From: an uncultured Thermoleophilia bacterium
GTDB taxonomy: Bacteria; Actinomycetota; Thermoleophilia; UBA2241
NCBI GenBank assembly: GCA_963707855.1
Contig: CAVPRQ010000020.1
Coordinates: forward strand, 41,940 to 105,939
DNA length: 64,000 bases
Reading direction: 5' to 3'
The translations under genes and the position numbers were made by a program. Shown here in pieces: positions 1-64,000 of the stretch. The notes under the pieces were generated by a model, which saw only the letters and a program-made list of their open reading frames with translations, was not told where the DNA came from and searched no databases. Positions within the stretch are counted from its first letter, which is position 1; every line of letters starts with the position of its first letter.

Positions 1-281
1 CGCTTCGTCTGCTCGCTTGTCGCGGTCACGCCGCGCGATGCGAAGAATACGAGGCGACGGGATACTGGTGGGGCGCCATCGCCGAGGCGCCGCGCGGTGA
101 GGGCGGGTTCGGGTACGACCCCGTCTTCGTCCCCGAGGGGTCAGACCTCACTGTGGCCCAGTGGCCGCAGGAGCAGAAGGACCAGGCCAGTCACCGCGCT
201 CTGGCCGGGAGGGCCCTCCTCGAACGCCTGCGACAGGAGGGACGGCTCGATGGGCCAGACGGGGCCGCGCAGCACCGCTGA
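1..281 (+). CDS. rdgB: dITP/XTP pyrophosphatase (RdgB/HAM1 family), 3' part only, one apparent indel near nt 40
   Basis: Frame 3 reads ..EEYEATGYWWGAIAEAPRGEGGFGYDPVFVPEGSDLTVAQWPQEQKDQASHRALAGRALLERL.. up to TGA 279-281, with the family GFGYDP and SHR motifs. Nt 1-40 read RFVCSLVAVTPRD in frame 1, so one base seems missing near 40. Confidence 0.8.
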   Translation, partial: LRLLACRGHAARCEEYEATGYWWGAIAEAPRGEGGFGYDPVFVPEGSDLTVAQWPQEQKDQASHRALAGRALLERLRQEGRLDGPDGAAQHR

Positions 282-1207
282 AGTCACCTCGAAGCCGCGA
301 CCGCACGACGATCTGACGAACCACGCGCTGAAGTCGCGCGCGGCGGCGATCTCGATCGCCTCCAACTCCGTCCTCATCGTCTTCAAGCTCGTCGCCGGCA
401 TCCTCTCGGGCTCGATCGCCATCATCTCCGAGGCGCTCCACTCCGGTTCGGACCTCGTCGCCGCGCTGATCGCCTTCTTCGCCGTGCGCCGCGCCGCCCA
501 GCCTCCCGACGAGCGTCACCACTACGGGCACGAGAAGGTCGAGAACCTCTCCGGCGTCGCCGAGGCCCTGCTGATCATCGCCGCCGCCGTCGTCATCATC
601 GTCGAAGCCGTTCACAAGCTCATCGACGGGGTGAGCATCGACCACGTCTGGCTGGGCATCGCGCGTCATGGTCACTCGGGCGTGGTCAACCTGATCGTGT
701 CGCGCGCCGTGCTCTATCCGGCGGCGCGGCGCACGCAGTCGGCCGCGCTCGAGGCCGACGCGGCGCACCTCCTCACCGACGTCTACACGTCGTTCGGCGT
801 CGCCTTCGGCCTCCTGCTCGTGCAGCTCACCGGCGTCGAGTGGATCGACCCGGTCGCCGCCATCGCCGTCGCCGGCCTGATCGTGAGCACCGGCTACCGG
901 CTCGTCGCCGGGTCGACGCGCGTCCTGCTCGACGAGACCCTGGAGCCGGACGAGCTCGAGGAGATCCGTCGCTGCATCCGCGACCACGAGGGGACGATCA
1001 TCGCCGGCTACCACCGGCTGCGCGCGCGCCAAGGCCGGCAGCCGCCGGCACATCGACCTGCACGTGACGGTCGACGAGTCGCTCAGCGTGGGCGAGGCGC
1101 ACGAGGTGGCCGAGCACATCGCCGCCGACATCCGCGCCTGCATCCCCAACGCGGACGTCCTCGTGCACATCGAGCCGCGCTCGCACGACCGCGTCGACGG
1201 GTCCTGA
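250..1207 (+). CDS. cation diffusion facilitator (CDF) family metal efflux transporter, frameshifted near 1035
   Basis: From ATG 250 in ORF 97..1272: ..SNSVLIVFKLVAGILSGSIAIISEALHSGSDL..HHYGHEKVENLSG.. After ..GYHRLRAR the family sequence continues in frame 2 as ..RHIDLHVTVDESLSVGEAHEVAEHIAADIRACIPNADVLVHIEPRS.. to TGA 1205-1207. Confidence 0.85.
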
Positions 1208-1268
1208 GGCGCGGCATCGCGGCCGGTCGGCTTCGGCCGCCTCGGCCTTCGGCGCCGGCCGCCTCGCC

Positions 1269-2537
1269 CTAGGTGAACAGCGGCGAGAGCACGAGCATCG
1301 CGCTGAGCCCGATCAGCACGACTGAGAACCTCCAGGCGATGGCGTTGCGCACGGGTCCGTTGACGTGCTCGCCCATCACCCGCGGGTTGTTGATCATGCT
1401 GAGCGTGAACAGCAGGATCACCGGCAGGAGCACGCCGTTCAGCGTCTGCGCGACCAGGATCACCTTCACCAGCGGCAGCCCCGGGATCATCGCCACGGCC
1501 GCCGGCACGAACATGAAGAACGTGATGATGCCGTTGAAGACCGGCGCCTCGCGGAACGAGGTGTCGAGGCCGGACTCGAAGCCGAAGGCCTCGCAGACGA
1601 CGTAGGCGGTGGCGAGCGGCAGGACCCCGGCGGCGAGGATCGAGACCGCGAGCAGGCCGAGGCCGAAGAGGTATCGGGCGACGGTCCCGAGCAGCGGCTC
1701 GAGGGCCATCGCCGCCTCCTGGGCCGACTCGACGACGATGCCCTCCTTGTACAGCACGGAGGCGCAGGCGACGACGATGAAGAAGTCGATGCCGGTCATG
1801 ATCACCGAGCCGGCGTAGATCTCGTACTTGGTGTAGACGTACTGCTTGAGCGTCGTCTTTCTGTCGACGACCGCCGCCTGGATGAAGAACTGGCCCCACG
1901 GGGTGAGCGTGGTGCCCACCGCGGCGATGACGGTGAAGATCCAGAGCGAGTCCAGCTCGGGCCGCGGCACGGTGGCGCCGCGCAGCGCCTCGCCCCAGTC
2001 GGGCCCGGCGATGAGGCCCGAGACCACGTAGGTGACGAGGACGAAGCCCAGGGCCAGGAGCACGCGCTCGACCTTGCGATACGACCCGCGGGTGACGAGG
2101 AACCAGACGGCCATGGCCAGTACGGGGACGGCGACGTAGGTCGGCACGTGGAAGAGCTTGCCGGCGGCGGCGATGCCCGAGAACTCCGCCACGGTCGTGC
2201 CGAAGTTGGCGAGCGCCGTGGCGAGGATCGCGAGGGCCGTCACCTTGAGGCTGAAGTTCTCGCGGATGAGACCGGCGAGCCCGCGTCCGGTCACGACCCC
2301 GACGCGGGCGTTCATCTCCTGCACGATCGCCAGCACGGGCGTGAGGATGACGAGGAGCCACACGAGGCTGTAGCCGTAGCGCGAGCCGATCACCGACCAG
2401 GTCGTGATGCCGCCGGCGTCGTTGCCGGCGTTGGCGGCGATCAGGCCGGGGCCGAGCATCGTCAGGGCGATCAGCAGACGGGAGCGGCCGACCCGGCGGA
2501 CGACGCGCCGGTTCAGGGTGCGGCGGAGTTGCGCCAT
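1269..2537 (-). CDS. NRAMP-related divalent cation transporter, NrmT/NRMT-like (probable Mg2+ importer)
   Basis: Intact 422-aa polytopic ORF. TM1 reads ..AANAGNDAGGITTWS.. (DAGG where Mn/Fe NRAMPs have DPGN). The TM6 region reads ..AVGTTLTPWGQFF.. instead of the MPH motif. It starts 10 nt after the MgtE-sensor gene and lies under the M-box. Confidence 0.85.
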   Translation of the reverse strand: MAQLRRTLNRRVVRRVGRSRLLIALTMLGPGLIAANAGNDAGGITTWSVIGSRYGYSLVWLLVILTPVLAIVQEMNARVGVVTGRGLAGLIRENFSLKVTALAILATALANFGTTVAEFSGIAAAGKLFHVPTYVAVPVLAMAVWFLVTRGSYRKVERVLLALGFVLVTYVVSGLIAGPDWGEALRGATVPRPELDSLWIFTVIAAVGTTLTPWGQFFIQAAVVDRKTTLKQYVYTKYEIYAGSVIMTGIDFFIVVACASVLYKEGIVVESAQEAAMALEPLLGTVARYLFGLGLLAVSILAAGVLPLATAYVVCEAFGFESGLDTSFREAPVFNGIITFFMFVPAAVAMIPGLPLVKVILVAQTLNGVLLPVILLFTLSMINNPRVMGEHVNGPVRNAIAWRFSVVLIGLSAMLVLSPLFT

Positions 2538-2547
2538 CGAGGCCTCC

Positions 2548-3798
2548 TCAATGGAAGATCCTCGGCAGGCGCTTCTTCCACGCCAGCGGCAGCACCAGGT
2601 CGATCGCGTCGTCGATCGTGATGATGCCGTGCAGGCGCTCCTCCTCGTCCACGACGGGCAGGGCGAGGAGGTTGTACTTGGCGATGACCTGGGTGATCTC
2701 CTCCTCGCCCGCGTCCGTGCGCACCGCGACCGGGTTCTCGGTCATGAAGTCGCGCACCTTGCGTTCGGGAGGGGCCATCAGCAGCTGGCGCAGCGAGAAG
2801 ACGCCGCGCAGCTTCTCGGAGCGGTCGAGCACGTAGATGTAGTAGACGGTCTCGACCTCCTCGTCCTGCGCGCGCAGGCTCTCGAGGGCCTCGGCCGCCG
2901 TGGCGTCGAGTCTCACCCAGGCGAAGTCGGGGGTCATGATGCCGCCGGCCGAGTCCTCGGGGTAGCTGAGCAGCTCCCTCAGGTCCTCGGCGTCCTCCTT
3001 CTCGAGCATGGCCATGAGGTGTGCGCGGCGCTCGTCCGGCAGGTCGGCCAGCAGGTCGGCCGCGTCGTCGGGCGACATGTCGCCGAGGAGTTCGCTGGCT
3101 CTGGCGTCGGGCATGTCGAGCAGCATCGAGGCCTGGAACGACGGGTGCAGCTCCTCGAAGGCGTCGGCGGCGACCTCGTCGTCGAGGGCGTCGAGCACGG
3201 CGGCGCGCTCCTCGGGCGAGAGCTCGTGCACGAGGTCGGCGATGTCGGCGGGGTGGAGGAGCTCGAGCTTGGTGCGCGGCACGGTGAGGCGGACCGAGCT
3301 GTCGTCGGTCTGCTCGAGGTCGACGTCGCGCCAGTCGATCAGCCGGGGCCGCGGCTTCTGCCGGCCCTTGGTCAGCCGCTCGCTGACGCGCGCGAGCCCG
3401 ACGCGGCGCAGGATCGCGCCGCTCGACACGTCGACGGCCGCGACGTGCACGTGCTGGCCCGAGCGCACGAGCTGGATGTCGTTGACGCGGATGACCTTGC
3501 GGCCCTCGGTGTCGATGAGCTGCTTGTCGAGGAAGGCGCCCGCGAGCAGCAGCTCGTCGCGCGCGAGCTCGCGCGGCTCGAGGTCGGCGGCCGGCAGGCG
3601 CAGCAGGGTGCCCGACTCCTCGAAGCTCGCGACGGCGTCCCAGGGCGCGAACACGAGCTTGCCCCGCCGCTTGATGGCGAGCGCGGTCACGCGCGGGTAC
3701 GCGGGCTGGGTGCTCACGACCACGTCGTGCAGGCTCCCGGCCGCCTTGTCCTCGACGTCCTTGACGGAGCTGCCGAGCAGCCTGCTGATGAAGAACAT
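2548..3798 (-). CDS. MgtE-type cytosolic Mg2+-sensor protein (PRC-barrel-like N-terminus, MgtE_N, tandem CBS) without a membrane domain
   Basis: ATG 3798 is preceded by GGAGGTGAGG. It contains ..PDERRAHLMAMLEKEDAEDLRELLSYPEDSAGGIMTPDF.. and then two CBS repeats (..VYYIYVLDRSEKLRGVFSLRQLL.. and ..LLALPVVDEEERLHGIITIDDAIDLV..). The ORF stops right after the CBS pair. Confidence 0.8.
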   Translation of the reverse strand: MFFISRLLGSSVKDVEDKAAGSLHDVVVSTQPAYPRVTALAIKRRGKLVFAPWDAVASFEESGTLLRLPAADLEPRELARDELLLAGAFLDKQLIDTEGRKVIRVNDIQLVRSGQHVHVAAVDVSSGAILRRVGLARVSERLTKGRQKPRPRLIDWRDVDLEQTDDSSVRLTVPRTKLELLHPADIADLVHELSPEERAAVLDALDDEVAADAFEELHPSFQASMLLDMPDARASELLGDMSPDDAADLLADLPDERRAHLMAMLEKEDAEDLRELLSYPEDSAGGIMTPDFAWVRLDATAAEALESLRAQDEEVETVYYIYVLDRSEKLRGVFSLRQLLMAPPERKVRDFMTENPVAVRTDAGEEEITQVIAKYNLLALPVVDEEERLHGIITIDDAIDLVLPLAWKKRLPRIFH

Positions 3799-3840
3799 CC
3801 GCCTCACCTCCTCCCACGCGACGGGCCGTGACGGCCGCCT

Positions 3841-3871
3841 CAACGAAACGAGCCTTCCTCGCGGAAGGCTC
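3841..3871 (-). terminator. hairpin of the M-box expression platform (candidate attenuator)
   Basis: Minus strand reads GAGCCTTCC-GCGA-GGAAGGCTC followed by GTTTCGTTG. It sits between the aptamer and the MgtE-sensor start. The U tract is weak. Confidence 0.5.
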
Positions 3872-3899
3872 CGTGCGCGCAGCAAGCTTGGGCGATCCT

Positions 3900-4058
3900 C
3901 ACTCGTCCACAAGCTTTAGCACAGCACACCGTAGAGGTCAGGGCCTCAGCCGTTTGGGGCAAAACCTTGAGCCGGTAGTGCCTGTCCTACCCGTCGGCGT
4001 CTCTCGACGTTTCCGGGCAACGGCCTCTATGTGTGCCGGAGCCTCACCTAACGAGGAT
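3900..4058 (-). promoter_or_regulatory. M-box (ykoK leader) Mg2+ riboswitch
   Basis: Minus strand reads CCUCGUUAGGUGAGGCUCC..UUGCCCGGAAACGUCGAGAGACGCCGACGGGUAGGACAGG..GUGCUGUGCUAAAGCUUGUGGACGAG. This matches the conserved M-box blocks (GUUAGGUGAGGCUCC, GCCC..A.GUC.A.AGACGCC, GUGCUAAAGCU) in the correct order. Confidence 0.9.
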
Positions 4059-4082
4059 TGCGCCATGGTGTGACGCCCCCGC

Positions 4083-4112
4083 AACGTACTCCCGCCGCGA
4101 GGCCGGTGTCAA
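4083..4112 (-). promoter_or_regulatory. candidate sigma-70-type promoter of the M-box operon
   Basis: Minus strand has TTGACA, an 18-nt spacer and TACGTT, about 30 nt upstream of the M-box 5' end. Confidence 0.45.
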
Positions 4113-4247
4113 GGCGACGGTGCAGGCGCCTTGGCCGGCGCCGCGCGGGTGGTCGCGGACGGTGCTATACTCTCTGCCGGCACAGGGGCCGGCGCGGGGC
4201 ACACGAGCGCCGGCTTCGTCACGCCGGGTCCACGACAGGGTCGCCAC

Positions 4248-5207
4248 GTGATCATCACCGTCACACCCAACGCCGCCATCGACAAGACGCTGACGGTCCC
4301 CAACTTCCAGACCGGGTTCCGCCACCGCGCCAGCGACAGCCTGACGCTGCCCGGCGGCAAGGGGGTCAACGTCGCCCGGGCGCTCAAGAACCTCGGCCAA
4401 CCTGTGGTGGTCACAGGGCTCGTCGGAGGGCGCGCCGGGCAGCAGATCGTCGAGGGTCTCACGCGCGAGAACATCCTCAGCGACGTCGTCCACATCGCCG
4501 GCGAGTCGCGAACCTCCACCGTCGTCGTCGATCCCACGACGATGTCGCAGACCGAGGTCATCGAATACGGACCGGTCGTCACGCCGGCCGAGCTCGAGGG
4601 CCTGCTCGACAAGATCGAGTACCTCGCCAAGGGCGCCAGCGTCGTCGTGCTCGCCGGTTCGCTTCCGCGCAAGGTCCCGGAGGACTTCTACGCGACCGCG
4701 ATGCAGCGCCTGCGCCGGTATCGCTGCTACCTCGTCCTCGACAGCTACGGCGAGCCGCTGCACCGCGGCGTGCGCGCCCGGCCGCACCTGGTCACGCCCA
4801 ACGTACGCGAGGCCGAGGACCTCGTCGGCCACGAGTTCCACGACGAGCAGGACATCGTCGACGGCACCGCGGCGATCTGCGAGCTCGGGGCGCGCAACGT
4901 CATCGTCAAGACCACCCACGGCTGCATCGCCCGCTTCACCAGGGGACGCCGTTCAGACGTCTTCCGGGCGACCATCGAGGAGCTCGAGGCGCTCGTCAGC
5001 ACGGTCGGCTCGGGCGACGCGTTCCTCGCCGGCTTCCTCGACGCGCGCATGTCGCGGCGCGAGCTGCCGGACTGCCTGCGCGCCGGCCTCGCCGCCGGCG
5101 CCGCCAACACGCAGCTCTTCGGCGCCGGCGTGCTCGACCCCGAGCAGGCGCGGCGCTTCGCCGCGACGGCCGAAGTGGTCGAGCTCGAGCGCGGCGCCGC
5201 GGGCTGA
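4248..5207 (+). CDS. 1-phosphofructokinase / PfkB-family sugar-phosphate kinase
   Basis: From GTG 4248: VIITVTPNAAIDKTLTVPNF..LPGGKGVNVARAL..VVLAGSLP..TVGSGDAFLAGFL..AAGAANT.. These are typical of the FruK/LacC/PfkB family. No frame breaks. Confidence 0.85.
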   Translation: MIITVTPNAAIDKTLTVPNFQTGFRHRASDSLTLPGGKGVNVARALKNLGQPVVVTGLVGGRAGQQIVEGLTRENILSDVVHIAGESRTSTVVVDPTTMSQTEVIEYGPVVTPAELEGLLDKIEYLAKGASVVVLAGSLPRKVPEDFYATAMQRLRRYRCYLVLDSYGEPLHRGVRARPHLVTPNVREAEDLVGHEFHDEQDIVDGTAAICELGARNVIVKTTHGCIARFTRGRRSDVFRATIEELEALVSTVGSGDAFLAGFLDARMSRRELPDCLRAGLAAGAANTQLFGAGVLDPEQARRFAATAEVVELERGAAG

Positions 5208-5271
5208 GCGCCGTTTCGCGGCCTTTGTGCCAGTGGCCGAGACCTCTCGCCGGACGTGTCGCGACCCGCTG

Positions 5272-5300
5272 TTGACCCCCTCTGGGGCCGCTGGTAGCAT
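5272..5300 (+). promoter_or_regulatory. candidate promoter upstream of guaB3
   Basis: TTGACC (5272-5277), a 17-nt spacer, then TAGCAT (5295-5300). Confidence 0.4.
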
Positions 5301-5361
5301 CGGGACGACGTTGACACGACACACCGCAGGCGTTCCGCAAGAGCACAGCCAGGAGCTTCGA

Positions 5362-5396
5362 GACCCCGGTACGGCCGTGCCCGGGTCTTTTGTTTA
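5362..5396 (+). terminator. intrinsic-terminator-like hairpin plus T tract inside the guaB3 leader
   Basis: GACCCCGGTACGG/CCGTGCCCGGGTC stem (11 of 13 pairs) followed by TTTTGTTT. It lies 30 nt upstream of the guaB3 ATG and downstream of the candidate promoter. Confidence 0.45.
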
Positions 5397-5427
5397 CCTT
5401 CGCACGCGGCCCACGAAGGAGGATCGC

Positions 5428-6585
5428 ATGGACGTAGAGATCGGACGCGGCAAGAAGGGCCGGCGCGCGTACGGCTTCGACGACATCGCCATCGTGCCCA
5501 GCCGGCGCACGCGCGACGCCGAAGACGTCGACATCACCTGGAAGCTCGGCCCGCACACCCTGCGCATCCCCTGCCTGGCCTCGGCCATGGACGGCGTCGT
5601 GAGCCCGTCGTTCGCCATCGAGATGGGCCGCATCGGGGGTCTCGCCGTCCTCAACCTCGAGGGCCTCTGGGCGCGCTACGAGAACGCCGACGAGCAGCTC
5701 GACCGCATCGCCTCCCTGCCCAAGGAGTCGGCGACGCGCACGATGCAGGAGATCTACCTGGAGCCGCTCAAGGCCGAGCTCATCGCGCGCCGCGTCAAGG
5801 AGATCAAGGACGGCGGCGTGCTCGCCGCCGCCTCGCTCACGCCGCAGCGCGTCGAGCAGTTCTACAAGGTCGCGCTCGAGGCCGGGCTCGACGTGCTCGT
5901 CATCCAGGGCACCGTCGTCTCGGCCGAGCACGTCTCGACCAGGGTCGAGCCGCTCGACCTCAAGCAGTTCATCGCCGGCTGCCCGGTGCCGGTGATCGTC
6001 GGCGGCGTCGCGTCCTACGCGACGACGCTGCACCTCATGCGCACCGGCGCCGTCGGTGTGCTCGTCGGCGTCGGCCCCGGCCACGCCTGCACGACGCGCG
6101 GCGTGCTCGGCATCGGCGTGCCGCAGGCGACGGCGATCGCCGACGCCGCCGCCGCCCGCGTGCAGCACCTGCTCGAGACCGGCCAGTACTGCAACGTCAT
6201 CGCCGACGGCGGCATGCGCACCGGCGGCGACGTGTCCAAGGCGATCGCCCTTGGCGCCGACGCCGTCATGATCGGCTCGCCGCTCGCGGCCGCCGCCGAG
6301 GCGCCGGGCCGGGGCTACCACTGGGGCATGGCGACCTTCCACCCCGAGCTCCCGCGCGGCACGCGCGTCAAGGCCGGGGTCAAGGGCACTCTGGCCGAGA
6401 TCCTCACCGGCCCGGCGCACGAGAACGACGGCACGCTCAACCTGTTCGGCGCCCTCAAGACCTCCATGGCGACCTGCGGCTACGAGACCCTGACGTCCTT
6501 CCAGAAGGCCGAGGTCATGGTCGCGCCGGCGCTGATGACCGAGGGCAAGAAGCTGCAGAAGGAACAAGATGTAGGGATGGGCTGA
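5428..6585 (+). CDS. guaB3: GuaB3-type IMP dehydrogenase-related protein (no CBS insertion)
   Basis: ATG 5428 follows [80 protein letters not shown].. The 385-aa size and the position next to guaA are typical of actinobacterial GuaB3. Confidence 0.85.
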
Positions 6586-6641
6586 CCGGCGCAGCCGGGT
6601 CAGCCCACGCCGATGAGCCGCGACCTGCAGGACGTGAGTAC

Positions 6642-8238
6642 TTGAGCGAGAGGGCGGCGACGACAACCCAGGGTGAGTCCGCGGCTCGCGCCGACGAGTC
6701 CGGCGGCTTCGACACCGTCCTCGTTCTCGACTTCGGGGCGCAGTACGGTCAGCTCATCGCGCGCCGCGTGCGCGAGTGCCGCGTCTACTCGCAGCTCGTC
6801 CCGCACGACCTCCCCGTGGAGGAGATCGCCGCCCGCAAGCCGAAGGGGCTGATCTTCTCGGGCGGGCCGATGAGCGTGTACGTCGAGGGCGCTCCGCGTC
6901 CCGACCCGCGCCTCTACGAGCTCGGCATCCCCATCCTCGGCATCTGCTACGGCGCTCAGCTCATGGCCCTGCAGCTCGGCGGCACCGTGGCCAAGACGGG
7001 CGTACGCGAGTTCGGCAAGACGAAGATGAGCGTGAACACGAACGGTCTGCTTCTCGACGGCCTCGCCGACGAGGAGCAGTGCTGGATGAGCCATGGCGAC
7101 GGCATCGCGGCCGGTCCCGAGGGCTTCACCACCCTCGCGACCACCGGTCGTGCCCCCGTCGCCGCCATGGAGGACCGGGCGCGCGGCTTCTACGCCGTCC
7201 AGTTCCACCCCGAGGTCGTCCACACCCCGCGGGGAATGGACGTGCTCAAGAACTTCCTCTACGAGGCCTGCGACTGCACTCCCCAGCTGGACCCCGGCCT
7301 CGATCATCGAGGAGCAGGTCAGACGAGTCCGCGAGCAGGTCGGACCGACCGACAAGGCGGTCCTCGGCCTCTCCGGCGGCGTCGACTCGTCGGTCGCCGC
7401 GGTGCTCGTCCACAAGGCCATCGGCGATCGCCTCACCTGCGTGTTCATCGACCAGGGCATGATGCGCTGGAACGAGGCCGAGCACGTCGTCGAGATGTTC
7501 AAGGAGCATCTGGGCATCCCGCTCATCGCCGTCGACGCCAAACAGCGCTTTCTCGACAAGCTGGTCGGCGTCACCGAGCCGGAGCGCAAGCGCAAGATCA
7601 TCGGCGAGGAGTTCATCCGTTGCTTCGAGGAGGAGGCGCGCAAGCTCACCGACGCGCGCTTCCTCGTGCAAGGCACCTTGTACAGCGACGTCATCGAGAG
7701 CGGCACCCGGCAGGCGGCCAAGATCAAGAGCCACCACAACGTCGGCGGGCTGCCCGAGAAGATGGGCTTCGAGCTCGTCGAGCCGCTGCGCCTGCTGTTC
7801 AAGGACGAGGTCCGGGCCGTGGGCGAGGAGCTGGGGCTGCCGGAACGCATCGTCTGGCGGCAGCCATTCCCCGGCCCCGGGCTCGGCATCCGCATCATCG
7901 GCGAGATCACCGCCGAACGCGTCGACATCCTGCAGCGCGCCGACGCGATCCTCCAGGACGAGGTCAAGAAGGCCGGGCTCTACCGCGAGCTCTGGCAGTG
8001 CTTCGCCATCCTGCCGGTCATCCGCAGCGTCGGCGTGCAGGGCGACGAACGCACCTACGCGTACCCCATCGCGATCCGCGCGGTGAAGAGCGACGACGCC
8101 ATGACGGCCGACTGGGCGCGCCTCCCGTACGAGCTCCTCGAGAAGGTCTCCTCGCGCATCATCAACGAGGTGCCCGAGGTCAACCGCGTCGTGTACGACG
8201 TCTCGAGCAAGCCGCCGAGTACGATCGAGTGGGAGTAA
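6642..8238 (+). CDS. guaA: glutamine-hydrolysing GMP synthase, frameshifted near 7285
   Basis: The GATase part lies in ORF 6642..: ..[40 protein letters not shown].. The ATP-PPase part lies in ORF 7093..8238: ..[44 protein letters not shown]. The junction ..[15 protein letters not shown].. needs a one-base skip. Confidence 0.9.
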
Positions 8239-8241
8239 GGT

Positions 8242-8282
8242 GCGGTGAGCGGGGCGGCGCGGAGCGCCGCCCCGCTCACCGC
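8242..8282. terminator. perfect 19-bp GC-rich hairpin between convergent genes
   Basis: GCGGTGAGCGGGGCGGCGC-GGA-GCGCCGCCCCGCTCACCGC. It starts 4 nt after the guaA stop. Confidence 0.6.
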
Positions 8283-8292
8283 ACGACGACTG

Positions 8293-9480
8293 TCACGATC
8301 GGGCTCCACGACGCGCCGTGACGCACGGTCGCGTTTGTGCGAGCCTCAGCGGGGGTGGAGAAGCCCACACCGTCGTCGCTGCCGACGCGATCGCCCGGAC
8401 TGGCTCAAGAACGCCGCCGTGACGATGGCGAGGAGCGACAGACGTCCTGTCGGCCGCCGACGGAAGTGAGGCAGTGCTCGTGAGGCCATGGTGACCTCGG
8501 TCGGTCTCGGTCAAGTGCCTGCGCGGGACACGGCGATCGATGTGCGATCGATCAGGGGGGGGCGGTGCCGGCGGCGGGGGCGTGGGCGCCGTCGTTGGTG
8601 GGGCGGCGGTCGGTGGCGGAGTCGGTTTGGGGGCCAGCGCCGTCCTGGCCTCGCTGACCAGGGATGCGGCGCCGGGGAAGCCGGGCCAGGCGTCGAGTAC
8701 GGCCGTGGCCTGACGCAGCGCTCGTCTCCACTGTCCGCGGTCGGCGGCCGCGCGGGCGTCGTCGAGCCGCTCCTGCATCTGGGCGCCTCGACGAGCTTTC
8801 GCGGTGAAGCGGAGCGCGGCGGCGTCCTTCGGGTCGATCACCAACGCCGCCTGGGCGCACATCGCGGCGGTTCTCCAGTGGCCCTCGGCAAGCGCTCCGC
8901 GGCACATGTCGTTCAGTCTCGTTGCGAGCGCGCGGAGGAGGGCGAGCGTCGAGGAATCGCCGGGCAACTCGCCCTCGGGTACGAGCTCTCGCGCGCTGGC
9001 GAGGGCACGCGCCGTGGCGGCGGCGTCGCCCTTCCTGAGGCTCGTGTCGGCGAGCTTGATGTAGGCGCGGACGGCGTTCTCGAGCCGAGTCTGGCGCTGC
9101 GCCTCCTGCATCATGTCGGAGTTGAGCGCGTCGGCTGCTTCGGCCGCCAGCGTGTCCGCGTCACGGTACGGGAAGGCGAGGATGCGCGCCGCGTTGAGCT
9201 CCTGTATCGCCACGGAGTAGCGCTCCGCGTCGAGAGCCTGCCGTCCGCGCTCGTAGTGAGCGGCGGCGGAGCGCACGTTCCAGACGGCGAGCAGAGCGAC
9301 GAGCGCCAGGACGCCGCCCCAGACGATGGCCAGCTTGAAGCGCCGTCGCCGGACCGCCTGCCTGTAGGGGTCCGGCGAAGGTGGCCTGGGCGCCCTGCGG
9401 AGGGGTGCCGCGACAGGTCTGTTCGCGCGCTCTACGGTCACGTTCGCGAGGTGTGGATCGGACTTCTCCCGTGTGCTCAA
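8293..9480 (-). CDS. hypothetical single-pass membrane protein with helical-repeat and Pro/Thr-rich regions; 3' end uncertain
   Basis: 395-aa ORF with a TM helix (FKLAIVWGGVLALVALLAVW), a long Ala/Arg-rich helical region, and then ..PKPTPPPTAAPPTTAPTPPPPAPPPP. The Arg-rich tail after the G8 run at 8555-8562 looks out of frame. Confidence 0.5.
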   Translation of the reverse strand: MSTREKSDPHLANVTVERANRPVAAPLRRAPRPPSPDPYRQAVRRRRFKLAIVWGGVLALVALLAVWNVRSAAAHYERGRQALDAERYSVAIQELNAARILAFPYRDADTLAAEAADALNSDMMQEAQRQTRLENAVRAYIKLADTSLRKGDAAATARALASARELVPEGELPGDSSTLALLRALATRLNDMCRGALAEGHWRTAAMCAQAALVIDPKDAAALRFTAKARRGAQMQERLDDARAAADRGQWRRALRQATAVLDAWPGFPGAASLVSEARTALAPKPTPPPTAAPPTTAPTPPPPAPPPPDRSHIDRRVPRRHLTETDRGHHGLTSTASLPSAADRTSVAPRHRHGGVLEPVRAIASAATTVWASPPPLRLAQTRPCVTARRGARS

Positions 9481-9546
9481 CGGCCATCAGCATTGTCGCA
9501 CGGACGTGCCGTCGGGGCTACTGCCGGGTCGCCGTCGCCCTGGTCG

Positions 9547-9921
9547 TCACGGGCGTGGGCGCGCGGCGCGTCGACGCAGTGCCTCGCGCGCCGCTCGGTA
9601 CGCAGACAGCGGCACCGTCACTGCCGGGTTGCCGGCGTACGTGATCTGCGCCGCGCCCACCTGCGTCGTGTGCTCTTCGAGCGGCCGCCGGGGCACCGAC
9701 GGCGGACCGCCGAGAGACATGATCACTTCGCTGCCGGCGCGCCGGCGCCCGAGCCAGACGAAGGTCCTGCTCGGGCGCACATCCATGCCGAAGAGGTCGC
9801 CGACCTGCACGGCGACACGACGCTCGTGCGCCGCGACCGGCGGCGCCGGCGGAGCCGCGCGCCGCATCTCGGGCTCGTCAGCGGGCACGTGGAAGCCTCC
9901 CTGTCTCGACGGCGTGTACAT
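9547..9921 (-). CDS. hypothetical protein
   Basis: 124-aa ORF with coding-like GC3, directly downstream of the 9878..10633 membrane protein gene. No recognisable motif. The true start may be the internal ATG (MRRAAPP..). Confidence 0.3.
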   Translation of the reverse strand: MYTPSRQGGFHVPADEPEMRRAAPPAPPVAAHERRVAVQVGDLFGMDVRPSRTFVWLGRRRAGSEVIMSLGGPPSVPRRPLEEHTTQVGAAQITYAGNPAVTVPLSAYRAAREALRRRAARPRP

Positions 9922-10633
9922 AGGCGATCACGAGGACCACGTCGGCGACGAACGTCACGAGGCCCAACACCACGACGTCGATCACGAGCAGCGGCAGCGC
10001 CTGCGCGAGGCCGTCGGTGACCATCTGCGCGAGAAGCGTGGCGACCGTCATCGCGATGAGACTGACGGTCAGAGCGAGGAGCGTGGAGAGGAGCAGATTG
10101 GCGCGCACGCAGGCCCAGGAGCGCGCGATGGCGCGCGCGGGGTCGAGACCGGTGATCACGATCGCGTAGTCCGAGTACATGATGGCGATGCTGAGCGCAA
10201 AGAGGACGACGCCGGTCACGCTTGCGACCGCGGCGTCGTCCGCGCTCACGATCACCCAGGCGCCGGCGCCGTTCAGCGCCTCGATGATGAGCTGCAGACC
10301 GAGCAGCGAGGCGAACTGCGCGCCGTCATGTGGTCGCAGGTGGAAGCGGCCGACGATCGAGCGGATCAGCCCTGCGCGGAACCAGACGTAGACCGCGACG
10401 TAAAGGACGAAGATGCCGACCGCCGTGAGGCCCGGCGCCGCGGCGACGTCGAAGGCGGACGCCTTCGTGCGCCCCAGGACGTCGTCGACGGATCCCCCGT
10501 CGTGAAGCCACGACAGGACGAGGGGCACGAGGGCGGCAAGGGCGTACAGCGGTATGGCGTAGAAGGCGAGGTACTGCTTCGCCTGAAGGACCGCCAGAGC
10601 GCGGCGCAGCAGCGTCGGTCCGGTCGCGTCCAT
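9878..10633 (-). CDS. hypothetical polytopic membrane protein
   Basis: From ATG 10633 (MDATGPTLLRRAL..) there are about six hydrophobic helices, for example ..LAFYAIPLYALAALVPLVLSW.. and ..LLVIDVVVLGLVTFVADVVLVIAYV.. No family was recognised. Confidence 0.55.
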   Translation of the reverse strand: MDATGPTLLRRALAVLQAKQYLAFYAIPLYALAALVPLVLSWLHDGGSVDDVLGRTKASAFDVAAAPGLTAVGIFVLYVAVYVWFRAGLIRSIVGRFHLRPHDGAQFASLLGLQLIIEALNGAGAWVIVSADDAAVASVTGVVLFALSIAIMYSDYAIVITGLDPARAIARSWACVRANLLLSTLLALTVSLIAMTVATLLAQMVTDGLAQALPLLVIDVVVLGLVTFVADVVLVIAYVHAVETGRLPRAR

Positions 10634-10709
10634 GCGCGCGAGTATATACCGCGGCCGCTGGCGGCCGTCGCCGGCGGCTTGCGGCCTCCCCGTGGCGTAC
10701 AATCACGGC

Positions 10710-11403
10710 ATGCTCTTCTCCCGCCGCGTGCTCGTCTTCCTCGCCCTCAGCTGGGGCTTGGTCGCGCTGTACCCAGACCCGACCGTCCTCCTCACGAGTG
10801 TGCGCAATCTGCTCTCCCCGAGGATCGAAGCCGACACCGCGGGGGCGCTGGCGGCGTCCCTGCCGGACGACCCGCGCGCGATCGAGAGCATCGTGCTGGA
10901 CGAGGTGGTCCCCTACGCGACGGACTGGGAGGCCGCGGGCGTCCCCTGGAGCTTTCCGAGCGCCGCTGAGGCGCTGCGCGCGCGACGCGGCGACTGCGAA
11001 AGCCGCGCGGTCGTCCTCGCCAGCGTCCTCGCCGCCAAGGGGATCCCGCTACGAGCTGCGCATGTCGTTCGACCACATCTGGGTCGACTACCCGGGCAAG
11101 GTGCCGACCGCGCTGGAGAACGACGCGCGGGTCCTCGCTGACAGGGACGGTGGCGGCTGGTCGGCGCTGCGCTGGCCGGAGGACCTGGATCTGGGCCGCG
11201 AGGTGCGCGCCCAGGCGGCGATCTACTGGGACCCGATGCCCGCCGGGCGCAAGGTGCTGCTGTTCGGAGGGCTCGGCGTGATCGCGCTGTGGACGCAGCT
11301 TGCGGCATTCATCGCGCGCCCCGGCTTCGCCCGGGCGCGCGACGGTCGCGCGATCGAGATGCGACGCTCGCCTACGCCGTGGACTGCCGGTGGACCATCC
11401 TGA
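10710..11403 (+). CDS. transglutaminase-like domain membrane protein, frameshifted near 11048
   Basis: MLFSRRVLVFLALSWGLVALYP.. (signal/TM), then ..ALRARRGDCESRAVVLASVLAAKGIP (transglutaminase-core Cys context). It continues in ORF 10798..11403 as YELRMSFDHIWVDYPGK.. Confidence 0.6.
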
Positions 11404-11503
11404 CGATGAAGATCGGCAGCGCGATGAAGGCGACCAGCATGGCGACCCGGATCACCAGGAACGCCGAAACGGCGAACCAGATCGCGATCTCGAGGACACT
11501 CAC
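11372..11503 (-). CDS. possible 43-aa hydrophobic peptide (not in the ORF track)
   Basis: GTG 11503 follows AAAGGGG. The translation is MSVLEIAIWFAVSAFLVIRVAMLVAFIALPIFIVRMVHRQSTA, ending at TAG. It overlaps the 3' end of the convergent gene by about 30 nt. Confidence 0.3.
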   Translation of the reverse strand: MSVLEIAIWFAVSAFLVIRVAMLVAFIALPIFIVRMVHRQSTA

Positions 11504-11736
11504 TCCCGGCCCCTTTCGTGGGTCTACTACACAGTCACCATATCGACGGGCGCGCGCCGGCCGCCATACCCCGTGGGTATCGGCGCATCTTCACTCAAGC
11601 AGACACCCTAGGGCGTTGAACCTACGGCGTGTCGCGCCGCGGCAGAGGGAGTGGACGCAGCTCGCGACGGGTGTATCGTAGGTAGCAAGAGCGTGCGTCG
11701 CGCGAGGCGACCGGCGTCTATGTGGGGAGGCGTGCG

Positions 11737-12567
11737 GTGTTCTCGATCATCGACCGCCAGGAGCTGACCAAGCGAGACATGATCTCGCTGACGGTGGAGG
11801 CGCCGGCGATCGCGCGCCGTATCCGCCCCGGTCAGTTCGTCATCCTTCGCGTGAACGAGACCGGTGAGCGCCTGCCTCTGACTGTGGCCTACAGCGACGC
11901 TCTCAACGGGACCATCACGATCATCTTCCAGGTGGTCGGCAAGTCGACGGCGCTGCTCGCCTCTCTCCCCGTGGGTGACGCCATCCGTGATCTGGCCGGG
12001 CCGCTCGGCGCGGTCATGGAGTTCGAGAACGTGGGGACCGTCGTGGGCATCGGCGGGGGCTCGGGCATCGCCGTGCTGCACCACCTCCTCATCGGCTACA
12101 AGGAGGCGGGCAACCGCGTCGTGGGCATCATCGGCGCGCGCGAGAAGGACCTGGTCATCCTCGAGGACGAGATGCGTCATCTCTGCGACAAGGTGATCGT
12201 CACGACCGACGACGGCAGCTACGGCATGCACGGGCTGGTGACCGACGCGCTGCGGGACCTCGTCGAGCACGGGGAGCGCATCGACCTGACGGTCGCCGTA
12301 GGCCCCCTCGTCATGATGCGCGCCGTCTGCCAGATGACGAAGCTCTACGACCTGCCCACCGTGGTCAGTCTCAACCCGATCATGATCGACGGCACCGGCA
12401 TGTGCGGCGGGTGTCGCTGCAGCGTCGGCGGCGAGCGCCGGTTCGCCTGCGTGGACGGCCCGCACTTCGACGGCCACAAGGTCGACTTCGACGAGCTGAT
12501 GCAGCGCAACACGACCTACGGCCGGGACGAGCGCATCTCGCTGCTCAGCTCGGTGCGCCGAGGGTAG
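11737..12567 (+). CDS. nfnA: ferredoxin-NADP+ reductase-like FAD/[2Fe-2S] subunit (NfnA / sulfide dehydrogenase SudB type)
   Basis: GTG 11737 follows GGGGAGG. ..RPGQFVILRVNETGERLPLTVA..GIGGGSGIAVL..GTGMCGGCRCSVGGERRFACVDGPHFDGHKVDF.. This is the characteristic C-terminal Cys cluster. Confidence 0.85.
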   Translation: MFSIIDRQELTKRDMISLTVEAPAIARRIRPGQFVILRVNETGERLPLTVAYSDALNGTITIIFQVVGKSTALLASLPVGDAIRDLAGPLGAVMEFENVGTVVGIGGGSGIAVLHHLLIGYKEAGNRVVGIIGAREKDLVILEDEMRHLCDKVIVTTDDGSYGMHGLVTDALRDLVEHGERIDLTVAVGPLVMMRAVCQMTKLYDLPTVVSLNPIMIDGTGMCGGCRCSVGGERRFACVDGPHFDGHKVDFDELMQRNTTYGRDERISLLSSVRRG

Positions 12568-12574
12568 ACGACTG

Positions 12575-14401
12575 GTGGCGGAGCAGCTCGAGCACGATGG
12601 CGCGGTCGTCACCGGAGCGGGTCTGGCGGCGTACTGCCCCAACTGCCGCGCCGCCCTTACGGTCCTCGACCCCACCGCGCACGAGGTCTCCCTGCGTCTG
12701 TCCGTGAGCTGCGGAGATGAGCGAGGCGACCTCTTTCTGGCGCCGTCGGCCGAAGGCGGGCGGCGCACAGGTACCATCGAGCTGTGCGAGGGCAACGGGC
12801 CGGACGACGTCGCGTGCCCTCACTGCGGGGCGTCGCTCATGGACGGGCAGCGGCGGTGCCGCGCGTGCGGCGGTCCGCGCGCGCGTGTGTTCGTCGCCGG
12901 CGTGCGGCAGGCCCGGCTCAGCTCGTTCTGCGTCGTGGGCGGCAGCATCAGCGCCCTGTCCGGCGAGTCGCCGGCGAAGCCCTCGCGCGAGTCGCGCCAC
13001 AAGATGCCCGAACAGGACGCCGTGTTGCGCGCGCGCAACTTCTCGGAGGTCACCTACGGCTTCGACCACGAGCTGGCGGTCGCCGAGGCAAAGCGCTGTC
13101 TGTCGTGCAAGAAGCCGAAGTGCATCGACGGCTGCCCGGTCAACGTCGACATCACGGCCTTCATCGCCCAGGTCAAGGAGGGGGACTTCGTCGGCGCGGC
13201 GCGCACGATCAAACAGCGCAACGCCCTGCCGGCGATCTGCGGCCGCGTCTGTCCGCAGGACCAGCAGTGCGAGGAACTCTGCGTGTTGCGCAAGAAGGAG
13301 GGCGCCGTCGCCATCGGCGCCCTCGAACGCTTCGTCGCCGACTTCGAGCGCGGCACCGACGCGGTGACCTTGCCCGAACGGGCGCCGAAGACCGGCCGCC
13401 GCGTCGCCGTGGTCGGCAGCGGGCCCGCCGGCCTCACGCTCGCCGCCGACCTCGTGCTCCTGGGTCACAGCGTGACCGTGTTCGAGGCGCTGCACAAACT
13501 CGGCGGCGTGCTCGCTTACGGCATCCCCGAGTTCCGCCTCCCCAAGGACGTCGTCGAGGCCGAGATCGCCTACCTGCGTCACCTCGGGGTCAAGTTCGAG
13601 ATCAACGCCGTGGTCGGCAAGTTGTTCGAGCTCACGGACCTCTTTGAGGAGGGGTACGACGCGGCGTACCTGGCGACGGGCGCCGGGCTGCCGATCTTCC
13701 TCGGTCTTCCGGGAGAGAACCTGCGCAACATCGTCTCGGCGAACGAGTACCTGACTCGCGTCAACCTGATGAAGGCCTACCTCTTCCCGGACTACGACAC
13801 CCCGGCGCCCCGGGGCGCCCGCGTCGCCGTGCTCGGGGGCGGCAACGTGGCCATGGACTGCGCGCGCACGGCGCTACGCATGGGCAGCCGCGAGGTCACC
13901 GTTGTCTACCGCCGGACGCGAGAGGAGATGCCGGCGCGCACCGAGGAGATCGTCCACGCCGAGCAGGAGGGCGTGCAGTTCCGCTATCTCACGAGCCCTG
14001 TGCGCTACGTCGGCGACGACCAGGGTTGGGTGCGCCAGCTCGAGTGCGTGCCGATGAAGCTGGGCAAGCCGGACGCCTCGGGCCGGCCGCGTCCTATCCC
14101 CATGGCGGGCTCGACGTACCTGCTGGACGTCGACCTCGTCCTGGTCGCCGTCGGCGCGGGCCCGAACCCGACCCTGTTCGAAGGATGTGGCGGTCTCGAG
14201 CGGAGCGAGCGCGGATACATCCGGACCTTCAACGACGCCGGCCGCACCAGCCTGCCGCGTGTCTGGGCCGGCGGCGACATCGTCACGGGGTCCGCGACGG
14301 TGATCCTCGCCATGGGCGCCGCCCGTCTCGCGGCGGCCGACATCCACCGGTACCTGAGCGAGGGTGCGGAGGACTGGCCGGCGGGCGGCCACGCCGCGTA
14401 G
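12575..14401 (+). CDS. nfnB: NfnB / GltD-type NADPH-dependent oxidoreductase subunit with about 140-aa N-terminal Zn-ribbon extension
   Basis: From residue 144 the sequence is canonical: [80 protein letters not shown].. The in-frame upstream part carries CPNC, CPHCG and CRACG motifs with high GC3. Confidence 0.85.
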
Positions 14402-14523
14402 GGCTCCGCCGCCGGGTTGGCCGGCCATGTACGCGGGTGTAGCCTCCCGGGCGGGCGCGCCCGGCCGCAGGCGGCGCGGCGCGCCCGCTGTCCCGAGCAC
14501 CCAGAGCCGAACGGAGTGACCCC

Positions 14524-15615
14524 ATGACCGCCATCGACGACCGCGTCCGGCGCGCCGCGCGTCGCATCGTGTCGGAGTGCGCCAACGTGCGCCGCGGCGA
14601 GCACGTCTACATCGAGGGCCGCATGGACGCGGCCGACTACCTCGAGCTCCTGGCCTTCGAGTGCGAGCGCCTCGGCGCGACGGCGTTCGTCGCGCCGCGC
14701 AGCGACGCCCTCGTCCATCGCCGGCTGCTCGAACTCCCGCCGGAGCAGCTCGAGACGACCTCCCGCGTCCAGCTCGAGGCGGTCCGCGCCGCCGACGTCG
14801 TCTTCGTCGTCAAGATGGAACACGGCGACCCGATGCTGTTCGCCGACGTCTCGCCCGAGCGGGACGCCGCCGCGACGCGGGCCCGCAAGCCGCTCTTCGA
14901 CCTCTTCTTCAGCGGAGGCCGTCGCTGGATCGGCACCGACTTCCCGACCCCGGGGCAGGCGGCGGCCTTCGGGCTCGACTACGCCGCGTTCAGCGAGATG
15001 TTCTGGCGCAGCCTCGATGTCGACTACGCCGAGCTGCAGAGCAAAGCCGACGCCCTCGGAGCGGCCCTCGAGGGCGCGCACAGGGTGCACATCGTCTCGG
15101 CCAAGGGGACTGACGTCAGCCTCGGCATCGCAGGCCGGCCGTTCGACAAGGACGTCGGCGTCGTCGGCCGCGAGACCGCTCTCTCCAACCTCCCCGCCGG
15201 CGAGGTGTGCCTGGCGCCGCTCGAGGACCAGACCGAGGGCACCGTCGTGTTCGACCTCGCCTTCATGGACGGGCGTCGCGTCGAGGACCTCGAGGTCCGC
15301 TTCGAGGCCGGCCGCGCGACGCTGGTCGGCGCGGCCCGCGAGTTCGAGTTCGTGCAGCGCGTCGTGGCCGCGTCGGGCGCCGGTGCGGACGTGATCGGCG
15401 AGCTCGGCATCGGCATCAACCCGGCGGTCGGCGAGCCCTGCGGCTACACGCTCACCGACGAGAAGATCCTCGGGACCGTCCATCTCGCGCTGGGCGACAA
15501 CGAGATGCTCGGCGGCGCCAACCCGTCGACGCTGCACTGGGACATGATGGTCCTCGGCCCGACGGTGAAGGTAGACGACCGACCGATCCTGGCCGAAGGC
15601 GAGTGGCAGCTGTGA
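14524..15615 (+). CDS. M29-family (AmpS/PepS-like) aminopeptidase
   Basis: Intact 363-aa ORF: ..[66 protein letters not shown].. Confidence 0.8.
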
Positions 15616-15631
15616 AAGGAGCGAGGCGGAC

Positions 15632-16697
15632 GTGAGCGACGAAAGCGGTACGAAGCGCGTGATCGACATGCGCAGCGACACGGTCACCAAGCCGGGACCG
15701 GAGATGCGCCGCGCCATGGCCGAGGCCGAGGTCGGGGACGACGTCTTCGAGGACGACCCGACCGTCAATCGCCTGCAGGCGACCGCGGCCGAGCTGCTCG
15801 GCAAGGAAGCCGCGCTCTTCTGCCCGTCCGGCACGATGACCAACCAGGTCGCGCTTCACACCCTGACGCGGCGCGGCGACGAGGTCTTCCTGCACGCCCA
15901 GGCCCACATCCTGTTCTACGAGCAGGGCGGGGCCGCGGTCCTCAGCCAACTGCAGCTTCGCTGCTTCGACTCCCCCGACGGCACGCTCGACCCCGACGAC
16001 ATGGATGGGCTCGTCCATCACGACGACGACGTGCACTTCGCGCCGACCCGCGTCGTCTGTCTCGAGGACACGCACAACCACTGCGGCGGCGTCGTGTACC
16101 CGCTCGAGCGCATCCACGCCGTGCGCGCGTTCTGCGACCGCCACGATCTCAAGCTGCACCTGGACGGGGCGCGCATCTGGAACGCGCACGTCGCGAGCGG
16201 CGTGCCGCTTGACCGAGATCGCCGCGCCGTGCGACACCGTCAGCGTCTGCCTGTCGAAGGGCCTCGGCGCGCCGGTCGGCTCGCTGCTGGTCGGCGACGC
16301 GCCGACCATCGCGCTCGCCCGGCGCGCCCGCAAGCTGTTCGGCGGCGGCATGCGGCAGGCCGGCATCATCGCCGCCGCGGGCCTCTACGCGCTCGAGCAC
16401 CACATCGACCGCATGGCCGACGACCATCGCCGCATCCGCGGAATGGCCCAGCGGCTCGCCTCGGTCGACGGCCTGCAGGTCGACCTCGACAAGGTGCAGA
16501 CCAACATGGTGTACGTCGACACCCGCGACACCGGGCGCAAGGCGGCCGAGATCGTCCCGCTGCTTGCGGACGAGGGCCTGTGGGCGCTCGACGAGGGCAT
16601 CTGGACGCTGCGCTTCGTCGCCCACCTCGGTCTCGACGACGGCGACGTCGAGGAGGCCACGGCCATCGTCGAGCGCACGGTGGCGCGCCTGCGCTGA
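15632..16697 (+). CDS. ltaE: low-specificity L-threonine aldolase, frameshifted near 16208
   Basis: ..[68 protein letters not shown]. It then continues in ORF 16005..16697 as [42 protein letters not shown].. Confidence 0.88.
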
Positions 16698-16837
16698 GCC
16701 CGCGACGCGGGGTCCGCAGCCGTGGCCGACCGGTCGGTGGCCCTCGCCTGCAGCCTCGCCCCGCTCGTCAGTGAGAGCCTCGACCTGATACGCTGGGCGC
16801 CCTCTGCGGGCCACACGAGCGTTCGGTGACGACGACG

Positions 16838-18778
16838 ATGGCAGATCACGACTCCGGCGACCGCGCGGACGCCGTCAGAAGCCCCGGGGTGTTCGGCAAG
16901 ACCGTCTGGGTCGACCTCACCTCGGGCTCGGTGCGCGAGTGGGACGAGCCGGCCGCGTTCCACCGCCGCTTCCTGGGCGGGGCGGGCGTGGCTCTCCACT
17001 ACCTGCTGCGTGAGGCGTCTCCGGGCATCGACCCGCTCTCCCCCGACAGCGTCATGGTGATCGCGCCCGGCCTTCTCGCCGGCACGCAGGGCCCCGCGGT
17101 GCCGCGGTTCGTCGTCTGCGCGCGGTCGCCGCTCACGGGTGCGCTCGGCAGGTCCGAGGCCGGCGGCTTCTGGGGCCCGGAGCTCAAGCGCGCCGGCGTC
17201 GGGGCGCTGATCGTGACGGGGCGCGCGGCACGGCCTTCGTACCTCCTCGTGACGCCGGACGCGGTCGAGATCCGCGACGCCGGTTTCGCCTGGGGTCTCG
17301 TCACCGGTGAGGCGGAGGACGCGATCAGGGCGCACGTGGGCGATCCCAAGGTGCGCATCGCCTTGATCGGTCCTGCCGGCGAGCGTCTTGTCCGGTATGC
17401 GGGGATCGCCAGCGATCTCAGCCACTTCAACGGCAGGAACGGTCTCGGTGCCGTCATGGGGTCGAAGAACCTCAAGGCGATCGCCGTCCGCGGGCAGGCG
17501 CGCCTGGCGGTGCACGACCCCGCGCGCGTCAAGGAGATCGCCGCGGCGGCGGCGCGGCTCTGCCGCGAGCACCCGCTCAGCAGCCTCCTGCGCGACCAGG
17601 GCACGGCGCCCGGGGTCGAGGTCAACAACGCCGCGGGAGCGCTCGCGACCTTCAACTGGCGGTCGGCGACGTTCGCCGCCGCCGACAGGATCGGCGGCGC
17701 GGTGCTCAACGGGTCCTACCTGGTGAAGCGCGGTGGGTGCTATGCGTGTCCCGTCAACTGCAAGCGGGTGGTCGCCGTCGACGGCGAGAGGGTCAAGGTC
17801 GACCCCCGTTACGGCGGACCGGAGTACGAGACCCTGGCGGCGTTCGGCTCCAACTGCGGGGTGGACGACTTCGAGGTCATCGCCAAGGCGAACGAGCTGT
17901 GCAACATGTACGGCGTCGACACGATCTCGGCGGGCATGACGATCTCGTTCGCCATGGCCTGTTTCGAGGACGGCCTCATCGGGCCCGACGACACCGGCGG
18001 TCTCGCGCTGCGCTTCGGCGACGGCGATGTCGTCCTCGGCCTCATCGATCGGATCGCCCGGCGCGAGGGCTTCGGCGACCTGCTGGCCGAGGGCTCCGTC
18101 CGCGCCGCCGCCGCCATCGGCCACGGCGCGGAGGCGCGCGTGGTCGCCGTCAAGGGGCAGGAAGTCCCGATGCACGACGCCCGGGTCAAGACCGGCCTCG
18201 GGCTGCAGTACGCGCTGTCGCCGAACGGCGCCGACCACTGGTTCGCGCAGCACGATCCCTTGTTCGCCACGGAGGCGAGCTCGGGGGTCGTCGACGGCGC
18301 GTCCCTTGGGATCGAGGCGCCGGTCGATCCGCTCGACCTCGGCCCGGCGAAGGTGGACCTCGTCTGGCGGACGAGCCTGCTCAACAGCCTCTACGACTGT
18401 CTCGGGGTCTGCATCTTCGGCGCCTACGCGCGGAGCATGACGGCCGCGACGACGTTCGCCGACCTCGTGGCCGCGGCCACGGGCTGGGACGTCGGGCTGC
18501 CGGAGCTGCTGCAGGCCGGCGAGCGGGCGCTCGCCATGTCGCGGCTCTACAACGTGCGGCAGGGGTTCGGACCGCGGGACGACGTGCTGCCGCCGCTGTT
18601 CCTCACGCCGATCCCCGACGGGCCGCTCGCCGGGCGGCACGCGATCGACCCGGACGGATTCGCCGCCGCGGTGCGTCTCTACTACGAGATGGCGTCCTGG
18701 GACCCGGCGACGGGTCTGCCGACGCCCGGCAAGATGGCCCAGCTCGGCCTGGAGGAGCTGCTCGACGCCGCGGAGTGA
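16838..18778 (+). CDS. aldehyde:ferredoxin oxidoreductase family (tungstopterin) enzyme, copy 1
   Basis: Intact ORF: ..DLTSGSVRE..FLGGAGVALHYLL..RFVVCARSPLTGALGRSEAGGFWG..CYACPVNCKR..YGGPEYETLAAFGSNCG.. Confidence 0.88.
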   Translation: MADHDSGDRADAVRSPGVFGKTVWVDLTSGSVREWDEPAAFHRRFLGGAGVALHYLLREASPGIDPLSPDSVMVIAPGLLAGTQGPAVPRFVVCARSPLTGALGRSEAGGFWGPELKRAGVGALIVTGRAARPSYLLVTPDAVEIRDAGFAWGLVTGEAEDAIRAHVGDPKVRIALIGPAGERLVRYAGIASDLSHFNGRNGLGAVMGSKNLKAIAVRGQARLAVHDPARVKEIAAAAARLCREHPLSSLLRDQGTAPGVEVNNAAGALATFNWRSATFAAADRIGGAVLNGSYLVKRGGCYACPVNCKRVVAVDGERVKVDPRYGGPEYETLAAFGSNCGVDDFEVIAKANELCNMYGVDTISAGMTISFAMACFEDGLIGPDDTGGLALRFGDGDVVLGLIDRIARREGFGDLLAEGSVRAAAAIGHGAEARVVAVKGQEVPMHDARVKTGLGLQYALSPNGADHWFAQHDPLFATEASSGVVDGASLGIEAPVDPLDLGPAKVDLVWRTSLLNSLYDCLGVCIFGAYARSMTAATTFADLVAAATGWDVGLPELLQAGERALAMSRLYNVRQGFGPRDDVLPPLFLTPIPDGPLAGRHAIDPDGFAAAVRLYYEMASWDPATGLPTPGKMAQLGLEELLDAAE

Positions 18779-18820
18779 GCGGCGGCGCGGGACGTCGTCG
18801 CCGCGCCGGAGGAGGAATGG

Positions 18821-18863
18821 GACGGGCGCCGGCCCGGGCCTCAGGCCCAGGCCGGCGCCCGTC
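18821..18863. terminator. 20-bp-stem GC-rich hairpin between convergent AOR and alcohol dehydrogenase genes
   Basis: GACGGGCGCCGGCCCGGGCC-TCA-GGCCCAGGCCGGCGCCCGTC, with one mismatch. Confidence 0.55.
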
Positions 18864-18925
18864 GTCGCTCCGGTGCCGGGACGGCGGGGGGTCGCCGCCG
18901 GCGCCGGGGTCCGTTCGGGCCGGCG

Positions 18926-20223
18926 CTACTTCGTCTTTCTGGCGGCCGGCTTCTTCTCCTTGACCGGCTTGGAACCGGGGCGCACGGCCATGTTGCGGTA
19001 GACCTGCGCCATGTCCTCGGGCGTGAACTTGCGCGGGTTGTTGGCCCACAGGCGCGCCTGGGTCATGGCGCCCTTGACGAGGTCCGGGATCGCCGACTCG
19101 GGGATGTCGACGTCGCTCAGGTACTGCGGCACGTCGAGGTCTTTGGCCAGCTGGCGCAGGGCGGCGAGGGTCTTCTCGGCGGCCTCACGGTCGCGAGAGC
19201 CCGACCATGTTCTCGCCCATGGCCTCGCCGAACTGCTTGAACCAGCGCAGGCAGGCCAGCATGTTGAACTCCATGGCCCACGGCAGGACCATCGTGTTGG
19301 CGACGCCGTGCGGAACGTGGAACATGCCGCCGATCGGGTACGAGAGCGCGTGCACCGCGCCGACGCCGGCGTTGCCGAAGGCGATGCCACCCATCATGGA
19401 GCCCATCGCCATGTTGTCGCGTGCCCACATGTTGCTGCCGTCGTAGACGGCGGTGCGGATGCTCTGGCTGATCAGCTTGATGCCCTCGTAGGCCAGCGAG
19501 TCGGTGTGCATGGTGGCGTTCACCGAGATGTAGGCCTCGATGTTGTGGATGAGTGCGTCCATGCCGGAGGCGGCGGTGACGTGCGGCGGGCAGCTGACGG
19601 TGAGCGCGGGGTCGATGAGCGCGACGTTGGGCATGAGGAAGGGGCTGACGAGGCCCTGCTTCACGTTCAGCTTCTCGTTGGCGAAGATGGCGATGGCCGT
19701 GCACTCGGAGCCTGTGCCGGCCGTGGTCGGGATGGCGATGATCGGCAGACCCTTGCGTCGGCACCTGGTCGATGCCCACGTAGTCGTAGACCGTGTCGCC
19801 GGTGTGCGGCAACACCGCGGCCGCCTTGGCGACGTCGATGGGGGAGCCGCCGCCGAAGCCGACGATCAGGTCGTAGCCGCCCTTCTCGACGATGCGCACG
19901 ATCTCCTCGATGGTGCTCATCGGCGGCTCGGGCACGGTCTTGTCGTAGAAGTCGACCTTGAGACCGGCCTCGTGCAGCGGACGCTCGACGTCGACGCACA
20001 TGCCGCAGTCGCTGACGCCCTCGTCGGTGATGACGAGCACCTTGGTGCCGTTGAGCTTCTTGGCCTCGATCCCCAGCTGGTCGACGGCGCCGATGCCGGT
20101 GATGAGGGTCTTGGGCTGGCGGTGGATTCGCATCTTGCGTTCGACGCGGCGACGCTCGACCTGCTGGCCGCCCATCGCCGATGAGAAGACGCGCGGTTCG
20201 GGTTCGTTGTGGACGTGGTCCAT
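18926..20223 (-). CDS. iron-containing alcohol dehydrogenase (likely 4-hydroxybutyrate dehydrogenase), two frameshifts (about 19760 and 19190)
   Basis: Three ORF-track pieces join. Piece 1: ..LVITDEGVSDCG..IVGFGGGSPIDVAKAAA.. Piece 2: ..KGLPIIAIPTTAGTGSE..MDALIHNIEAY..GVGAVHALSYPIGGMFHVPHGVANTM.. Piece 3: ..REAAEKTLAALRQLAKDLDVPQYLSDV.. The true start may be an internal ATG. Confidence 0.8.
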
Positions 20224-20249
20224 GGCTCTCTGGTCTCCTCCTCGTGGGG

Positions 20250-21560
20250 TTAGCGCGGCAGGCGGCCGGGCCCGTAGAGGGCGGCCGCCTCGTCGCGGAT
20301 CTGGTCGCGGAACGCTGGGTCGGCGACGGCGAGCAGCTCCTCGGCGCGCTCGCGCAGCCCCTTGCCGCGCAGGTGGGCGACGCCGTGCTCGGTGACGACG
20401 TAGTCGACGTCGGCGCGCATCGTGGTCACCGCGGTGCCGGGCGCGAGCGCCGCGACGATGCGCGACACGGTGCCCTTCTTGGCCGTCGACGGCAGGGCGA
20501 TGATCGCCTTGCCGTCGCGGCTCCGGGCGGCGCCGCGGACGAAGTCGACCTGGCCGCCGATGCCGGTGAACTGCGTCGCGCCCATGGCGTCGGCCACGAC
20601 CTGGCCCATGAGGTCGACCTGGATCGCCGAGTTGATGGCGACGACGCGGTCGTTCTGACCGATGAGGTACGGGTCGTTGATGATGTTCACCGGGAACATG
20701 TTGACGGCCGGGTTGTCGTCGACGAAGTCGTAGAGGCGGCGCGTGCCCATGAGGAACGTGGCCGCCATCTTGTCGCGGTTGATCGTCTTGTTGCGGTTGG
20801 TGATGACGCCCTCGTTGTAGAGGTCGACGACGCCCTCGCTGAACATCTCGCTGTGGATACCGAGGTCGTTCTTCTCGTGCAGGAAGAGGAGCACCGCGTC
20901 GGGGATGCCGCCGATGCCGAGCTGCAGGCAGGAGCCGTCCTCGACGAGGCCGGCGATGTGCTTGCCGATCGCCTCCTCGACGGGGCCGATCTTCGGCGGC
21001 GGGAGCTCGATGATGGGCTGCTCGCTCTCGACGACGACGTCGATCTCGGAGACGTGGATGAACGAGTCGCCGTGGGTGCGCGGCATGTTCGGGTTGACCT
21101 GGGCGACGACCGTCTTCGCCACCTGGGCGGCCGGCTTGGTGTAGTCGACCGAGATGCCGAAGGAGCAGAAGCCGTGCTTGTCGGGCGGCGACACGTGGAT
21201 CAGCGCCACGTCCGGCGGCAGGTACCCCTCGCAGAACAGCTTGGGGATCTCGCTGAAGAACACCGGGATGTAGTCGCCGCGCCCGTCCCTGACGGCCTCG
21301 CGGGTGCTGGCGCCGACGAAGAGCGACTTGTGGAAGAACGAGCCGGCCATCTCGGGCTGGGCGTACTCACCCTTGCCCATCGCCACCATGTGGTTGATCT
21401 CGACGCGCTCGAGCTCGGGGGCGCGGGCGACGAGCTCGTCGACGAGCTCGAGCGGCTCGCCGCAGGCGTGCGCGAACACGACGCGGTCGCCGGACTTGAC
21501 GACCTTCATCGCCTCCGCGGCCGTGACGACCTTGCCGGCGTAGTCTGACTTCCAGTCCAT
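20250..21560 (-). CDS. abfT: 4-hydroxybutyrate CoA-transferase (acetyl-CoA hydrolase/transferase family)
   Basis: ATG 21560 follows AGGAG. MDWKSDYAGKVVTAAEAMKVVKSGDRVVFAHACGEP..LQLGIGGIPDAVL..GIHSEMFSEG..INSAIQVDLMGQV..GGQVDFVRGA.. Intact. Confidence 0.85.
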   Translation of the reverse strand: MDWKSDYAGKVVTAAEAMKVVKSGDRVVFAHACGEPLELVDELVARAPELERVEINHMVAMGKGEYAQPEMAGSFFHKSLFVGASTREAVRDGRGDYIPVFFSEIPKLFCEGYLPPDVALIHVSPPDKHGFCSFGISVDYTKPAAQVAKTVVAQVNPNMPRTHGDSFIHVSEIDVVVESEQPIIELPPPKIGPVEEAIGKHIAGLVEDGSCLQLGIGGIPDAVLLFLHEKNDLGIHSEMFSEGVVDLYNEGVITNRNKTINRDKMAATFLMGTRRLYDFVDDNPAVNMFPVNIINDPYLIGQNDRVVAINSAIQVDLMGQVVADAMGATQFTGIGGQVDFVRGAARSRDGKAIIALPSTAKKGTVSRIVAALAPGTAVTTMRADVDYVVTEHGVAHLRGKGLRERAEELLAVADPAFRDQIRDEAAALYGPGRLPR

Positions 21561-21564
21561 CCCA

Positions 21565-21840
21565 TCACTCCTTGAGCTTGGCGCTGACCGCGGCGGCGAT
21601 CTCCGGCGCCGGCACCTGGACGCCGTCGACCTGGGCGCCGGCGACGACAGCCGCCGCGGGGTCATCGGTGGCGAGCTGGTGCTCGGACGCGCAGGCCCGG
21701 GGGCAGCCCGAGAGGTAGACGACGCTGCCCGGACGGGCGAAGACCGGCGCGGTCTCGAGCTCGTTCGCGACCGCGCCGCGGTCGATCTGGGGGTTGCAGC
21801 CGCCGCAGTAGACGACGCGGAGACCGGCGGCTTGCGCCAC
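21565..21840 (-). CDS. small Cys-rich hypothetical protein between abfD and abfT
   Basis: 91-aa ORF MAQAAGLRVVYCGGCNPQIDRG..VVYLSGCPRACASEH.. The stop lies 4 nt before the abfT start, so it is packed in the operon. No family was recognised with certainty. Confidence 0.55.
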   Translation of the reverse strand: MAQAAGLRVVYCGGCNPQIDRGAVANELETAPVFARPGSVVYLSGCPRACASEHQLATDDPAAAVVAGAQVDGVQVPAPEIAAAVSAKLKE

Positions 21841-21897
21841 CGCCGCGTCGTCACCGCCCGGGCTCGCTGCCGGGCGCGTCCCTGTCGGCGGGTACGG

Positions 21898-23409
21898 TCA
21901 CGCGTCGGCGACGGCCGCCGGCTTCTTGACCTTCGCCTTGTCCCACGGGCGCCCGACCTCGGCGATCGCCTTGGCGAGCTCCTTCTTGTGGTCCATGTTG
22001 GACTGCCGGGCGATCATGATGCGCTGCGCCTGCGGCGATCCGGCGCCGTGCATCGACTCGGTGCGGTAGCCGACCGCGCCGGCGCCGATGGTGAGGTTCT
22101 CGATGAGGCGCAGGACGCGCATGCGGTCGATGGTCGGGGTGTCGCAGTTGCCGACGAGGAACTTCTCGACGATCGGCCCGAGTCTTGTCGTCGGCGAGGT
22201 CCTGGGCCGACGGCATGGTGACCATGAGGCCGCCGGCGATGTCCTCGGCCAGGCGGGCGATCTCGTACGGGAACCGGGTGACGTTCTGCTTGCACACGTT
22301 GGCCAGCAGCATGTCGATCTGGTAGTTGCCGGAGGGCATCTTGACGCCCTCGGCCGAGCAGGCGATGCCGCAACTGAAGAGCGTCTCGTTGAGGTGCGTC
22401 ATCTCGATGAGCTTGTCCTTGACGTGGCTCGCCTTGGCGACACCGTTGTACTCGGCGGCCAGGGCGGCGGCGCCGATGAGCACGTCGCCGACGCCGACCT
22501 TGCAGCCGCCGTAGCTCTGGCGGTGGAAGCCGGCGAAGCGCTCGACGAGGGCGCCCGTGAACTCGATCTCACCGCACAGGTAGACCCTGTCCCAGGGCAC
22601 GAAGACGTCGTCGAAGATCATCAGCGCCTCTTGTCCGCCGTAGCGCATGTTGCCGACGTCGAGGTCCGACTCCTCGAGCTTGCGCGTGTCGCAGCTCTGG
22701 CGGCCGTAGATGTACGAGATGCCGGGGGCGTTGGACGGGGTCGAGAACGAGACCGCGAAGTCCTCGTCGCCCGGCCGCATGGCGATGGTGGGCATGACGA
22801 CGATCTCATGCGAGTTGCAGGCGCCCGTCTGGTGCGCCTTGACGCCGCGTACGACGATGCCGTCGTCGCGCCTCTCGACCACGTGGACGTAGACGTCAGG
22901 GTCGGGCTGCTGTGACGGCGACAGGCTGCGGTCGCCCTTGGCGTCGGTCATGGCGCCGTCGGCGACGAGGTCGTTGTCCTGCAGGTACTGGACGTACTTC
23001 TTGAAGCGCTCGTGGTAGTCGGTGCCCTTCGCCTGGTCGGTCTCCCAGGTCACCGAGTAGAGGGCGTTGATCGCGTCCATGCCGACGCAGCGCTGGAAGC
23101 AGGAGCCGGTCTTCTGGCCGAGGAGGCGCTGCATCTTGACCTTCTTGACGAGGTCCCCGGTCGACTGGTGGATGTGGGTGAAGCGGTTGACCTTCTTGCC
23201 CGTGAGGTGGCTGGTCGCCAGCATGAGGTCTTCGTACTCGGGGAGCTCGCGCCAGCTCGTAGGTCATGGCGATGCAGTTGATGCTGGGGCGGATCATGGG
23301 ATGGTTGACGTAGTCGTCGACCTTCTCGCCGAAGAGGTAGATCTCGAGGCCGAGGTCGGCGATGCTCTGGACGAACTCCTCGGGTGTCCTGAGAGTCATG
23401 CGTCCACTC
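21898..23409 (-). CDS. abfD: 4-hydroxybutyryl-CoA dehydratase / vinylacetyl-CoA isomerase, two frameshifts (about 23243 and 22178)
   Basis: ATG 23409 follows GGAAGGAG. MTLRTPEEFVQSIADLGLEIYLFGEKVDDYVNHPMIRPSINCIAMTYELA / ..EYEDLMLATSHLTGKKVNRFTHIHQST..MQRLLGQKTGSCFQRCVGMDA..GRQSCDTRK..HRQSYGGCKVGVGDV.. / ..RMRVLRLIENLTIGAGAVGYRTESMHGAGSPQAQRIMIARQ.. This is colinear with Clostridium aminobutyricum AbfD as I recall it. Confidence 0.88.
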
Positions 23410-24012
23410 CTTCCAGGTGCGGGCCAGTACCGGGCGCGGGCGCGCGTCAAGGACGGAGGCACTCGCGCGGTCATCTCGGTGCGGCGGGGGCGGAAGGGAA
23501 GTGCGGGGGTGTCCTGGCGCCCTCTCCAGTGAATGGACTCTACACACGCGCGAGGGCTTCGTCAATTTGTTCCAACGCAGAGCCAAGGAAGCCCCCCACT
23601 ATAGACATATTGGCCAGTCCCGCGAGCGTGGACCGGCTCGGCGGCGGACGGAGCGGCGCCCGACCTGGCATGGAGGTGGCGAGGCCACTCAGCGAGGTCG
23701 GGCGCGACCTGCTTGCCGAAACCGTCGGCGGCTCTCAGATCGACGTTGCCGAATCCGTCGTTCGGCGACGCGGACTGGGCCGCGCGTCGTTGTCCAGTCT
23801 GTACCGAATGGCCCAGCCCGATGCGCCAAGTTTGTCTCTCGTGGCACATGCGACGTGTCGGGGCGGCGGCGTATACTTCGGCCGCCCGACCGAATCGAAC
23901 ATGCTCCAGGCCGGGCGGAGCCGTCTGTCAGCACAACGCGTCCGGCCGTCGACCGCGAGCGCGCGAGACGGGCTCGGCCACCAATCTGCGACCGCCTAGT
24001 GGAGGGCAGTTC

Positions 24013-25374
24013 ATGAGCGCTTTCGTCAACGAATTCATGGCCGAACTCAAGGCCAAGAACCCGGGCGAGCCCGAGTTCCATCAGGCCGCCCAGGAGGTCG
24101 CGGAGTCTCTCGAGGTCGTCCTCGACAAGAACCCGAAGTACCGCGAGGCCAAGATCCTCGAGCGTATCGCCGAGCCCGAGCGCGTGATCCTGTTCCGCGT
24201 CCCGTGGGTCGACGACAAGGGCGAGATCCAGCTCAACAAGGGCTACCGCGTCGAGATGAACAGCGCCATCGGCCCGTACAAGGGCGGCCTGCGCTTCCAT
24301 CCCAGCGTGTACCTCGGACTCCTCAAGTTCCTCGCCTTCGAGCAGGTGTTCAAGAACGCGCTCACCACGCTGCCCATGGGCGGCGGCAAGGGCGGCTCCA
24401 ACTTCGACCCCAAGGGCAAGAGCGACCTCGAGGTCATGCGCTTCACGCAGAGCTTCATGACCGAGCTCTGCCGCCACATCGGCGACCGCACCGACATCCC
24501 CGCCGGCGACATCGGCGTGGGCGGCCGCGAGATCGGCTTCATGTTCGGGCAGTACAAGCGCATCAAGAACGAGTTCGTCGGCGTGCTCACCGGCAAGGGC
24601 ATCGAGTTCGGCGGCTCGCTCATCCGGCCCGAGGCCACCGGCTACGGCGCGGTCTACTTCGCCGCCGAGATGCTCTCGACGCGCGACGAGACCCTCGAGG
24701 GCAAGACCTGCCTCGTCAGCGGCTCGGGCAACGTCGCCCAGTACACGATCGAGAAGATCCTCGACCTGGGCGGCAAGCCGGTCACCTGCTCCGACTCGGG
24801 CGGCTACATCTACGACGAAGCGGGCTTCGACCGCGACAAGCTGGCCTTCCTGCTCGAGCTCAAGAACGTCAAGCGCGGCCGCGTGAGCGAGTACGCGGAC
24901 AAGTACTCCAGCGCCGTCTACACGCCGGTCGACCCGGCCAAGGACTTCAACCCGCTGTGGGACCACAAGGCCGACTGCGCCTTCCCGAGCGCGACGCAGA
25001 ACGAGATCAACGCGAAGGACGCCCAGAACCTGCTGGACAACGGCGTCTACGTGGTCTCCGAGGGCGCGAACATGCCGACCGTCCCCGAGGGCGTCAACCT
25101 CTTCGTCGAGAAGGGCATCCTCTACGGCCCCGGCAAGGCCGCCAACGCCGGCGGCGTCGCCACCTCGGGTCTCGAGCAGTCGCAGAACAGCCTGCGTCTC
25201 AGCTGGACCCGCGAAGAGGTCGACACGCGCCTGCACGGCATCATGAAGAGCATCCACAAGCAGTGCGTCGACGCCGCCGCGGCGTACGGCGTGCAGGGCA
25301 ACTACGTCGCCGGCGCCAACATCGCGGGCTTCCTCAAGGTCGCCAACGCGATGATGGCCCAGGGCGTCGTCTGA
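24013..25374 (+). CDS. gdhA: NADP-type glutamate dehydrogenase
   Basis: ATG 24013 follows GGAGGG. ..RVPWVDDKGEIQLNKGYRVEMNSAIGPYKGGLRFHPSV..PMGGGKGGSNFDPKGKSD..GSGNVAQY..ANAGGVATSGLE.. Intact. Confidence 0.93.
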   Translation: MSAFVNEFMAELKAKNPGEPEFHQAAQEVAESLEVVLDKNPKYREAKILERIAEPERVILFRVPWVDDKGEIQLNKGYRVEMNSAIGPYKGGLRFHPSVYLGLLKFLAFEQVFKNALTTLPMGGGKGGSNFDPKGKSDLEVMRFTQSFMTELCRHIGDRTDIPAGDIGVGGREIGFMFGQYKRIKNEFVGVLTGKGIEFGGSLIRPEATGYGAVYFAAEMLSTRDETLEGKTCLVSGSGNVAQYTIEKILDLGGKPVTCSDSGGYIYDEAGFDRDKLAFLLELKNVKRGRVSEYADKYSSAVYTPVDPAKDFNPLWDHKADCAFPSATQNEINAKDAQNLLDNGVYVVSEGANMPTVPEGVNLFVEKGILYGPGKAANAGGVATSGLEQSQNSLRLSWTREEVDTRLHGIMKSIHKQCVDAAAAYGVQGNYVAGANIAGFLKVANAMMAQGVV

Positions 25375-25425
25375 CCAAGCCCTCCGCTCGAGACGGCTCC
25401 CCCCGCCGTCGCCGAGAGCGAGAGC

Positions 25426-25459
25426 ACGGGCGCGCGGTCCTCGCGGACCGCGCGCCCGT
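25426..25459 (+). terminator. 15-bp perfect hairpin after gdhA
   Basis: ACGGGCGCGCGGTCC-TCGC-GGACCGCGCGCCCGT, 52 nt after the gdhA stop. Confidence 0.6.
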
Positions 25460-25608
25460 CAGCCCGGTGGCCATGGGAGGGGTCGCGACAGTTTGAGCGC
25501 AGTTCGGCCTCGGGTATCAACCGTGAGGCTTGAGTGTGAATCCTTCAGGAGCCTGGCCCTCCTGGCCGGCGGCGACGACCGCGGGAGGAGGCGGAAAGGG
25601 GCGACGAG

Positions 25609-25953
<345 letters not shown>

Positions 25954-25999
25954 CAGTCCGAGGACGCGCGGCCGCCGGCTTGCCGGCGGCCTGAAGAAC

Positions 26000-26038
26000 G
26001 ACGAGGGGCCCGGCAGCTCGGCTGCCGGGCCCCTCGTC
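26000..26038. terminator. 18-bp perfect hairpin between the P-II-like gene and trxA
   Basis: GACGAGGGGCCCGGCAGC-TCG-GCTGCCGGGCCCCTCGTC. Confidence 0.6.
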
Positions 26039-26093
26039 GTCTCGTCGTCATGCCGCGCGCGATCGCGGGCGCGCCGCGCCGGCTCCGGGTGTC

Positions 26094-26414
26094 TCAGGCC
26101 AGCTCGAACTCGCGCTCGAGGTCGGCCTTGGGACGCGCCCCGATCACCTTCTTGGCGGCCTGGCCGTCCTTGAAGAGGATGATCGTGGGGATGCTCATGA
26201 TGCCGAACTTGCTGGCCGTCGCCGGGTTCTCGTCGACGTTGACCTTGCCGACGACGACCTTGTCGGCGTGGTCACCGGCGATCTCCTCGACGACCGGCCC
26301 TACCATGCGGCAAGGACCGCACCACGGGGCCCAGAAGTCGACGATCATCGGCAGCGCGGCGTCGGCGAGCGCGCTGTCGAAGTCCGCGTCGGTCAGGGTC
26401 TTCACATCTGCCAC
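26094..26414 (-). CDS. trxA: thioredoxin
   Basis: 106 aa starting at GTG: ..MIVDFWAPWCGPCRMVGPVVEEIA..VGKVNVDENP..GIMSIPTIILFKDG.. Confidence 0.95.
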   Translation of the reverse strand: MADVKTLTDADFDSALADAALPMIVDFWAPWCGPCRMVGPVVEEIAGDHADKVVVGKVNVDENPATASKFGIMSIPTIILFKDGQAAKKVIGARPKADLEREFELA

Positions 26415-26500
26415 GGTCTTCCTCCTTGATGGGTGCGACCAGCCGGTCGCGGGTGTCGAGCGGTCGGACTTGTCGAAGGGTCTGCGATACCGCCCAACGG

Positions 26501-26894
26501 TCAGACGGCGTCGATCACGCGCGCGAGGCGCGCCTGGACGTCGACGGCGATCTCGTCGAGGGCCGGGTTGCCCACGATGCCGAGCATCTCGCCGGCGTTG
26601 ATCGCGCTGACGCGCGTGCCGCCCTCGGTCTCGTAGACGACGACGTTGCAGGGAAGGAGCAGTCCCAGCTCGGGCTCTGCCTGAAGGGCCTTGTGCGCGT
26701 GACTCGGGCTGCAGGCGCCGAGGATGGCGTACTTGCCGCGTTCGACCCCGAGCTTGGCACGCAGCGTCGCCTGCACGTCGATCTCGGTGAGCACGCCGAA
26801 GCCCTCGGCCTTGAGCGCGTCCTTGACGCGCGGCAGGACCTCATCGTAGGGCTCGGGACAGCACGCGTCCGATCCCGTACTCGAGGCTCTCCAT
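26501..26894 (-). CDS. DUF302 domain protein, frameshifted near 26850
   Basis: ATG 26894 follows GAGGAGG (MESLEYGIGRVLS). It then continues in the frame of ORF 26501..27073: EPYDEVLPRVKDALKAEGFGVLTEIDVQATLRAKLG..YAILGACSPSHAHKAL..LLPCNVVVYE.. There is an extra C in a C run. Confidence 0.75.
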
Positions 26895-27187
26895 GCACGA
26901 CCTCCTCGTCGCTCACACCGGGGACGCCACTCGTATACCCCACGGGGGTATGACTCGAACCCTCTCGGCGACCGCTGGGGCGGCAGGCGGGCCTCCCGGC
27001 TCAGGGCTAGCATGCCCGCGAGGCGGGGGCGCCAACCGTCGCCATCGCGGTCACGGCGGCCGTCTGCCGGCATCGGGCGACGACCCTCGCCTCGCGCACG
27101 GGCTATCGGCTATCATTCGTGGTTCACGGTCGCGGCCGGGACGGGCCGCGGACGTGCCCAGTCCGCCGGCAGAGAGGTGGCGTCAAG

Positions 27188-28850
27188 GTGAGAAGCGACG
27201 AGATCAAGCGCGGTCCGCAGCGCGCCCCGCACCGCTCCCTGCTGCGCGCGCTCGGCGTGAGCGACGCCGAGATGGAACGTCCGTTCGTCGGCGTCGCCAA
27301 CTCCTTCAGCGAGGCCGTCCCCGGGCACATGCACCTGCGCCAGGTCGTCGACGCCGTGAAGGCCGGCGTGCGCATGGCCGGCGGCACGCCCTTCGAGTTC
27401 GGCGTCCTCGGCATCTGCGACGGCATCGCGATGAACCACGAGGGCATGCTCTACTCGCTGCCGAGCCGCGAGCTGGTGGCGGACAGCGTCGAATCCATGG
27501 CCAAGGGCCACGCCTTCGACGCCCTCGTCCTCGTGCCGTGCTGCGACAAGATCGTGCCCGGCATGCTCATGGCGGCGATGCGCCTGAACATCCCGGCCGT
27601 GATGGTGGGCGGCGGCGCGATGCTCGCCGGCCGGCAGGGCGGCCGCGTGATCGACCTCAACACCGTCTTCGAAGGGGTCGGCCGCCACATGGCCGGCGAG
27701 CTCGACGACGACGGCCTCAAGGCGCTCGAGTGCGCCGCCTGCCCGACCTGCGGTTCGTGCTCGGGCATGTTCACCGCGAACTCCATGAACTGCCTCGCCG
27801 AGGTGCTCGGTCTGGCGCTGCCCGGCAACGGCACCGTGCCGGCCGTGTACTCCGAGCGCCTGCGTCTCGCCAAGGAGGCCGGCATGGCCGTGATGGACGT
27901 GCTCGCCAAGGACCTCAAGCCGCGCGACATCGTCACCGACGCGGTCGATCGGCAACGCCCTGGCGCTCGACGCGAGCCTCGGCTGCAGCACCAACACGGT
28001 GCTCCACCTGGCGGCGATCGCGACGGAGGCCGGGCTCGACTTCCCCCTGCAGCGCATCAACGACGTCGCCGCCAAGGTGCCGCACCTCTGCAAGCTGGCG
28101 CCGGCGAGCGACGTGCACGTCGAGGACCTCTACCACGCCGGCGGGATCCAGGCGCTGATGAAGCGCCTGATCGACGCCGGCCTGATGGACGGCGCGACGA
28201 AGACGGTCGCCGCCGCGACGCAGGCGGACGCGGTCGCAGGGGCGCGCGTGCTCGACGACGAGGTCATCCGCCCGCTCGACCGTCCTCACCACGCGACCGG
28301 CGGTCTCGCCGTCCTCTTCGGCAACCTCGCCCCGAACGGCGCCGTCGTCAAGGAGGGCGCGGTGGCCGACGAGATGCTGCGCCACCGCGGCCCCGCGCAG
28401 GTGTTCGAGAGCGAGGCCGAGGCGGTGGCGGCGATCGCCGCCGACCAGGTCCGCAAGGGCGGCGTGGTCGTGATCCGCAACTGCGGCCCCAAGGGCGCGC
28501 CCGGCATGCCCGAGATGCTGACCCCGACCTCGGCGATCGCCGGGCGCGGCCTCGACAAGGACGTCGCCCTGATCACCGACGGCCGCTTCAGCGGCGCCAC
28601 GCGTGGCGCGGCGATCGGCCACGTGGCGCCGGAGGCCCAGGCCGATGGTCCCATCGGCCTGGTCGAGGACGGCGACACGATCGCCATCGACATCCCGGCC
28701 CGCAGCCTGACCCTCGAGGTGAGCGAGGAGGAACTCGCGCGGCGCAGGGCGGCGAAGCCGCCCGCCACGCCGCGCGACGGCGTAACGGGGTACCTCGCCC
28801 GCTACGTCAAACTCGTCTCCGGCGCCGAGAAGGGAGCCGTGCTCCGATGA
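27188..28850 (+). CDS. ilvD: dihydroxy-acid dehydratase, frameshifted near 27945
   Basis: From GTG 27188: [72 protein letters not shown].. It continues in ORF 27999..28850: ..[50 protein letters not shown].. Confidence 0.92.
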
Positions 28851-30573
28851 CACCACAGACCAGGATGAAAGGCTCCGAAGCGATCGTCCGCGCCCTGCAG
28901 GACGAGGGCTGCGACGTCATCTTCGGCTATCCGGGCGGCGTCGTGATCCCGTTCTACGACGCGCTCATGGACTCGGACCTGCGCCACCTGCTCGTGCGGC
29001 ACGAGCAGGGCGCGGCGCACGCCGCCGACGGCTACGCGCGCGCGACCGGCAAGGTCGGCGTCTGCATCGCGACCAGCGGCCCGGGCGCGACCAACCTCGT
29101 CACGGGCATCGCCAACGCCTACCTCGACTCGATCCCGATCGTCGCCATCACCGGCCAGGTGAAGAGCGACCTCATCGGCACCGACGCCTTCCAGGAGGCC
29201 GACACGACCGGCATCACGCTGCCGATCGTCAAGCACTCGTACCTGGTGCAGGACGCGGCGGAACTGCCGCAGATCATCCACGAGGCCTTCCACATCGCCG
29301 GGACCGGCCGGCCCGGCCCCGTGCTCATCGACATCCCCGTGACGGCGTCGCTTGCCGAGGTCGCCTACAGACGTCCCGACGGCCCGGACCTGCCGGGCTA
29401 CAAGCCCACGGTGCAGGGGTCACGTCAAGCAGATCCGCTCCGCGGCCAAGGCGATCAACGAGGCCGAGCGCCCCGTGTTCTACGTCGGCGGGGGCGTGAT
29501 CTCGAGCGAGGCGGCGCCGGAGCTGCTCCGCGTCGCCGAACTGCGCCGCCTGCCGGTGGCGACCACGCTCATGGGCCTGGGCGCCTTTCCCGAGACGCAC
29601 GAGCTTGCGCTGGGCATGCTCGGCATGCACGGCACCGTGACCGGCAACTACGCGGTCAACGAGTGCGACCTGCTGATCGCCGTCGGGGCGCGCTTCGACG
29701 ACCGCGTGACCGGCAAGCTGAGCGCCTTCGCCCCCAAGGCCAAGGTCATCCACATCGACGTGGATCCGGCCGAGATCGGCAAGAACGTCGAGCCCATGAT
29801 CCCGATCGTCGGCGACGCCAAGCACGTGCTCGCCGCGCTGGCGAAGGAGCTCGAGGCGCTGGAGTGGTCGCCGGAACGCCGGACGCCTGGTGGGCGAAGC
29901 TGCAGCGCGTGGCAGGACGAGTACCCGCTGCACTACGAGGACCCGACCGACGGCACGCTGGCGCCCCAGTTCGTCATCCAGGAGATCGACCGCGTCACCG
30001 AGAGCTCCGCGGTCATCTGCACCGACGTCGGCCAGCACCAGATGTGGGCGACCCAGTACTACACGTACACGTTCCCGCGACAGTGGATCAGCTCGGGCGG
30101 CCTGGGGACGATGGGGTTCGGCCTGCCGTCGAGCATCGGCGCCAAGGTCGGGCGCCCCGACGCGACCGTGATCGACATCTCCGGCGACGGAGGCTTCCAG
30201 ATGACCGTCCAGGAGCTGGCGACGGCCGTGAACTACGACGTCCCCGTCGTGGTCGCGATCCTGAACAACCGCTACCTGGGCATGGTCCGCCAGTGGCAGG
30301 ACCTCTTCTGGAACAAGCGCTACTCGCACACGCACTTCGAGCGCCAGCCCGACTTCAAGATGCTGGCCGAGGCGTACGGTGCGGTGGGCATGGCGGTCAC
30401 CGAGAAGGACCAGGTCGGCCGACGCCCTGCGCGAGGCGATCGCCTGCGGGCGTCCGGCGGTCATCGACTTCAAGGTCGCGGGCGAGGAGAACGTGTACCC
30501 CATGGTGCCGGCCGGCAGCTCGATCACCGAGATGATCGGCGGCGTGGCCCCGCGCAGGAGGAAGAAGTCATGA
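28847..30573 (+). CDS. ilvB: acetolactate synthase large subunit, frameshifts near 29420 and 30420 (plus a possible compensated pair at 29875-29907)
   Basis: ATG 28847 overlaps the ilvD stop (ATGA). ..[65 protein letters not shown].. then ..[25 protein letters not shown].. and a tail ..[19 protein letters not shown].. in a third frame. Confidence 0.92.
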
Positions 30574-31049
30574 AGCACACGCTCTGCGTGCTCGTCGAGA
30601 ACAAGCCCGGCGTGCTCACGCGTGTCGCCGGCCTCTTCGCCCGCCGCGGGTTCAACATCGAGGGGCTGGCCGTGGGGCCGAGCGAGGACCCGCGGCTCTC
30701 GCGCATGACGATCACCATCGACGGCGCCGAGCACCCGATCGACCAGGTGACGAAGCAGCTGCACAAGCTCATCAACGTGGTGAAGATCCGCGACTTGGAC
30801 CCGGCCGGCATGGTGGCCGAGGAGCTCATGTTGGTGAAGGTCAGCGCCGAAGGCGACAAGCGCGCCGAGGTGCTGCAGATCGCCGAGGTGTTCAACGCCA
30901 AGATCGTCGATGTCGAGCGCCGGAGCGTGGTCCTGCGCGTCGTGGGCTCGTCGCAGAAGCTCGAGGCGCTGCTCGAGCTGCTCAAGCCGGTCGGCATCCT
31001 CGAGATCGTGCGCACCGGCTCGATCGCCATCGGGCGCGGTCGAGGCTAG
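30570..31049 (+). CDS. ilvN: acetolactate synthase small (regulatory) subunit
   Basis: ATG 30570 overlaps the ilvB stop. [48 protein letters not shown].. Confidence 0.92.
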   Translation: MKHTLCVLVENKPGVLTRVAGLFARRGFNIEGLAVGPSEDPRLSRMTITIDGAEHPIDQVTKQLHKLINVVKIRDLDPAGMVAEELMLVKVSAEGDKRAEVLQIAEVFNAKIVDVERRSVVLRVVGSSQKLEALLELLKPVGILEIVRTGSIAIGRGRG

Positions 31050-31379
31050 TCAGACCAGGACCGCCCCGACCAGGACCATGTACAGGGCGGTCCCGCCGAG
31101 GATGCTGAGCACGGCGTTCCGCCGCCACAGGTGCAGGGCCACGGTGGCCGCAAGCGCGATGCCCTCAGCCAGCCCGTGCGGCGCCTCGACCAGCGAGACC
31201 CCACGCAGCGTGTACACGGCGAGGATGATCATGATGCCGGCCGGCATGTGTCTGCTCAGGAACCCGACCACCGGCGAACCGCGCAGCGGCTTGAGTGCGG
31301 CGAACGGTAGCGACCTCAGAGCGAACGTGACCGCGAACATGGTCAGCGAGGCGGCCGCCAGGTAGGCAGTCTCAGGCAT
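31050..31379 (-). CDS. azlD: branched-chain amino acid exporter small subunit AzlD
   Basis: 109-aa hydrophobic ORF: ..MFAVTFALRSLPFAAL..VALHLWRRNAVLSILGGTALYMVL.. The stop abuts the ilvN stop. Confidence 0.8.
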   Translation of the reverse strand: MPETAYLAAASLTMFAVTFALRSLPFAALKPLRGSPVVGFLSRHMPAGIMIILAVYTLRGVSLVEAPHGLAEGIALAATVALHLWRRNAVLSILGGTALYMVLVGAVLV

Positions 31380-32101
31380 CGGCGGACTCGCGTTCCGGCC
31401 GCAGCAGCAGTCGACAGATGAGCGTGATCACGAACAGGCTCATGGCCGCGATCAGCATCTGGCCCGGGACGACAGCGAGGGCGACCAGCGCGCAGAGGAA
31501 CGCCAGCACCGGTCCGGCGATGTCGCGCTCCACGCGAACGGCGTCCATGGCGAGTACGACGAACAGGGCCGTCAGGGTGAAGCCAAGACCCGTGAGGTCG
31601 ATGCTCAGCAGGCGGCCCGCGAGCGCGCCGACGACGCTGCCGGACACCCAGTACGACTGGCAGAAGGCTTGCAGCCACAGGATGCGAGCACCGCTCAGCG
31701 TCTCGGCCGGTCTGGATGCCGTGAGCGCGTACGATTCGTCGGTGAGCGCGTACATGCTGTAGAGACGCGCCCACCTGCCGCGCACGCGGTGAAGCGGGAA
31801 CGAGAGCGCGTAGAAGACGTGCCTGAAGTTGATCAGCAGGGTGGTCAGCGCGAGCTGCGCGAGGGGCGTGACGGCGACGAGGAGTCCGACGGCGAGGAAC
31901 TCCATGGAGCCGGCGTACACGGTGACGCCGAGGACGAACGCCCACCACCAGGCGAGGCCGGACTGCACGACGAGCAGCCCGAAGGCGACGCCCAGCGGGA
32001 ACATGCCGACGCCCACCGAGATGGTGTCGACGAAGGCGGCGGACGAAGGCGCCGCGCGGTGGCTCGGCGGCTTCCACGGCCTGGCGCTGCGCGGCGGTCA
32101 T
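31372..32101 (-). CDS. azlC: branched-chain amino acid exporter AzlC, frameshifted near 32045
   Basis: MTAAQRQAVEAAEPPRGA (frame of ORF 31343..32101), then SSAAFVDTISVGVGMFPLGVAFGLLV..YAGSMEFLAVGLL..INFRHVFYALSF..YALTDESYAL.. It overlaps the azlD start by 8 nt. Confidence 0.8.
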
Positions 32102-32418
32102 GACGGGATCTACAGGCCGCCGACGCCGGCGGTGGCCCGTCTCACAGCTGCGACCGCGGCGTCGGCCTCGTCGCTCTCGGCCTTGGATCGCGCCCAGTCC
32201 TCAGGCAACAGCCGCGCCTGGCCGTCCCGCACCTGGCCGGGCCGCGAGCCGGAGCTGGCGCGGGCCTCCTCGTGATGCACTCCCGGCTGGGTCTTGCGCA
32301 GCCATCCGCGATGGTCGCCGACGCGAGACTCGAGTGCCGTGCGTCGGCGAGCGCTGGAGGGGGAATCACCCGGTCCACAAGTACCTTGTGACGTGAAGGT
32401 TCCCGAAGGAGGTGCGGC

Positions 32419-32838
32419 ATGGCCACCCAGGCAGTCCGTGGATCGGGTACGCAGGAAGACCCGTGGCTGTTGAGGACCCCCAGCGGGTCATCGGAGTTCC
32501 AGATGCATCGCGACGAACAGGCCGAGCCCCCGGCGCTCGTTTGCCGGGTGGGGAAGACCGAGCTCCGGTACCGGCTGCGCTGCATCGAGGACCTGCACGC
32601 GATGCTGAAGTCGCATGGCGACTGGATGCCGCTCGGCAGCGCCGACGAACAGAAGCCGGCCGCGGACGGCACGGTCGAGGCTTGGGGCCGGGCGCCGGAC
32701 AACCCGGTCGGCGGGTGGTACGGCTTGAAGAAGGGCCTGCGCGGGAGGTTCGCGATGTACGTGCCGCCACTGCTCGAGGCGCTCGGGCTGGCGGAAGTGG
32801 AGCACAATCCGAGGAACAACCGCATGCGGGCGCTTTGA
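32419..32838 (+). CDS. conserved hypothetical protein (actinobacterial DUF-type, possibly DUF6855)
   Basis: ATG follows GAAGGAGG. ..GTQEDPWLLRTPSGSSEFQMHRDE..LVCRVGKTELRYRLRCIEDLHAMLKSHGDWMPLGSADEQKPAADGTVEAWGRAPDNPVGGWYGLKKGLRGRFAMYVPPLLEALGLAEVEHNPRNNRMRA. The family name is from memory only. Confidence 0.6.
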   Translation: MATQAVRGSGTQEDPWLLRTPSGSSEFQMHRDEQAEPPALVCRVGKTELRYRLRCIEDLHAMLKSHGDWMPLGSADEQKPAADGTVEAWGRAPDNPVGGWYGLKKGLRGRFAMYVPPLLEALGLAEVEHNPRNNRMRAL

Positions 32839-32893
32839 GCGCGCTCGTCAGAGAGCCGACGAAGCCGCTTCGCTGGCACCGCACCTCGGGGAC

Positions 32894-34115
32894 GTGAGCG
32901 CGGCGCCCGACAACGACGTGGTAGCGGCTCCGGGGGACGACGTCGCCCCCGAGGCCGCCGAAGAGAGCGGTCGCCGCGCCACGAACCTCGAGCTGTTCCT
33001 CGATCTCGTCTTCGTCTTCGCCGTGACCCAGGTCGCCGGCATGCTCGCCTCCGACATGAGCGCGGCCGGCTTCGGCCGCGGGTTGCTGCTGGCCTGGCTC
33101 GTGTGGTGGCTCTGGTCGCAGTTCACCTGGCTCGGCACCGCGATCGACCTGGGCGGACGGTCGGCGACGCAGTTCCTCGTGCTGGGCACGGTGCCGTTCA
33201 CCCTTCTCATGGCGGTCGCTCTGCCGGGGGCCTACGGCTCGTCCGGACTCGAGTTCGCCGGCGCCTACCTCGCCGTGAACCTGTGGGCGCTGGCGATCCA
33301 GGGCTGGGGTCTGTGGCGGCGAACCGGTCACCCGCGCGGCCTGGCTGCACTACGTGCCGCTGGCCGCCTTGGCGCCCCTGGTGCTGTTCGCCGGTGCCTT
33401 CCTGCCGGAGGGCGCGCGCGTCGCGGTGTGGTGCGCCGTCGCGGTGTTCAACGTCGCGAGCGCAGTGGCGGGAGGCAGGGGCCAGGAAGGGAAGACGGCA
33501 TGGACCATCGACCCTGGGCACTTCACCGAACGGCACGCTCTCTTCGTCATCATCTCACTGGGCGAGATCCTGGTGGCCGTCGGCGTCTCTGCGGCGGCCG
33601 CGCATCTCAGGCCGGCCGTCGGTGTCGGCCTGGTCGCCGCGGTCGCCGTGGCCTGCGTGTTCTGGTGGACCTACTTCGCCTTCGTCCCCGAGGCCGGCGA
33701 GCGTGCCTTGCGCCTCGCCCCACGGCATGACCGGGGACGCGTCGCCCGTAACCGCTTCACGTTCGGTCACTTCCCGATCGTCTTCGGCCTCGTCCTCTTC
33801 GCCGTGGTCGCCAAGCACGTCGTGGCGCACCCGACAGACTCTCCGTCAGGCAGCGACCTTGTCGTGCTGGCCGGCGCCGTCGCCTTCTTCGTCGGCGGCC
33901 TTCTGGGCCTGCAGTGGCAGGCGGTGCATCGGCTTGCGCCGGAGCGTCTCGCGGCGATCGGCGCGGTGGCCGTGCTGTGCTGGGTGGTCGGGCCGCGCAT
34001 CCCCGGTGAGGCGCTGCTCTTCGTCGTCGCCGTCATCGTCGCGATCATGCAGGCGATCACGCTGCGCCGCTACGAGCGGATGCGAGCTGAGCGAACGCTG
34101 GGCTCGACCGGCTGA
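32894..34115 (+). CDS. low-temperature-requirement protein A (LtrA) family membrane protein, frameshifted near 33325
   Basis: ..[24 protein letters not shown].. then ORF 33354..34115: ..[44 protein letters not shown].. Confidence 0.75.
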
Positions 34116-34171
34116 GCAGTGCGCGACGTCGTTGCGTCCGCGGCGCGGCCACCGACAGTCGCGGCGCTCCT

Positions 34172-34309
34172 ACCCGTGAGACTGTCCGCCAGTTCAAGGC
34201 GTGCGGGACGAAGACCGGCACGATCCTCGTCAACCTCAGCGGGCGCGGCGACAAGGACATGGACTACGTGATCGAGCACTGGGGTATCGGGGACGCCGGC
34301 CAGGCCTGA
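34172..34309 (+). pseudogene. trpB: 3'-terminal remnant of a tryptophan synthase beta-chain gene
   Basis: Frame 2 reads ..[56 protein letters not shown] is the conserved TrpB C-terminal motif. Nothing TrpB-like lies upstream, where ltrA ends at 34115. Confidence 0.6.
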
Positions 34310-34344
34310 CCAAAGGCCTTCTGGAGAAGGGAGTCGAGCCTCGC

Positions 34345-34500
34345 ATGGACGAGTCGTGGCGATTCTGCGAGTTGACGCCCGAGGACGCGGCCGCCATCGT
34401 CGGCTGGCGCTATGGCGGCCGGTACGCGTTCTACGACACGGCGGCGGACCCCGAGTTCGCGGCGGCACACTGGTGGACCGGTGAGCCGGGCGTAGACTGA
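34345..34500 (+). pseudogene. short ORF resembling the N-terminus of a GNAT acetyltransferase (truncated)
   Basis: MDESWRFCELTPEDAAAIVGWRYGGRYAFYDTAADPEF.. then a stop after 51 codons. The RxLTxxDAxxIxxWxYxxxYxFYD pattern is typical of a GNAT subfamily about 170 aa long. Confidence 0.35.
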
Positions 34501-34528
34501 CGGCTCGGGCGACGGACGAGGAGGGTAC

Positions 34529-35513
34529 ATGGCACGCTATCGCGGCGCGTTGCCACAGCTCGGCGGCGATCTGTTCCTGACGGACGGCGGCATCGAGACC
34601 AGCATGATCGTCCTGGAGGGGCTGGAGCTGCCGGAGTTCGCCGCGTTCCCGCTGCTGGCGAGCCCGGAGGGAGAGGCGGCGCTGCGCCGCTACTTCCGCT
34701 CGTACGCCGAGATCGCGCGGCGCTACGGCGTCGGCCTCATCCTTGAGAGCGCGACGTGGCGCGCCAGCGCCGACTGGGGAGCGCGGCTGGGTCTCACGCC
34801 CGCCGCGCTGGCGGGCGCGAACCGCGAGGCGATGAGTCTCCTGGAGAGCGTGCGCGACGAGTCCGAGACCGAGGCGACGAAGATCGTCATCAGCGGTTGC
34901 CTGGGCCCGCGGCACGACGGCTACGACCCCGCCGACGCGATGACCGCGGACGAGGCGGACGGCGTATCACGGCGCGCAGATCGAGACCTTCGCCGACACC
35001 GCCGCCGACATGGTCGCCGCCCTGACGCTGACGTACGCCGCGGAGGCGGTGGGCATCGTCAGGGCGGCGGAACGGGCGGCGTTGCCAGTGGCGATCTCCT
35101 TCACCGTCGAGACCGACGGTCGCCTCGCGTCCGGGCAGTCGCTCCCGGAGGCGGTCGAGGCCGTCGACGAGGCGACCTCGGCCTACGCGAGCTACTTCAT
35201 GATCAACTGCGCGCACCCGTCGCACTTCGCGTCCGCCCTCGTGGCCGGCGAGCCGTCGGTCGGAAGGATCCGCGGTCTGCGCGCCAACGCCTCGCGCCTG
35301 AGCCACGCCGAACTCGAGGCGGCGCCCGCGCCCGACGCGGGCGACCCCGAGGAGCTCGGACGCGAGTACGCGGCGCTCAAGCGGCGGCTGCCGCAGCTCA
35401 ACGTCTTCGGCGGGTGCTGCGGCACCGACCACCGCCACCTCGAGCACATCGCCGCGGCCTGCGCGCCGCTGTTCCGGGCAGGCGTCGTGAGCGGCGCTCG
35501 AGGCGCGGCGTGA
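34529..35513 (+). CDS. homocysteine S-methyltransferase family protein, frameshifted near 34960
   Basis: MARYRGALPQLGGDLFLTDGGIETSMIV..ILESATWRAS..ISGCLGPRHDGY.. then ORF 35010..35513: ..AISFTVETDGRL..YFMINCAHPSHF..NVFGGCCGTDHRHL.. (Zn-binding GGCCG motif). Confidence 0.8.
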
Positions 35514-35983
35514 AGCGGCTGCTCGCGGACGGCGCGTTCCTCGTCGCTGCAGGACTTGTCGCGGTGTCCTTCCTGGCGGGGTCGGGCTGTGAGTCCTCCG
35601 ACCGATGAGGCTCAGCCCGGCTCCGGGTCCGCGACCTCACCCGTTGTCAAAGGCGACGCCGTGCTGGCGCTCGCCTTCGAGGAGCACGCGAACGACCTCA
35701 GGTCGAGGGTCAGGGGACCGTCGTGAGGATCCTGGCCGACGACACGGAGGGCGGCAGGCATCAGCGGTTCATCGTCCGTCTCGCCTCCGGGCAGACACTC
35801 CTCGTCGCGCACAACATCGATGTCGCCCCACGGGTCGAGGACCTGCGCGAGGGCGACACTGTCGCGTTCCGAGGCGTCTACGAGTGGAGCGACGAGGGCG
35901 GCACCATCCACTGGACGCATCGCGACCCGAACGGTGTGCACGCGCCGGGCTGGATCCTGCACGGGGGCCGGACATACGAGTGA
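35510..35983 (+). CDS. DUF3465-family lipoprotein, two frameshifts (about 35592 and 35700)
   Basis: GTG 35510 overlaps the preceding stop. The signal peptide with lipobox is VKRLLADGAFLVAAGLVAVSFLAGSGC, the linker is in another frame, and then ..QVEGQGTVVRILADDTEGGRHQRFIVRLASGQTLLVAHNIDVAPRV..YEWSDEGGTIHWTHRDPNGVHAPGWI.. Confidence 0.65.
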
Positions 35984-36108
35984 CGCAGGCACGGGGCGGA
36001 TTCAACTTCCGGGCTGCGCCTGCCGACTTAGTACTATGACGGTCGACTTCGTCAAGACGGATCGTCGCTGCCCGAATCCGAGCTGCGTCGCTGCTCGCTG
36101 CCGCGCGC

Positions 36109-36652
36109 ATGGGAGCGACATGGGCGTGGAAGCCCATCTACCGCGAGCTGGCGCCAGTCGTCCTCCGCTACCTGCGCGCGAGCGGGGCGCGCGAGCCCGA
36201 GGACCTCCTCGGCGAGGTCTTCGTGCAGGTCGTGCGGAACCTCGCCGACTTCTCGGGCGGCGCGTCGGGAGATGCGCGCCTGGGTCCTGACCATCGCCCA
36301 CAGCCGTCTGGTCGACGAGTGGCGCCACGCGAGCCGGCGCCCCTGCGAGCTCCTTCCCGACGAGGCCCTCGCCGTCGTCGGCGGGACGGGGGACGTCGAG
36401 GAGGAGGCCCTGCAGCGGCTCTCCGACGACCGTGTGCTGACCATCGTCGGCCGCCTGTCGCCGGCGCAACGTGACGTCCTCTTCCTGCGTCTCTTCGCCG
36501 ACCTCACGGTCGACGAGGTGGCGCGGGTCGTCGGCCGGCGTCCGGGCGCAGTCAAGGCGCTCCAGGTGCGAGCTCTCGGCGCCATCCGGCGAGAACTTTC
36601 GCGTGAGGCCGTATCCCTTTCGGAGCCTGCGACGGTTGTACAGGCGAGATGA
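36109..36652 (+). CDS. ECF-type sigma-70 family sigma factor, frameshifted near 36265; start uncertain (possibly 36036)
   Basis: ..IYRELAPVVLRYLRASGAREPEDLLGEVFVQVVRNL.. (region 2), then ORF 36272..36652: ..RAWVLTIAHSRLVDEWR.. and ..LSPAQRDVLFLRLFADLTVDEVARVVGRRPGAVKALQVRALGAIR.. (region 4). Confidence 0.8.
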
Positions 36653-37467
36653 GACGGCCATCCGACATCGATGACGTGGACGTCGAGCGGCTGTTCGCCG
36701 GCGAGGCACCGAGCGACGACGCGCGAGCTGGGCGATCTCGCCCGCTTCTTCGCCGGTCTGGAGGGAGCGTGTCCGAAGGTCTCCACGGAGTCCTGCGAAG
36801 CGGCCCACGTCGCCGCAATGGTCGAGGCTGCGGAGCGCCTCTCGGCGGACGTCGGACCGGCCGTGAGGCCGGCGAGCGAGGCCCGCGGCCTGATGAGTCT
36901 CGCCCGCGGTCCGCGGGCTCCGGGGCGTGGAAGCGCATGACGCGCGGCTTCCCGGCCTCAAGGCTCGCCCGCGCGGCGGCCATCGCCGCCATGCTCGCGC
37001 TGGTCTTCGGCGGCGTGGCCTTCGCCGGCGCCCTGCCGCGCCCGCTGCAGAACGCCGTCGCCGGCGCCGCCCAGCACGTCGGCATCGACCTTCCTCGGGG
37101 CGACGACGGCAACGTCGACGGCGCTGCCGCCGATGCCGCCGCCGCCGATGCGCCGCCGGCGACGCGGCCGCAGACGCTGCGGCGACCGGCGACTCTCATG
37201 ACGGCGACCAGGGCAAGCACGTGGGGGCGACCGCCACGGCGACTGGGGCCGGCATGTCGGGGCGACCGCCGACGACGACCATCGCAAGAACGCCGACGCG
37301 GGCGCCGCTGCGCGTGGCCAGCGGCGGCGCTCAGGGCCGCGGGCGCAAAGACGACGACGGCGACCGGGGCCACACGGTGAACAAGGCCCATGATGACGAG
37401 CACGGTCAGAAGGCGAACCATGCCGCCGATGACGAGCAGAGTCAGAGGCGAAGCAAGCCGTCAGTGA
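36649..37467 (+). CDS. putative anti-sigma / membrane protein following the ECF sigma; several frame breaks; 3' end uncertain
   Basis: ATG 36649 overlaps the sigma stop (ATGA). ..DVERLFAGEAPSDD / ARELGDLARFFAGLEGA..AAHVAAMVEAAE.. / TM helix ..LARAAAIAAMLALVFGGVAFAGAL.. and then an Asp/His/Gly-rich tail. The end lies somewhere in 37380-37530. Confidence 0.45.
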
Positions 37468-37540
37468 CAAGCGGAGCAACGGGGCGAACAAAGGCAACGA
37501 TAGGACGACGCAGGGACCGAACCGGGATAGGACCCGAGGA

Positions 37541-37579
37541 GCCGGCGCCCGCCCCTCATACAGAGGGGCGGGCGCCGGC
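37541..37579 (+). terminator. 17-bp perfect GC-rich hairpin
   Basis: GCCGGCGCCCGCCCCTC-ATACA-GAGGGGCGGGCGCCGGC. Confidence 0.55.
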
Positions 37580-37770
37580 CGTTGTCGACCCGGCCCAGAG
37601 CCACGCGGGGCATCGAGCGCCCTCACGGCGAGTCCCCGGGCCGGAGCATCGCAGGGGACGTCGCTATGAGGTACGCGAACCGGCGGCCGCTAGAATGGTG
37701 CCACCAGCGCGAAGGCGCGGATGGGGCAGGCGAGGATCGCCACCAGGATGGGGCAGGGAGCGAGGTGCGC

Positions 37771-37881
37771 ATGAGCGACGAACAGGCCGATCGGCTCATC
37801 GAGCTCGTCGAGAGGTTGGCGGACAGGCTCGACGAGGTCGCCTGCAAGCTGGACACGATCGTCTCGAACACGGCGGGCTGA
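37771..37881 (+). CDS. possible 36-aa helical peptide
   Basis: ATG 37771 follows GGGAGCGAGG. MSDEQADRLIELVERLADRLDEVACKLDTIVSNTAG. The stop lies 1 nt before the next gene's GTG. Confidence 0.35.
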   Translation: MSDEQADRLIELVERLADRLDEVACKLDTIVSNTAG

Positions 37882-37882
37882 C

Positions 37883-38315
37883 GTGTTCTGTCCGCGGTGC
37901 GGCGCCGAGTATCGGCCGGGCCACACGAAGTGCTCCGACTGCATGGTCCCGTTGGTCGAGGCGGAGCTCGCGCTGGACGATGAGCTGGGGGAAGAAGACA
38001 CGAGGACACGTCGCTCCCCCGGCACCGAACCATCAGTGACCGGGGTTGACGGCGGCTTCTCGCGCGAGCCCATCCAGCTCGTCACGGTGTTCACGTCGGT
38101 GAACCTCGCACAGACGGGGCTTGTCAGGGCGACGTTGGAGTCTGCCGGCATCCCCTTCCTCACGCGAGGTGTGGGTGCGCTCGGCCTCGGGGACGGCTTC
38201 GGCCTGCCCCCCCCGGGCGGAGACCGGCGTCCCTGGCCCCGTCGAGTTCCAGGTCCGGAGGCAGGATGCGGCTGAGGCCAGCGATTTGCTCGAGGGCCTC
38301 GCCACAGACCGGTAG
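37883..38315 (+). CDS. Zn-ribbon plus DUF2007-like (putative signal-transducing) protein, frameshifted near 38222
   Basis: MFCPRCGAEYRPGHTKCSDCMVPLVE.. then ..LVTVFTSVNLAQTGLVRATLESAGIPFLTRG.. It continues in ORF 38121..38315: ..GPVEFQVRRQDAAEASDLLEGL.. Confidence 0.6.
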
Positions 38316-38404
38316 AGGGCTGAGGACGATGCGCCCTTTCCCGGCGCCGCCGTCCTGCTGGTCTGAACGACGGTACGCCTGCCCAGAGGGGGGTCTCTGA
38401 CGCG

Positions 38405-38868
38405 ATGGACCACGAGCTCCACACGACGCTCGAGCTGCCCCTCCCCATCGACGCGGTGTTCCCGTTCTTCGCCGAGGCGGGCAACCTGCAGCGCATCACG
38501 CCGCCGGAGCTTCACTTCGAGATCCTCACGCCGCTGCCCTGTGGAGATGCGGCACGGCACGCTGCTCGAGTACCGCCTCGGCCTCTTCGGCGTGCCTTTC
38601 CGCTGGCGGACGAGGATCGCCGCCTGGGACCCTCCGCACGGCTTCATCGACGTGCAGCTCAGCGGGCCGTACGCCGTCTGGGAGCACACGCACGTCTTCG
38701 TGCCGACTGAGACCGGCACCGCTGATCGACGACCACGTGCGCTATCGGTTGCCGCTGTCGCCGATCGGGTGACGTCGCCTCCCGGTCGTGCGGCGCCAGC
38801 TCACGCGCATCTTCGCGTACCGGCAGGATGCGGTCCGGGAGGCGCTGCTCGGCGGCCGATCGGGGTAG
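38405..38868 (+). pseudogene. SRPBCC-superfamily (COG4276-like) protein with two frameshifts and an in-frame TGA (38770-38772)
   Basis: [45 protein letters not shown] / [52 protein letters not shown] / [40 protein letters not shown].. Confidence 0.6.
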
Positions 38869-38877
38869 GAACAGCGC

Positions 38878-39391
38878 ATGGCGCTCCCCTCCTTCGACCG
38901 CGTCGACACCGCCCTCACGGGCTGGATGGCGCGCTACGGTGTCACCTGCTGCGCCTTAGCCTCGGCGTCGTCTTCCTCTGGTTCGGCTTCCTCAAGTTCT
39001 TCCCGGACCTGAGCCCCGCGCAGAGCCTCGCCGGCGACACGATCGAGAAGCTCACCTTCGGTGTCGTCTCCGCGGACACGGCGGTCATCATCCTTGCCGC
39101 GTGGGAGTGCCTGATCGGCCTGGGTCTTCTCCTCGGCGTCTGGTTGCGCGCCACGCTCCTGCTGCTCTGGCTGCAGATGGCCGGCACGATCACGCCGCTC
39201 TTCCTCTTCCCGGACGCCTGCTTCACCCACGTGCCGTACGCGCCCACGCTCGAGGGCCAGTACATCATCAAGAACATCGTGCTGATCAGCGCCGGCATCG
39301 TGATCGGCGCCACCGTGCGCGGCGGGCGGCTGCGCGCGAGAGGGACGCGGACGGCGACGCGCCACCACCGCTCTCGCAGGATCACCCATGA
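38878..39391 (+). CDS. DoxX/DUF417-like membrane protein, frameshifted near 38942; 3' end uncertain
   Basis: MALPSFDRVDTALTGWMARYGV, then ..LLRLSLGVVFLWFGFLKFFPDLSPAQSLAGDTIEKL..ILAAWECLIGLGLLLGVWLR..APTLEGQYIIKNIVLISAGIVIG.. Confidence 0.6.
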
Positions 39392-39524
39392 ACTCGCGGC
39401 GGCTCGGCGGGACCGACGTCGAGGTGTCGCCCGCCAGAGCATGGCCGCTGTGAAGCTTCGCCCGACAGCCGCGGAACTCGCGCGGCTCGACGAGATCTGG
39501 GCTCAAGCCGCCCGTCGCCCGTGA
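39388..39524 (+). pseudogene. aldo/keto reductase remnant (N-terminal about 15 aa joined to C-terminal about 25 aa)
   Basis: MNSRRLGGTDVEVSP.. is a typical AKR start. ..AAVKLRPTAAELARLDEIWAQA.. is a typical AKR end in an adjacent frame. About 300 codons of the family are missing between them. Confidence 0.45.
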
Positions 39525-39527
39525 CCG

Positions 39528-40716
39528 TCAGTACCCGGCCGCCTCGCGGATCCTCTCTCGGTACCACTTCTGGTAGGCCAGCCAGTCCTTGAGGCCCTGC
39601 ATGTCGCCCTGCCGCGCGGCCGCTCGAGCCGCTCGAAGTCGCGCACGTCTTGGCGTCGGGGAGATCCATTCGTCCGCGCCGGGGTCCGACGGCCAGCGGC
39701 GCGATATCAGGTCATACAGCCTGGTCGACGCCGCCTCCGCGGCGACGATGCGGTCGCGGTCGCCGCATCGGCGGCAGCCACCCACTCGCGCCACCACGCC
39801 GCCCAGGCGTAGTCGACGGCGGCCGGTAGCCGTCACCCTTCATGCGCCAGTCGTTCGACGGTGGCCAGTCACGCCCTCGGCTACTGCGGCAAGCCGATCA
39901 TCCCGAGGACCGAGCGTATTCCGCCCCGCTCGGAGCCGGGGATCCGCAGTGCGTTGAGCTCGTCGACGGAGAGACCGTCAGGGATATCCCCGATCCACCC
40001 GACGTCGTACTTGGTGCCCTGGTAGACCTCTGGCCGTGCCGCATAGTGCCTGGGTCTCGCCCATCCCGTGAAGGCGCTCAGGGGCTCGAAGCGGCCGTGA
40101 CGTGCGGCGGCGATGGCGGCGTCGAGCTCGTCGAGGATGCTCTGGTCGTAGCCCCCGGCCTCATTCTCGCTCATACCTTCGCGAATCGGCTCCATGACGG
40201 CGCGGAGGCGTCTCAGCCACGTCTCGGCCGCGGCGGCGCGCTGCAGGGTCGCGGGTCCTTCGCCGCTGCGATCCACTCCTGCGCCCAGCGGCCGATCGCC
40301 TGCTCGATGGTGTCCATCGCGCCCCAGGCGGCTCCATAGCCGCCCATGCTCGCGTCGTCCCACGGCCGCTCGAACTCATGCCAGCTCACGCCCGCAGGCA
40401 GCTCGAGCTTCTCTCGTCCACGTCGTCGTACTCGTCGCGAGCCCGCTCCCACGTCACCTGGTCGGTGTGGTCCGACGTAGCGGCAAGGATTGGCAGTCCG
40501 TACTCCGCTCCGTAGGCCGCGCCGCCGATGAGGACGAAGGCGGCGCCGGACAAGAGCGACCCAACGGAACCTGCTCCCGCGGCGTCGCGGGCAGAGGTCG
40601 CGCGGCGGCGTCGCGAAGAGTCGGCGAGCAGGCGCTCGTCGTCTGTCGGCGGTGGCCTCGGGCATGGCCGTCGCCGGGTCGATTGCGGCGAGGCGGTCAA
40701 GGATGTCAGCACTCAT
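39528..40716 (-). CDS. hypothetical protein downstream of ECF sigma 2 (anti-sigma-like position), at least three frame breaks
   Basis: ATG 40716 follows GGGAGG and overlaps the sigma stop. MSADILDRLAAIDPATAMPEATADDERLL.. / TM-like ..VGSLLSGAAFVLIGGAAYG.. / ..LPAGVSWHEFERPWDDASMGGYGAAWGAMDTIEQAIGRWAQEWIAAA.. / ..YDQSILDELDAAIAAARHGRFEPL..YDVGWIGDIPDGLSVDELNAL.. / ..LKDWLAYQKWYRERIREAAGY. Pieces come from four ORF-track frames. Confidence 0.45.
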
Positions 40717-41261
40717 CGAGGAGCCTCCCGTGTGCGTCGGCGGTAAGAGGGGAGCGCGGGTCCGCGGAGACTCGCTCGAGCGCCGCGGCAAGCCGTTTGC
40801 GGGCGCGGAACAGGCGCACGCCGGCGGCCGTCTTCGAGCAGCCGAGCGTCGTCGCCAGGCCCGCGCGGTCGAGGCGTTCCCACGCGGCGAGGAGCAGGAT
40901 CTCGCGATCGCGCTCCGTCAGGCGCCGCAAGGGCGCGCCGCAGACCTCGGCGCGCGCCTCGACGGCGTCGGCGAAAGGCGGCACGACGTCGGCCTCGGCG
41001 CAGCGCGACTCGCGCTCGCGCCGCCGTCGATCGCCGCGCTCCTGGCTCAAGCGTACGTTGCGCGCCACGCCAGGTCAGCCACGGCAGCGGCTCGGCGGGT
41101 ACCGACTCGAGCTGCTGCCAGGCGATCGTGAACGTCTCGGCGACGACGTCGTCGGCCATCGTCGGGCCCGCGACGCCACGCATAGGCGCGCACGACCGCC
41201 TTGTGCGCGTGCGTAGAGGACGCCTGAAGCGCTCCTCTCGCTCCGCCCTCACGTCGTCCAT
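40706..41261 (-). CDS. ECF-type sigma factor 2, two frameshifts (about 41215 and 41080)
   Basis: MDDVRAEREERFRR.. / ..DDVVAETFTIAWQQLESVPAEPLPWL.. / ..LRRLTERDREILLLAAWERLDRAGLATTLGCSKTAAGVRLFRARKRLAAAL.. (region 4 HTH). Confidence 0.7.
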
Positions 41262-41463
41262 CGCCCCCCCTGTCGCTGTTGCCGAATCTACAACACAGGT
41301 GGTCGCCGACGGGCCCATGATTACACGGACGGCAACGACGAGATACTCGACCGACGTCGCTGGTCGCGCGTGACCGACCGGCGATGGCAAGACGAGCGAC
41401 GGCCGCCCGTCGCAGGAGAGGCGGCCGTCGTCCGGTCGTTACGTGTCTCGCGTCCGACTGGGA

Positions 41464-41668
41464 CTACATGCCCATCCAGCCGGAGAACCCCTGGTGCATG
41501 ACGCCGGGGTTCATGTCGCCGCTGAAGCCGCCCATCTGCCTGGGCGTGCATGGCATGGTGCTGGCCGAAGTCGCGGCCAGCACCGTCGGCGCCGGTGGCG
41601 GCCATGGCGGGCGCGGCGACGAAGAGCGCCAAGGCGAAGGCCGCGGCGAGGAGGAGAATCGTCCTCAT
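41464..41668 (-). CDS. small secreted Met/His-rich peptide, frameshifted near 41545
   Basis: MRTILLLAAAFALALFVAAPAMA (signal peptide), then ATGADGAGRDFGQHHAMHAQ, then after a +1 shift MGGFSGDMNPGVMHQGFSGWMGM-TAG. Confidence 0.5.
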
Positions 41669-41737
41669 GAACGTGCCTTCCGCTTCGCTGGTTCAGGGCG
41701 ACGGGCGCCTCCCGATACCAGATGACAGCGGTCTTGA

Positions 41738-42866
<1,129 letters not shown>

Positions 42867-42928
42867 TCGGCTGAAGCGGCGCGGCCTCGCATGTCGAGAT
42901 GATCGAGTGGCTCATCGCCCGTCGTGAC

Positions 42929-42972
42929 GGCTGGTGCGGGCGGGGCGGCCAACCGCCCCGCCCGCACCAGCC
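42929..42972 (+). terminator. 20-bp perfect hairpin after ilvC
   Basis: GGCTGGTGCGGGCGGGGCGG-CCAA-CCGCCCCGCCCGCACCAGCC. Confidence 0.6.
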
Positions 42973-43268
42973 GGCTCCGCCATCCCCGCTTGAATCGCCC
43001 GTCCTCCTCGCGTCGGCGAGGCCCGCCCTCCGGCCCCGCATCCGCTCGTCGCTGCGACGCGCCTTGGTCTCGCCCGCCTGAACCCGCGCCTCACCGAGCG
43101 CGATCGCGTCCGCCCGCATGCACGTTCGCGCACGCCCCGCCGAGCGGTGGTTCAATGGTTGTGACCGCGCGCACGGGTTCTCTAGAATGGCCCCTCTGCA
43201 TCTGCTACTCAGGGGCCTCGCCCGGGTCGGCGGCCCGGGTCCCAGGACAGGACGAAAGGACGACGACC

Positions 43269-44431
43269 ATGCTGAAACGCTTCCTTCTGACCCCCGGACC
43301 GACGCCCGTGCCGCCGGAGGTGCTGTCGGCCCTCGGCGAGCCGGTCGTCCACCACCGCGCGCCGCGCTTCACCGAGATCCTCACCGAGGTGATCGCGGGC
43401 CTGAAGTACGTCTACCAGACCGAGAACGACGTGCTCGTCTTCGCCGCCAGCGGCACCGGCGCCATGGAGTCGGCGGTCGTCAACGTCGTGAACCCCGGCG
43501 ACCACGTGCTCGTGGCGAGCATGGGCAACTTCGGCGAGCGCTGGCTCAAGCTGCACGAAGAACTGGGGCGCCGAGGTGACCGCGCTCGAGTACGAGTGGG
43601 GCACGAAGGCCGACCCGGCCGACATCGAGAAGGCGCTCGCCGCCGACCCGGCGATCAAGGCCGTCTACGTGCAGTTCAGCGAGACCTCGACCGGTGTCGT
43701 CAACGACATCCAGGCGATCGGCGCGATCGTCGCCAGGACGCCGGCGATCCTCGTCGTCGACGCGATCAGCGGCCTCGGCGCGACCGACCTCAAGACCGAC
43801 GCCTGGCACGTCGACATCTGCGTCGCCGGCTCGCAGAAGGCGCTCATGGTGCCGCCCGGCCTCGCCTACGTCGCGGTCAGCGAGAAGGCGTGGAAGGTGG
43901 TCGAGGCCTGCACGACGCCGCGCTTCTACTTCGACTACCCGACCTACCGCAAGAAGATGACCGGCGACAGCGCCCAGACGCCGTACACGCCGGCGGTCTC
44001 GCTGATGGTGGCGCAGAACGCCGCCATCGAGCTGATCCGGCAGGAAGGCCTGGAGAACGTCTTCGAGCGGCATCGCTGGCTGGGCAAGGCCTGCAAGGCC
44101 GGCGTGCAGGCGCTCGGCATCGAGCTGTTCGGCCCGGACGACCCCGAGGCGAACAGCGTCACCGCCGTGCAAGGTGCCGGCCGGCGTCGACGGCGGCAAG
44201 ATCACCAAGGTCGCGCGCGACAAGTACGGCGTGTGGCTGGCCGGCGGGCAAGGCAAGCTCAAGGGCCAGATCTTCCGCTTCGGCCACTGCGGCTACTTCG
44301 GCGCCAGCGACATCCTCGTCGGGCTCGGCGTCCTCGAGATGGTGCTCGCCGAGCTGGGCTACGACGTCAAGTGGGGCGCCGGCACGGGGGCCGCGGCGCA
44401 GGTGCTCGCCCAGAGCCCCGTCCAGCTGTGA
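43269..44431 (+). CDS. class V PLP aminotransferase (serine-pyruvate/AGXT family; probable phosphoserine aminotransferase role next to serA), frameshifts near 43565 and 44170
   Basis: MLKRFLLTPGPTPVPPEVLSALGEPVVHHRAPRFTEI..FAASGTGAMESAV.. / ..VQFSETSTGVVNDI..VDAISGLGATDL..VAGSQKALMVPPGLA.. / ..GQGKLKGQIFRFGHCGY.. Confidence 0.82.
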
Positions 44432-44444
44432 GGGGGGTGACGTC

Positions 44445-46050
44445 ATGACCGAACAGAAGAGGGTCCTCGTCAAGGAGAAGCTCGCCCCCGAGGGCGTCAG
44501 GTTCCTCGAGGAGCAGGGCTTCGCCGTGGACATCGGCACCGAGTGGGACGCCGACGAGCTGCTGGCCCGCATCAAGGACTACCACGGCCTGATCATCCGC
44601 TCGGCGACCAAGGTCACCGCCGAGGTCATCCAGGCCGCCGACAAGCTGCAGGTGGTGGGCCGCGCCGGCGTCGGCGTCGACAACGTCGACGTCAAGGAGG
44701 CGACCAAGCGCGGCATCATCGTCGTCAACGCGCCGCAGAGCAACGTGCTCACCGCGGCCGAGCACACGGTGGCCCTCATGATGGCCTGCGCGCGCAACAT
44801 CCCGCAGGCCCACGCCGACCTCAAGGCCGGCAAGTGGGAGAAGGGCAAGTGGGGCAAGGGCGGCGTCGAGCTGCAGGACAAGGTGCTCGGCATCATCGGC
44901 CTCGGCCGCATCGGCTTTCTCGTCGCCGAGCGCGCCAGGGGCCTGAAGATGAAGGTGCTGGCCTACGACCCGTACGTGCCGGCCGAGAAGTTCCACGAAC
45001 TCGGGCTCGACCGCGCCGACTCGCCGAACCAGGTGTACCGCGAGGCCGACTTCATCACCGTCCACCTGCCCAAGAACGCCGAGACCATCGGCTTCGTCGA
45101 CGACGACGCCTTCGCCCAGATGAAGGACGGCGTGCGCGTCATCAACGTCGCCCGCGGCGGGATCATCGACGAGGAGGCGTGGGCGCGGGCGATCGAGAGC
45201 GGCAAGGTGGCCGCCTCGGCGGTCGACGTGTATCCGAAGGAGCCGACCACCGAGAGCCCGTTGTTCACGTACGACAGCGTGGTGTGCACGCCGCACCTCG
45301 GCGCCTCGACGGTGGAGGCGCAGCTGCGCGCCGGCACGATCATCGCCGAGCAGGTGGCCCTGGCGCTCAAGGGCCAGTTCGCGCCCAACGCCGTCAACAT
45401 CCCGCTGGTGCCCGGCGACGAGGCCGACGAGCTGATGCCGTATCTCGCGCTCTGCGAGATGCTCGGCAAGCTCATCGTGCAGGTCGCCGACGGTCCGGTC
45501 GACGGCCGTGGACATCACCTACGAGGGCGTCATCGGCCGTTACGACACGCGCATCCTCACGCTCGGCGTGTTGCAGGGCATGCTGGCCGGCAAGGTCGAG
45601 GGCGAGGTCAACTTCGTCAACGTGGCGGGCATCGCCGAGGAGCGCGGCATCAGCGCCAGGGAGATCAAGCAGCCGGCGGCGGTCGACTTCCTCAACGTGA
45701 TCACGGTGAGCGCGCGCAAGGCCGGCGAGCAGCTCGACGTGGCGGGCACGACGCTGGGCCCCGCCACCGGCCGCGGTTCGTCGGCATCTACGGTCACGAC
45801 ATCGACATCGAGCCGGTGCCGAACATGGTGTTCCTGCGCGCCGAGGCGCAGGTCCCGGGCATCCTGGGCACCATCGGCGCCAAACTGGGCGAGTTCGGCA
45901 TCAACATCTCGCAGGTGACGGTCGCGCCCACCGAAGCCAGGCGAGCCGGGAGTGATGGGGCTCGCCATCAGCCAGCCCATCAGCGACGACCAGCTTGCGC
46001 AGATCATCGCCGCCGCCGGTCTGCTCGACGCCAAGCGCGTGAAGCTGTAG
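44445..46050 (+). CDS. serA: D-3-phosphoglycerate dehydrogenase (long form with ASB and ACT domains), three frameshifts (about 45505, 45775 and 45945)
   Basis: ATG 44445 follows GAGGGGGG. ..GLIIRSATKVT..GRAGVGVDNVDV..GIIGLGRIGFLVA..VNVARGGIIDE..TPHLGASTVEAQ.. then ..ITYEGVIG.. / ..PRFVGIYGHDIDIEP..PGILGTIGAKLGEFGINISQ.. / ..LAISQPISDDQL..KRVKL-TAG. Confidence 0.92.
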
Positions 46051-46109
46051 GCCGAGAGGAGCGGACGCCCGACGGCGCGGGCCGCGGGCGCGACGTGACA
46101 GGCTGACGG

Positions 46110-46139
46110 GGGCGGGGCGGTCCGAGGACCGCCCCGCCC
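46110..46139 (+). terminator. 13-bp perfect hairpin after serA
   Basis: GGGCGGGGCGGTC-CGAG-GACCGCCCCGCCC. Confidence 0.5.
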
Positions 46140-46261
46140 TGCTCCGCCGCCTTGACACGCCGGCCCGGACCGCTAAGCTTCATCCACCTGGGTGGTCTAC
46201 GCGCACGGGACGATGTGAGCCGCCCGGGCAGCGGTGCTCTGCCGGCACGACGGGAGGAACC

Positions 46262-47636
46262 ATGGCGCAGGCGATCGACGACCCCGGCCAGACCGACCTC
46301 GGGGAGGACTTCCTCGGCCACCTCTGGCCGCCGTTCACCCAGCTCCAGGGCCTGAGGCCCGTCATCATGGACCACGCCGAGGGCGCGCTCGTCTACGACA
46401 CCGAGGGCAACGAGTACATCGACGCCTTCGCCAGCCTGTGGACGGTCAACGTCGGCCACGGCCGCAGCGAGATCCACGACGCCATCAAGGCGCAGATGGA
46501 GAAGCTCGCGATCTACCACATCTTCGGGATCGCCAACGAGCCCACGATCAAGCTCGCCGCCAAGGTCGCCGCGCTGCTGCCGGGCGACCTCGACCACGTC
46601 TTCTTCACCCTCGGCGGCGGCGAGTCGGTCGAGACCGCCGTCAAGATGGCGCGCCAGTACCACCGCAACCGCGGCAACGGCACCAAGTACATGGTCCTCT
46701 TCCGCGACCGCGCCTACCACGGCACCACGATGACCTCGACGAGCGCCCAGGGGCTCCCCGTCAACCGGCAGAAGTTCGAGCCCCTGCTGCCCGGGTTCAT
46801 CAAGCTCGGCGCCCCGTACTGCTACCGCTGCGCCTGGCACAAGACCTACGGCGAGGACTGCCGCATGGAGTGTGCCCGCGTCGTCGAGGAGGAGATCGCC
46901 TTCTACGGCGCCGAGAACGTCGGCACCATGCTCGGCGAGACGATGATCGGCACCGGCGGCGTGATCCCGCCGCCGCCCGAGTACTGGCCGATGGTCTGCG
47001 AGACCTGCAAGGCCAGCGACGTCCTCGTCATCAACGACGAGGTGATCACCGGCTTCGGGCGCAGCGGCACCTGGTTCGGCTTTCAGCAGTTCGGCTCCGA
47101 CCCCGACCTCGTGACCCTGGCCAAGGGCCTCTCCTCGGGCTACCTGCCGCTCGGCGCCGTGGCCGCCCGCGAGCACGTCTTCGAGGCCTTCCTCGGCGAC
47201 GGCGAGCAAGGCGTTCATGAGCGGGGCCACCTACAACGGCCACCCGCTCTGCTCGGCCGCCGGCCTCGCCAACCTCGAGATCATCGAGCGCGAGAAGCTC
47301 GTCGAGCGCTGCGCCGAGGTCGGGCCCTACCTGCAGGAGGGCCTGCGCACCCTGCTCAGCCACCCGATCGTCGGCGACGTGCGCGGCGTCGGCCTGGTGG
47401 CCGGCATCGAGTACGTCTCCGACAAGGCGACGCGCGAGTGGTTCCCGCTCTCCGCGGGCGTCGCCGCGCGGATCCGCGACGAGGCCTTCCGGCGCGGCGT
47501 CTTCGTGCGCCTGCTCGGCGGCGGGCACGTCCACGCCGTCGCCCCGCCGTTCATCATCACCCGCGAGCAGATCGACACCATCGTGCGCGTGCTCGACGAG
47601 GCGATCGGCGTGGTCGAGAAGGAGCTCGGCTACTGA
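46262..47636 (+). CDS. class III (omega-type) PLP aminotransferase, frameshifted near 47210
   Basis: ATG follows GGAGGAA. ..DTEGNEYIDAFASLWTVNVGHGR..FFTLGGGESVETAVKMAR..RAYHGTT..LVINDEVITGFGRSGTWFGFQ..VTLAKGLSSGYLPLGAV.. then ORF 47217..47636: ..TYNGHPL..VGDVRGVGL.. Confidence 0.85.
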
Positions 47637-49470
47637 TGGGCGACCTGCTGCGCGTCGACCTTGACGACGGGGACGACCCGCGAGGAGAGCATCGCCGAGG
47701 AGCGCCTGCGCACGCTGCTCGGCGGCAAGGGCATCGGCGCGCGGATGCTCCTCGAGGAGGTCGGCCCCAAGGTCGACCCGCTGGGGCCGGAGAACAAGCT
47801 CATCTTCACGACCGGCCCCCTGAGCGGGACGCAGATGCCGGGCTCGAACCGCTACGGCGTCTTCTTCCTCAGCCCGCAGACCGGCGGCTACGGAGAGGCG
47901 TACGCCGGCGGCAACCTGGCGCCGCAGTTCGCCGGCACGGGCTACAAGGTGGTCGTCCTCGAGGGCCGCTCGCCGGCGCCGGTCTTCGTCGAGGTCGCCG
48001 AGGGGCGCGCCGCGCTGCACCCGGCCGCCGACCTCTGGGGCACCGACACCTACGCGGCCGAGGAGCAGCTCAAGGCGCGCGTCGGCGACCCCAAGGCGCA
48101 GGCCTGCGTGATCGGCCCCGCCGGCGAGAACCTGCTGCGCTTCGCCTGCATCGAGAACAACAAGTGGCGCAGCCTCGGACGCGGCGGCGCCGGCGCGGTG
48201 ATGGGCTCGAAGAACGTCAAGGGCGTCGTCTTTCACGGGGCGCGCAAGCCTGCGCTCGCGCGCCCCGACGCGTTGCGCGCGCTGATCCGCGAGATGGTCG
48301 CCGCCAGCGAGGACCATCCCACGGTGAACGCCTACAAGCGCATGGGCACCGTCCAGATGGTCCGCGTCACCAACGGCATGAACATGTTCCCGACGCGCTA
48401 CTGGACGCGGGGCCACCTCGACGACTTCGAGCCGCTCTCGGCCGAGACCATGCTCGCGACCTACCACGTGAAGAACACGACCTGCCCGCCCTGCTTCATC
48501 GCCTGCGGCAACCTCTGCCGGGTGCCGGACGACCACGCGACCCTCGCCGGCCTCGAGATCGAGGGGCCCGAGTTCGAGACGATCTACGCGTTCGGCGGCC
48601 TCTGCGAGATCGTCGACTTCGCCGAGGTCATGCGCCTCAACGACATCTGCGACCGCCTGGGCGTCGACACGATGACCGCCGGCAACCTCTGCGGGCTGGC
48701 CATCGAGGCCTCGCGCCGCGGGCTCATCGATCTCGAAGCTCGACTTCGGCGACGCCGACGGCGTCGCCGCCTTCCTTGAGATGATGGTGCGGCGCGAGGG
48801 TGTCGGCGACCTCTTCGCCGACGGCGTCCTGCGCGTCGAGGAGGAGATCCCCGAGCTCAAGGGGGTCGCCGTCCACGTCAAGGGCATGGAGCCGGCCGGC
48901 TACGACCCGCGCGTCTCCAAGGGCATGGCGCTCGGCTACATCACCTCGGCCCGCGGCGCCTGCCACCTGCGGGCCACGGTCATGAAGGCCGAGCTCAGCG
49001 GGATCATCCCGATCGACGCGGTCGAGGGCAAGGCGGCCATCTACGCCGACTGGGAGGACCGCTTCGCGATCCAGGACGCCCTCATCTACTGCCGCTTCTA
49101 CCGCGACTTCACGACCTGGCCCTTCCTCACGGCCGTCGTCAACGCCGCCGTGGGGACCGACTACGCCGAGGACGAGCTCAGGGCGCTCGGCGCGAGCATG
49201 ATCAGCGACTCGCACCTCTTCAACGAGCGGCGCGGCTTCGGGCTCGCGCAGGAGCGCCTGCCCGCCTGGGTCACGGAGCGGCCCATCGCCGACAAGGACG
49301 GCAAGGAGTCGCTGACCACGACGGCCGAGCTCGAGACCATGCTGCGCGAGTACTACGCCGTACGCGGCTGGGACGTACCCGGCCGGCTGAGCGGCGCGAA
49401 CGTGCGCGCCGGATCGCGGCGCAGTCGCCGCGACCGAGCACGGGGGATCGGGAGGAGGATGAGGGCATGA
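47636..49470 (+). CDS. aldehyde:ferredoxin oxidoreductase family enzyme, copy 2; frameshifts near 47660 and 48740
   Basis: ATG 47636 overlaps the aminotransferase stop (TGATG). MGDLLRVDL / TTGTTREESIAEERLRTLLGGKGIGARMLLEE..RYGVFFLSPQTGGYGEAYAGG..CPPCFIACGN..EGPEFETIYAFGGLC.. / ..GMEPAGYDPRVSKGMALGYITSARGACHLR.. Confidence 0.85.
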
Positions 49471-50823
49471 GCGGCACGGGTGGAGCGAGGGTCGAGCTCG
49501 CCGTGCCGTACGGCGACGGCGAGCTGCGCTTCTCGCTGCCCCGGGCCAACCTGGCCGGTGTGATCGAGGCCGGCGCCGGTACGGCTTGCACGCCGGTCGG
49601 CCCCGACGACGTCACCGGCCTGAAGCCGCCTCCGCCGCCGGCCCGACCCCGGCCGAGGAACAGGCCGAGATCCGGCGCGCCCTCGCGGAGCCGATCGGCG
49701 CGCCGCGCCTCTCCGAGCTCGCGGAGCGCGCCACCAGAGCCGTCATCGTCGTGAGCGACGTGACCCGGCCCTGCCCGTCGCACAAGTTCCTGCCCGCGCT
49801 GCTCGACGAGCTCCACGCGCTGCCCTCCGATGCCGTCTCGATCCTCTTCGCCCTGGGCAGCCACCGCGCCCACACGCCGGAAGAGCAGGCGCGTCTCGTC
49901 GGCGACGAGGTCGTCCGGAGGGGCGTACGGCTGCTCGATCCGGACCCGACGACTGCGTCCCGGCCGGAACCACGAGTCGGGGCACGCCTCTCTCCGTCTT
50001 CCGGCCTTATCTCGAGGCCGACCTGCGCGTCTGCACGGGCAATATCGACTACCACTACTTCGCGGGGTTCTCGGGCGGCGCCAAGGCGGTCGTCCCCGGC
50101 CTCTGCACCTACGACACGATCCGCGCCAATCACGGCATGATGCTGAGTCCGTCCGCGCGCGCCGGGATCCTCGACGGCAACCCGGTGCGCGAGGACATCG
50201 ACGAGGCCGGCGGCATCCTGGGTATCGACTTCATTCTCAACGTCGTGCTGGACGAGGAGAAGCGGATCGTCCACGCGGTCGCCGGCGACTGTCGTGCGGC
50301 GCACCGCGCCGGCGTCGCCCTGTACGACGCGCGCTGCGACCTGCGCGTCGACGCGGCGGCCGACGTCGTCGTCGCCTCCCCCGGGGGCGCGCCCAAGGAC
50401 ATCAACCTCTACCAGGCGCAGAAGACCCTCGACAACGTCGCCGGGGCCGTCCGTGACGGCGGCGTCATCATCCTCGTCGCCCGGTGCGGCGAAGGGCTCG
50501 GCAACGCGGTCTTCGAGCAGTGGATGGCGGAGATGGAGGAGCCGGACGACCTCGTGCAGCGGATCCGGCGCGAGTTCGTCCTCGGCGGGCACAAGGCGGC
50601 GGCGATCGCCGCGCTCCTGACGAGGGTCGACCTGTTCGTCGTGTCGGACCTGCCGCACGACATGGTGACGGGCATGCACATGACGCCGTTCGCCACCGTC
50701 GACGACGCCGTCGCGGCGGCGCTGGCGCGCTGCGGCGACGGCGCGCGTGTGCTGGTGGTGCCGCACGGGAACCGCGTGACGGCCCGGGACTGGACGCGTC
50801 ACACGAGATGGAGGCTGAGATGA
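49467..50823 (+). CDS. larA: LarA-like nickel-pincer-dependent racemase/epimerase (DUF2088), frameshifts near 49615 and 49950
   Basis: ATG 49467 follows GGGAGGAGG and overlaps the AOR stop (ATGA). ..VELAVPYGDGELRFSLP.. / ..IGAPRLSELAERATRAVIVVSDVTRPCPS..LFALGSHRAHT.. / ..TGNIDYHYFAGFSGGAKAVVPGL..NGMMLSP..GGAPKDINLYQAQK..HKAAAIA.. Confidence 0.8.
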
Positions 50824-51496
50824 GCGCCAAGCGTGGAGAGCAGCGCGTTGCCATGCAAACGCCGTTCGAGAACCCGGTATCGAGCCTGCCGACGACTGCG
50901 CAGAAGATCCTCGTGGCCGCCCGACGCCTGCTGATGGAGGGCGGCTACGGGTCGGTGACGCTCGAGAGGGTCGCCGCCGAGGCGGGCGTGAACAAGGCCT
51001 CGATCCGCTACAACTTCGGCAACAAAGCGGGCCTGGTCGGCGCGCTCGTCGACTTCATGCTGCACGAGGAGTTCGAACGCGACCTGGCGGCCTCCCGTCG
51101 ACGCCGCACAAGGACCTCGTCCATGCCCTGATCGATGGGAAGCGTCACATCATCGACGCGATGGACAACCTGCGTGGCTTCTTCGACATCCTCCCGCACG
51201 CCTTGCGCGACGACGATCTGCGCCACCGCATCGCGGCGTGCTATCCGTGGTGGGCAGAGCAGAACCTGATGCTGCTGGAGCTGGAGGCCTCCGGACCCGA
51301 GGGCAGGCCGCAGGTGCTGCGCGGCCTGGGGCGGCTGGTGAGCGCGGTGGTCGACGGCCTCTCGGTCCAGGCCGGCCTCGATGGCGACCAACACGACATG
51401 GACGCGCCGCTCAAGGCCCTTGAGTTCCTGCTCGATCGCGCCCTGCCGGACCTGGAGGGGCTGGCAGGGGCCGCAAGCACAGGTGAGCGGGACTGA
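50820..51496 (+). CDS. TetR/AcrR family transcriptional regulator, frameshifted near 51085
   Basis: ATG 50820 overlaps the larA stop (ATGA). ..TAQKILVAARRLLMEGGYGSVTLERVAAEAGVNKASIRYNFGNKAGLVGALV.. (HTH), then ORF 51161..51496. Confidence 0.8.
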
Positions 51497-51555
51497 CTTG
51501 GCCTGAACGGCCTCCCCGTCTCCGTGCGGCCGTCCAACGTCGACGTTCGCGCTGG

Positions 51556-53028
51556 TCACTCGCGCAAGCCGAGCTCCCGTTCCGCTTCGTCGATGATCGC
51601 TCTCAGCTTCTCGGGCACGCCTTCTGGCAGCGGCTCGGGCTGATGCGTCTCCAGGATCCGCCTGGCCTCTGCCACGGAGCGCTCGTAGATGCTGGTCGAC
51701 CCCGAGGCGGTCCAGTCCTCCCGGACCCTGCGGTCGATGAGCTTCGACTGCGACTGGCTACGCATGCCCTTGAACGTGTCGTCGTGCGAGAGGAAATCGC
51801 TGAAGGGCCCGATGTCGGCGATGACGTCGACCGAGAGGGTCTCGTCGTCGACGCGGATACCGGGGACGCAGTACTTGACCATGCGCGCGAACTCGGCGTC
51901 CATGACGAGCTGCGCGTAGTCGATGGTGACGCCCGACTCCAGCATCCCCAGCCCGTAGATCAGATTGGCTCCTGCCAACGCCGGTAGGAGGCTGGTGATC
52001 GTCTTCTCGTGGCCGGATTGGGCGTCTGCCACTTTGGAGTCGCCCTACGCCCCCGCGACCCAGCTGGGCAGGAGGTAGAACCGCGCCAGGCAGGCGACCC
52101 CGGCGCCGATCATGCCGCACTCGGGGCTGCCGACGGACGCGCTGGCGAAGCGCAGGTCCATGGCCGTCGTGGACGAGCCATAGATGACAGGCGTACCGCG
52201 GACCGTGAGTTGCGCGAGCGTGATCCCGGCGAGGACCTCGGCGTTGTGTGACACGAGCGTCCCCGCGAGATTGACCGGGGATGATCCTCCGGCCATCGCC
52301 ATCGACAGGACGTTGACGGGGATCCCGCCGCGGGCGCCCTCGATGATGATGCGGCAGCAGTCGGCGACGAGCTTGAGCGGGCTCACCGGGCAGGTCAGGA
52401 AGGAGAGGATCGGCCGCTGCCGCAGGCGTTCGTGGCCGCCGACGATCGCCGCCGCCATGTCGATCATCTTACGGGCGCAGAACCCTGACAGCGGGCCGAT
52501 GGTCGCGTGCTTCGTCGTGTTCGTGAAGATGGCCTCGGCGTTGTGCAGGGCCGCGGTGTCCTGAGGGACGTCATGGGCGCCGAGCGGGCGCTCGACGACG
52601 TCGATCTCGGGCAGCGCGTCGATGATCCGCGTGCAGTCGGCGACGTCCTGCTTGCGCGACTCGTGCAGCTCGCCCGTGTACGGGTCGACGACCTGGATGC
52701 CCTCGCCGAAGTTCGTGAAGCCGACACGGCCGTCCTCGAGCACCACGTCCTGCTCCGGAACACGTCCGCACATGACCACCTTGGGAGGCGCCGAGCGGAT
52801 CGCGTCCTCGACGACGTGCGGGGCGAGGCGTACCACCTTGCGTTCGCGGTCGACCCTGGCGCCCCCGCCCTCGAAGATCGCGAGGGCCTCGTCGTCCTCG
52901 ACGAAGACTCCCGTCTGTGACAGGACCTCGAGCGTCGCGAGGTGGATCTCCTGCAACTCGTCGGGGGTGAACACTTCGAGCCTGAAGCCGCCGCTCTTGC
53001 GCGCGCCCGCGCGGGGGTTGCGTCTCAT
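51556..53028 (-). CDS. mttB: trimethylamine:corrinoid methyltransferase MttB, pyrrolysine type (one in-frame UAG read-through)
   Basis: ORFs 52045..53028 and 51556..52032 share a frame and are separated only by TAG. ..[131 protein letters not shown].. No frameshifts. Confidence 0.9.
52045..52047 (-). other. in-frame UAG (predicted pyrrolysine codon) of mttB
   Basis: Minus strand reads ..GTC GCG GGG GCG TAG GGC GAC TCC AAA GTG.. The TAG aligns with Pyl in Methanosarcina MttB (..[20 protein letters not shown]..). Confidence 0.85.
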
Positions 53029-53666
53029 GTCGCGCCTCCGCCCAGCAGCGCGTCGATCTTCTTGACGCCGTCGTTGGCGTCCTCGGCGTAGGCGTCGGCG
53101 CCGATCTGGTCGGCCCAGCGCTGGGTGGCGGGAGCGCCGCCGACCACGGTCTTGAAGGAGAGGCCCTCCTCCTTGATCACCTTGATGACCTTCTTCTGCT
53201 CCTCCATCGTCGTCGTCAGGAGGGCGCTCATGCCGATGATGTCGGCGTTCCCCTCCTTGGCCTTGGCGATGAAGGTCTGGGCGGGGACGTCGCGGCCGAG
53301 GTCGGTGACCTCGTAGCCGTTGGCCTTGAGGTAGGCGATCACGATCGCCTTGCCGATGTCGTGCACGTCGCCCTGCACGGTGCCGATCACGACGCGTCCC
53401 TTGGTGGTCGCCGCGCCGGCCTCGAGGGCGGCGTTGGTGACCGCGGTCGCCCCCGCCATGGCGTCGGCGGCCATCATCAGCTCGGGGAGGAACATCTCGC
53501 CGCTCTCGAAGAGCTCGCCGACCTCCTGGATGCCGCGCACGAAGCCGTTCTGCATGATGTCGGCGGGGGTCATGCCCGCGGCCAAGGCACGCTTGGCGAT
53601 GTCTTCGGCGGCCGCACGGTCGGCGCCCACGATCGCCGCGCTGGCTTCCTGATAGATATCGGACAT
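53025..53666 (-). CDS. mttC: methyltransferase cognate corrinoid protein (MttC-like by adjacency)
   Basis: The ATG at 53666 is preceded by AGGAGG at good spacing. ..MFLPELMMAADAM..VIGTVQGDVHDIGKAIV.. (DxHxxG B12 motif) ..IIGMSALLTTTM..VVGGAP.. The stop overlaps the mttB start (ATGA). Confidence 0.85.
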   Translation of the reverse strand: MSDIYQEASAAIVGADRAAAEDIAKRALAAGMTPADIMQNGFVRGIQEVGELFESGEMFLPELMMAADAMAGATAVTNAALEAGAATTKGRVVIGTVQGDVHDIGKAIVIAYLKANGYEVTDLGRDVPAQTFIAKAKEGNADIIGMSALLTTTMEEQKKVIKVIKEEGLSFKTVVGGAPATQRWADQIGADAYAEDANDGVKKIDALLGGGAT

Positions 53667-53715
53667 GAGCATTGCCTCCTCGGGGCGGGATGTCGGATCG
53701 TCGTCCTGGGCCGTT

Positions 53716-54342
53716 CTACGCCACCAGCGCCTTGGCCTTGTCGACCGCGGCGGCGGCGTTGGCGCCGTAGCCGTCGGCGCCGATCTCGTCGGCGTAGGCC
53801 TGGGTCACCGGGGCGCCGCCGATCATCACGCGGACGGTCGCGCGCAGGCCGGCGTCCTTCAGGGCGGCGATCGTGGCCACCATCTTGGGCAGCGTCGTGG
53901 TGAGCAGGGCGCTCATGCCGATGATCTGGGCCTGGTGCTCGGCGACTGCGGCGACGAACTGGGCCGGGGTCACCCCGGTGCCGAGGTTGACGACCTCGAA
54001 GCCGGCGCCGGCGAGCATCATCCCGACGAGGTTCTTGCCGATGTCGTGCAGGTCGCCCTCGACGGTGCCGATGACCACCGTGCCGAGGCTCATCGAGTCG
54101 CCCGCGGCCATATGCGGCCGGAGGAGGTCGAGGGCGCCCTGCATGGTGCGCGCGCTGAGCAGCACCTCGGGGATGAAGCAGTCGCCGGAGCGCATGCGCT
54201 CGCCGACCACCTCCATGCCGGGCAGGAGCGCGCCCTCGAGGATCTCGCGCGCGCTGGCGCCGCTCGCGAGGAGCGCGGTGGTGAGGGCGTTCACGGTGCC
54301 CGCGTCGCCCTCGATCAAAGCCTGCTTGAGCTGGTCTTTCAC
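53716..54342 (-). CDS. mtbC: methyltransferase cognate corrinoid protein (MtbC-like by adjacency)
   Basis: GTG start follows GGGAG. ..CFIPEVLLSARTM..VIGTVEGDLHDIGKNLV..IIGMSALLTTTLP..MIGGAPVTQAYADEIGADGY.. Confidence 0.85.
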   Translation of the reverse strand: MKDQLKQALIEGDAGTVNALTTALLASGASAREILEGALLPGMEVVGERMRSGDCFIPEVLLSARTMQGALDLLRPHMAAGDSMSLGTVVIGTVEGDLHDIGKNLVGMMLAGAGFEVVNLGTGVTPAQFVAAVAEHQAQIIGMSALLTTTLPKMVATIAALKDAGLRATVRVMIGGAPVTQAYADEIGADGYGANAAAAVDKAKALVA

Positions 54343-54394
54343 GAATGGCTCCCTTGTGTGGCGGGGCGCCCGCAGTGGGCGTCGAGCTCCGCCG

Positions 54395-55790
54395 TCAGTT
54401 CAGTCCCGTCCGCTCCTTGAAACGCTCGACGCAGTTGATCGGCACGTCGAGCACCCGGGCGATGTTGAACTTGGCCTCGATGAGGTTCGCCTGCCACGGG
54501 TGACTGATGGCGTAGCTGTGGATGCGGCCGAAGCCGTGCTCGCTGCGGATGTCGGTCATCACCGCCACGTCGGAGAGGTCGAACGGCGTCACGCCGAGCT
54601 TGTCGGCGACGTACTGCTTGGCCTCCTTGAGGCGCATTCCGCGGGTCATCTGCATTCGGGCCACGAGATCTCCCCCGGCCCGGATACCGCCCATGCCCGC
54701 TGCCTGCGCGTGAGCGTTGTGCATCCCGTGAGGGTCGCCCGAGCCCACCTACAAGCCGTCCAGGCGCAGAAGGTCGACGCAGGCCTTGGCGCTCCGGCAG
54801 GAGGCGTCGCCCGGCGGGTGCACGAACATCGGCACCCCGCCGACGCCCATGCCGACGTTCATGTGCACGGGGATCTCGGCGACGTCCATGCAGGGCTTCA
54901 CGATGGCGATCGCGCGGGCCATGTTCCAGGCGCAGCTCTTGCCGGTGTTGACGTTGACGACCGGCCCGTACATCGTCGCCCCGGCCTTCTGCACCACCTT
55001 CATCTGCTCGAGAGGCCACATGCCGGCGAGCCGCTTGCCGTCGTACTCGAGCTGGCCGTGCATGCCGAGCACGAACTCGCCCGCCATGCCGAGCTGGACG
55101 CCCATGTCGGGGTACTTCTTGCGGATGATCTCGGTCGCCCGCAGGGTGGCCCAGAACTCGGGGTCGCCGGAGGCGCCGGTGGTGTCGAAGTCGATCGCGT
55201 CGGCGCCGGCCTCCCACATCGCGTCGGCCATGCGGACGGCGTCCGAGACGGCCATCTCGGCGGCCTCCTCGGCGGCCGCGCGCGCCTCGGGGATCTTGCC
55301 CTCGGGCAGGAGCGTCGACCAGTTCTCGCAGGGGCCGTCGTCCTTGGCGTAGAGGCCGAGGTTGGGCATGATGCCGTACTGCATCGGTGCGATCGTGCAG
55401 AGCAGGGCGTCGTGGAGGCGCTGCGCCTCGTAGGGCATGATCGTGCGGATGACCTTGAGCGAGTAGTCGCCGGGGCAGAGCTCGAGGAGGTCGGCGCCCA
55501 TCCACTGCTCGTAGGACTGCATGTCCTGGGTGCGCGTGGCGTGCGTCTTCATGCCGCTGCCGTCGCAGCTGAGGACGATCTCGTCGCCGAGGTCGACGCC
55601 GACGAAGCGCGCCGGGCTGGCGTAGATGTCGAGCGAGGTGCTCCTGCTCGTCGGCGGTGAGGGGCTCGACCTTGGCGCGCTTCACCGCCTGGGCGACGCC
55701 GTCCTCGATGTCGGCGCGGAGCTCGCTCCGCGTCATGCGGGCGATCGAGCCGTCGCCCATGCGCGTGGGTATGCGTGTCTCTCCTGTCAA
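54395..55790 (-). CDS. mtbB: dimethylamine:corrinoid methyltransferase MtbB, pyrrolysine type (one in-frame UAG) with one frameshift near 55628
   Basis: TTG 55790 follows GGAGGGAAGG. (M)TGETRIPTRMGDGSIARMTRSEL.. / ..MQYGIMPNLGLYAKDDGP..IDFDTTGASGD..GMAGEFVLGMHGQLEYDGKRLAGMWP..NVGMGVGGVPM..LRLDGL-TAG-VGSGDPHGM..AGGDLVARMQMTRGMRLKEAKQYVADKLGV.. This is colinear with Methanosarcina MtbB. Confidence 0.88.
54749..54751 (-). other. in-frame UAG (predicted pyrrolysine codon) of mtbB
   Basis: Minus strand reads ..GAC GGC TTG TAG GTG GGC TCG GGC GAC CCT.. The TAG aligns with ..VDGI-O-IGVGDPLGM.. of archaeal MtbB. Confidence 0.85.
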
Positions 55791-55822
55791 GCCTTCCCTC
55801 CGCGTCCGGTGCCGTCTCAGAT

Positions 55823-55850
55823 GGCACTAAGCCACCGGTCAATTGGTGCC
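55823..55850. promoter_or_regulatory. 28-bp imperfect palindrome upstream of mtbB (candidate operator)
   Basis: GGCACTAAGCCACC|GGTCAATTGGTGCC has 10 of 14 positions symmetric around ACCGGT. It lies 33 nt upstream of the mtbB start in a lower-GC spacer. Confidence 0.25.
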
Positions 55851-56479
55851 CTAGTGGACACCCGACGCTCAGTATTCCATGATTCCCCGCTGTACATGGC
55901 GATTCTGGGCAGCTCACGCACTCCACACGATCGTCCCACCCATCCAGAGCTCCCGTGGCCACGGGCACATTCCCACCACCCTGAACGTGCCGCTCCCGAT
56001 GGCTCTACCTCCGCTCGAGGGCCTACTGGCGCCGCCGAACAGCTCCGCCCGACAGTCGGTCGATTTGGCTCTGAACGTCGTCCGAAAGCAAGGGCTCCCG
56101 GTTCTCCAGAAGTGCCTGGGTGGTGTCGTGCAGCCGATCCGAGAGCGTTGGAGAGTCGTTCGCGAGCAGTGGTCGCGGAGTCACGTATCGGAGAACGGGG
56201 AGCGCCACCCGAGCGCCATTGACGAGCCGCTCAGTTGGCTCGACCTCCAGCCGGCTGTGACCGGGGAATCGGAGTCGGGCGTGCTATGATCGCGCAACAT
56301 CCTACCGCTGTCCCCTCCCCTCGCGTTGGTGCTCAGTCCGCGCCTGTCTGCCGCTCCGGCTGTTGGCCATTGAGGCCGTTCGCGGTGCGATGAGACACTG
56401 GAGGAACGTCATCAGATCCGGCCCTACTCCCGAAGGTCCGCACCTCGGGACCGCCGCCGGGTGGCTGATTGGAGAGTGA

Positions 56480-57990
56480 ATGTCAGAGCACAGCCCGACT
56501 CCTGACCTCCGCACCCTCACCCCACGGAGGGCCGAGCAGCCGCTCTCCGCCGGCCGGCTCGCCCGGCTGCGGCAGGCCACCCTCACGATCCTCGAAGAGG
56601 TCGGTGTCCACGTACCTTCTGCGAAGGCGCGCGAGATCTTCCACGGGCACGGGGGCGTCGTCGGCGACGACGGCGTCGTGAGACTGCCCGCTGACCTCGT
56701 TGAGCGCGCGATGGCGTCTGCACCGCGCTCGTTCGTGCTCGGTGGGCGAGAGCCCCGCCTCGACCTGCTGCTCGATGGAACACGCAGCTACGTCTGTACG
56801 ACAGGGGTCGGCGTGCACGTCGTCGACCCGGTCGACGGCCAGCTGCGGCCCTCGCGGGCCGAGGACGTCGCTCGCCTGGCGCGGGTGTGCGACGGGCTGC
56901 CGCTGGTCGCCTTCTACTGGCCACTGGTGAGCGCCCAGGACCACGGCCTTGCGGCGCCGCTGGCCGAGTGCCACGCCGGCCTGACGAACACCGTCAAGCA
57001 CGTCCGCGGCGGCACGACCGTGCGGCCGGCGCTCGCGCGCTACGTGGTCGAGATGGCGCAGGCCGTGGCCGGCGGAGCCGACGGCTGCCGCCGCCGGCCA
57101 CCCGTCTGCGCCAACATCTGCACGATCAGCCCGCTGGCGCACGACGAACACGGGCTCGACTGCGCCTTGACCTACGCGGCCGCAGGCATCCCCGTCAGCT
57201 TCATGGCGATGACCACGATGGGCTCGGTCGCGCCTGCCAGCGTCGTCGGCGCCCTGGTGCAGGGAGACGCCGAGGTGGTCAGCGGCATGGTGCTGCTGCA
57301 GCTCGCCTTCCCGGGGACGCCAGTCATGCACTCGGTGCTGATCTCGCTGATGGACCCGGCGACCGGCGGCTACATCAGCGAGCTGGCGCCGCCGGTCGAC
57401 TGGCTCGCGACGCAGGTCGCGCACGCGTGGGGCGTCCCCTGTCTTGGAGGCGGCGTCGTGATCGGCGACGAAGCCGGCACCGGATGGGTCTCCGGGCGGA
57501 GAGCCGGCGAGGGCGCCCTGCTCGCCCACCTCGCGGGCAGCGAGCTCTGCGGCTTCATCGGCCTGGCCGGCGGGGCCATGGTGCAGTACCCCGAGCTGCT
57601 CGTGCTCGGCTGCGAGGCGCTCGAACTGGCCGCGGAGACCATGGCGGCGATGGAGTTCGACGAGGCCGACCTCGCCCTCGACGTCATCCGCGAGGTCGGA
57701 CCGCGCGGTCACTACCTCAAGCAGCGCCACACGCGTGAGCACCTGCGCGCCCAATCGTGTGCCAGTGTGGGCGCGCCTGCGCGGGCCCACCCCCGACGGT
57801 GCGGCGCTCGCTGACCTCGCGACGCACGCCTCGCGCGGTCTGCACCCGGACGCCGCCCGCGCCGCCGCCCTCGAGGAGTACCAACGGCTTGAGCGCGACC
57901 ACCATCCGGCGCCACTGCCCGCCGACGTCAGGCGCGAGCTCGACGAGCTGCTTGCGCGCGGCCGACCGCGAGGCGGCCTATCTGACATGA
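56480..57990 (+). CDS. non-pyrrolysine MttB-superfamily methyltransferase (paralog A), frameshifts near 57745 and 57958
   Basis: ..LTILEEVGVHVPSAKAREIF..ECHAGLTNTVKHVRGG..RRRPPVCANICTISPLAHDEHGLDCAL..FMAMTTMGSVAPASVVGALVQGDAEVVSGMVL.. At the Pyl-aligned site it reads ..VPCLGGGVVIGDEAG.. (Val, no stop). Confidence 0.85.
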
Positions 57991-58151
57991 GCGTCCGGGC
58001 CGCAAGGCGCCCGTAGCAACACACTAGGCACGGGGCCCACCGGAGCATTCGCTTCGACCGTGTACTTCACACCCGGTTCTGTCCGGAGCCGCGTCTCTCA
58101 CTGGGCGCATGGCGACCTGACCTGCTCGAGGACTCTCAAAGAGGGGGGAAG

Positions 58152-59846
58152 ATGAAGCCTGCGGACATCGTTCTCACCAATGCGCGCGTATACACAGTCG
58201 ACCAGAGTCAACCCTGGGCGCAGGTAGTGGCCGTCGATGGTGAGAGCATCGTCTACGTGGGGACTCAGAAGGACCCCACGTGGGAGAGGTTCATCGGCCC
58301 GGGGACGAACGTGTCCGACATGCACGGACGGCTCGTCCTGCCGGGCATGATCGATAGCCACACCCATCCGCGCCTCGTCGCCATGAGTTCGTGGCGTGTG
58401 ACGTTGCCTTGGACCTACGACAAGACCGAACTGTTCGCCTGGCTGGGGCAATACGCCGCAGCCCACTCCAGGGATGAGGTGCCGTTCATCTGGGCCAACT
58501 ACTACCCGACCGCGATGTTTGGCGACGAGGGTCCGCACAAGGAGGACCTTGACGCCTACGTCTCCGACCGCCCGGTGCTGATCGTGGAGTTCACGGGCCA
58601 TTCCTGCCTCGTGAACTCCAAGATGCTCGAGCTCATGGACGTCGACAAGAACACGCCCGACCCCGAGCCGGGCGTGGCCGTCTTCGTGCGCGACGCCGAG
58701 GGCAACGCCACCGGGTGGGTGAAGGAAGGGGCTTGGCGCTACTTTGCAGGCCACATGTATGCGGCCCTCAACTGGGCGCCGGCGCAGGAGGTGGCCCCCG
58801 AGCTCCTCAACGGATTCCTTGAGTTCCTCTCCTCCAGGGGTGTGTGCGCTCTGTTCGACGCGGGGGGCAGCGATGGCTTCATGGGCAGTGAGGACACCTA
58901 CAAGGCGTTGGCCGAGCTGGACCGTCGAGGCGAGTTGCACATGTACTGCGAAGGCTCGAACCGGTTCCTTGGCGTGGACGATCTGCCCGCGAAGATCGCC
59001 GAACTGCGGAACTGGCAAACCAAGTACGGCAGCAGGCACATCAGCCTGCGCACCATGAAGTTCTTCCTCGACGGGATGACCGAGACGGGGACGGGCGCGG
59101 TACTCGAGCCGCATAGCAACGACCCTGGGGGCACCGACTATGGCCCCCTCTACATGAGCGAGGACGACCTCGTTGCCTGCATGCTCGCCCTCAACGAGGA
59201 GAACCTCGACCTGCACATCCATGTGACCGGTGACCGCGCCTTCCGCACTGCCTGCAACGCCGTCGAGAGGGCACAGCAGCAGCTGGGCGACGCCTGGAGG
59301 GTCCAGGTCACACTCGCGCACTGCATGCTAGTCGACCCCGCCGACATGCCACGGGTCGCCAAGCTGGGCATCATCGTCAACTGGTCTCCACACTGGTCGG
59401 GCGGCTACTTCGGCACGGAGTCGGCCGAGTGGCTGGGCCAGGATCGCTTCAACAGGATGTACCAGTTCAACCCGATCATCAGCACCGGCGGCATTGTCGC
59501 CCTCAGCAGCGATGTCGCCAGCCAGTATGAGGCGCCGCGTGCCGACCCCTTCCTCGGACTTCAGGTCGGCCACACGCGCATCGATCCTTGGTGGCCTATG
59601 GGCGTTCGCGAACCTGCGTCAGGCTGCCTGGCGCTGAGCGACCTGGTCAAGGGCTATACGCTCAACGGCGCCATCCAGCTGCGAAGGGCCGAGACGATGG
59701 GCTCGATCGAGGTCGGCAAGCTCGCGAACATGGTCATCCTCAACAAGGATCTCTTCAGCCTTGCGGGCGACCAGATCCCGTCTGCGCAGCCCGAGGCAGT
59801 ACTGTTCGAGGGCAGGCTCGTTCACGGCACGCTCTTGCTTTCGTGA
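58152..59846 (+). CDS. amidohydrolase-3 (YtcJ-like) family metal-dependent hydrolase
   Basis: ATG follows AGAGGGGGGAAG. ..ADIVLTNARVYTVD..GRLVLPGMIDSHTHP..FFLDGMTETGTGA..DLHIHVTGDRA..TLAHCMLV..VALSSDV..GSIEVGKLANMVILNKD.. Intact 564 aa, with visibly lower GC than the surroundings. Confidence 0.82.
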   Translation: MKPADIVLTNARVYTVDQSQPWAQVVAVDGESIVYVGTQKDPTWERFIGPGTNVSDMHGRLVLPGMIDSHTHPRLVAMSSWRVTLPWTYDKTELFAWLGQYAAAHSRDEVPFIWANYYPTAMFGDEGPHKEDLDAYVSDRPVLIVEFTGHSCLVNSKMLELMDVDKNTPDPEPGVAVFVRDAEGNATGWVKEGAWRYFAGHMYAALNWAPAQEVAPELLNGFLEFLSSRGVCALFDAGGSDGFMGSEDTYKALAELDRRGELHMYCEGSNRFLGVDDLPAKIAELRNWQTKYGSRHISLRTMKFFLDGMTETGTGAVLEPHSNDPGGTDYGPLYMSEDDLVACMLALNEENLDLHIHVTGDRAFRTACNAVERAQQQLGDAWRVQVTLAHCMLVDPADMPRVAKLGIIVNWSPHWSGGYFGTESAEWLGQDRFNRMYQFNPIISTGGIVALSSDVASQYEAPRADPFLGLQVGHTRIDPWWPMGVREPASGCLALSDLVKGYTLNGAIQLRRAETMGSIEVGKLANMVILNKDLFSLAGDQIPSAQPEAVLFEGRLVHGTLLLS

Positions 59847-60552
59847 CGTGCAGCAAGTGCTCAGTCACACGAGCCGGTTTGAGGTGTGTTCGCCAGGACG
59901 TGACACGAACCCCGAGGAGCCCCTTGGCGGTGGCCACGGCCTCGATCGCGTCCTCGGCGTAGCCGTCGGCGCCGATCTCGTCGGCCCAGGCGCGGGTCGT
60001 CGGGGCGCCGCCGATCATCACCTTGACCGAGTCCCGCAGGCCGGCGGCCTTGAGGGCCTCGATCGTCTTCTGCTGGTTGGGCATCGTCGTCGTCAGCAGG
60101 GCGGTGAGGAGGAGGAGGTCGGGGGAGAGCTCGCGGCACTTCGCGACGAAGGTCTCGACGGGGACGTCGCAGCCCACGTCGGTGACCGTGAAGCCGGCGG
60201 CGCTGAGCATGCTGCAGACGATCGTCTTGCCGATCTCGTGGATGTCGCCGGCGACGGTGCCGGCGACGGCGACCCCGAGCGAGCGGCTCGCCCCGCCGGA
60301 GGCGTCGAGGGCGGGCTCAAGGACGGCGACCGCGGCCTTCATCGCCTCGGCCCCCTGGACGAGCTCGGGGAGGAAGAACTCGCCGCGGGCGAAGAGGTCG
60401 CCGACCTCCTCGATGCCCTTGACGAAGCCGAGGTCGAGGATGTCGACCGCGGCAAGGCCGGCGTCGAGGCCCTGCTGGGCGAGCTCGGCCGCGAGCTCGG
60501 CCTCGCCGTCGAGCACGGTCTGCTTCATCTGGGCGTAGAGATCGTTGCTCAC
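59755..60552 (-). CDS. third corrinoid (B12-binding) protein; true 3' end probably near 59860-59900
   Basis: MSNDLYAQMKQTVLDG..FFLPELVQGAEAM..VAGTVAGDIHEIGKTIV..LLLLTALLTTTMP..MIGGAPTTRAWADEIGADGYAEDAIEAVATAKGLLG. After that the ORF runs on as non-family sequence and overlaps the amidohydrolase 3' end. Confidence 0.8.
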   Translation of the reverse strand: MSNDLYAQMKQTVLDGEAELAAELAQQGLDAGLAAVDILDLGFVKGIEEVGDLFARGEFFLPELVQGAEAMKAAVAVLEPALDASGGASRSLGVAVAGTVAGDIHEIGKTIVCSMLSAAGFTVTDVGCDVPVETFVAKCRELSPDLLLLTALLTTTMPNQQKTIEALKAAGLRDSVKVMIGGAPTTRAWADEIGADGYAEDAIEAVATAKGLLGVRVTSWRTHLKPARVTEHLLHVTKARACRERACPRTVLPRAAQTGSGRPQG

Positions 60553-60648
60553 GTCAGCCTCCTCCTGAAGAAGTCCTCTGCTGCTCTACGGACCGGGCAC
60601 CTGTCGTCGTGAGCTCCCTCCGACGATGAACACCGGGCGGTCACGGCG

Positions 60649-62169
60649 TCACTCCCGATCTGCCGACGCCAGCAGCTGTTCAAGCTCCTGGAGCACGTCT
60701 GCGGGCAGTGGTTCGGGGTGATGCTCCTGTTCGATGCGCCGGTAGTCAGCGAAAGCGGTCGCTCTCACGACGGATGAATCGAGGCCAGCGCTCGCTCTCG
60801 TCGCCAACCTGTCGATCGAATCGGCGTCGGAGAGGGACCCGTGAGCATCTGGAGACCTCGGCCTGAGCCACGCCGGGAGTCGCATCTCCCGCATGCGCTG
60901 CCGAGTGTGCCTGTGCTTCAGGAAGTGACCGCGCGGCCCCACCTCGCGGATCACGTCCAGAGCGAAGTCTGTCGCCTCGAACGTGAATGCGCCCAACTCG
61001 CCCACTGCCTCGAGCAGCACCTCATGCTGGAGCATCACCTGTTCGGGGAAGAGCACGGTGGCTGCGCCGGTGAGGCCGAGGTACCCACAGATCTCGCTTC
61101 CCGACAACATGGCTTCGGCAGCGCCAAGGCCGGCGCGTCGCCCGGCCAGCCAGCCGATCCCACCGTCGTCGCTGCTCAGGCTGCCGCCGGACAGACTGGG
61201 CACCCCCCAGGCGTGCGCCAGCTCGGCGGCCATCCAGTGGAGAGGCAGCGGCACCTCGCTCACGTAGCCACCGGAGTAGGGGTCCATAAGCGAGACCAGG
61301 ACGGAATGGAAGACGGGGCAGCCGGGCGCGGCAAGCTGCGCCAGCACCATGCCACTGACCACCTCGGCATCGCCTTGCACCAGCGCTCCGACCGCGGTGG
61401 CCGGTGCGACAGATCCCATCGTCGTCATCGCCATGAAGCTGAACGGGATGCCGGCTTCGGCGTAGATCAGGGCGCAGTCGAGGCCGTTCTCATCGTGCGC
61501 GAGAGGGCTGATGGTGCAGATATTGCCGCAGATGGGCGGGCGACGACGGCGAGACGCCTCGTCGCCGGCCACCACCGTCGCCATCTCGACGACGTAGCGC
61601 GCCAGCTCTGGCCGCATCGTGGTGGCGCCGCGCACGTGCTTGAGGGTGTTGGTCAACCCGGCGTGGCACTCGTGCAGCGGCGCCGTCGTCCCGTGATCCT
61701 GGGCGCTCACAGGAGGCCAGAGGAAGGCGATCAGTGGCAGCGCGTCGCAGACGCGGGCGAACGTGGCCACATCCGCCTTGCGTGACGCGCGCAGCTTGCG
61801 GGTCTCGGTGTCGACCACGTGGACGCCGACTCCCTCCGTCGCCACGTAGCTGTGACTGCCGTCAAGCGTCAGGTCGAATCGCTCCTCTCGACCGGCCAGA
61901 CAGAAGGTCCTCGGTGCCGTGGACATCGCACGCTCGACGACGTCTCGCGGGATGCGCACGACTTGGTCGTCTCCTACCTTGGCGCCGTTGTCGGCGAAGA
62001 TCGTCCGCGCATTGGCCGAGGGCACGTGGACCCCCACCTCTTCGAGAATGAGCATGCTGGCTTCTCGGAGCGACGTCAGCTGACCCTCGTCGAAGACCCC
62101 ATCCGTTCGTCGAGGCGTGAGCGGCAGGATGTCGGGAGTCGGGCTGTAGTCTGTCGGGCTCTTCGGCAC
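60649..62169 (-). CDS. non-pyrrolysine MttB-superfamily methyltransferase (paralog B), intact
   Basis: GTG 62169 follows AGGAGA. ..LILEEVGVHVPSANARTIF..ECHAGLTNTLKHVRGA..RRRPPICGNICTISPLAHDENGLDCAL..FMAMTTMGSVAPATAVGALVQGDAEVVSGMVL.. The Pyl-aligned site reads ..VPSLSGGSLSSDDGG.. (Leu). Confidence 0.88.
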   Translation of the reverse strand: MPKSPTDYSPTPDILPLTPRRTDGVFDEGQLTSLREASMLILEEVGVHVPSANARTIFADNGAKVGDDQVVRIPRDVVERAMSTAPRTFCLAGREERFDLTLDGSHSYVATEGVGVHVVDTETRKLRASRKADVATFARVCDALPLIAFLWPPVSAQDHGTTAPLHECHAGLTNTLKHVRGATTMRPELARYVVEMATVVAGDEASRRRRPPICGNICTISPLAHDENGLDCALIYAEAGIPFSFMAMTTMGSVAPATAVGALVQGDAEVVSGMVLAQLAAPGCPVFHSVLVSLMDPYSGGYVSEVPLPLHWMAAELAHAWGVPSLSGGSLSSDDGGIGWLAGRRAGLGAAEAMLSGSEICGYLGLTGAATVLFPEQVMLQHEVLLEAVGELGAFTFEATDFALDVIREVGPRGHFLKHRHTRQRMREMRLPAWLRPRSPDAHGSLSDADSIDRLATRASAGLDSSVVRATAFADYRRIEQEHHPEPLPADVLQELEQLLASADRE

Positions 62170-62330
62170 CTCAGTCTCCTGTCTCTGATTGGCTGGTATC
62201 GAGATCCCTCGTCGATGCATCGTCGTTCGCGGTCGACGTCAAGCCGCAAGTACTGCGAGGCCGGCTCGCGAAGCGCGAGTCTCCGGAGTTCGCGTCTGCC
62301 GTCGCGTCATCGCAGCGTCGATGGCGCAGG

Positions 62331-63709
62331 TCAGGCGCCGATCATCTTCGCGATCAGGTCGGCGCGCCGCGCCGGGCGCCCCTTGGCCTCCTCGACCCGG
62401 TCGGCGCTCGCCATCATGCGCAGGGCGAGGTTGACGCCGATCCAGCGCAGCGGCTCGGGCTCCCAGGCCTTCGAGCGGTGGTTCACCCAGGGCAGCCGCG
62501 GTCAGCGGCGTGTCCTCACCGCGGATCAGGTCGCACAGCGTGCGGCCGGCGAGGTTGGTCGTCGAGACCCCGTCGCCGACGTAGGCGCCGGCCCAGGCGT
62601 TCCCGGTCGCGCGCTCGAGGCCGACCGACGAGTACCAGTCGCGGCTCGCCGCGATCGCCCCGCCCCAGCGGTGGCTGACGCGGAAGGGGCCGATCTGCGG
62701 GAAGAGCTCGCGGGTCAGCTCGCGGAGGTGGTCCTGGACCCGGGGGTTGAGCGTGAACTCCTCGCTCAGCCTGGACTCGTAGTGATAGGGCGCCCCGCGG
62801 CCGCCGATGGCGATGCGGCCGTCGTCGGTGCGGCAGGCGTAGAAGATGAGGTGGCGCAGGTCGCCGAAGACCTCGTGGCCCTTCCAGCCGAGCGCCTCCC
62901 AGGTCTCTTCGGAGAGCGGCTCGGTGGCGATCATCAGCGAGTAGATCGGCACGAGGTCGCGCTCGTGGCCGGGGAGCTCGGGCGTGAACGCCTCGGTGGC
63001 GCGCACGACGACCTCGGCCCTCACGGTGCCGAAGGGCGTCTCGGCGGCGTGCGGGGCGATCGCGGTCACGGGGGTGCGCTCGTAGATCGGCACGCCGAGG
63101 CGCTCGACGACCGTCGGCGAGGCCGCGCGCCAGGCGCGCCGGGTCGACGGCGGCGCCGTGCGGGGTGTAGACGGCGCCCAGGCAGCCGGCGACCTTCACG
63201 CGCGCGCTCGCCTCGCGCGCCCCGAGGAGCACGTAGTCGTCCTCGCCGAAGCCCCAGGAGCGCTCGTACTCGACTTCTGGGCGGCGCGCAGCAGCTGCAC
63301 CGGGTTGGTCGCCAGGCTGAGCTGGCCGTCGAGGTGGAAGCGCGCCTCGATGCCCTCCTCGTCGACCACGCGGGCGATCTCGTAGACCGTGTCGAAGAGG
63401 GCGCGCTGCTGGTCGATCACGGCCTGGCGGCCGCTCCACCGGGCGGCGCGCGCGCGGGAGCCCGGGGAAGTAGGTGTGACACCAGCCCCCGTTGCGTCCC
63501 GAGCCGCCGTAGCCGGCGATCTCGCGCTCGAGGACGGCGACGCGCAGGTGCGGGTCGGCCTTCTTCAGGTAGTAGGCCGTCCAGAGGCCGGTGTAGCCGG
63601 CGCCGACGATCGCGACGTCGACGTCGGTCGGCCCCTCGAGCGCGGGGCGCGGGGCAAGCTCCCCGGGCAGAAGGTCGAGCCACATGCTGCGTGAGCGGTA
63701 GTCTTCCAT
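62331..63709 (-). CDS. FAD-dependent oxidoreductase (DAO/PuuB/sarcosine-oxidase-like family), at least four frameshifts
   Basis: ATG 63709 follows GGAGG. MEDYRSRSMWLD..DVDVAIVGAGYTGLWTAYYL..GYGGSGRNGGW.. / ..QRALFDTVYEIARVVDEEGIEARFHLDGQLSLA.. / ..VEYERSWGFGEDDYVLL.. / ..VPIYERTPVTAI..LVPIYSLMIATEPL..GGRGAPYHY..SHRWGGAIAASRDW.. / ..PWVNHRSKAWEPEPLRW..AKMIGA. Confidence 0.75.
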
Positions 63710-63781
63710 CCCCGAAACCCCTCCTTGTGTGAGGCCTCGCCCCGGCACTCGCACCCCTTGACAGGCCTTCCGACATGTGCT

Positions 63782-63818
63782 TGTTGTACGTATAACAGAG
63801 GCCTCCTGGCGTTGTCTA
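63782..63818 (-). promoter_or_regulatory. candidate promoter with overlapping 16-bp palindromic operator upstream of the FAD-oxidoreductase/MttB-B operon
   Basis: Minus strand has TAGACA, an 18-nt spacer and TATACG. The palindrome TGTTgTACGTAtAACA (63782-63797, one mismatched pair) overlaps the -10. It sits in an AT-richer patch about 75 nt upstream of the ATG. Confidence 0.35.
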
Positions 63819-64000
63819 GAGTGGTCTCTTGGAGTGGGGAGGTTGCTGAGAGTGGCGAAGGAGGGGACGGTCGGCGAGTCGCTTGCGGAGCGACTCGAAG
63901 CCGCCGTCATCGAATGCCAAGACGGCAGAGCGCTGTCGCGAGGGGACTCAGGAAGAGCCGGAGGCGCCGGAGCGACCAGGGGCGACAGCCGCAGTGACGA

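What the first reader, a model, noticed from the sequence alone, without database searches (positions are those of the whole stretch)
52045..52047. In-frame UAG in mttB exactly at the pyrrolysine position
Two ORF-track pieces (52045..53028 and 51556..52032) share one frame and are separated only by TAG. The joined protein reads ..[13 protein letters not shown][TAG][36 protein letters not shown].. As I recall it, Methanosarcina MttB reads ..[10 protein letters not shown][Pyl][36 protein letters not shown].. at this point. The rest of this 1.47 kb gene has no indel, although the assembly is indel-rich. A random stop would not land on this residue.
Basis: partly seen in the sequence, partly recalled or inferred. 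Interest (0 to 1): 0.88.

Follow-up and report, generated by a model that had tools for sequence, protein, structure and literature searches.

The report
Pyrrolysine codon in an actinobacterial mttB
The in-frame TAG in this trimethylamine methyltransferase gene is a genuine pyrrolysine codon, and a second one sits in the neighbouring dimethylamine methyltransferase gene, in an uncultured high-GC Thermoleophilia bacterium; this is a correct call but a known kind of recoding.

Summary
TAG at 52047..52045 (minus strand) interrupts an otherwise continuous 490-codon mttB (51556..53028). It aligns exactly with the pyrrolysine residue of the solved Methanosarcina barkeri MttB (7XCL).

The joined protein scores 734.6 bits on the NCBIfam Pyl-type MttB model (cutoff 525). 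Rfam's mttB PYLIS model begins exactly on the TAG.

I found a second in-frame TAG (54751..54749) at the Pyl column of an mtbB gene. It lies in the same operon, which reads mtbB, corrinoid protein, corrinoid protein, mttB.

All 85 MttB and 55 MtbB homologues in 80 related loci carry TAG at these columns. Nearly all of these loci are Thermoleophilia metagenome-assembled genomes (MAGs). Substitutions downstream of the TAG concentrate at third codon positions, so the frame is read through.

The window holds no pyl genes and no tRNA. Two close relatives carry them elsewhere in the genome. One MAG with an 86% MttB orthologue has pylT, pylSc, pylSn, pylB, pylC and pylD. Another, with an 87% orthologue, has pylT, pylSc, pylSn and pylC.

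TAG also ends ordinary genes here, so decoding must be partial or conditional.

Pyl-type mttB and mtbB in Actinobacteriota MAGs, and PylRS in two Actinobacteria, are already published. I rate this a new member of a known kind, of modest interest.

The parts
51556..53028 (-). mttB, a trimethylamine:corrinoid methyltransferase of 490 codons plus a TGA stop. The ATG at 53028 overlaps the upstream gene's TGA (ATGA).
   Evidence: translation. (7xcl_A E=6.7e-119, residues 3-484). (TIGR02369, 734.6 bits against a cutoff of 525).
52045..52047 (-). In-frame TAG at codon 328, inferred to encode pyrrolysine.
   Evidence: the query X aligns to the X (Pyl) of 7xcl, and to K in the 7xcm chain; position 1 of the PYLIS_3 model. 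TAG in 85 of 85 homologues.
51948..52047 (-). Match to Rfam RF02510 PYLIS_3 (the mttB pyrrolysine insertion sequence).
   Evidence: 74.7 bits against a gathering score of 38, model positions 1-100; fold z-score only -1.74, so the match reflects sequence and position rather than structure.
53025..53672 (-). mttC-like cognate corrinoid protein, 215 aa.
   Evidence: TIGR02370, 221.1 bits against a cutoff of 215.3.
53716..54342 (-). Second corrinoid protein (MtbC/MtgC-like), ending in an ordinary TAG stop at 53716..53718.
   Evidence: protein 6 (NF047996 212 bits, MtbC 185 bits, TIGR02370 183.8 bits, all below their cutoffs)..
54395..55790 (-). mtbB, a dimethylamine:corrinoid methyltransferase. 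The proposed TTG start at 55790 follows a GGAGG. The gene carries a 1-nt insertion near 55635 relative to four orthologues.
   Evidence: protein 7 (TIGR02368, 400 bits against a cutoff of 369.1). (alignment showing the extra C).
54749..54751 (-). Second in-frame TAG, at the Pyl column of mtbB (..LRLDGL-TAG-VGSGDPHGM..).
   Evidence: position 1 of PYLIS_2, whose consensus reads UAG-IGVGDPMGM. TAG in 55 of 55 homologues.
54652..54751 (-). Match to Rfam RF02509 PYLIS_2 (the mtbB pyrrolysine insertion sequence).
   Evidence: 68.7 bits against a gathering score of 36; fold z-score -1.15.
50898..51496 (+). TetR/BetI-type regulator, convergent with mttB and frameshifted in this assembly. Its role in controlling the operon is only inferred.
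   Evidence: protein 5 (BetI 33.6 bits). (TetR_N and TetR_C_6).
56480..57814 (+). Divergently transcribed non-Pyl member of the MttB superfamily, with a sense codon (Val/Ile) at the Pyl column.
   Evidence: protein 8 (TIGR02369, 260.6 bits, below the 525 cutoff). (32% identity, X aligned to V/I).
59755..60552 (-). Third corrinoid protein, part of the neighbouring non-Pyl methyltransferase cluster.
   Evidence: protein 9 (TIGR02370, 214.3 bits, just under the 215.3 cutoff; MtgC 216.9 bits, below its 310 cutoff).

Best explanation
This is a methylamine-demethylation operon of an uncultured Thermoleophilia (Actinomycetota) bacterium. It encodes, in order, MtbB, a corrinoid protein, a second corrinoid protein (MttC-like) and MttB.

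Both methyltransferase genes carry one in-frame UAG. A tRNA-Pyl with a CUA anticodon translates that UAG as pyrrolysine. A split pyrrolysyl-tRNA synthetase (PylSc plus PylSn) charges the tRNA, and PylB, PylC and PylD make pyrrolysine from lysine. These genes lie elsewhere in the genome.

The Pyl residue sits in the active site of each TIM-barrel enzyme. There it binds and activates trimethylamine or dimethylamine, so that the methyl group passes to the Co(I) corrinoid protein.

Shown here: the position of both TAGs, their conservation, the coding signal downstream of them, the cognate corrinoid genes, and complete or near-complete pyl gene sets in close relatives.

Inferred: pyl genes in this exact genome, actual Pyl insertion, substrate specificity, and partial or condition-dependent suppression. 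The last point follows because TAG also terminates ordinary genes here.
For: The TAG aligns to Pyl in 7XCL over a continuous alignment of 482 query residues. MttB scores 734.6 against 525 on the curated Pyl-type model, and MtbB scores 400 against 369.1. Both Rfam PYLIS models start exactly on the TAGs.

TAG is present in 85 of 85 MttB and 55 of 55 MtbB homologues across the window and the fetched loci. Downstream of the TAG, 64% (mttB, 40 orthologues) and 72% (mtbB, 33 orthologues) of nucleotide differences fall at third codon positions.

The window is collinear with Thermoleophilia MAG contigs through ilvC, an aminotransferase gene and serA at 81 to 87% nucleotide identity.

MAG AS06rmzACSIP_445 carries an 86% MttB orthologue (L028). 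On another contig (L089) it has tRNA-Pyl, PylSc, PylSn, PylB, PylC and PylD, all five proteins above curated cutoffs. MAG MFD00032.bin.1.63 carries an 87% orthologue (L007). On the contig that also holds a Pyl-type mttB paralogue, it has tRNA-Pyl, PylSc, PylSn and PylC.

Ellenbogen et al. 2023 (PMC10805028) report that Actinobacteriota MAGs express Pyl-encoding mttB and mtbB.
Against: The 64-kb window contains no pyl gene and no tRNA, and none lies within 10 kb of mttB in any Thermoleophilia locus. Pyl decoding in this genome therefore rests on relatives.

TAG is not depleted as a terminator: about 6 of 53 genes end in it, with no nearby back-up stops. Suppression therefore cannot be complete.

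mtbB carries a frameshift in this assembly.

The predicted PYLIS structures are no more stable than shuffled sequence at a convincing level.
Confidence: 0.9

Rival explanations
1. The TAG is a sequencing or assembly error in an error-rich long-read assembly, and the true codon is a sense codon.
For: The window has many frameshifts in conserved genes.
Against: The visible errors are indels, not substitutions. The same TAG occurs at the same column in 85 of 85 homologues from independent short-read and long-read assemblies. A second TAG sits at the Pyl column of mtbB.
Confidence: 0.01
2. The TAG is a true terminator. The gene is either split into two polypeptides (327 aa plus about 158 aa from the GTG at 52032) or is a decaying pseudogene.
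For: TAG is used as an ordinary stop elsewhere in the window. A GTG lies four codons after the TAG.
Against: No ribosome-binding site or gap separates the pieces. The four codons between the TAG and the GTG are conserved (GDSK or GDAK). The frame is continuous in all homologues, and downstream differences concentrate at third codon positions. In 7XCL the two parts form one continuous chain, with Pyl between them.
Confidence: 0.04
3. The UAG is read through, but not as pyrrolysine. This genome would have lost the pyl genes or never had them, and a near-cognate or other suppressor tRNA would insert a standard amino acid.
For: No pyl genes are visible in the window. The pyl locus is unlinked to mttB in this lineage, so it could be lost independently.
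Against: Close relatives with 86 to 87% MttB orthologues keep tRNA-Pyl and PylS, and one of them also keeps PylBCD. Strict conservation of TAG, rather than drift to a sense codon, across dozens of species implies selection for what TAG encodes.
Confidence: 0.04

Closest known systems
Methanosarcina barkeri MttB (PDB 7XCL/7XCM), the archetypal Pyl-containing trimethylamine methyltransferase
   Same: The two proteins are homologous over their full length (E=6.7e-119). UAG/Pyl is at the identical column, and the flanking motif is nearly identical (PSxVAG-x-O-xDxKVxDxQxGHEKT). A cognate corrinoid protein gene lies adjacent.
   Different: The host here is a bacterium with 70% GC. The pyl genes are unlinked. 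In bacteria the methyl acceptor is presumably tetrahydrofolate rather than coenzyme M (general knowledge, not tested here).
Bacterial Pyl systems of Desulfobacterales and Firmicutes (for example the Desulfobacteraceae locus L044; Acetohalobium and Desulfitobacterium in the literature)
   Same: PylS is split into PylSn and PylSc. mttB and mtbB carry in-frame TAG. TAG is retained as an ordinary stop. The nearest MttB outside Thermoleophilia is from Desulfobacteraceae, at 60 to 63% identity.
   Different: In L044, L081 and L082 the genes pylT, pylSc, pylB, pylC, pylD and pylSn form one cassette next to the methyltransferase genes. In the Thermoleophilia relatives, pylSc overlaps the end of a cell-wall amidase gene. 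There, pylSn, pylT and pylDCB lie 2 to 8 kb away, and the whole set is far from mttB.
Actinobacteriota MAGs of Stordalen Mire that express Pyl-encoding mttB and mtbB (Ellenbogen et al. 2023, PMC10805028), and the 'two Actinobacteria' with PylRS (Guo et al. 2022, PMC9630628)
   Same: It is the same lineage: the Stordalen MAG bog_752 (locus L006) carries an 88% MttB orthologue with the TAG. The gene pair is also the same.
   Different: Those papers inferred Pyl from ORF truncation or from counting PylRS genes. A term search of the 2023 paper found no mention of pylS, pylT or pylB. This window is a different, unnamed species, with at most 90% MttB identity to any species representative.
Non-Pyl MttB superfamily (for example Desulfitobacterium MtgB, PDB 2QNE/9YCE, a glycine betaine methyltransferase)
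   Same: It has the same fold family and partners with a corrinoid protein. A member sits 3.4 kb away, at 56480..57814.
   Different: These proteins have a sense codon at the Pyl column and score below the TIGR02369 cutoff. The gene under study scores far above it and has the TAG.

Membership tests
Pyl-type trimethylamine methyltransferase MttB (NCBIfam TIGR02369) | Full-length match above the curated equivalog cutoff | tested here: met
   734.6 bits against a cutoff of 525, profile positions 1-469 of 469.
Pyl-type trimethylamine methyltransferase MttB (NCBIfam TIGR02369) | A single in-frame UAG at the column of Pyl334 in M. barkeri MttB | tested here: met
   X aligns to X of 7xcl_A; position 1 of PYLIS_3.
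Pyl-type trimethylamine methyltransferase MttB (NCBIfam TIGR02369) | An adjacent cognate corrinoid protein (MttC) | tested here: met
   TIGR02370, 221.1 bits against 215.3. The genes overlap by ATGA.
Pyl-type trimethylamine methyltransferase MttB (NCBIfam TIGR02369) | Pyrrolysine actually present in the protein, and trimethylamine used as substrate | not testable with these tools
   This needs proteomics and an enzyme assay.
Pyl-type dimethylamine methyltransferase MtbB (NCBIfam TIGR02368) | A match above the curated cutoff, with an in-frame UAG at the Pyl column | tested here: met
   400 bits against 369.1. PYLIS_2 starts on the TAG. TAG in 55 of 55 homologues.
Pyl-type dimethylamine methyltransferase MtbB (NCBIfam TIGR02368) | A reading frame that is otherwise intact | tested here: not met
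   a 1-nt insertion near 55635 relative to four orthologues. It is most likely an assembly error, given the frameshifts throughout the window, but a real pseudogene cannot be excluded.
Pyrrolysine-decoding organism (pylT, pylS, pylBCD) | The genome encodes tRNA-Pyl(CUA), PylS (or PylSn plus PylSc), PylB, PylC and PylD | tested here: inconclusive
   These genes are absent from the 64-kb window, and the rest of the source genome is not available. The full set is present in MAG AS06rmzACSIP_445 (L028 plus L089). A partial set is present in MAG MFD00032.bin.1.63 (L007/L041 plus L083).
PYLIS cis-element (Rfam RF02510 and RF02509) | A match above the gathering score immediately 3' of the UAG | tested here: met
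   74.7 against 38 bits, and 68.7 against 36 bits.
PYLIS cis-element (Rfam RF02510 and RF02509) | A stable conserved stem-loop that promotes read-through | tested here: inconclusive
   Searches give z-scores of -1.74 and -1.15. Several model pairs are non-canonical. The score is carried mostly by conserved coding sequence.

The most novel reading that the evidence does not exclude
This window may represent a large and barely described clade of pyrrolysine-decoding soil and peat Actinomycetota (Thermoleophilia, Bog-752-like). It would have an atypical, dispersed pyl locus: pylSc translationally coupled to a cell-wall amidase, pylT with pylDCB on the opposite strand, and the whole set unlinked to the methyltransferases. 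It would have up to three Pyl-type mttB paralogues per genome and up to four mtbB paralogues, with no depletion of TAG stops. Such organisms could be major non-methanogenic consumers of methylamines in wetlands. They would also need a still unknown way to limit read-through of ordinary TAG stops.
Probability: 0.5. Interest if true: 0.5.

Novelty: new member of a known kind. Interest (0 to 1): 0.35.

Why it matters
For annotation, standard gene callers will split mttB and mtbB into two ORFs each, and both should be joined with Pyl at the TAG.

For biology, it adds a well-supported case of genetic-code expansion in Actinomycetota, a phylum for which the literature I found reports only a count of two PylRS genomes and one metatranscriptome remark.

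Related MAGs come from bogs, lakes, soils and digesters, and thousands of related PylSc sequences exist in metagenomes. These bacteria may therefore compete with methylotrophic methanogens for tri- and dimethylamine, which bears on methane budgets.

The dispersed pyl locus and the undepleted TAG stops also make the lineage a useful test case for how bacteria tolerate an ambiguous stop codon.

Tried and rejected
1. ARAGORN on the window and on 60 related loci looked for pylT near mttB. It found none in any Thermoleophilia locus, only in the Desulfobacteraceae locus L044.

2. tblastn with the L044 PylSc, PylB, PylC, PylD and PylSn against the window and the 80 loci gave no hits outside L044.

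3. The first PylSc homologue search, seeded from Desulfobacteraceae, returned high-GC candidates (P0099, P0111). Their loci L081 and L082 are 64.5% GC, and their MtbB is only 44 to 45% identical to the window's. I rejected them as the wrong lineage.

4. The lineage's own PylSc was reached only through the 50%-identity representative library and a second homologue search.

5. Two exact-sequence look-ups of window proteins, meant to find the source assembly, returned nothing. The source genome therefore could not be searched.

6. I examined PYLIS secondary structure as independent evidence and set it aside as weak.

7. I considered genome-wide TAG reassignment and rejected it, because TAG ends about 6 of 53 genes without back-up stops.

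8. I considered horizontal transfer of an isolated island and judged it unlikely. Flanking housekeeping genes (ilvC, serA) are collinear with Thermoleophilia MAGs at 81 to 87% identity.

Full report
**The observation**

On the minus strand the sequence reads ...GTC GCG GGG GCG TAG GGC GAC TCC AAA GTG..., with the TAG at 52047..52045. Translating 53028..51556 in one frame gives 491 codons. There is a single internal stop at codon 328 and a terminal TGA.

The second piece starts at the first GTG, four codons after the TAG, and no other stop intervenes. The ATG at 53028 follows a GGAGG and overlaps the TGA of the upstream gene (ATGA).

**What the gene is**

A phmmer search against PDB sequences gives M. 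barkeri trimethylamine methyltransferase (7xcl_A) at E=6.7e-119, over residues 3-484 of the query. The query's X pairs with the X (pyrrolysine) of 7xcl, and with K in the 7xcm chain. The local alignment reads [27 protein letters not shown] against [27 protein letters not shown].

The joined protein scores 734.6 bits on NCBIfam TIGR02369, the Pyl-type MttB equivalog, whose cutoff is 525. The non-Pyl relatives MtgB (2QNE, 9YCE) score far lower.

Rfam's PYLIS_3 model, which begins at the mttB UAG, matches 52047..51948 from model position 1 at 74.7 bits against a gathering score of 38. I treat this only as confirmation of position. The match is carried by conserved coding sequence, and the predicted fold is not clearly better than shuffled sequence (z=-1.74).

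**A second Pyl codon in the same operon**

Upstream on the same strand lie three genes:
- A corrinoid protein at 53025..53672 (TIGR02370, 221 bits against a 215.3 cutoff).
- A second corrinoid protein at 53716..54342.
- A gene at 54395..55790 that scores 400 bits on TIGR02368, the Pyl-type dimethylamine methyltransferase MtbB (cutoff 369.1).

The MtbB gene has its own in-frame TAG at 54751..54749, in the context ..LRLDGL-TAG-VGSGDPHGM... Rfam PYLIS_2 starts exactly on that TAG, at 68.7 bits against 36. Its consensus after the UAG translates to IGVGDPMGM, the known MtbB context.

A window-wide scan found only these two in-frame TAGs with coding signal on both sides in the same frame. The single TGA hit is two adjacent genes in one frame, and there was no TAA hit.

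**The assembly is frameshift-rich**

Five conserved genes between 43.5 and 50.8 kb each match one protein family across two adjacent frames. They are serA, two aminotransferase genes, an aldehyde:ferredoxin oxidoreductase gene and a LarA-type racemase gene. mtbB itself carries one extra C near 55635 relative to four orthologues.

The errors seen are indels, not substitutions.

**Relatives**

A scan of one genome per species (GTDB representatives) with the N-terminal 327 residues returned 80 loci. Nearly all come from uncultured Thermoleophilia or Actinomycetota MAGs from bogs, lakes, soils and digesters. They include the Stordalen Mire MAG bog_752. The best identity is 90%, so the window's species is not itself a representative.

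Every MttB homologue in these loci has TAG at the Pyl column, 85 of 85 including paralogues. Every MtbB homologue does too, 55 of 55. Several MAGs hold up to three Pyl-type mttB paralogues. One locus, L048, holds four mtbB copies in 20 kb.

Across 40 mttB and 33 mtbB orthologues, 64% and 72% of nucleotide differences downstream of the TAG fall at third codon positions. The downstream frame is therefore under protein-coding constraint and continuous with the upstream part.

The window is also collinear with two Thermoleophilia MAG contigs through ilvC, an aminotransferase gene and serA, at 81 to 87% nucleotide identity. It therefore belongs to this lineage and is not a foreign island.

**The decoding machinery**

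The window has no tRNA gene at all and no pyl gene. No Thermoleophilia locus has pylT or pyl genes within 10 kb of mttB.

I took the canonical cassette from a Desulfobacteraceae locus, L044 (pylT, pylSc, pylB, pylC, pylD, pylSn). The first PylSc search led to the wrong lineage. A search of the 50%-identity representative library then exposed high-GC, often frameshifted PylSc fragments and one intact sequence, P0124.

Searching with P0124 found about 2,900 relatives. Among them were entries that NCBI names as PylS large subunit of 'Thermoleophilia bacterium' and 'Actinobacteria bacterium'. Two of these tie directly to MAGs that carry orthologues of the window's mttB.

- **P0271** lies on contig_76141 (CAVPIV010000007.1) of MAG MFD00032.bin.1.63. 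The same contig holds the Pyl-type mttB paralogue L041, and the same MAG holds the 87% orthologue L007. The locus has PylSc (307 bits against 178), PylSn (117 against 51), tRNA-Pyl(CUA) and PylC. After that the contig turns into 30% GC sequence, which I read as a chimeric end.
- **P0387** lies on JAAZAR010000071.1 of MAG AS06rmzACSIP_445. That MAG holds the 86% mttB orthologue and an 80% mtbB orthologue (L028). The locus has PylSc, PylSn, tRNA-Pyl(CUA), PylD, PylC and PylB, with all five proteins above curated cutoffs.

So the lineage decodes Pyl. Whether this exact genome does remains inferred.

**How it most likely works**

MttB and MtbB are made full-length when tRNA-Pyl inserts pyrrolysine at the UAG. 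The two enzymes demethylate trimethylamine and dimethylamine onto their corrinoid partners.

TAG is also an ordinary terminator here. About 6 of 53 genes end in it, including the corrinoid gene inside this very operon, and none has a nearby back-up stop. Suppression must therefore be partial or conditional.

Conditional expression of the pyl genes is described for Acetohalobium; that statement rests on my own knowledge and was not tested here. A BetI-type TetR regulator lies convergent to mttB. Any role for it is speculative.

**Comparison with what is known**

Pyl-type mttB and mtbB in bacteria are long established. Guo et al. 2022 count two Actinobacteria among PylRS-encoding genomes (PMC9630628). 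Ellenbogen et al. 2023 state that some Actinobacteriota MAGs at Stordalen Mire express Pyl-encoding mttB and mtbB, identified by ORF truncation. A term search of that paper found no mention of pylS, pylT or pylB (PMC10805028). A full-text search for 'pyrrolysine' with 'Thermoleophilia' found only one unrelated paper.

This is therefore a new member of a known kind. The features that look less familiar belong to the lineage rather than to this codon:
- The pyl locus is dispersed. pylSc overlaps the stop of a cell-wall amidase gene by 4 nt. pylSn, pylT and pylDCB lie apart, with a corrinoid protein gene and a radical SAM gene between them.
- The Pyl methyltransferases are expanded into several paralogues per genome.

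**Verdict**

My confidence that this is a genuine Pyl codon is about 0.9. Interest is modest, at 0.35.

Noticed in passing
window 54749-54751 (minus strand), within mtbB 54395-55790: A second in-frame TAG lies at the pyrrolysine column of a dimethylamine methyltransferase gene, in the same operon.
   Followed up: yes
window 43549-50796 and about 55635: The assembly is frameshift-rich. serA, two aminotransferase genes, an aldehyde:ferredoxin oxidoreductase gene and a LarA-type racemase gene each span two frames. mtbB has one extra C relative to four orthologues.
   Followed up: partly
window 56480-61854: A neighbouring non-Pyl methyltransferase cluster is present. It holds an MttB-superfamily gene with a sense codon at the Pyl column (56480-57814, +), an Amidohydro_3 gene (58017-59846, +), a corrinoid protein gene (59755-60552, -), and a further MTTB-family piece (60652-61854, -) that matches only profile positions 124-436.
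   Followed up: partly
window 3891-4062 (minus strand): An M-box (magnesium) riboswitch, RF00380 at 144.9 bits, lies directly upstream of an mgtE-like gene at about 2548-3915.
   Followed up: no
window 35600-41700: This stretch of about 6 kb has weak codon-position GC signal in every frame, although overall GC is 70%. It holds only short recognisable pieces (ECF sigma region 4, DoxX, DUF3465). It could be heavily frameshifted or atypical sequence.
   Followed up: no
window 1269-1271, 12565-12567, 14399-14401, 31047-31049, 53716-53718: These ordinary genes end in TAG, and the next in-frame stop lies 41 to more than 500 codons away. There is no back-up stop, although the lineage decodes UAG as Pyl.
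   Followed up: partly
L083 13600-20858 (contig_76141 of MAG MFD00032.bin.1.63): GC drops abruptly from about 70% to about 30%, right after pylC. This looks like a chimeric contig end that cuts off the rest of the pyl cluster in that public MAG.
   Followed up: partly
L083, L084, L085 and L089 around the pylSc gene: In the Thermoleophilia pyl loci, pylSc starts 4 nt before the stop of an Amidase_3/PG_binding_1 gene. pylSn, pylT and pylDCB lie 2 to 8 kb away on the other strand. In L084, L085 and L089 a corrinoid protein gene and a radical SAM gene lie in between. This differs from the compact cassette seen in L044, L081 and L082.
   Followed up: partly
L048 4700-20200: This 20-kb stretch of a Thermoleophilia MAG holds four mtbB paralogues next to a Pyl-type mttB paralogue.
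   Followed up: no
window 19185-23384 (minus strand): By my reading of the translations, this cluster encodes an iron-containing alcohol dehydrogenase, a 4-hydroxybutyrate CoA-transferase-like protein and a 4-hydroxybutyryl-CoA dehydratase-like protein. I did not check this with a family search. Several of the genes are split by frameshifts.
   Followed up: no

Follow-up and report, generated by a model that had tools for sequence, protein, structure and literature searches.

An in-frame UAG at the pyrrolysine position of mtbB, and its probable decoding as pyrrolysine, in an uncultured Thermoleophilia bacterium

The stretch of DNA analysed here (64,000 nucleotides, hereafter the window) comes from an uncultured Thermoleophilia bacterium and has a GC content of about 70% throughout. 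It carries on its minus strand an operon in the order mtbB, corrinoid protein gene, corrinoid protein gene, mttB, with mtbB first. The features of this operon are the following:

55636..55790, minus strand: 5' segment of mtbB, about 52 codons, in another frame than the rest of the gene, with a TTG start codon at 55790-55788.
55631..55638, minus strand: one-nucleotide insertion (frameshift) not shared with the four closest relatives.
54752..55630, minus strand: main segment of mtbB, ending with the codon before the UAG (PF09505 and TIGR02368 alignments).
54749..54751, minus strand: in-frame UAG, predicted pyrrolysine codon, residue 347 of the repaired 464-residue mtbB protein; the predicted peptide over the site is ..LDGL-O-VGSGDPHGMHNAHAQAAGMGGIR.
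54395..54748, minus strand: 3' segment of mtbB, 117 codons and a TGA stop at 54395-54397.
54652..54751, minus strand: match to Rfam RF02509 (PYLIS_2, mtbB pyrrolysine insertion sequence), 68.7 bits for a gathering score of 36.
54657..54682, minus strand: conserved hairpin, 70-95 nt after the U of the UAG (RNAalifold and pair counts).
53716..54342, minus strand: corrinoid (B12-binding) protein gene adjoining mtbB (PF02310, PF02607; NCBIfam models of the MtgC/MtbC type).
53025..53672, minus strand: second corrinoid protein gene (TIGR02370 pyl_corrinoid, 221.1 bits, cut-off 215.3).
51556..53028, minus strand: mttB, trimethylamine:corrinoid methyltransferase gene (TIGR02369, 734.6 bits, cut-off 525).

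The minus-strand codon at 54751..54749 is TAG (T at 54751, AG at 54750-54749), and the minus-strand ORFs 54749..55552 and 54395..54748 are joined in one frame with this TAG between them. The translation runs ..ACVDLLRLDGL, then the TAG, then VGSGDPHGMHNAHAQAAGMGGIRAGGDLVARM.., in exact agreement, for both coordinates and translation, with the first-pass annotation, which had described the two ORFs as contiguous in one frame. That annotation had also placed the TAG at the pyrrolysine position of MtbB, and the UAG of the RF02509 model itself (model positions 1-3) fell on 54751-54749. If the UAG terminates, the mtbB product has 346 residues. The GC3 of the main segment is 0.98. As a window-wide control, stop codons were searched that have on each side, in the same frame, 80 stop-free codons with a coding-type GC signature (GC3 > 0.85, GC2 < 0.6, GC1 > GC2). 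Two of the 368 TAG trinucleotides on both strands of the 64 kb passed this two-sided test, and these were the mtbB and mttB sites; one of 1458 TGA passed, at a gene boundary, and none of 23 TAA. The in-frame TAG of mtbB was thereby confirmed to be more than a chance occurrence.

Profile searches were carried out with the frame-repaired protein bearing an X at the TAG. PF09505 (Dimeth_Pyl) gave 538 bits (cut-off 25, E 2e-161) over positions 7-462 of 463, and the NCBI equivalog model TIGR02368 gave 405.6 bits (cut-off 369.1) over positions 6-465 of 466. A breakdown of MtbB homology past the TAG was looked for and none was found, a single HMM alignment spanning the TAG; the GDPxGM and AGDLVARM motifs follow the UAG. 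By every sequence criterion except frame integrity, the gene is a dimethylamine:corrinoid methyltransferase gene, mtbB, and dimethylamine is the predicted substrate of its product. A PDB sequence search gave no solved structure of an MtbB relative. The window gene resembles mtbB of Methanosarcina and of Bacillota (Desulfitobacterium, Acetohalobium) in its full-length match to the family models above their curated cut-offs, in the position of the UAG and the two motifs behind it, in the adjoining cognate corrinoid gene and in the linkage to a pyrrolysine-type mttB. It differs from them in its frameshift and in its host, a 70% GC actinobacterium of the Thermoleophilia, neither a methanogen nor a member of the Bacillota. 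In such a host, the methyl group would presumably go to tetrahydrofolate and not to coenzyme M; no methylcorrinoid:tetrahydrofolate methyltransferase was identified beside the window operon.

The mttB gene exhibits its own in-frame UAG at 52045-52047 on the minus strand, with an Rfam PYLIS_3 (RF02510) match at 51948..52047 on the same strand. A TAG in a second methyltransferase family within 3 kb had been claimed before, and the distance is 2.7 kb. This TAG is kept in all 25 mttB copies found, 24 of them in related loci and one in the window. In many relatives mtbB and mttB are directly adjacent, whereas in the window the two corrinoid genes lie between them. UAG is also a usual stop codon here: it ends roughly one gene in seven, TGA being by far the commonest stop, and at least five other window genes terminate at TAG, including the corrinoid gene adjoining mtbB (TAG at 53716-53718). 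The next in-frame back-up stops after these genes are 41-556 codons away, the corrinoid gene being the one followed by 556 codons free of any. Because UAG is the normal stop of at least five genes with back-up stops so distant, an efficient suppression of UAG would be costly. At another place in the window, selenocysteine at the in-frame TGA at 47634 was considered and rejected, this TGA being the stop of an aminotransferase gene that is followed by a frame-broken AOR gene.

A database search with MtbB gave 2183 homologues. Among the best 120 of these, the first is 97% identical to the window protein, and nearly all have a length of 336-346 residues with ..LDGL as their C-terminus, which indicates that gene calling had halted at this very TAG. 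Species-representative genomes were scanned as well and gave 79 mtbB loci, almost all from MAGs labelled Thermoleophilia or Actinomycetota, with UBA2241, MFD-labelled and Stordalen palsa, bog and fen genomes among them, the isolate bog_752 included. The MtbB copies of these loci, 84 in number, belong to several paralogue clades with 56-98% protein identity to that of the window, and all 84 have TAG at the pyrrolysine codon. The nearest relative, L004, shows 97.3% nucleotide identity, over mtbB only. Behind the TAG, an ORF of 115-124 codons is open in 52 of the 53 members of the window's clade. The dN/dS ratio of this segment, computed against the window, is 0.07-0.28 (about 0.15), compared with 0.17-0.51 for the 270 codons before the TAG, so that the tail is at least as constrained. 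Since the downstream frame is kept open and its dN/dS is low, we concluded that the tail is translated in the frame of the TAG. The earlier view that the TAG reflects code expansion and not error was thus supported, both by its presence in 84 of 84 homologous copies and by the purifying selection on the tail.

The gene outline of the first-pass annotation was right for the ORF pair across the TAG and overlooked a one-nucleotide insertion upstream, near 55635. The 5' segment reads MTGETRIPTRMGDGSIARM..EQEHL, in agreement with the N-termini of the relatives P0001 and P0005, and GGAGGG stands 5 nt upstream of the TTG start. Aligned with MAFFT, CACCTCGCTCGAC of the window corresponds to CACCT-GCTCGAC of L049, and the extra base is absent from all four closest relatives. 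Removal of any single base at 55631-55638 restores a frame of 464 codons in which the TAG is codon 347; as assembled, the frame from start to stop is broken by the insertion, even apart from the UAG, and could not yield a full-length protein. The frameshift of the window was seen in none of the inspected database homologues, and a programmed +1 frameshift at 55635 was rejected, as no relative has the extra base. Frame breaks affect housekeeping genes of the window too, namely guaA, with its GATase and synthetase domains in different frames, ilvD, ilvB, which later continues in frame into ilvN, and serA. An Fe-ADH gene (in three frames), a threonine aldolase-like gene, AOR, larA, and class-V and class-III aminotransferase genes are broken as well. 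Since the essential biosynthetic genes are broken at about one site per 4-5 kb, we read the mtbB frameshift as an artefact, and it is likely an indel error of a noisy long-read assembly.

The insertion could alternatively be real; no MtbB would then be made, and the TAG would be a pyrrolysine codon handed down in a gene that is no longer functional. The extra base, besides being peculiar to the window in comparison with its four closest relatives, is not part of a homopolymer, where errors of long reads classically arise, and this would suit such a pseudogene. However, a single indel in 1.4 kb is the only damage to a gene that keeps a GC3 of 0.98 and 97% identity to L004, and the frameshifts of guaA, ilvD, ilvB and serA point to assembly error rather than decay. 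Similar single indels of mtbB are moreover present in other assemblies of the lineage (L004, P0107, P0110, P0111), and we consider loss of the gene improbable.

We then turned to the pyrrolysine machinery. Within the window, ARAGORN found no tRNA gene of any kind, tRNA-Pyl was found neither by ARAGORN nor by Rfam, blastn-short or pattern search, and pylS, pylB, pylC and pylD were not found among the ORFs. A tblastn search with Desulfitobacterium hafniense PylSc gave no match in the window or in the 79 mtbB loci with 10-kb flanks, in which ARAGORN detected no tRNA-Pyl either. The D. hafniense PylSc query is 100% identical to the database entry P0121, and a first database search with it gave Bacillota only. 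The search was repeated through a library of representatives at 50% identity, filtered for a high-GC amino-acid composition, one such representative being then used as query. This led to a large PylSc clade, some members of which are named "Thermoleophilia bacterium" and "Actinobacteria bacterium" by NCBI. One of them, P0497 (TIGR02367, 314 bits), is encoded on contig_19728 (1,137,818 bp) of the Thermoleophilia MAG MFD00032.bin.2.59; the same contig holds the mtbB paralogue L065, and P0497 directly adjoins another split mtbB. A second one, P0413, is from GCA_041648235.1, the MAG that carries the mtbB loci L015 and L066. Locus L083 contains pylSc (TIGR02367, 307 bits), pylSn (TIGR03912, 117 bits), a tRNA-Pyl(CUA) of 73 nt and a pylC fragment. 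A pattern made from this tRNA-Pyl matched at least 120 metagenome contigs; the 80 that were fetched have a median GC of 0.71, and ARAGORN predicted tRNA-Pyl(CUA) in 80/80. On the metagenome contig L107, pylB (443 bits), pylC (334), pylD (199), pylSc (301), pylSn and pylT are found together, the pyl genes all scoring above curated cut-offs, with the same amidase-pylSc synteny as the Thermoleophilia MAG loci. The TIGR02367 scores of pylSc in the lineage are 301-314 bits. The lineage has a complete pyrrolysine system, and, by analogy with these related genomes, the window's own organism would carry the machinery too.

The bacterial pyl cassette, as in D. hafniense, has the order pylT-pylSc-pylB-pylC-pylD ... 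pylSn. The relatives of the window have like components, with tRNA-Pyl(CUA), a split PylSn/PylSc, PylB, PylC and PylD, and their PylSc is 52-55% identical to that of D. hafniense. They differ from it in gene order, which is pylB-pylC-pylD-pylT, a Germane-domain gene and pylSn, with pylSc on the opposite strand. In contrast with D. hafniense, pylSc of the lineage and the end of an N-acetylmuramoyl-L-alanine amidase gene overlap, and the three loci that were fetched in full, L080, L081 and L083, have pylSc among housekeeping genes (gltX and tldD/pmbA, with cysS in L083).

These data bear on three further readings of the TAG. In the first, UAG terminates, the 117-codon tail is started at the GTG behind the TAG, and the two peptides come together without pyrrolysine. 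The TAG is indeed followed by GTG in the window, as in most relatives, and UAG does work as a stop elsewhere in the window. Against this, L045, L066, L067 and L072 have an Ala codon (GCN) behind the TAG and hence no start codon there, and no Shine-Dalgarno-like sequence was found ahead of the GTG. The stop is moreover TAG in 84/84 copies, never TGA or TAA, though TGA is the commonest stop. The complete pyl cassette is kept in the lineage, where one genome has it immediately next to a split mtbB, and pyrrolysine is established as the catalytic residue of MtmB, MtbB and MttB. We hold such a split gene to be very improbable. That a near-cognate tRNA or an ordinary suppressor reads through the UAG and inserts one of the standard amino acids appears more improbable still: it would accord with the pyl genes not being found in the window, but pylSc is present in related genomes whose mtbB is orthologous, tRNA-Pyl(CUA) and pylBCD occur in the lineage, and a TAG so strictly kept makes sense only with a special residue. 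Finally, the possibility that a sense codon was turned into TAG by a mistake of sequencing or assembly was rejected as practically negligible, because the errors of this visibly error-prone assembly are indels and not substitutions and because the TAG is common to 84/84 independent homologues from many assemblies, short-read as well as long-read, as it is to 25/25 mttB copies.

The RF02509 match was examined at the RNA level. The PYLIS model for mtbB stems from a prediction by Theil Have et al. 2013 (PMC3639795). In the window, the match exceeds the gathering score and begins at the UAG, with six non-standard pairs and a z-score of the minimum free energy of -1.15 (single-sequence fold); it rests mostly on coding-sequence conservation. 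To our knowledge, none of the mtbB PYLIS elements has a demonstrated function. The two hairpins of the model behave differently in Thermoleophilia mtbB: the first (helix 1) is poorly supported, with 69% of cells paired, several positions mostly unpaired and the same low z-score, whereas for helix 2, 92% of cells are paired and the hairpin has some support from covariation. This second hairpin (54657..54682), which RNAalifold predicts independently, is kept across several Thermoleophilia mtbB paralogue clades. Pair counts over 62 distinct sequences showed compensatory changes at three pairs, each joining two third-codon positions. Pair 78-87 is CG in 46, GC in 13 and UG in 3 sequences, with none unpaired; pair 75-90 is CG in 19, AU in 18, GC in 13 and UA in 1, with 11 unpaired; pair 72-93 is GC in 29, AU in 12, GU in 4 and CG in 1, with 16 unpaired. 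The switch between G-C and C-G at pair 78-87 occurs within at least four clades, and independent covariation events number four to five, both judged by eye. Covariation at such synonymous sites suggests an RNA-level constraint that is real but modest. Being 70 nt past the UAG, the hairpin is too far away to touch the ribosome that decodes it. That it is a putative bacterial read-through element favouring pyrrolysine insertion at the mtbB UAG seems doubtful to us; if true, it would be a testable answer to how bacteria discriminate a pyrrolysine UAG from a stop UAG.

Taken as a whole, decoding of the mtbB UAG as pyrrolysine in this uncultured Thermoleophilia bacterium is the explanation that we consider highly probable, the insertion itself being inferred. 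In MtmB, MtbB and MttB, pyrrolysine is the catalytic residue, which binds and activates the methylamine for transfer to a Co(I) corrinoid protein. In the proposed scheme, the UAG at 54751..54749 would be read by an amber-suppressor tRNA-Pyl(CUA), charged by the split PylSn/PylSc synthetase, with pyrrolysine supplied by PylB, PylC and PylD from pyl genes that would be located elsewhere in the genome, outside the window. The full-length MtbB of 464 residues would then bind and activate dimethylamine through its pyrrolysine, and the methyl group would pass to a Co(I) corrinoid protein, the neighbouring corrinoid proteins being the likely acceptors. Since this genome does not set UAG aside for pyrrolysine and would still use it as an ordinary stop elsewhere, insertion must compete with termination, as in other pyrrolysine-using bacteria. 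The conserved hairpin 70-95 nt downstream may assist the decoding of the UAG.

The principle of pyrrolysine has been known since 2002, and its presence in MtbB is textbook knowledge. For Actinobacteriota, pyrrolysine-type mtbB and mttB were already published for MAGs of the genus Bog-752 from Stordalen Mire (Ellenbogen et al. 2023, PMC10805028), with their expression in the field (PMC10805028), and PylRS was reported in two Actinobacteria (PMC9630628). The window gene falls in the same clade as the Bog-752 genes: the MtbB of L016, the isolate bog_752, is 79% identical to that of the window and has the same TAG. The window nevertheless represents a different species-level lineage, and its operon layout is also different, with the two corrinoid genes between mtbB and mttB. 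In the literature searched, we found no report that ties pyrrolysine decoding to Thermoleophilia by name. With the actinobacterial case published in 2022-2023, the window gene adds breadth and no new mechanism. Three points go beyond the literature found, namely the spread in Thermoleophilia, the unusual position of pylSc and the covarying hairpin; all of them concern the lineage and not the window.

As for the biology of the organism, the TAG indicates that this actinobacterium from soil is likely to use the 22nd amino acid, as well as dimethylamine and trimethylamine. Because mtbB comes out of standard gene callers in two fragments, as happened with nearly all 120 of the relatives listed from the database, too few organisms of this kind are counted among the methylamine consumers, which are competitors of methylotrophic methanogens. 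That the trait is widespread in Thermoleophilia is suggested by the 79 loci among species-representative genomes and by the at least 120 metagenome contigs that bear the tRNA-Pyl of the lineage.

The pylSc loci compared were L080 (8919-10858), L081, L082, L083 (8919-13302) and the metagenome contig L107 (2610-10888), and in this lineage an N-acetylmuramoyl-L-alanine amidase gene overlapped at its end with pylSc. Three of the loci, L080, L081 and L083, were fetched in full, and there the surroundings of pylSc were housekeeping genes (gltX, tldD/pmbA), with cysS nearby in L083 only. Wherever pylSn was present (L083 and L107), pylSc was convergent to it, and a Germane-domain gene was located between pylSn and pylBCD-pylT, which is complete in L107, with a pylC fragment in L083. 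This layout of the Thermoleophilia-lineage loci is unlike the pyl cassette of Bacillota, which is compact. In L083, GC content was about 70% up to roughly 13.5 kb, where pylC is cut, and dropped there to about 30% (13500-20858); the public contig looks chimeric. In L080, from a Thermoleophilia MAG, a further TAG-split mtbB (344 + 86 aa) and a MttB fragment were found at 11137-12830, directly adjoining pylSc.

The related locus L004 (9980-12760) was compared with positions 49504-55781 of the window. The mtbB genes shared 97.3% nucleotide identity, whereas the larA-like gene adjoining mtbB showed an identity of just 77.7%, and L004 lacks, between these two genes, the two corrinoid genes and the mttB present in the window. 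This contrast could be caused by a recent exchange of mtbB or by a rearranged locus. A hairpin is located at 54657-54682 (minus strand), 70-95 nt 3' of the mtbB UAG, and among 62 distinct mtbB sequences three of its pairs, each joining synonymous positions, exhibited compensatory changes.

The window also contains the following features:
56480-63900, second methyltransferase island
5298-8318, 15575-16771, 18929-20200, 27011-31049, 42903-46106, 46262-49470 and 49463-50823, frame-split genes
3891-4062, minus strand, M-box magnesium riboswitch (RF00380, 144.9 bits)

The island holds two MttB-superfamily genes without TAG, scoring 260-271 bits with the mttB model TIGR02369, below its cut-off of 525, together with genes coding for a corrinoid protein and an amidohydrolase and a frame-broken FAD oxidoreductase gene; its role is probably the demethylation of quaternary amines. 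Frame changes split guaA, the threonine aldolase-like gene, Fe-ADH, ilvD, ilvB, serA, AOR, larA and the class-V and class-III aminotransferase genes, with ilvB, in addition, continuing in frame into ilvN, a pattern that fits indel errors of long-read assembly. Downstream of the M-box are a MgtE-N/CBS gene and a Nramp-type transporter gene.

The corrinoid gene adjoining mtbB itself stops at a TAG (53716-53718, minus strand), beyond which the frame runs for 556 codons to the next in-frame stop and enters mttB in phase. Amber suppression at this stop would produce a long aberrant fusion.

Follow-up and report, generated by a model that had tools for sequence, protein, structure and literature searches.

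A second corrinoid-methyltransferase module with two non-Pyl MttB paralogs of an uncharacterised clade in a Thermoleophilia-like actinobacterium

What do MttB-type methyltransferases act on when they lack Pyl and stand in company with a flavoprotein and an amidohydrolase? To our knowledge, the substrates of the non-Pyl MttB-type enzymes are all quaternary amines with an acidic group. The question is raised by the window (the whole stretch of DNA that was analysed, 64,000 nucleotides from an uncultured Thermoleophilia bacterium), in which a first, Pyl-type module is joined by another. The initial annotation had described this as a second corrinoid-methyltransferase module with two non-Pyl MttB paralogs, here called A and B. 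The gene identities bear this out, and all five genes were found where they had been placed:

56480..57990, plus strand: paralog A, a non-Pyl MttB-superfamily methyltransferase, 502 aa after a two-base correction
58152..59846, plus strand: amidohydrolase (YtcJ-type, Amidohydro_3), 564 aa, intact
59908..60552, minus strand: corrinoid (B12-binding) protein C3, about 215 aa
60649..62169, minus strand: paralog B, a non-Pyl MttB-superfamily methyltransferase, 506 aa, intact
62331..63709, minus strand: FAD-dependent amine oxidoreductase of the DAO family, about 458 aa, broken by four indels

Both paralogs belong to the MttB superfamily, matching the family model and its solved members significantly over their full length. 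Against the Pfam model PF06253 (MTTB, cut-off 25 bits), A scores 192.5 bits (E 1e-56) and B 204 bits (E 3e-60), and both match the solved MttB (7XCL) and MtgB (2QNE, 9YCE) over about 405 residues with E values of about 1e-39 (phmmer against 7XCL and 2QNE). They are 64–66% identical to each other (66% over 422 aa), and the four identical runs quoted when the locus was first described are all present in both translations. The start of B at 62169 also holds, being a GTG preceded by an AGGAGA ribosome-binding site. At the Pyl column, in an alignment with MttB of M. barkeri (7XCL), the residue is Val in A and Leu in B, as had been claimed. Like the Pyl MttB/MttC system (M. barkeri 7XCL; window copy at 53028..51556), A and B belong to the same superfamily and lack a carboxylate-binding Arg, the column being Tyr/Trp in MttB and Leu in their clade. 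Unlike it, they have neither an in-frame TAG nor a PYLIS element (Rfam places these only in the first module, at 51948-52047 and 54652-54751), they share only 29% identity with Pyl-MttB, and they fall far below the cut-off of the Pyl-MttB equivalog TIGR02369 (260.6 bits for A and 270.7 for B, cut-off 525). A tRNA scan found no tRNA in the window, hence no pylT.

Could the module simply be in decay? As sequenced, the first frame of A ends at a stop at 57814, so that the extent given above holds only after deletion of one extra base at 57753 and another at 57956/57957. The two were located by tblastn with B and by alignment to two short-read contigs of 96–98% identity (L016 and L102), both of which encode an intact A of 502 aa; once corrected, A shares 98% identity with protein P0016. 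The DAO gene carries four frame-breaking single-base indels (63463, 63280, 63113 and 62500), seen as frame switches in a GC3 frame plot, and C3 lacks its expected stop codon, because of which its ORF runs on to 59755, about 50 codons beyond the stop of a 92%-identical ortholog. If real, the frameshifts would make A and DAO pseudogenes in this strain, with B, C3 and the amidohydrolase alone still functional. However, single-base frame breaks of the same kind split or truncate at least 10 unrelated genes of the window, housekeeping genes included (two AFOR genes, LarA, guaA, ilvD, ilvB, Fe-ADH, serA and others). The broken frames also keep a high GC3 coding signal, and A and DAO are collinear over their full length with intact orthologs, DAO across three frames with the 458-aa protein of contig L020, relative to which B has no frame-breaking indel. 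With unrelated genes split alike and A intact in near-identical contigs, assembly error is the most likely origin of the six frameshifts in A and DAO, and decay of the module is highly improbable. Neither these frameshifts nor the assembly-wide indel noise had been noticed in the initial annotation.

Where do A and B stand within the superfamily? The possibility that they would cluster tightly with MtgB or another characterised enzyme had been raised at the outset, and they do not: identity to MtgB is 29%, as it is to Pyl-MttB, and in a neighbour-joining tree they lie on a distant branch, as sister orthologous groups inside a large uncharacterised clade. This clade has at least 120 homologs at 52% identity or more and is essentially one 50%-identity cluster among some 2280 superfamily clusters; homologs of B are found at 93%, 87% and about 70% identity. 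Members of the clade are widespread in sediment, soil and wetland metagenomes. The initial annotation did not recognise the gene combination as a described pathway, and literature searches likewise found no account of it or of the clade.

The active site sets the clade apart as well. In MtgB, substrate is bound by Y97, R312, H348 and F356, and an R312L change abolishes activity; the Arg equivalent to R312 binds the acidic group and is conserved in MtcB, MtpB, MthB and MtyB (PMC13080624). In both A and B all four MtgB residues are replaced in the alignment, by V, L, G and A, respectively. Much the same pattern is seen across the clade, where the betaine-residue columns of 120 homologs hold Leu (117 of 120, at the R312 column), Gly (112 of 120), Ser/Ala/Thr and Thr/Val/Cys. 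By these residues, A and B do not fit MtgB, and with Leu for Arg they also differ from MtcB, MtpB, MtyB and MthB, a distance that is taken from the published statement on R312 and not from the tree. On the other hand, A and B resemble the MtgB/MtgC system of Desulfitobacterium hafniense (2QNE, 9YCE) in superfamily and fold (about 410 residues aligned, E 6e-39), in having a hydrophobic residue in place of Pyl, and in that a small dedicated corrinoid protein gene adjoins the MT1 gene. The flavoprotein and amidohydrolase partners of the window module are absent from MtgBCA as described. In addition, the clade has conserved aromatic and acidic residues of its own: W151, Y302, W321 and W340 are invariant in it and absent from MttB and MtgB, and D267 and E359 are neutral-to-acidic changes adjoining known active-site columns. 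These residues suggest an aromatic cage plus negative charge, at a pocket position taken from the alignment. Loss of R312 is no proof of a substrate without an acidic group, since conserved basic residues such as R180 could act as an alternative binder.

That an amidohydrolase and a corrinoid protein lie between A and B, as first reported, was confirmed by Amidohydro_3 and B12-binding domain matches. C3 combines PF02607 (B12-binding_2) with PF02310 (B12-binding), has the DxHxxG motif as DIHEIG at residue 103, and belongs with the cognate corrinoid proteins of TIGR02370 (217.5 bits, cut-off 215.3). Its best NCBIfam match is the MtgC model NF047995, at 220 bits and below the cut-off of 310. The 92%-identical ortholog (216 aa, contig L022) is placed after the B ortholog. 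DAO lies upstream of B on the same strand, with its stop at 62333..62331, a PF01266 match and the N-terminal GxGxxG FAD fold as GAGYTG; it has no folate-binding GCV_T domain. The NCBIfam models nearest to its L020 ortholog are TIGR03329 (221 bits, cut-off 633) and then L-pipecolate oxidase (111 bits, cut-off 600), and a DAO paralog from contig L012, used as a PDB query, found glycine oxidase as its best match, a remote one at 35 bits. The amidohydrolase matches PF07969 over profile positions 2-472 of 472 (E 2e-57, 196 bits) and has the HxH metal motif as HTH at residue 70; no NCBIfam model came near its cut-off, and its relatives in the PDB are only the uncharacterised hydrolases 3ICJ and 3IGH. 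Closer homologs (62% identity) have peptide transporters and S15 peptidases for neighbours, and in L018 no MttB lies in the vicinity; the link between the amidohydrolase and A is therefore lineage-specific.

How might these proteins work together? It is reasonably probable that they form a corrinoid-dependent demethylase system of an uncharacterised MttB clade, followed by flavin-dependent oxidation and amide or ureide hydrolysis. A and B would be MT1-type enzymes, each moving a single methyl from a quaternary ammonium compound to a Co(I) corrinoid protein, for which C3 is the obvious candidate partner of B; both this direction of transfer and the class of substrate are inferred. The methyl group would then pass to tetrahydrofolate via an MT2 that, like the reductive activase, would be encoded elsewhere: among the window ORFs scanned with Pfam (frameshifted stretches not in all frames), neither a pterin-binding or URO-D type MT2 nor a RamA-type activase was found. 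A MetH-type methyl acceptor was also considered at about 34.9 kb, but the sequence there encodes just a homocysteine S-methyltransferase fragment that stands alone, the downstream region carrying neither a B12 nor a pterin domain. DAO would most likely oxidise the tertiary or secondary amine left by methyl removal, leading to further demethylation or to deamination. The amidohydrolase, downstream of A, would most likely cleave an amide, ureido or guanidino bond of the same substrate family, before or after demethylation. Rfam found no riboswitch in the module, and no promoter or terminator signal between 55500 and 64000 rose above shuffle expectation.

There are precedents for parts of this scheme. 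In the MthB/MthC/MthA/MthK phosphocholine system of Eubacterium limosum, the product of an adjoining gene, a kinase, acts on the substrate before the methyltransferase does (PMC12155760). By analogy, this may serve as a precedent for the role proposed for the amidohydrolase, and perhaps for DAO; the partner there is a kinase rather than a hydrolase or flavoprotein, and MthB reportedly retains the Arg that corresponds to R312. In the proteobacterial MtgBCD(E) systems (Ruegeria pomeroyi, S. meliloti; PMC12478193; 4YYC), as in the window, a gene of the MttB superfamily shares its locus with flavoprotein genes, in that case for the subsequent oxidative demethylation. However, the S. meliloti enzyme 4YYC is the most distant solved relative of A and B (80 bits) and keeps the Arg, the window flavoproteins are of a PuuB/'Phn_aa_oxid'-like DAO type without a folate domain, and the window host looks anaerobic. 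(This last impression comes from its AFOR and 4-hydroxybutyryl-CoA dehydratase-like genes and its Pyl methylamine methyltransferases.)

A survey of about 100 related loci shows what usually accompanies the clade, namely amine-oxidising flavoproteins, C-N hydrolases, and diamine or basic-amino-acid genes. The order DAO, B, corrinoid protein is conserved in close relatives, and at 87% identity (L020) it is accompanied by genes for a PotD-like binding protein and, preceding DAO, a TetR regulator resembling BetI. At about 70% identity, clusters of the form DAO-DAO-MttB-MttB-DAO are found. The order of A and the amidohydrolase is conserved in the two near-identical contigs, L016 and L102. An 826-aa DAO+GCV_T dehydrogenase is present in 25 clade-MttB loci, directly after MttB in those whose ORFs were read; also recurring around the clade are Sacchrp_dh (25 loci), class-III aminotransferase (23), agmatine-deiminase-like proteins (16) and CN-hydrolase (10). 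In sediment loci, a TRAP transporter upstream of the clade genes had been guessed from ORF sizes; Pfam instead identified AsnC, an OCD/mu-crystallin family protein, a class-III aminotransferase and Sacchrp_dh.

Is the substrate then simply glycine betaine, converted by A or B to dimethylglycine, with the DAO enzyme or enzymes as dimethylglycine and sarcosine oxidases? This route was one of two offered in the initial annotation, and part of its appeal persists: the clade has no more constant neighbours than flavoprotein amine dehydrogenases, among them the 826-aa protein, which has the domain layout of a dimethylglycine/sarcosine dehydrogenase; the MtgC model is the best match of C3; a BetI-like regulator stands before DAO in L020; and proteobacterial mtgB is often clustered with genes for the later steps of betaine demethylation (PMC12478193). 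Nevertheless, not one of the four betaine-binding residues is kept, including the one whose change to Leu inactivates MtgB. Identity to MtgB is low and the match to the S. meliloti type weaker still (80 vs 137 bits), C3 falls short of the MtgC cut-off, and the window DAO is without the folate-binding domain. Nor is there an OpuA- or BCCT-type transporter nearby, those present being PotD-like or of the Opp/SBP_bac_5 kind. The betaine route is thus weakened to the point of being decidedly improbable, and the substrate of A and B is probably not glycine betaine. The other suggestion, an N-methylated amide or ureide, has fared better, being indirectly supported by C-N hydrolases of four families that recur beside clade members.

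A different question is whether the five genes belong together at all. They could be two independent units, a DAO-B-C3 operon and a convergent A-amidohydrolase pair for a different substrate, brought side by side by a lineage-specific accident. A and B do belong to separate orthologous groups, whose conserved neighbours differ, a point missed when the locus was first described: A-type genes stand beside gamma-glutamyltranspeptidase, M14 peptidase and SBP_bac_5, the nearest relatives of A have Amidohydro_3 and CN-hydrolase in place of C3-B-DAO, and B-type genes stand beside DAO paralogs. Moreover, the similarity between L016 and the window stops exactly at the junction of the amidohydrolase and C3. 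On the other hand, DAO, a clade MttB, Amidohydro_3 and a corrinoid protein come together again, with an Opp-type transporter, in the distant locus L086 (about 54% identity), and clade MttB and Amidohydro_3 also occur together in L076 (with DAO), L005, L007, L009, L051 and L098. The only corrinoid genes near A, furthermore, are C3 and the two of the Pyl module. Such a division is possible, though on the unlikely side, and it would alter only the grouping of the genes, being compatible with the proposed mechanism. Because of the separate orthologous groups and their different neighbours, A and B may serve two related pathways rather than one.

Which substrate, then, would suit the demethylase system proposed here? 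The leading guess, a weak one, is a diamine or basic amino acid bearing a trimethylammonio group, such as N-epsilon-trimethyllysine or a methylated compound of the putrescine/agmatine type; it is weak because the neighbouring genes point to several substrate families (lysine, polyamine/agmatine, GABA). Carried further, and as a tentative idea that is rather unlikely to hold, the clade would act on a substrate class new to the superfamily, the trimethylammonio diamines and basic amino acids. The predicted aromatic cage, with D267 and E359, would replace the Arg/His carboxylate clamp. With the flavoprotein and C-N hydrolases, the clade would give Thermoleophilia, Chloroflexota and sediment bacteria an anaerobic route from such compounds into the catabolism of lysine, putrescine or GABA.

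For this Thermoleophilia-like actinobacterium, the clade genes stand beside genuine Pyl-type mttB and mtbB, and the organism is therefore a candidate broad-range consumer of methylated amines. The interest of the clade lies in its being without the acidic-group clamp while consistently tied to amine-oxidising flavoproteins and to diamine and basic-amino-acid genes. Its substrate, once found, would reveal a new way for methyl groups and nitrogen to enter anaerobic one-carbon metabolism, and would allow better annotation of thousands of genes that are labelled 'trimethylamine methyltransferase'.

The region at 56480-63709, in a window with a G+C content of about 70%, holds five genes, each with a Shine-Dalgarno-like sequence:

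From 56480, plus strand: paralog A, an MttB-superfamily protein without pyrrolysine (Pfam MTTB, E 1e-56)
58152..59846, between A and B: Amidohydro_3 enzyme of the YtcJ type, 564 aa (Pfam)
60552..59908, minus strand: corrinoid protein C3, with a B12-binding_2 cap, a B12-binding domain and a DxHxxG motif
62169..60649, minus strand: paralog B, also a non-pyrrolysine MttB-superfamily protein (Pfam MTTB, E 3e-60)
63709..62331, minus strand, upstream of B: FAD-dependent amine oxidoreductase of the DAO family (Pfam)

The initial annotation had described this five-gene module, and the Pfam matches and coordinates agree with it. Paralogs A and B are 66% identical across 422 residues, all four of the identical runs attributed to them occur in both translations, and alignment with M. 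barkeri MttB (7XCL) places the reported Val (A) and Leu (B) at the pyrrolysine column. The gene identities, shared runs and pyrrolysine-column residues therefore bear out that first observation. C3 narrowly passes the cognate-corrinoid model TIGR02370 (217.5 bits; cut-off 215.3).

The coordinates stand, but A and the DAO gene are interrupted by frameshifts that had been missed. The first frame of A stops at 57814, and its C-terminal 75 residues lie in another frame. An intact 502-aa A ortholog is encoded by both L016 and L102, metagenome contigs built from short reads (96% and 97.7% nucleotide identity, respectively), and within the coding sequence the window departs from their frame solely by two extra bases, at 57753 and 57956/57957; without them A is 502 aa long, ends at 57990 and is 98% identical to the homolog P0016. 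A GC3 plot shows four changes of frame in the DAO gene, and alignment with a related locus encoding an intact 458-aa DAO (L020, 81% nucleotide identity) places single-base indels at 63463, 63280, 63113 and 62500. The stop codon of the C3 ortholog in L022 (216 aa, 92% identical) is missing from C3, whose frame stays open for about 50 further codons (59755-59907) and overlaps the amidohydrolase gene, which converges on it, at the 3' end; a further sequence error or the loss of the stop codon is the probable cause. Single-base indels are frequent along the whole window, where at least 10 unrelated genes, ilvB/ilvN among them, are split or truncated across frames (for example at 47637-49470, 49463-50823, 7090-8238, 27894-28850, 29343-31049 and 42903-46106). 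One AFOR gene breaks at Pfam profile position 151/157, LarA is also split, and only part of guaA, ilvD, ilvB, Fe-ADH, LtrA, serA and a class-III aminotransferase gene lies within any one frame. Because intact, near-identical orthologs exist and the same defect recurs throughout the window, the indels are most likely assembly errors rather than marks of pseudogenes. Any ORF-based reading of the window requires frame correction.

What do A and B act on? The initial annotation had named two possibilities, a route from betaine through dimethylglycine to sarcosine or the demethylation of an N-methylated amide or ureide. In MtgB, the quaternary nitrogen of the substrate is held by Y97 and F356 and the carboxylate by R312 and H348; the R312L variant is inactive, and R312 is stated to be conserved in MtcB, MtpB, MthB and MtyB (PMC13080624). 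The corresponding residues in A, B and 120 aligned homologs from their clade are as follows.

Residues at the substrate-binding columns of MtgB (numbering set from the 2QNE alignment)
Y97: Val in A and B; Thr, Val or Cys in the homologs
R312: Leu in A and B; Leu in 117 of 120 homologs
H348: Gly in A and B; Gly in 112 of 120 homologs
F356: Ala in A and B; Ser, Ala or Thr in the homologs

The S. meliloti protein 4YYC, a member of the proteobacterial MtgB type, retains Arg at the R312 column, and pyrrolysine-containing MttB has Tyr or Trp there. These residues speak against glycine betaine as the substrate, and the betaine route is accordingly disfavoured. Residues invariant in the clade and absent from MttB and MtgB include W151, C168, H169, R180, D267, H288, Y302, W321, W340, E359 and C361; several such residues lie within a few positions of known active-site columns, and the D267 and E359 columns carry Asn outside the clade. 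The alignment suggests a remodelled pocket, richer in aromatic and negatively charged residues.

The module would operate like the MtgB/MtgC, MtqC-linked and MthB/MthC systems. Its paralogs differ from MttB in lacking pyrrolysine, from MtgB in lacking its binding residues, and from the four E. limosum enzymes (MtcB, MtpB, MtyB and MthB) by the published Arg criterion. A and B are each 29% identical to M. barkeri MttB, D. hafniense MtgB and the window's own pyrrolysine-type MttB, and a neighbor-joining tree sets them far from the branch that holds pyrrolysine-type MttB and MtgB, with no tight clustering with MtgB. Within their clade, A (with P0015-P0018) and B (with P0001-P0013) form sister orthologous groups. 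Their nearest relatives are metagenomic proteins; matches to B share 93%, 87% and about 70% identity with it, after which comes a very large group at 52-60%, and in genome collections the matches belong to MAGs of Thermoleophilia and Chloroflexota. A library clustered at 50% identity (about 2280 clusters at E 1e-10 or better) holds about one full-length representative more than 50% identical (P0362, 58%), the next being at 43%.

A survey of related loci recovered conserved DAO-B-corrinoid and A-amidohydrolase arrangements. Around B-type genes, L020/L021 (87% identity) carry a PotD-like binding protein, a BetI-like TetR regulator, DAO, MttB and the start of a corrinoid gene; L022 (94%) has MttB and then a corrinoid gene; L001, L011, L012, L013 and L024 (about 70%) read DAO-DAO-MttB-MttB2-DAO3-EamA-MttB3; and in L015 and L019 there are also Opp-type transporters and TetR regulators. 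In the two nearest A-type relatives, L016 and L102, A is followed by Amidohydro_3, beyond which L016 has a formamidase/aliphatic-amidase-like CN-hydrolase in place of C3-B-DAO. Other A-type loci (L003, L004, L010, L014) combine M14 peptidase, gamma-glutamyltranspeptidase, MttB and SBP_bac_5. The amidohydrolase's own closer homologs (62%) occur with Opp transporters, S15 peptidases and DUF3237; one such locus (L018) has no MttB, and another (L017) has MttB fragments 2-4 kb downstream. Since their conserved partners differ, A and B may have different, though related, substrates.

In the wider clade (52-60% identity), an approximately 826-aa DAO+FAO_M+GCV_T dehydrogenase shares the locus with a clade MttB in 25 cases and, where ORFs were read, directly follows it, often after 1-4 nt, a spacing that suggests translational coupling. 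Sediment metagenomes hold L067 (9395-13373) and 11 similar loci (L051, L066, L075, L084, L087, L089, L092, L094, L097, L098, L101), with an 824-826-aa protein of this layout within 1-4 nt downstream of MttB. The layout is that of dimethylglycine, sarcosine or 4-methylaminobutanoate oxidases. Recurrent neighbors are Sacchrp_dh (25 loci), class-III aminotransferase (23), agmatine-deiminase-like PAD_porph (16), AsnC (14), OCD/mu-crystallin (11), CN-hydrolase (10) and AFOR (8). L086 has the same parts as the window (DAO, MttB, Amidohydro_3, AsnC, corrinoid protein, SBP5/Opp). In L063, five MttB paralogs are interleaved with PAD, putrescine-carbamoyltransferase-like, PAD and CN-hydrolase genes; this co-directional array (7093-21078) is preceded by a corrinoid protein and an Opp-type transporter and followed by Sacchrp_dh and class-III aminotransferase. 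In L057 (14444-16852), an 802-aa fusion of an APH-type kinase domain and a class-III aminotransferase fold directly follows two clade MttB genes and resembles kinase and phospho-lyase pairs acting on amino alcohols.

The constant partner of the clade MttB is thus an amine-oxidising flavoprotein. Its variable partners are enzymes that break down diamines or basic amino acids, together with C-N hydrolases of four families (Amidohydro_3, CN-hydrolase, PAD_porph and a polysaccharide-deacetylase-like protein). By type, the transporters belong with those for polyamines or peptides/opines and not with those for betaine. The most parsimonious reading is that one methyl group would be removed from a quaternary ammonium group in a corrinoid-dependent step, the resulting tertiary or secondary amine would be oxidised by the flavoprotein, and hydrolysis would unmask or complete the carbon skeleton. 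Precedents are MthB/MthK for a neighboring substrate-modifying enzyme (PMC12155760), and proteobacterial mtgB clusters for co-located oxidative demethylases (PMC12478193). As the likeliest substrate class we tentatively infer, at low confidence, diamines or basic amino acids that bear a trimethylammonio group.

Elsewhere in the window, 16775-25374 and 46361-49470 carry genes characteristic of the anaerobic fermentation of 4-aminobutyrate/4-hydroxybutyrate (two AFOR, Fe-alcohol dehydrogenase, an acetyl-CoA hydrolase/transferase-family gene, an HpaB-family 4-hydroxybutyryl-CoA dehydratase-like gene, glutamate dehydrogenase and class-III aminotransferase), which could receive the carbon skeleton that remains once a compound of the butyrobetaine or diamine type has been fully demethylated. 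At 34944-35513 lies part of a stand-alone homocysteine S-methyltransferase (Pfam S-methyl_trans, profile positions 122-282); its N-terminal portion is read in a different frame, and neither B12 nor pterin domains come after it. The pyrrolysine-dependent first module (51556-55552, minus strand) comprises mttB and mtbB with two corrinoid genes between them; mttB and mtbB each have an in-frame TAG (52045-52047 and 54749-54751) at which Rfam PYLIS_3 and PYLIS_2 elements begin (75 and 69 bits). The 64-kb window contains neither pylT nor any other tRNA, and the relatives of the adjoining genes are Thermoleophilia MAGs. Expression of pyrrolysine-type mttB and mtbB was reported earlier in Actinobacteriota MAGs (PMC10805028).

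The second module in itself is not very surprising, because uncharacterised MttB paralogs are common, with 42 in E. limosum alone (PMC12155760). Our literature search found no description of the A/B clade or its gene combination; what is added is a conserved clade signature that, with the set of neighborhoods, forms a concrete, testable lead.
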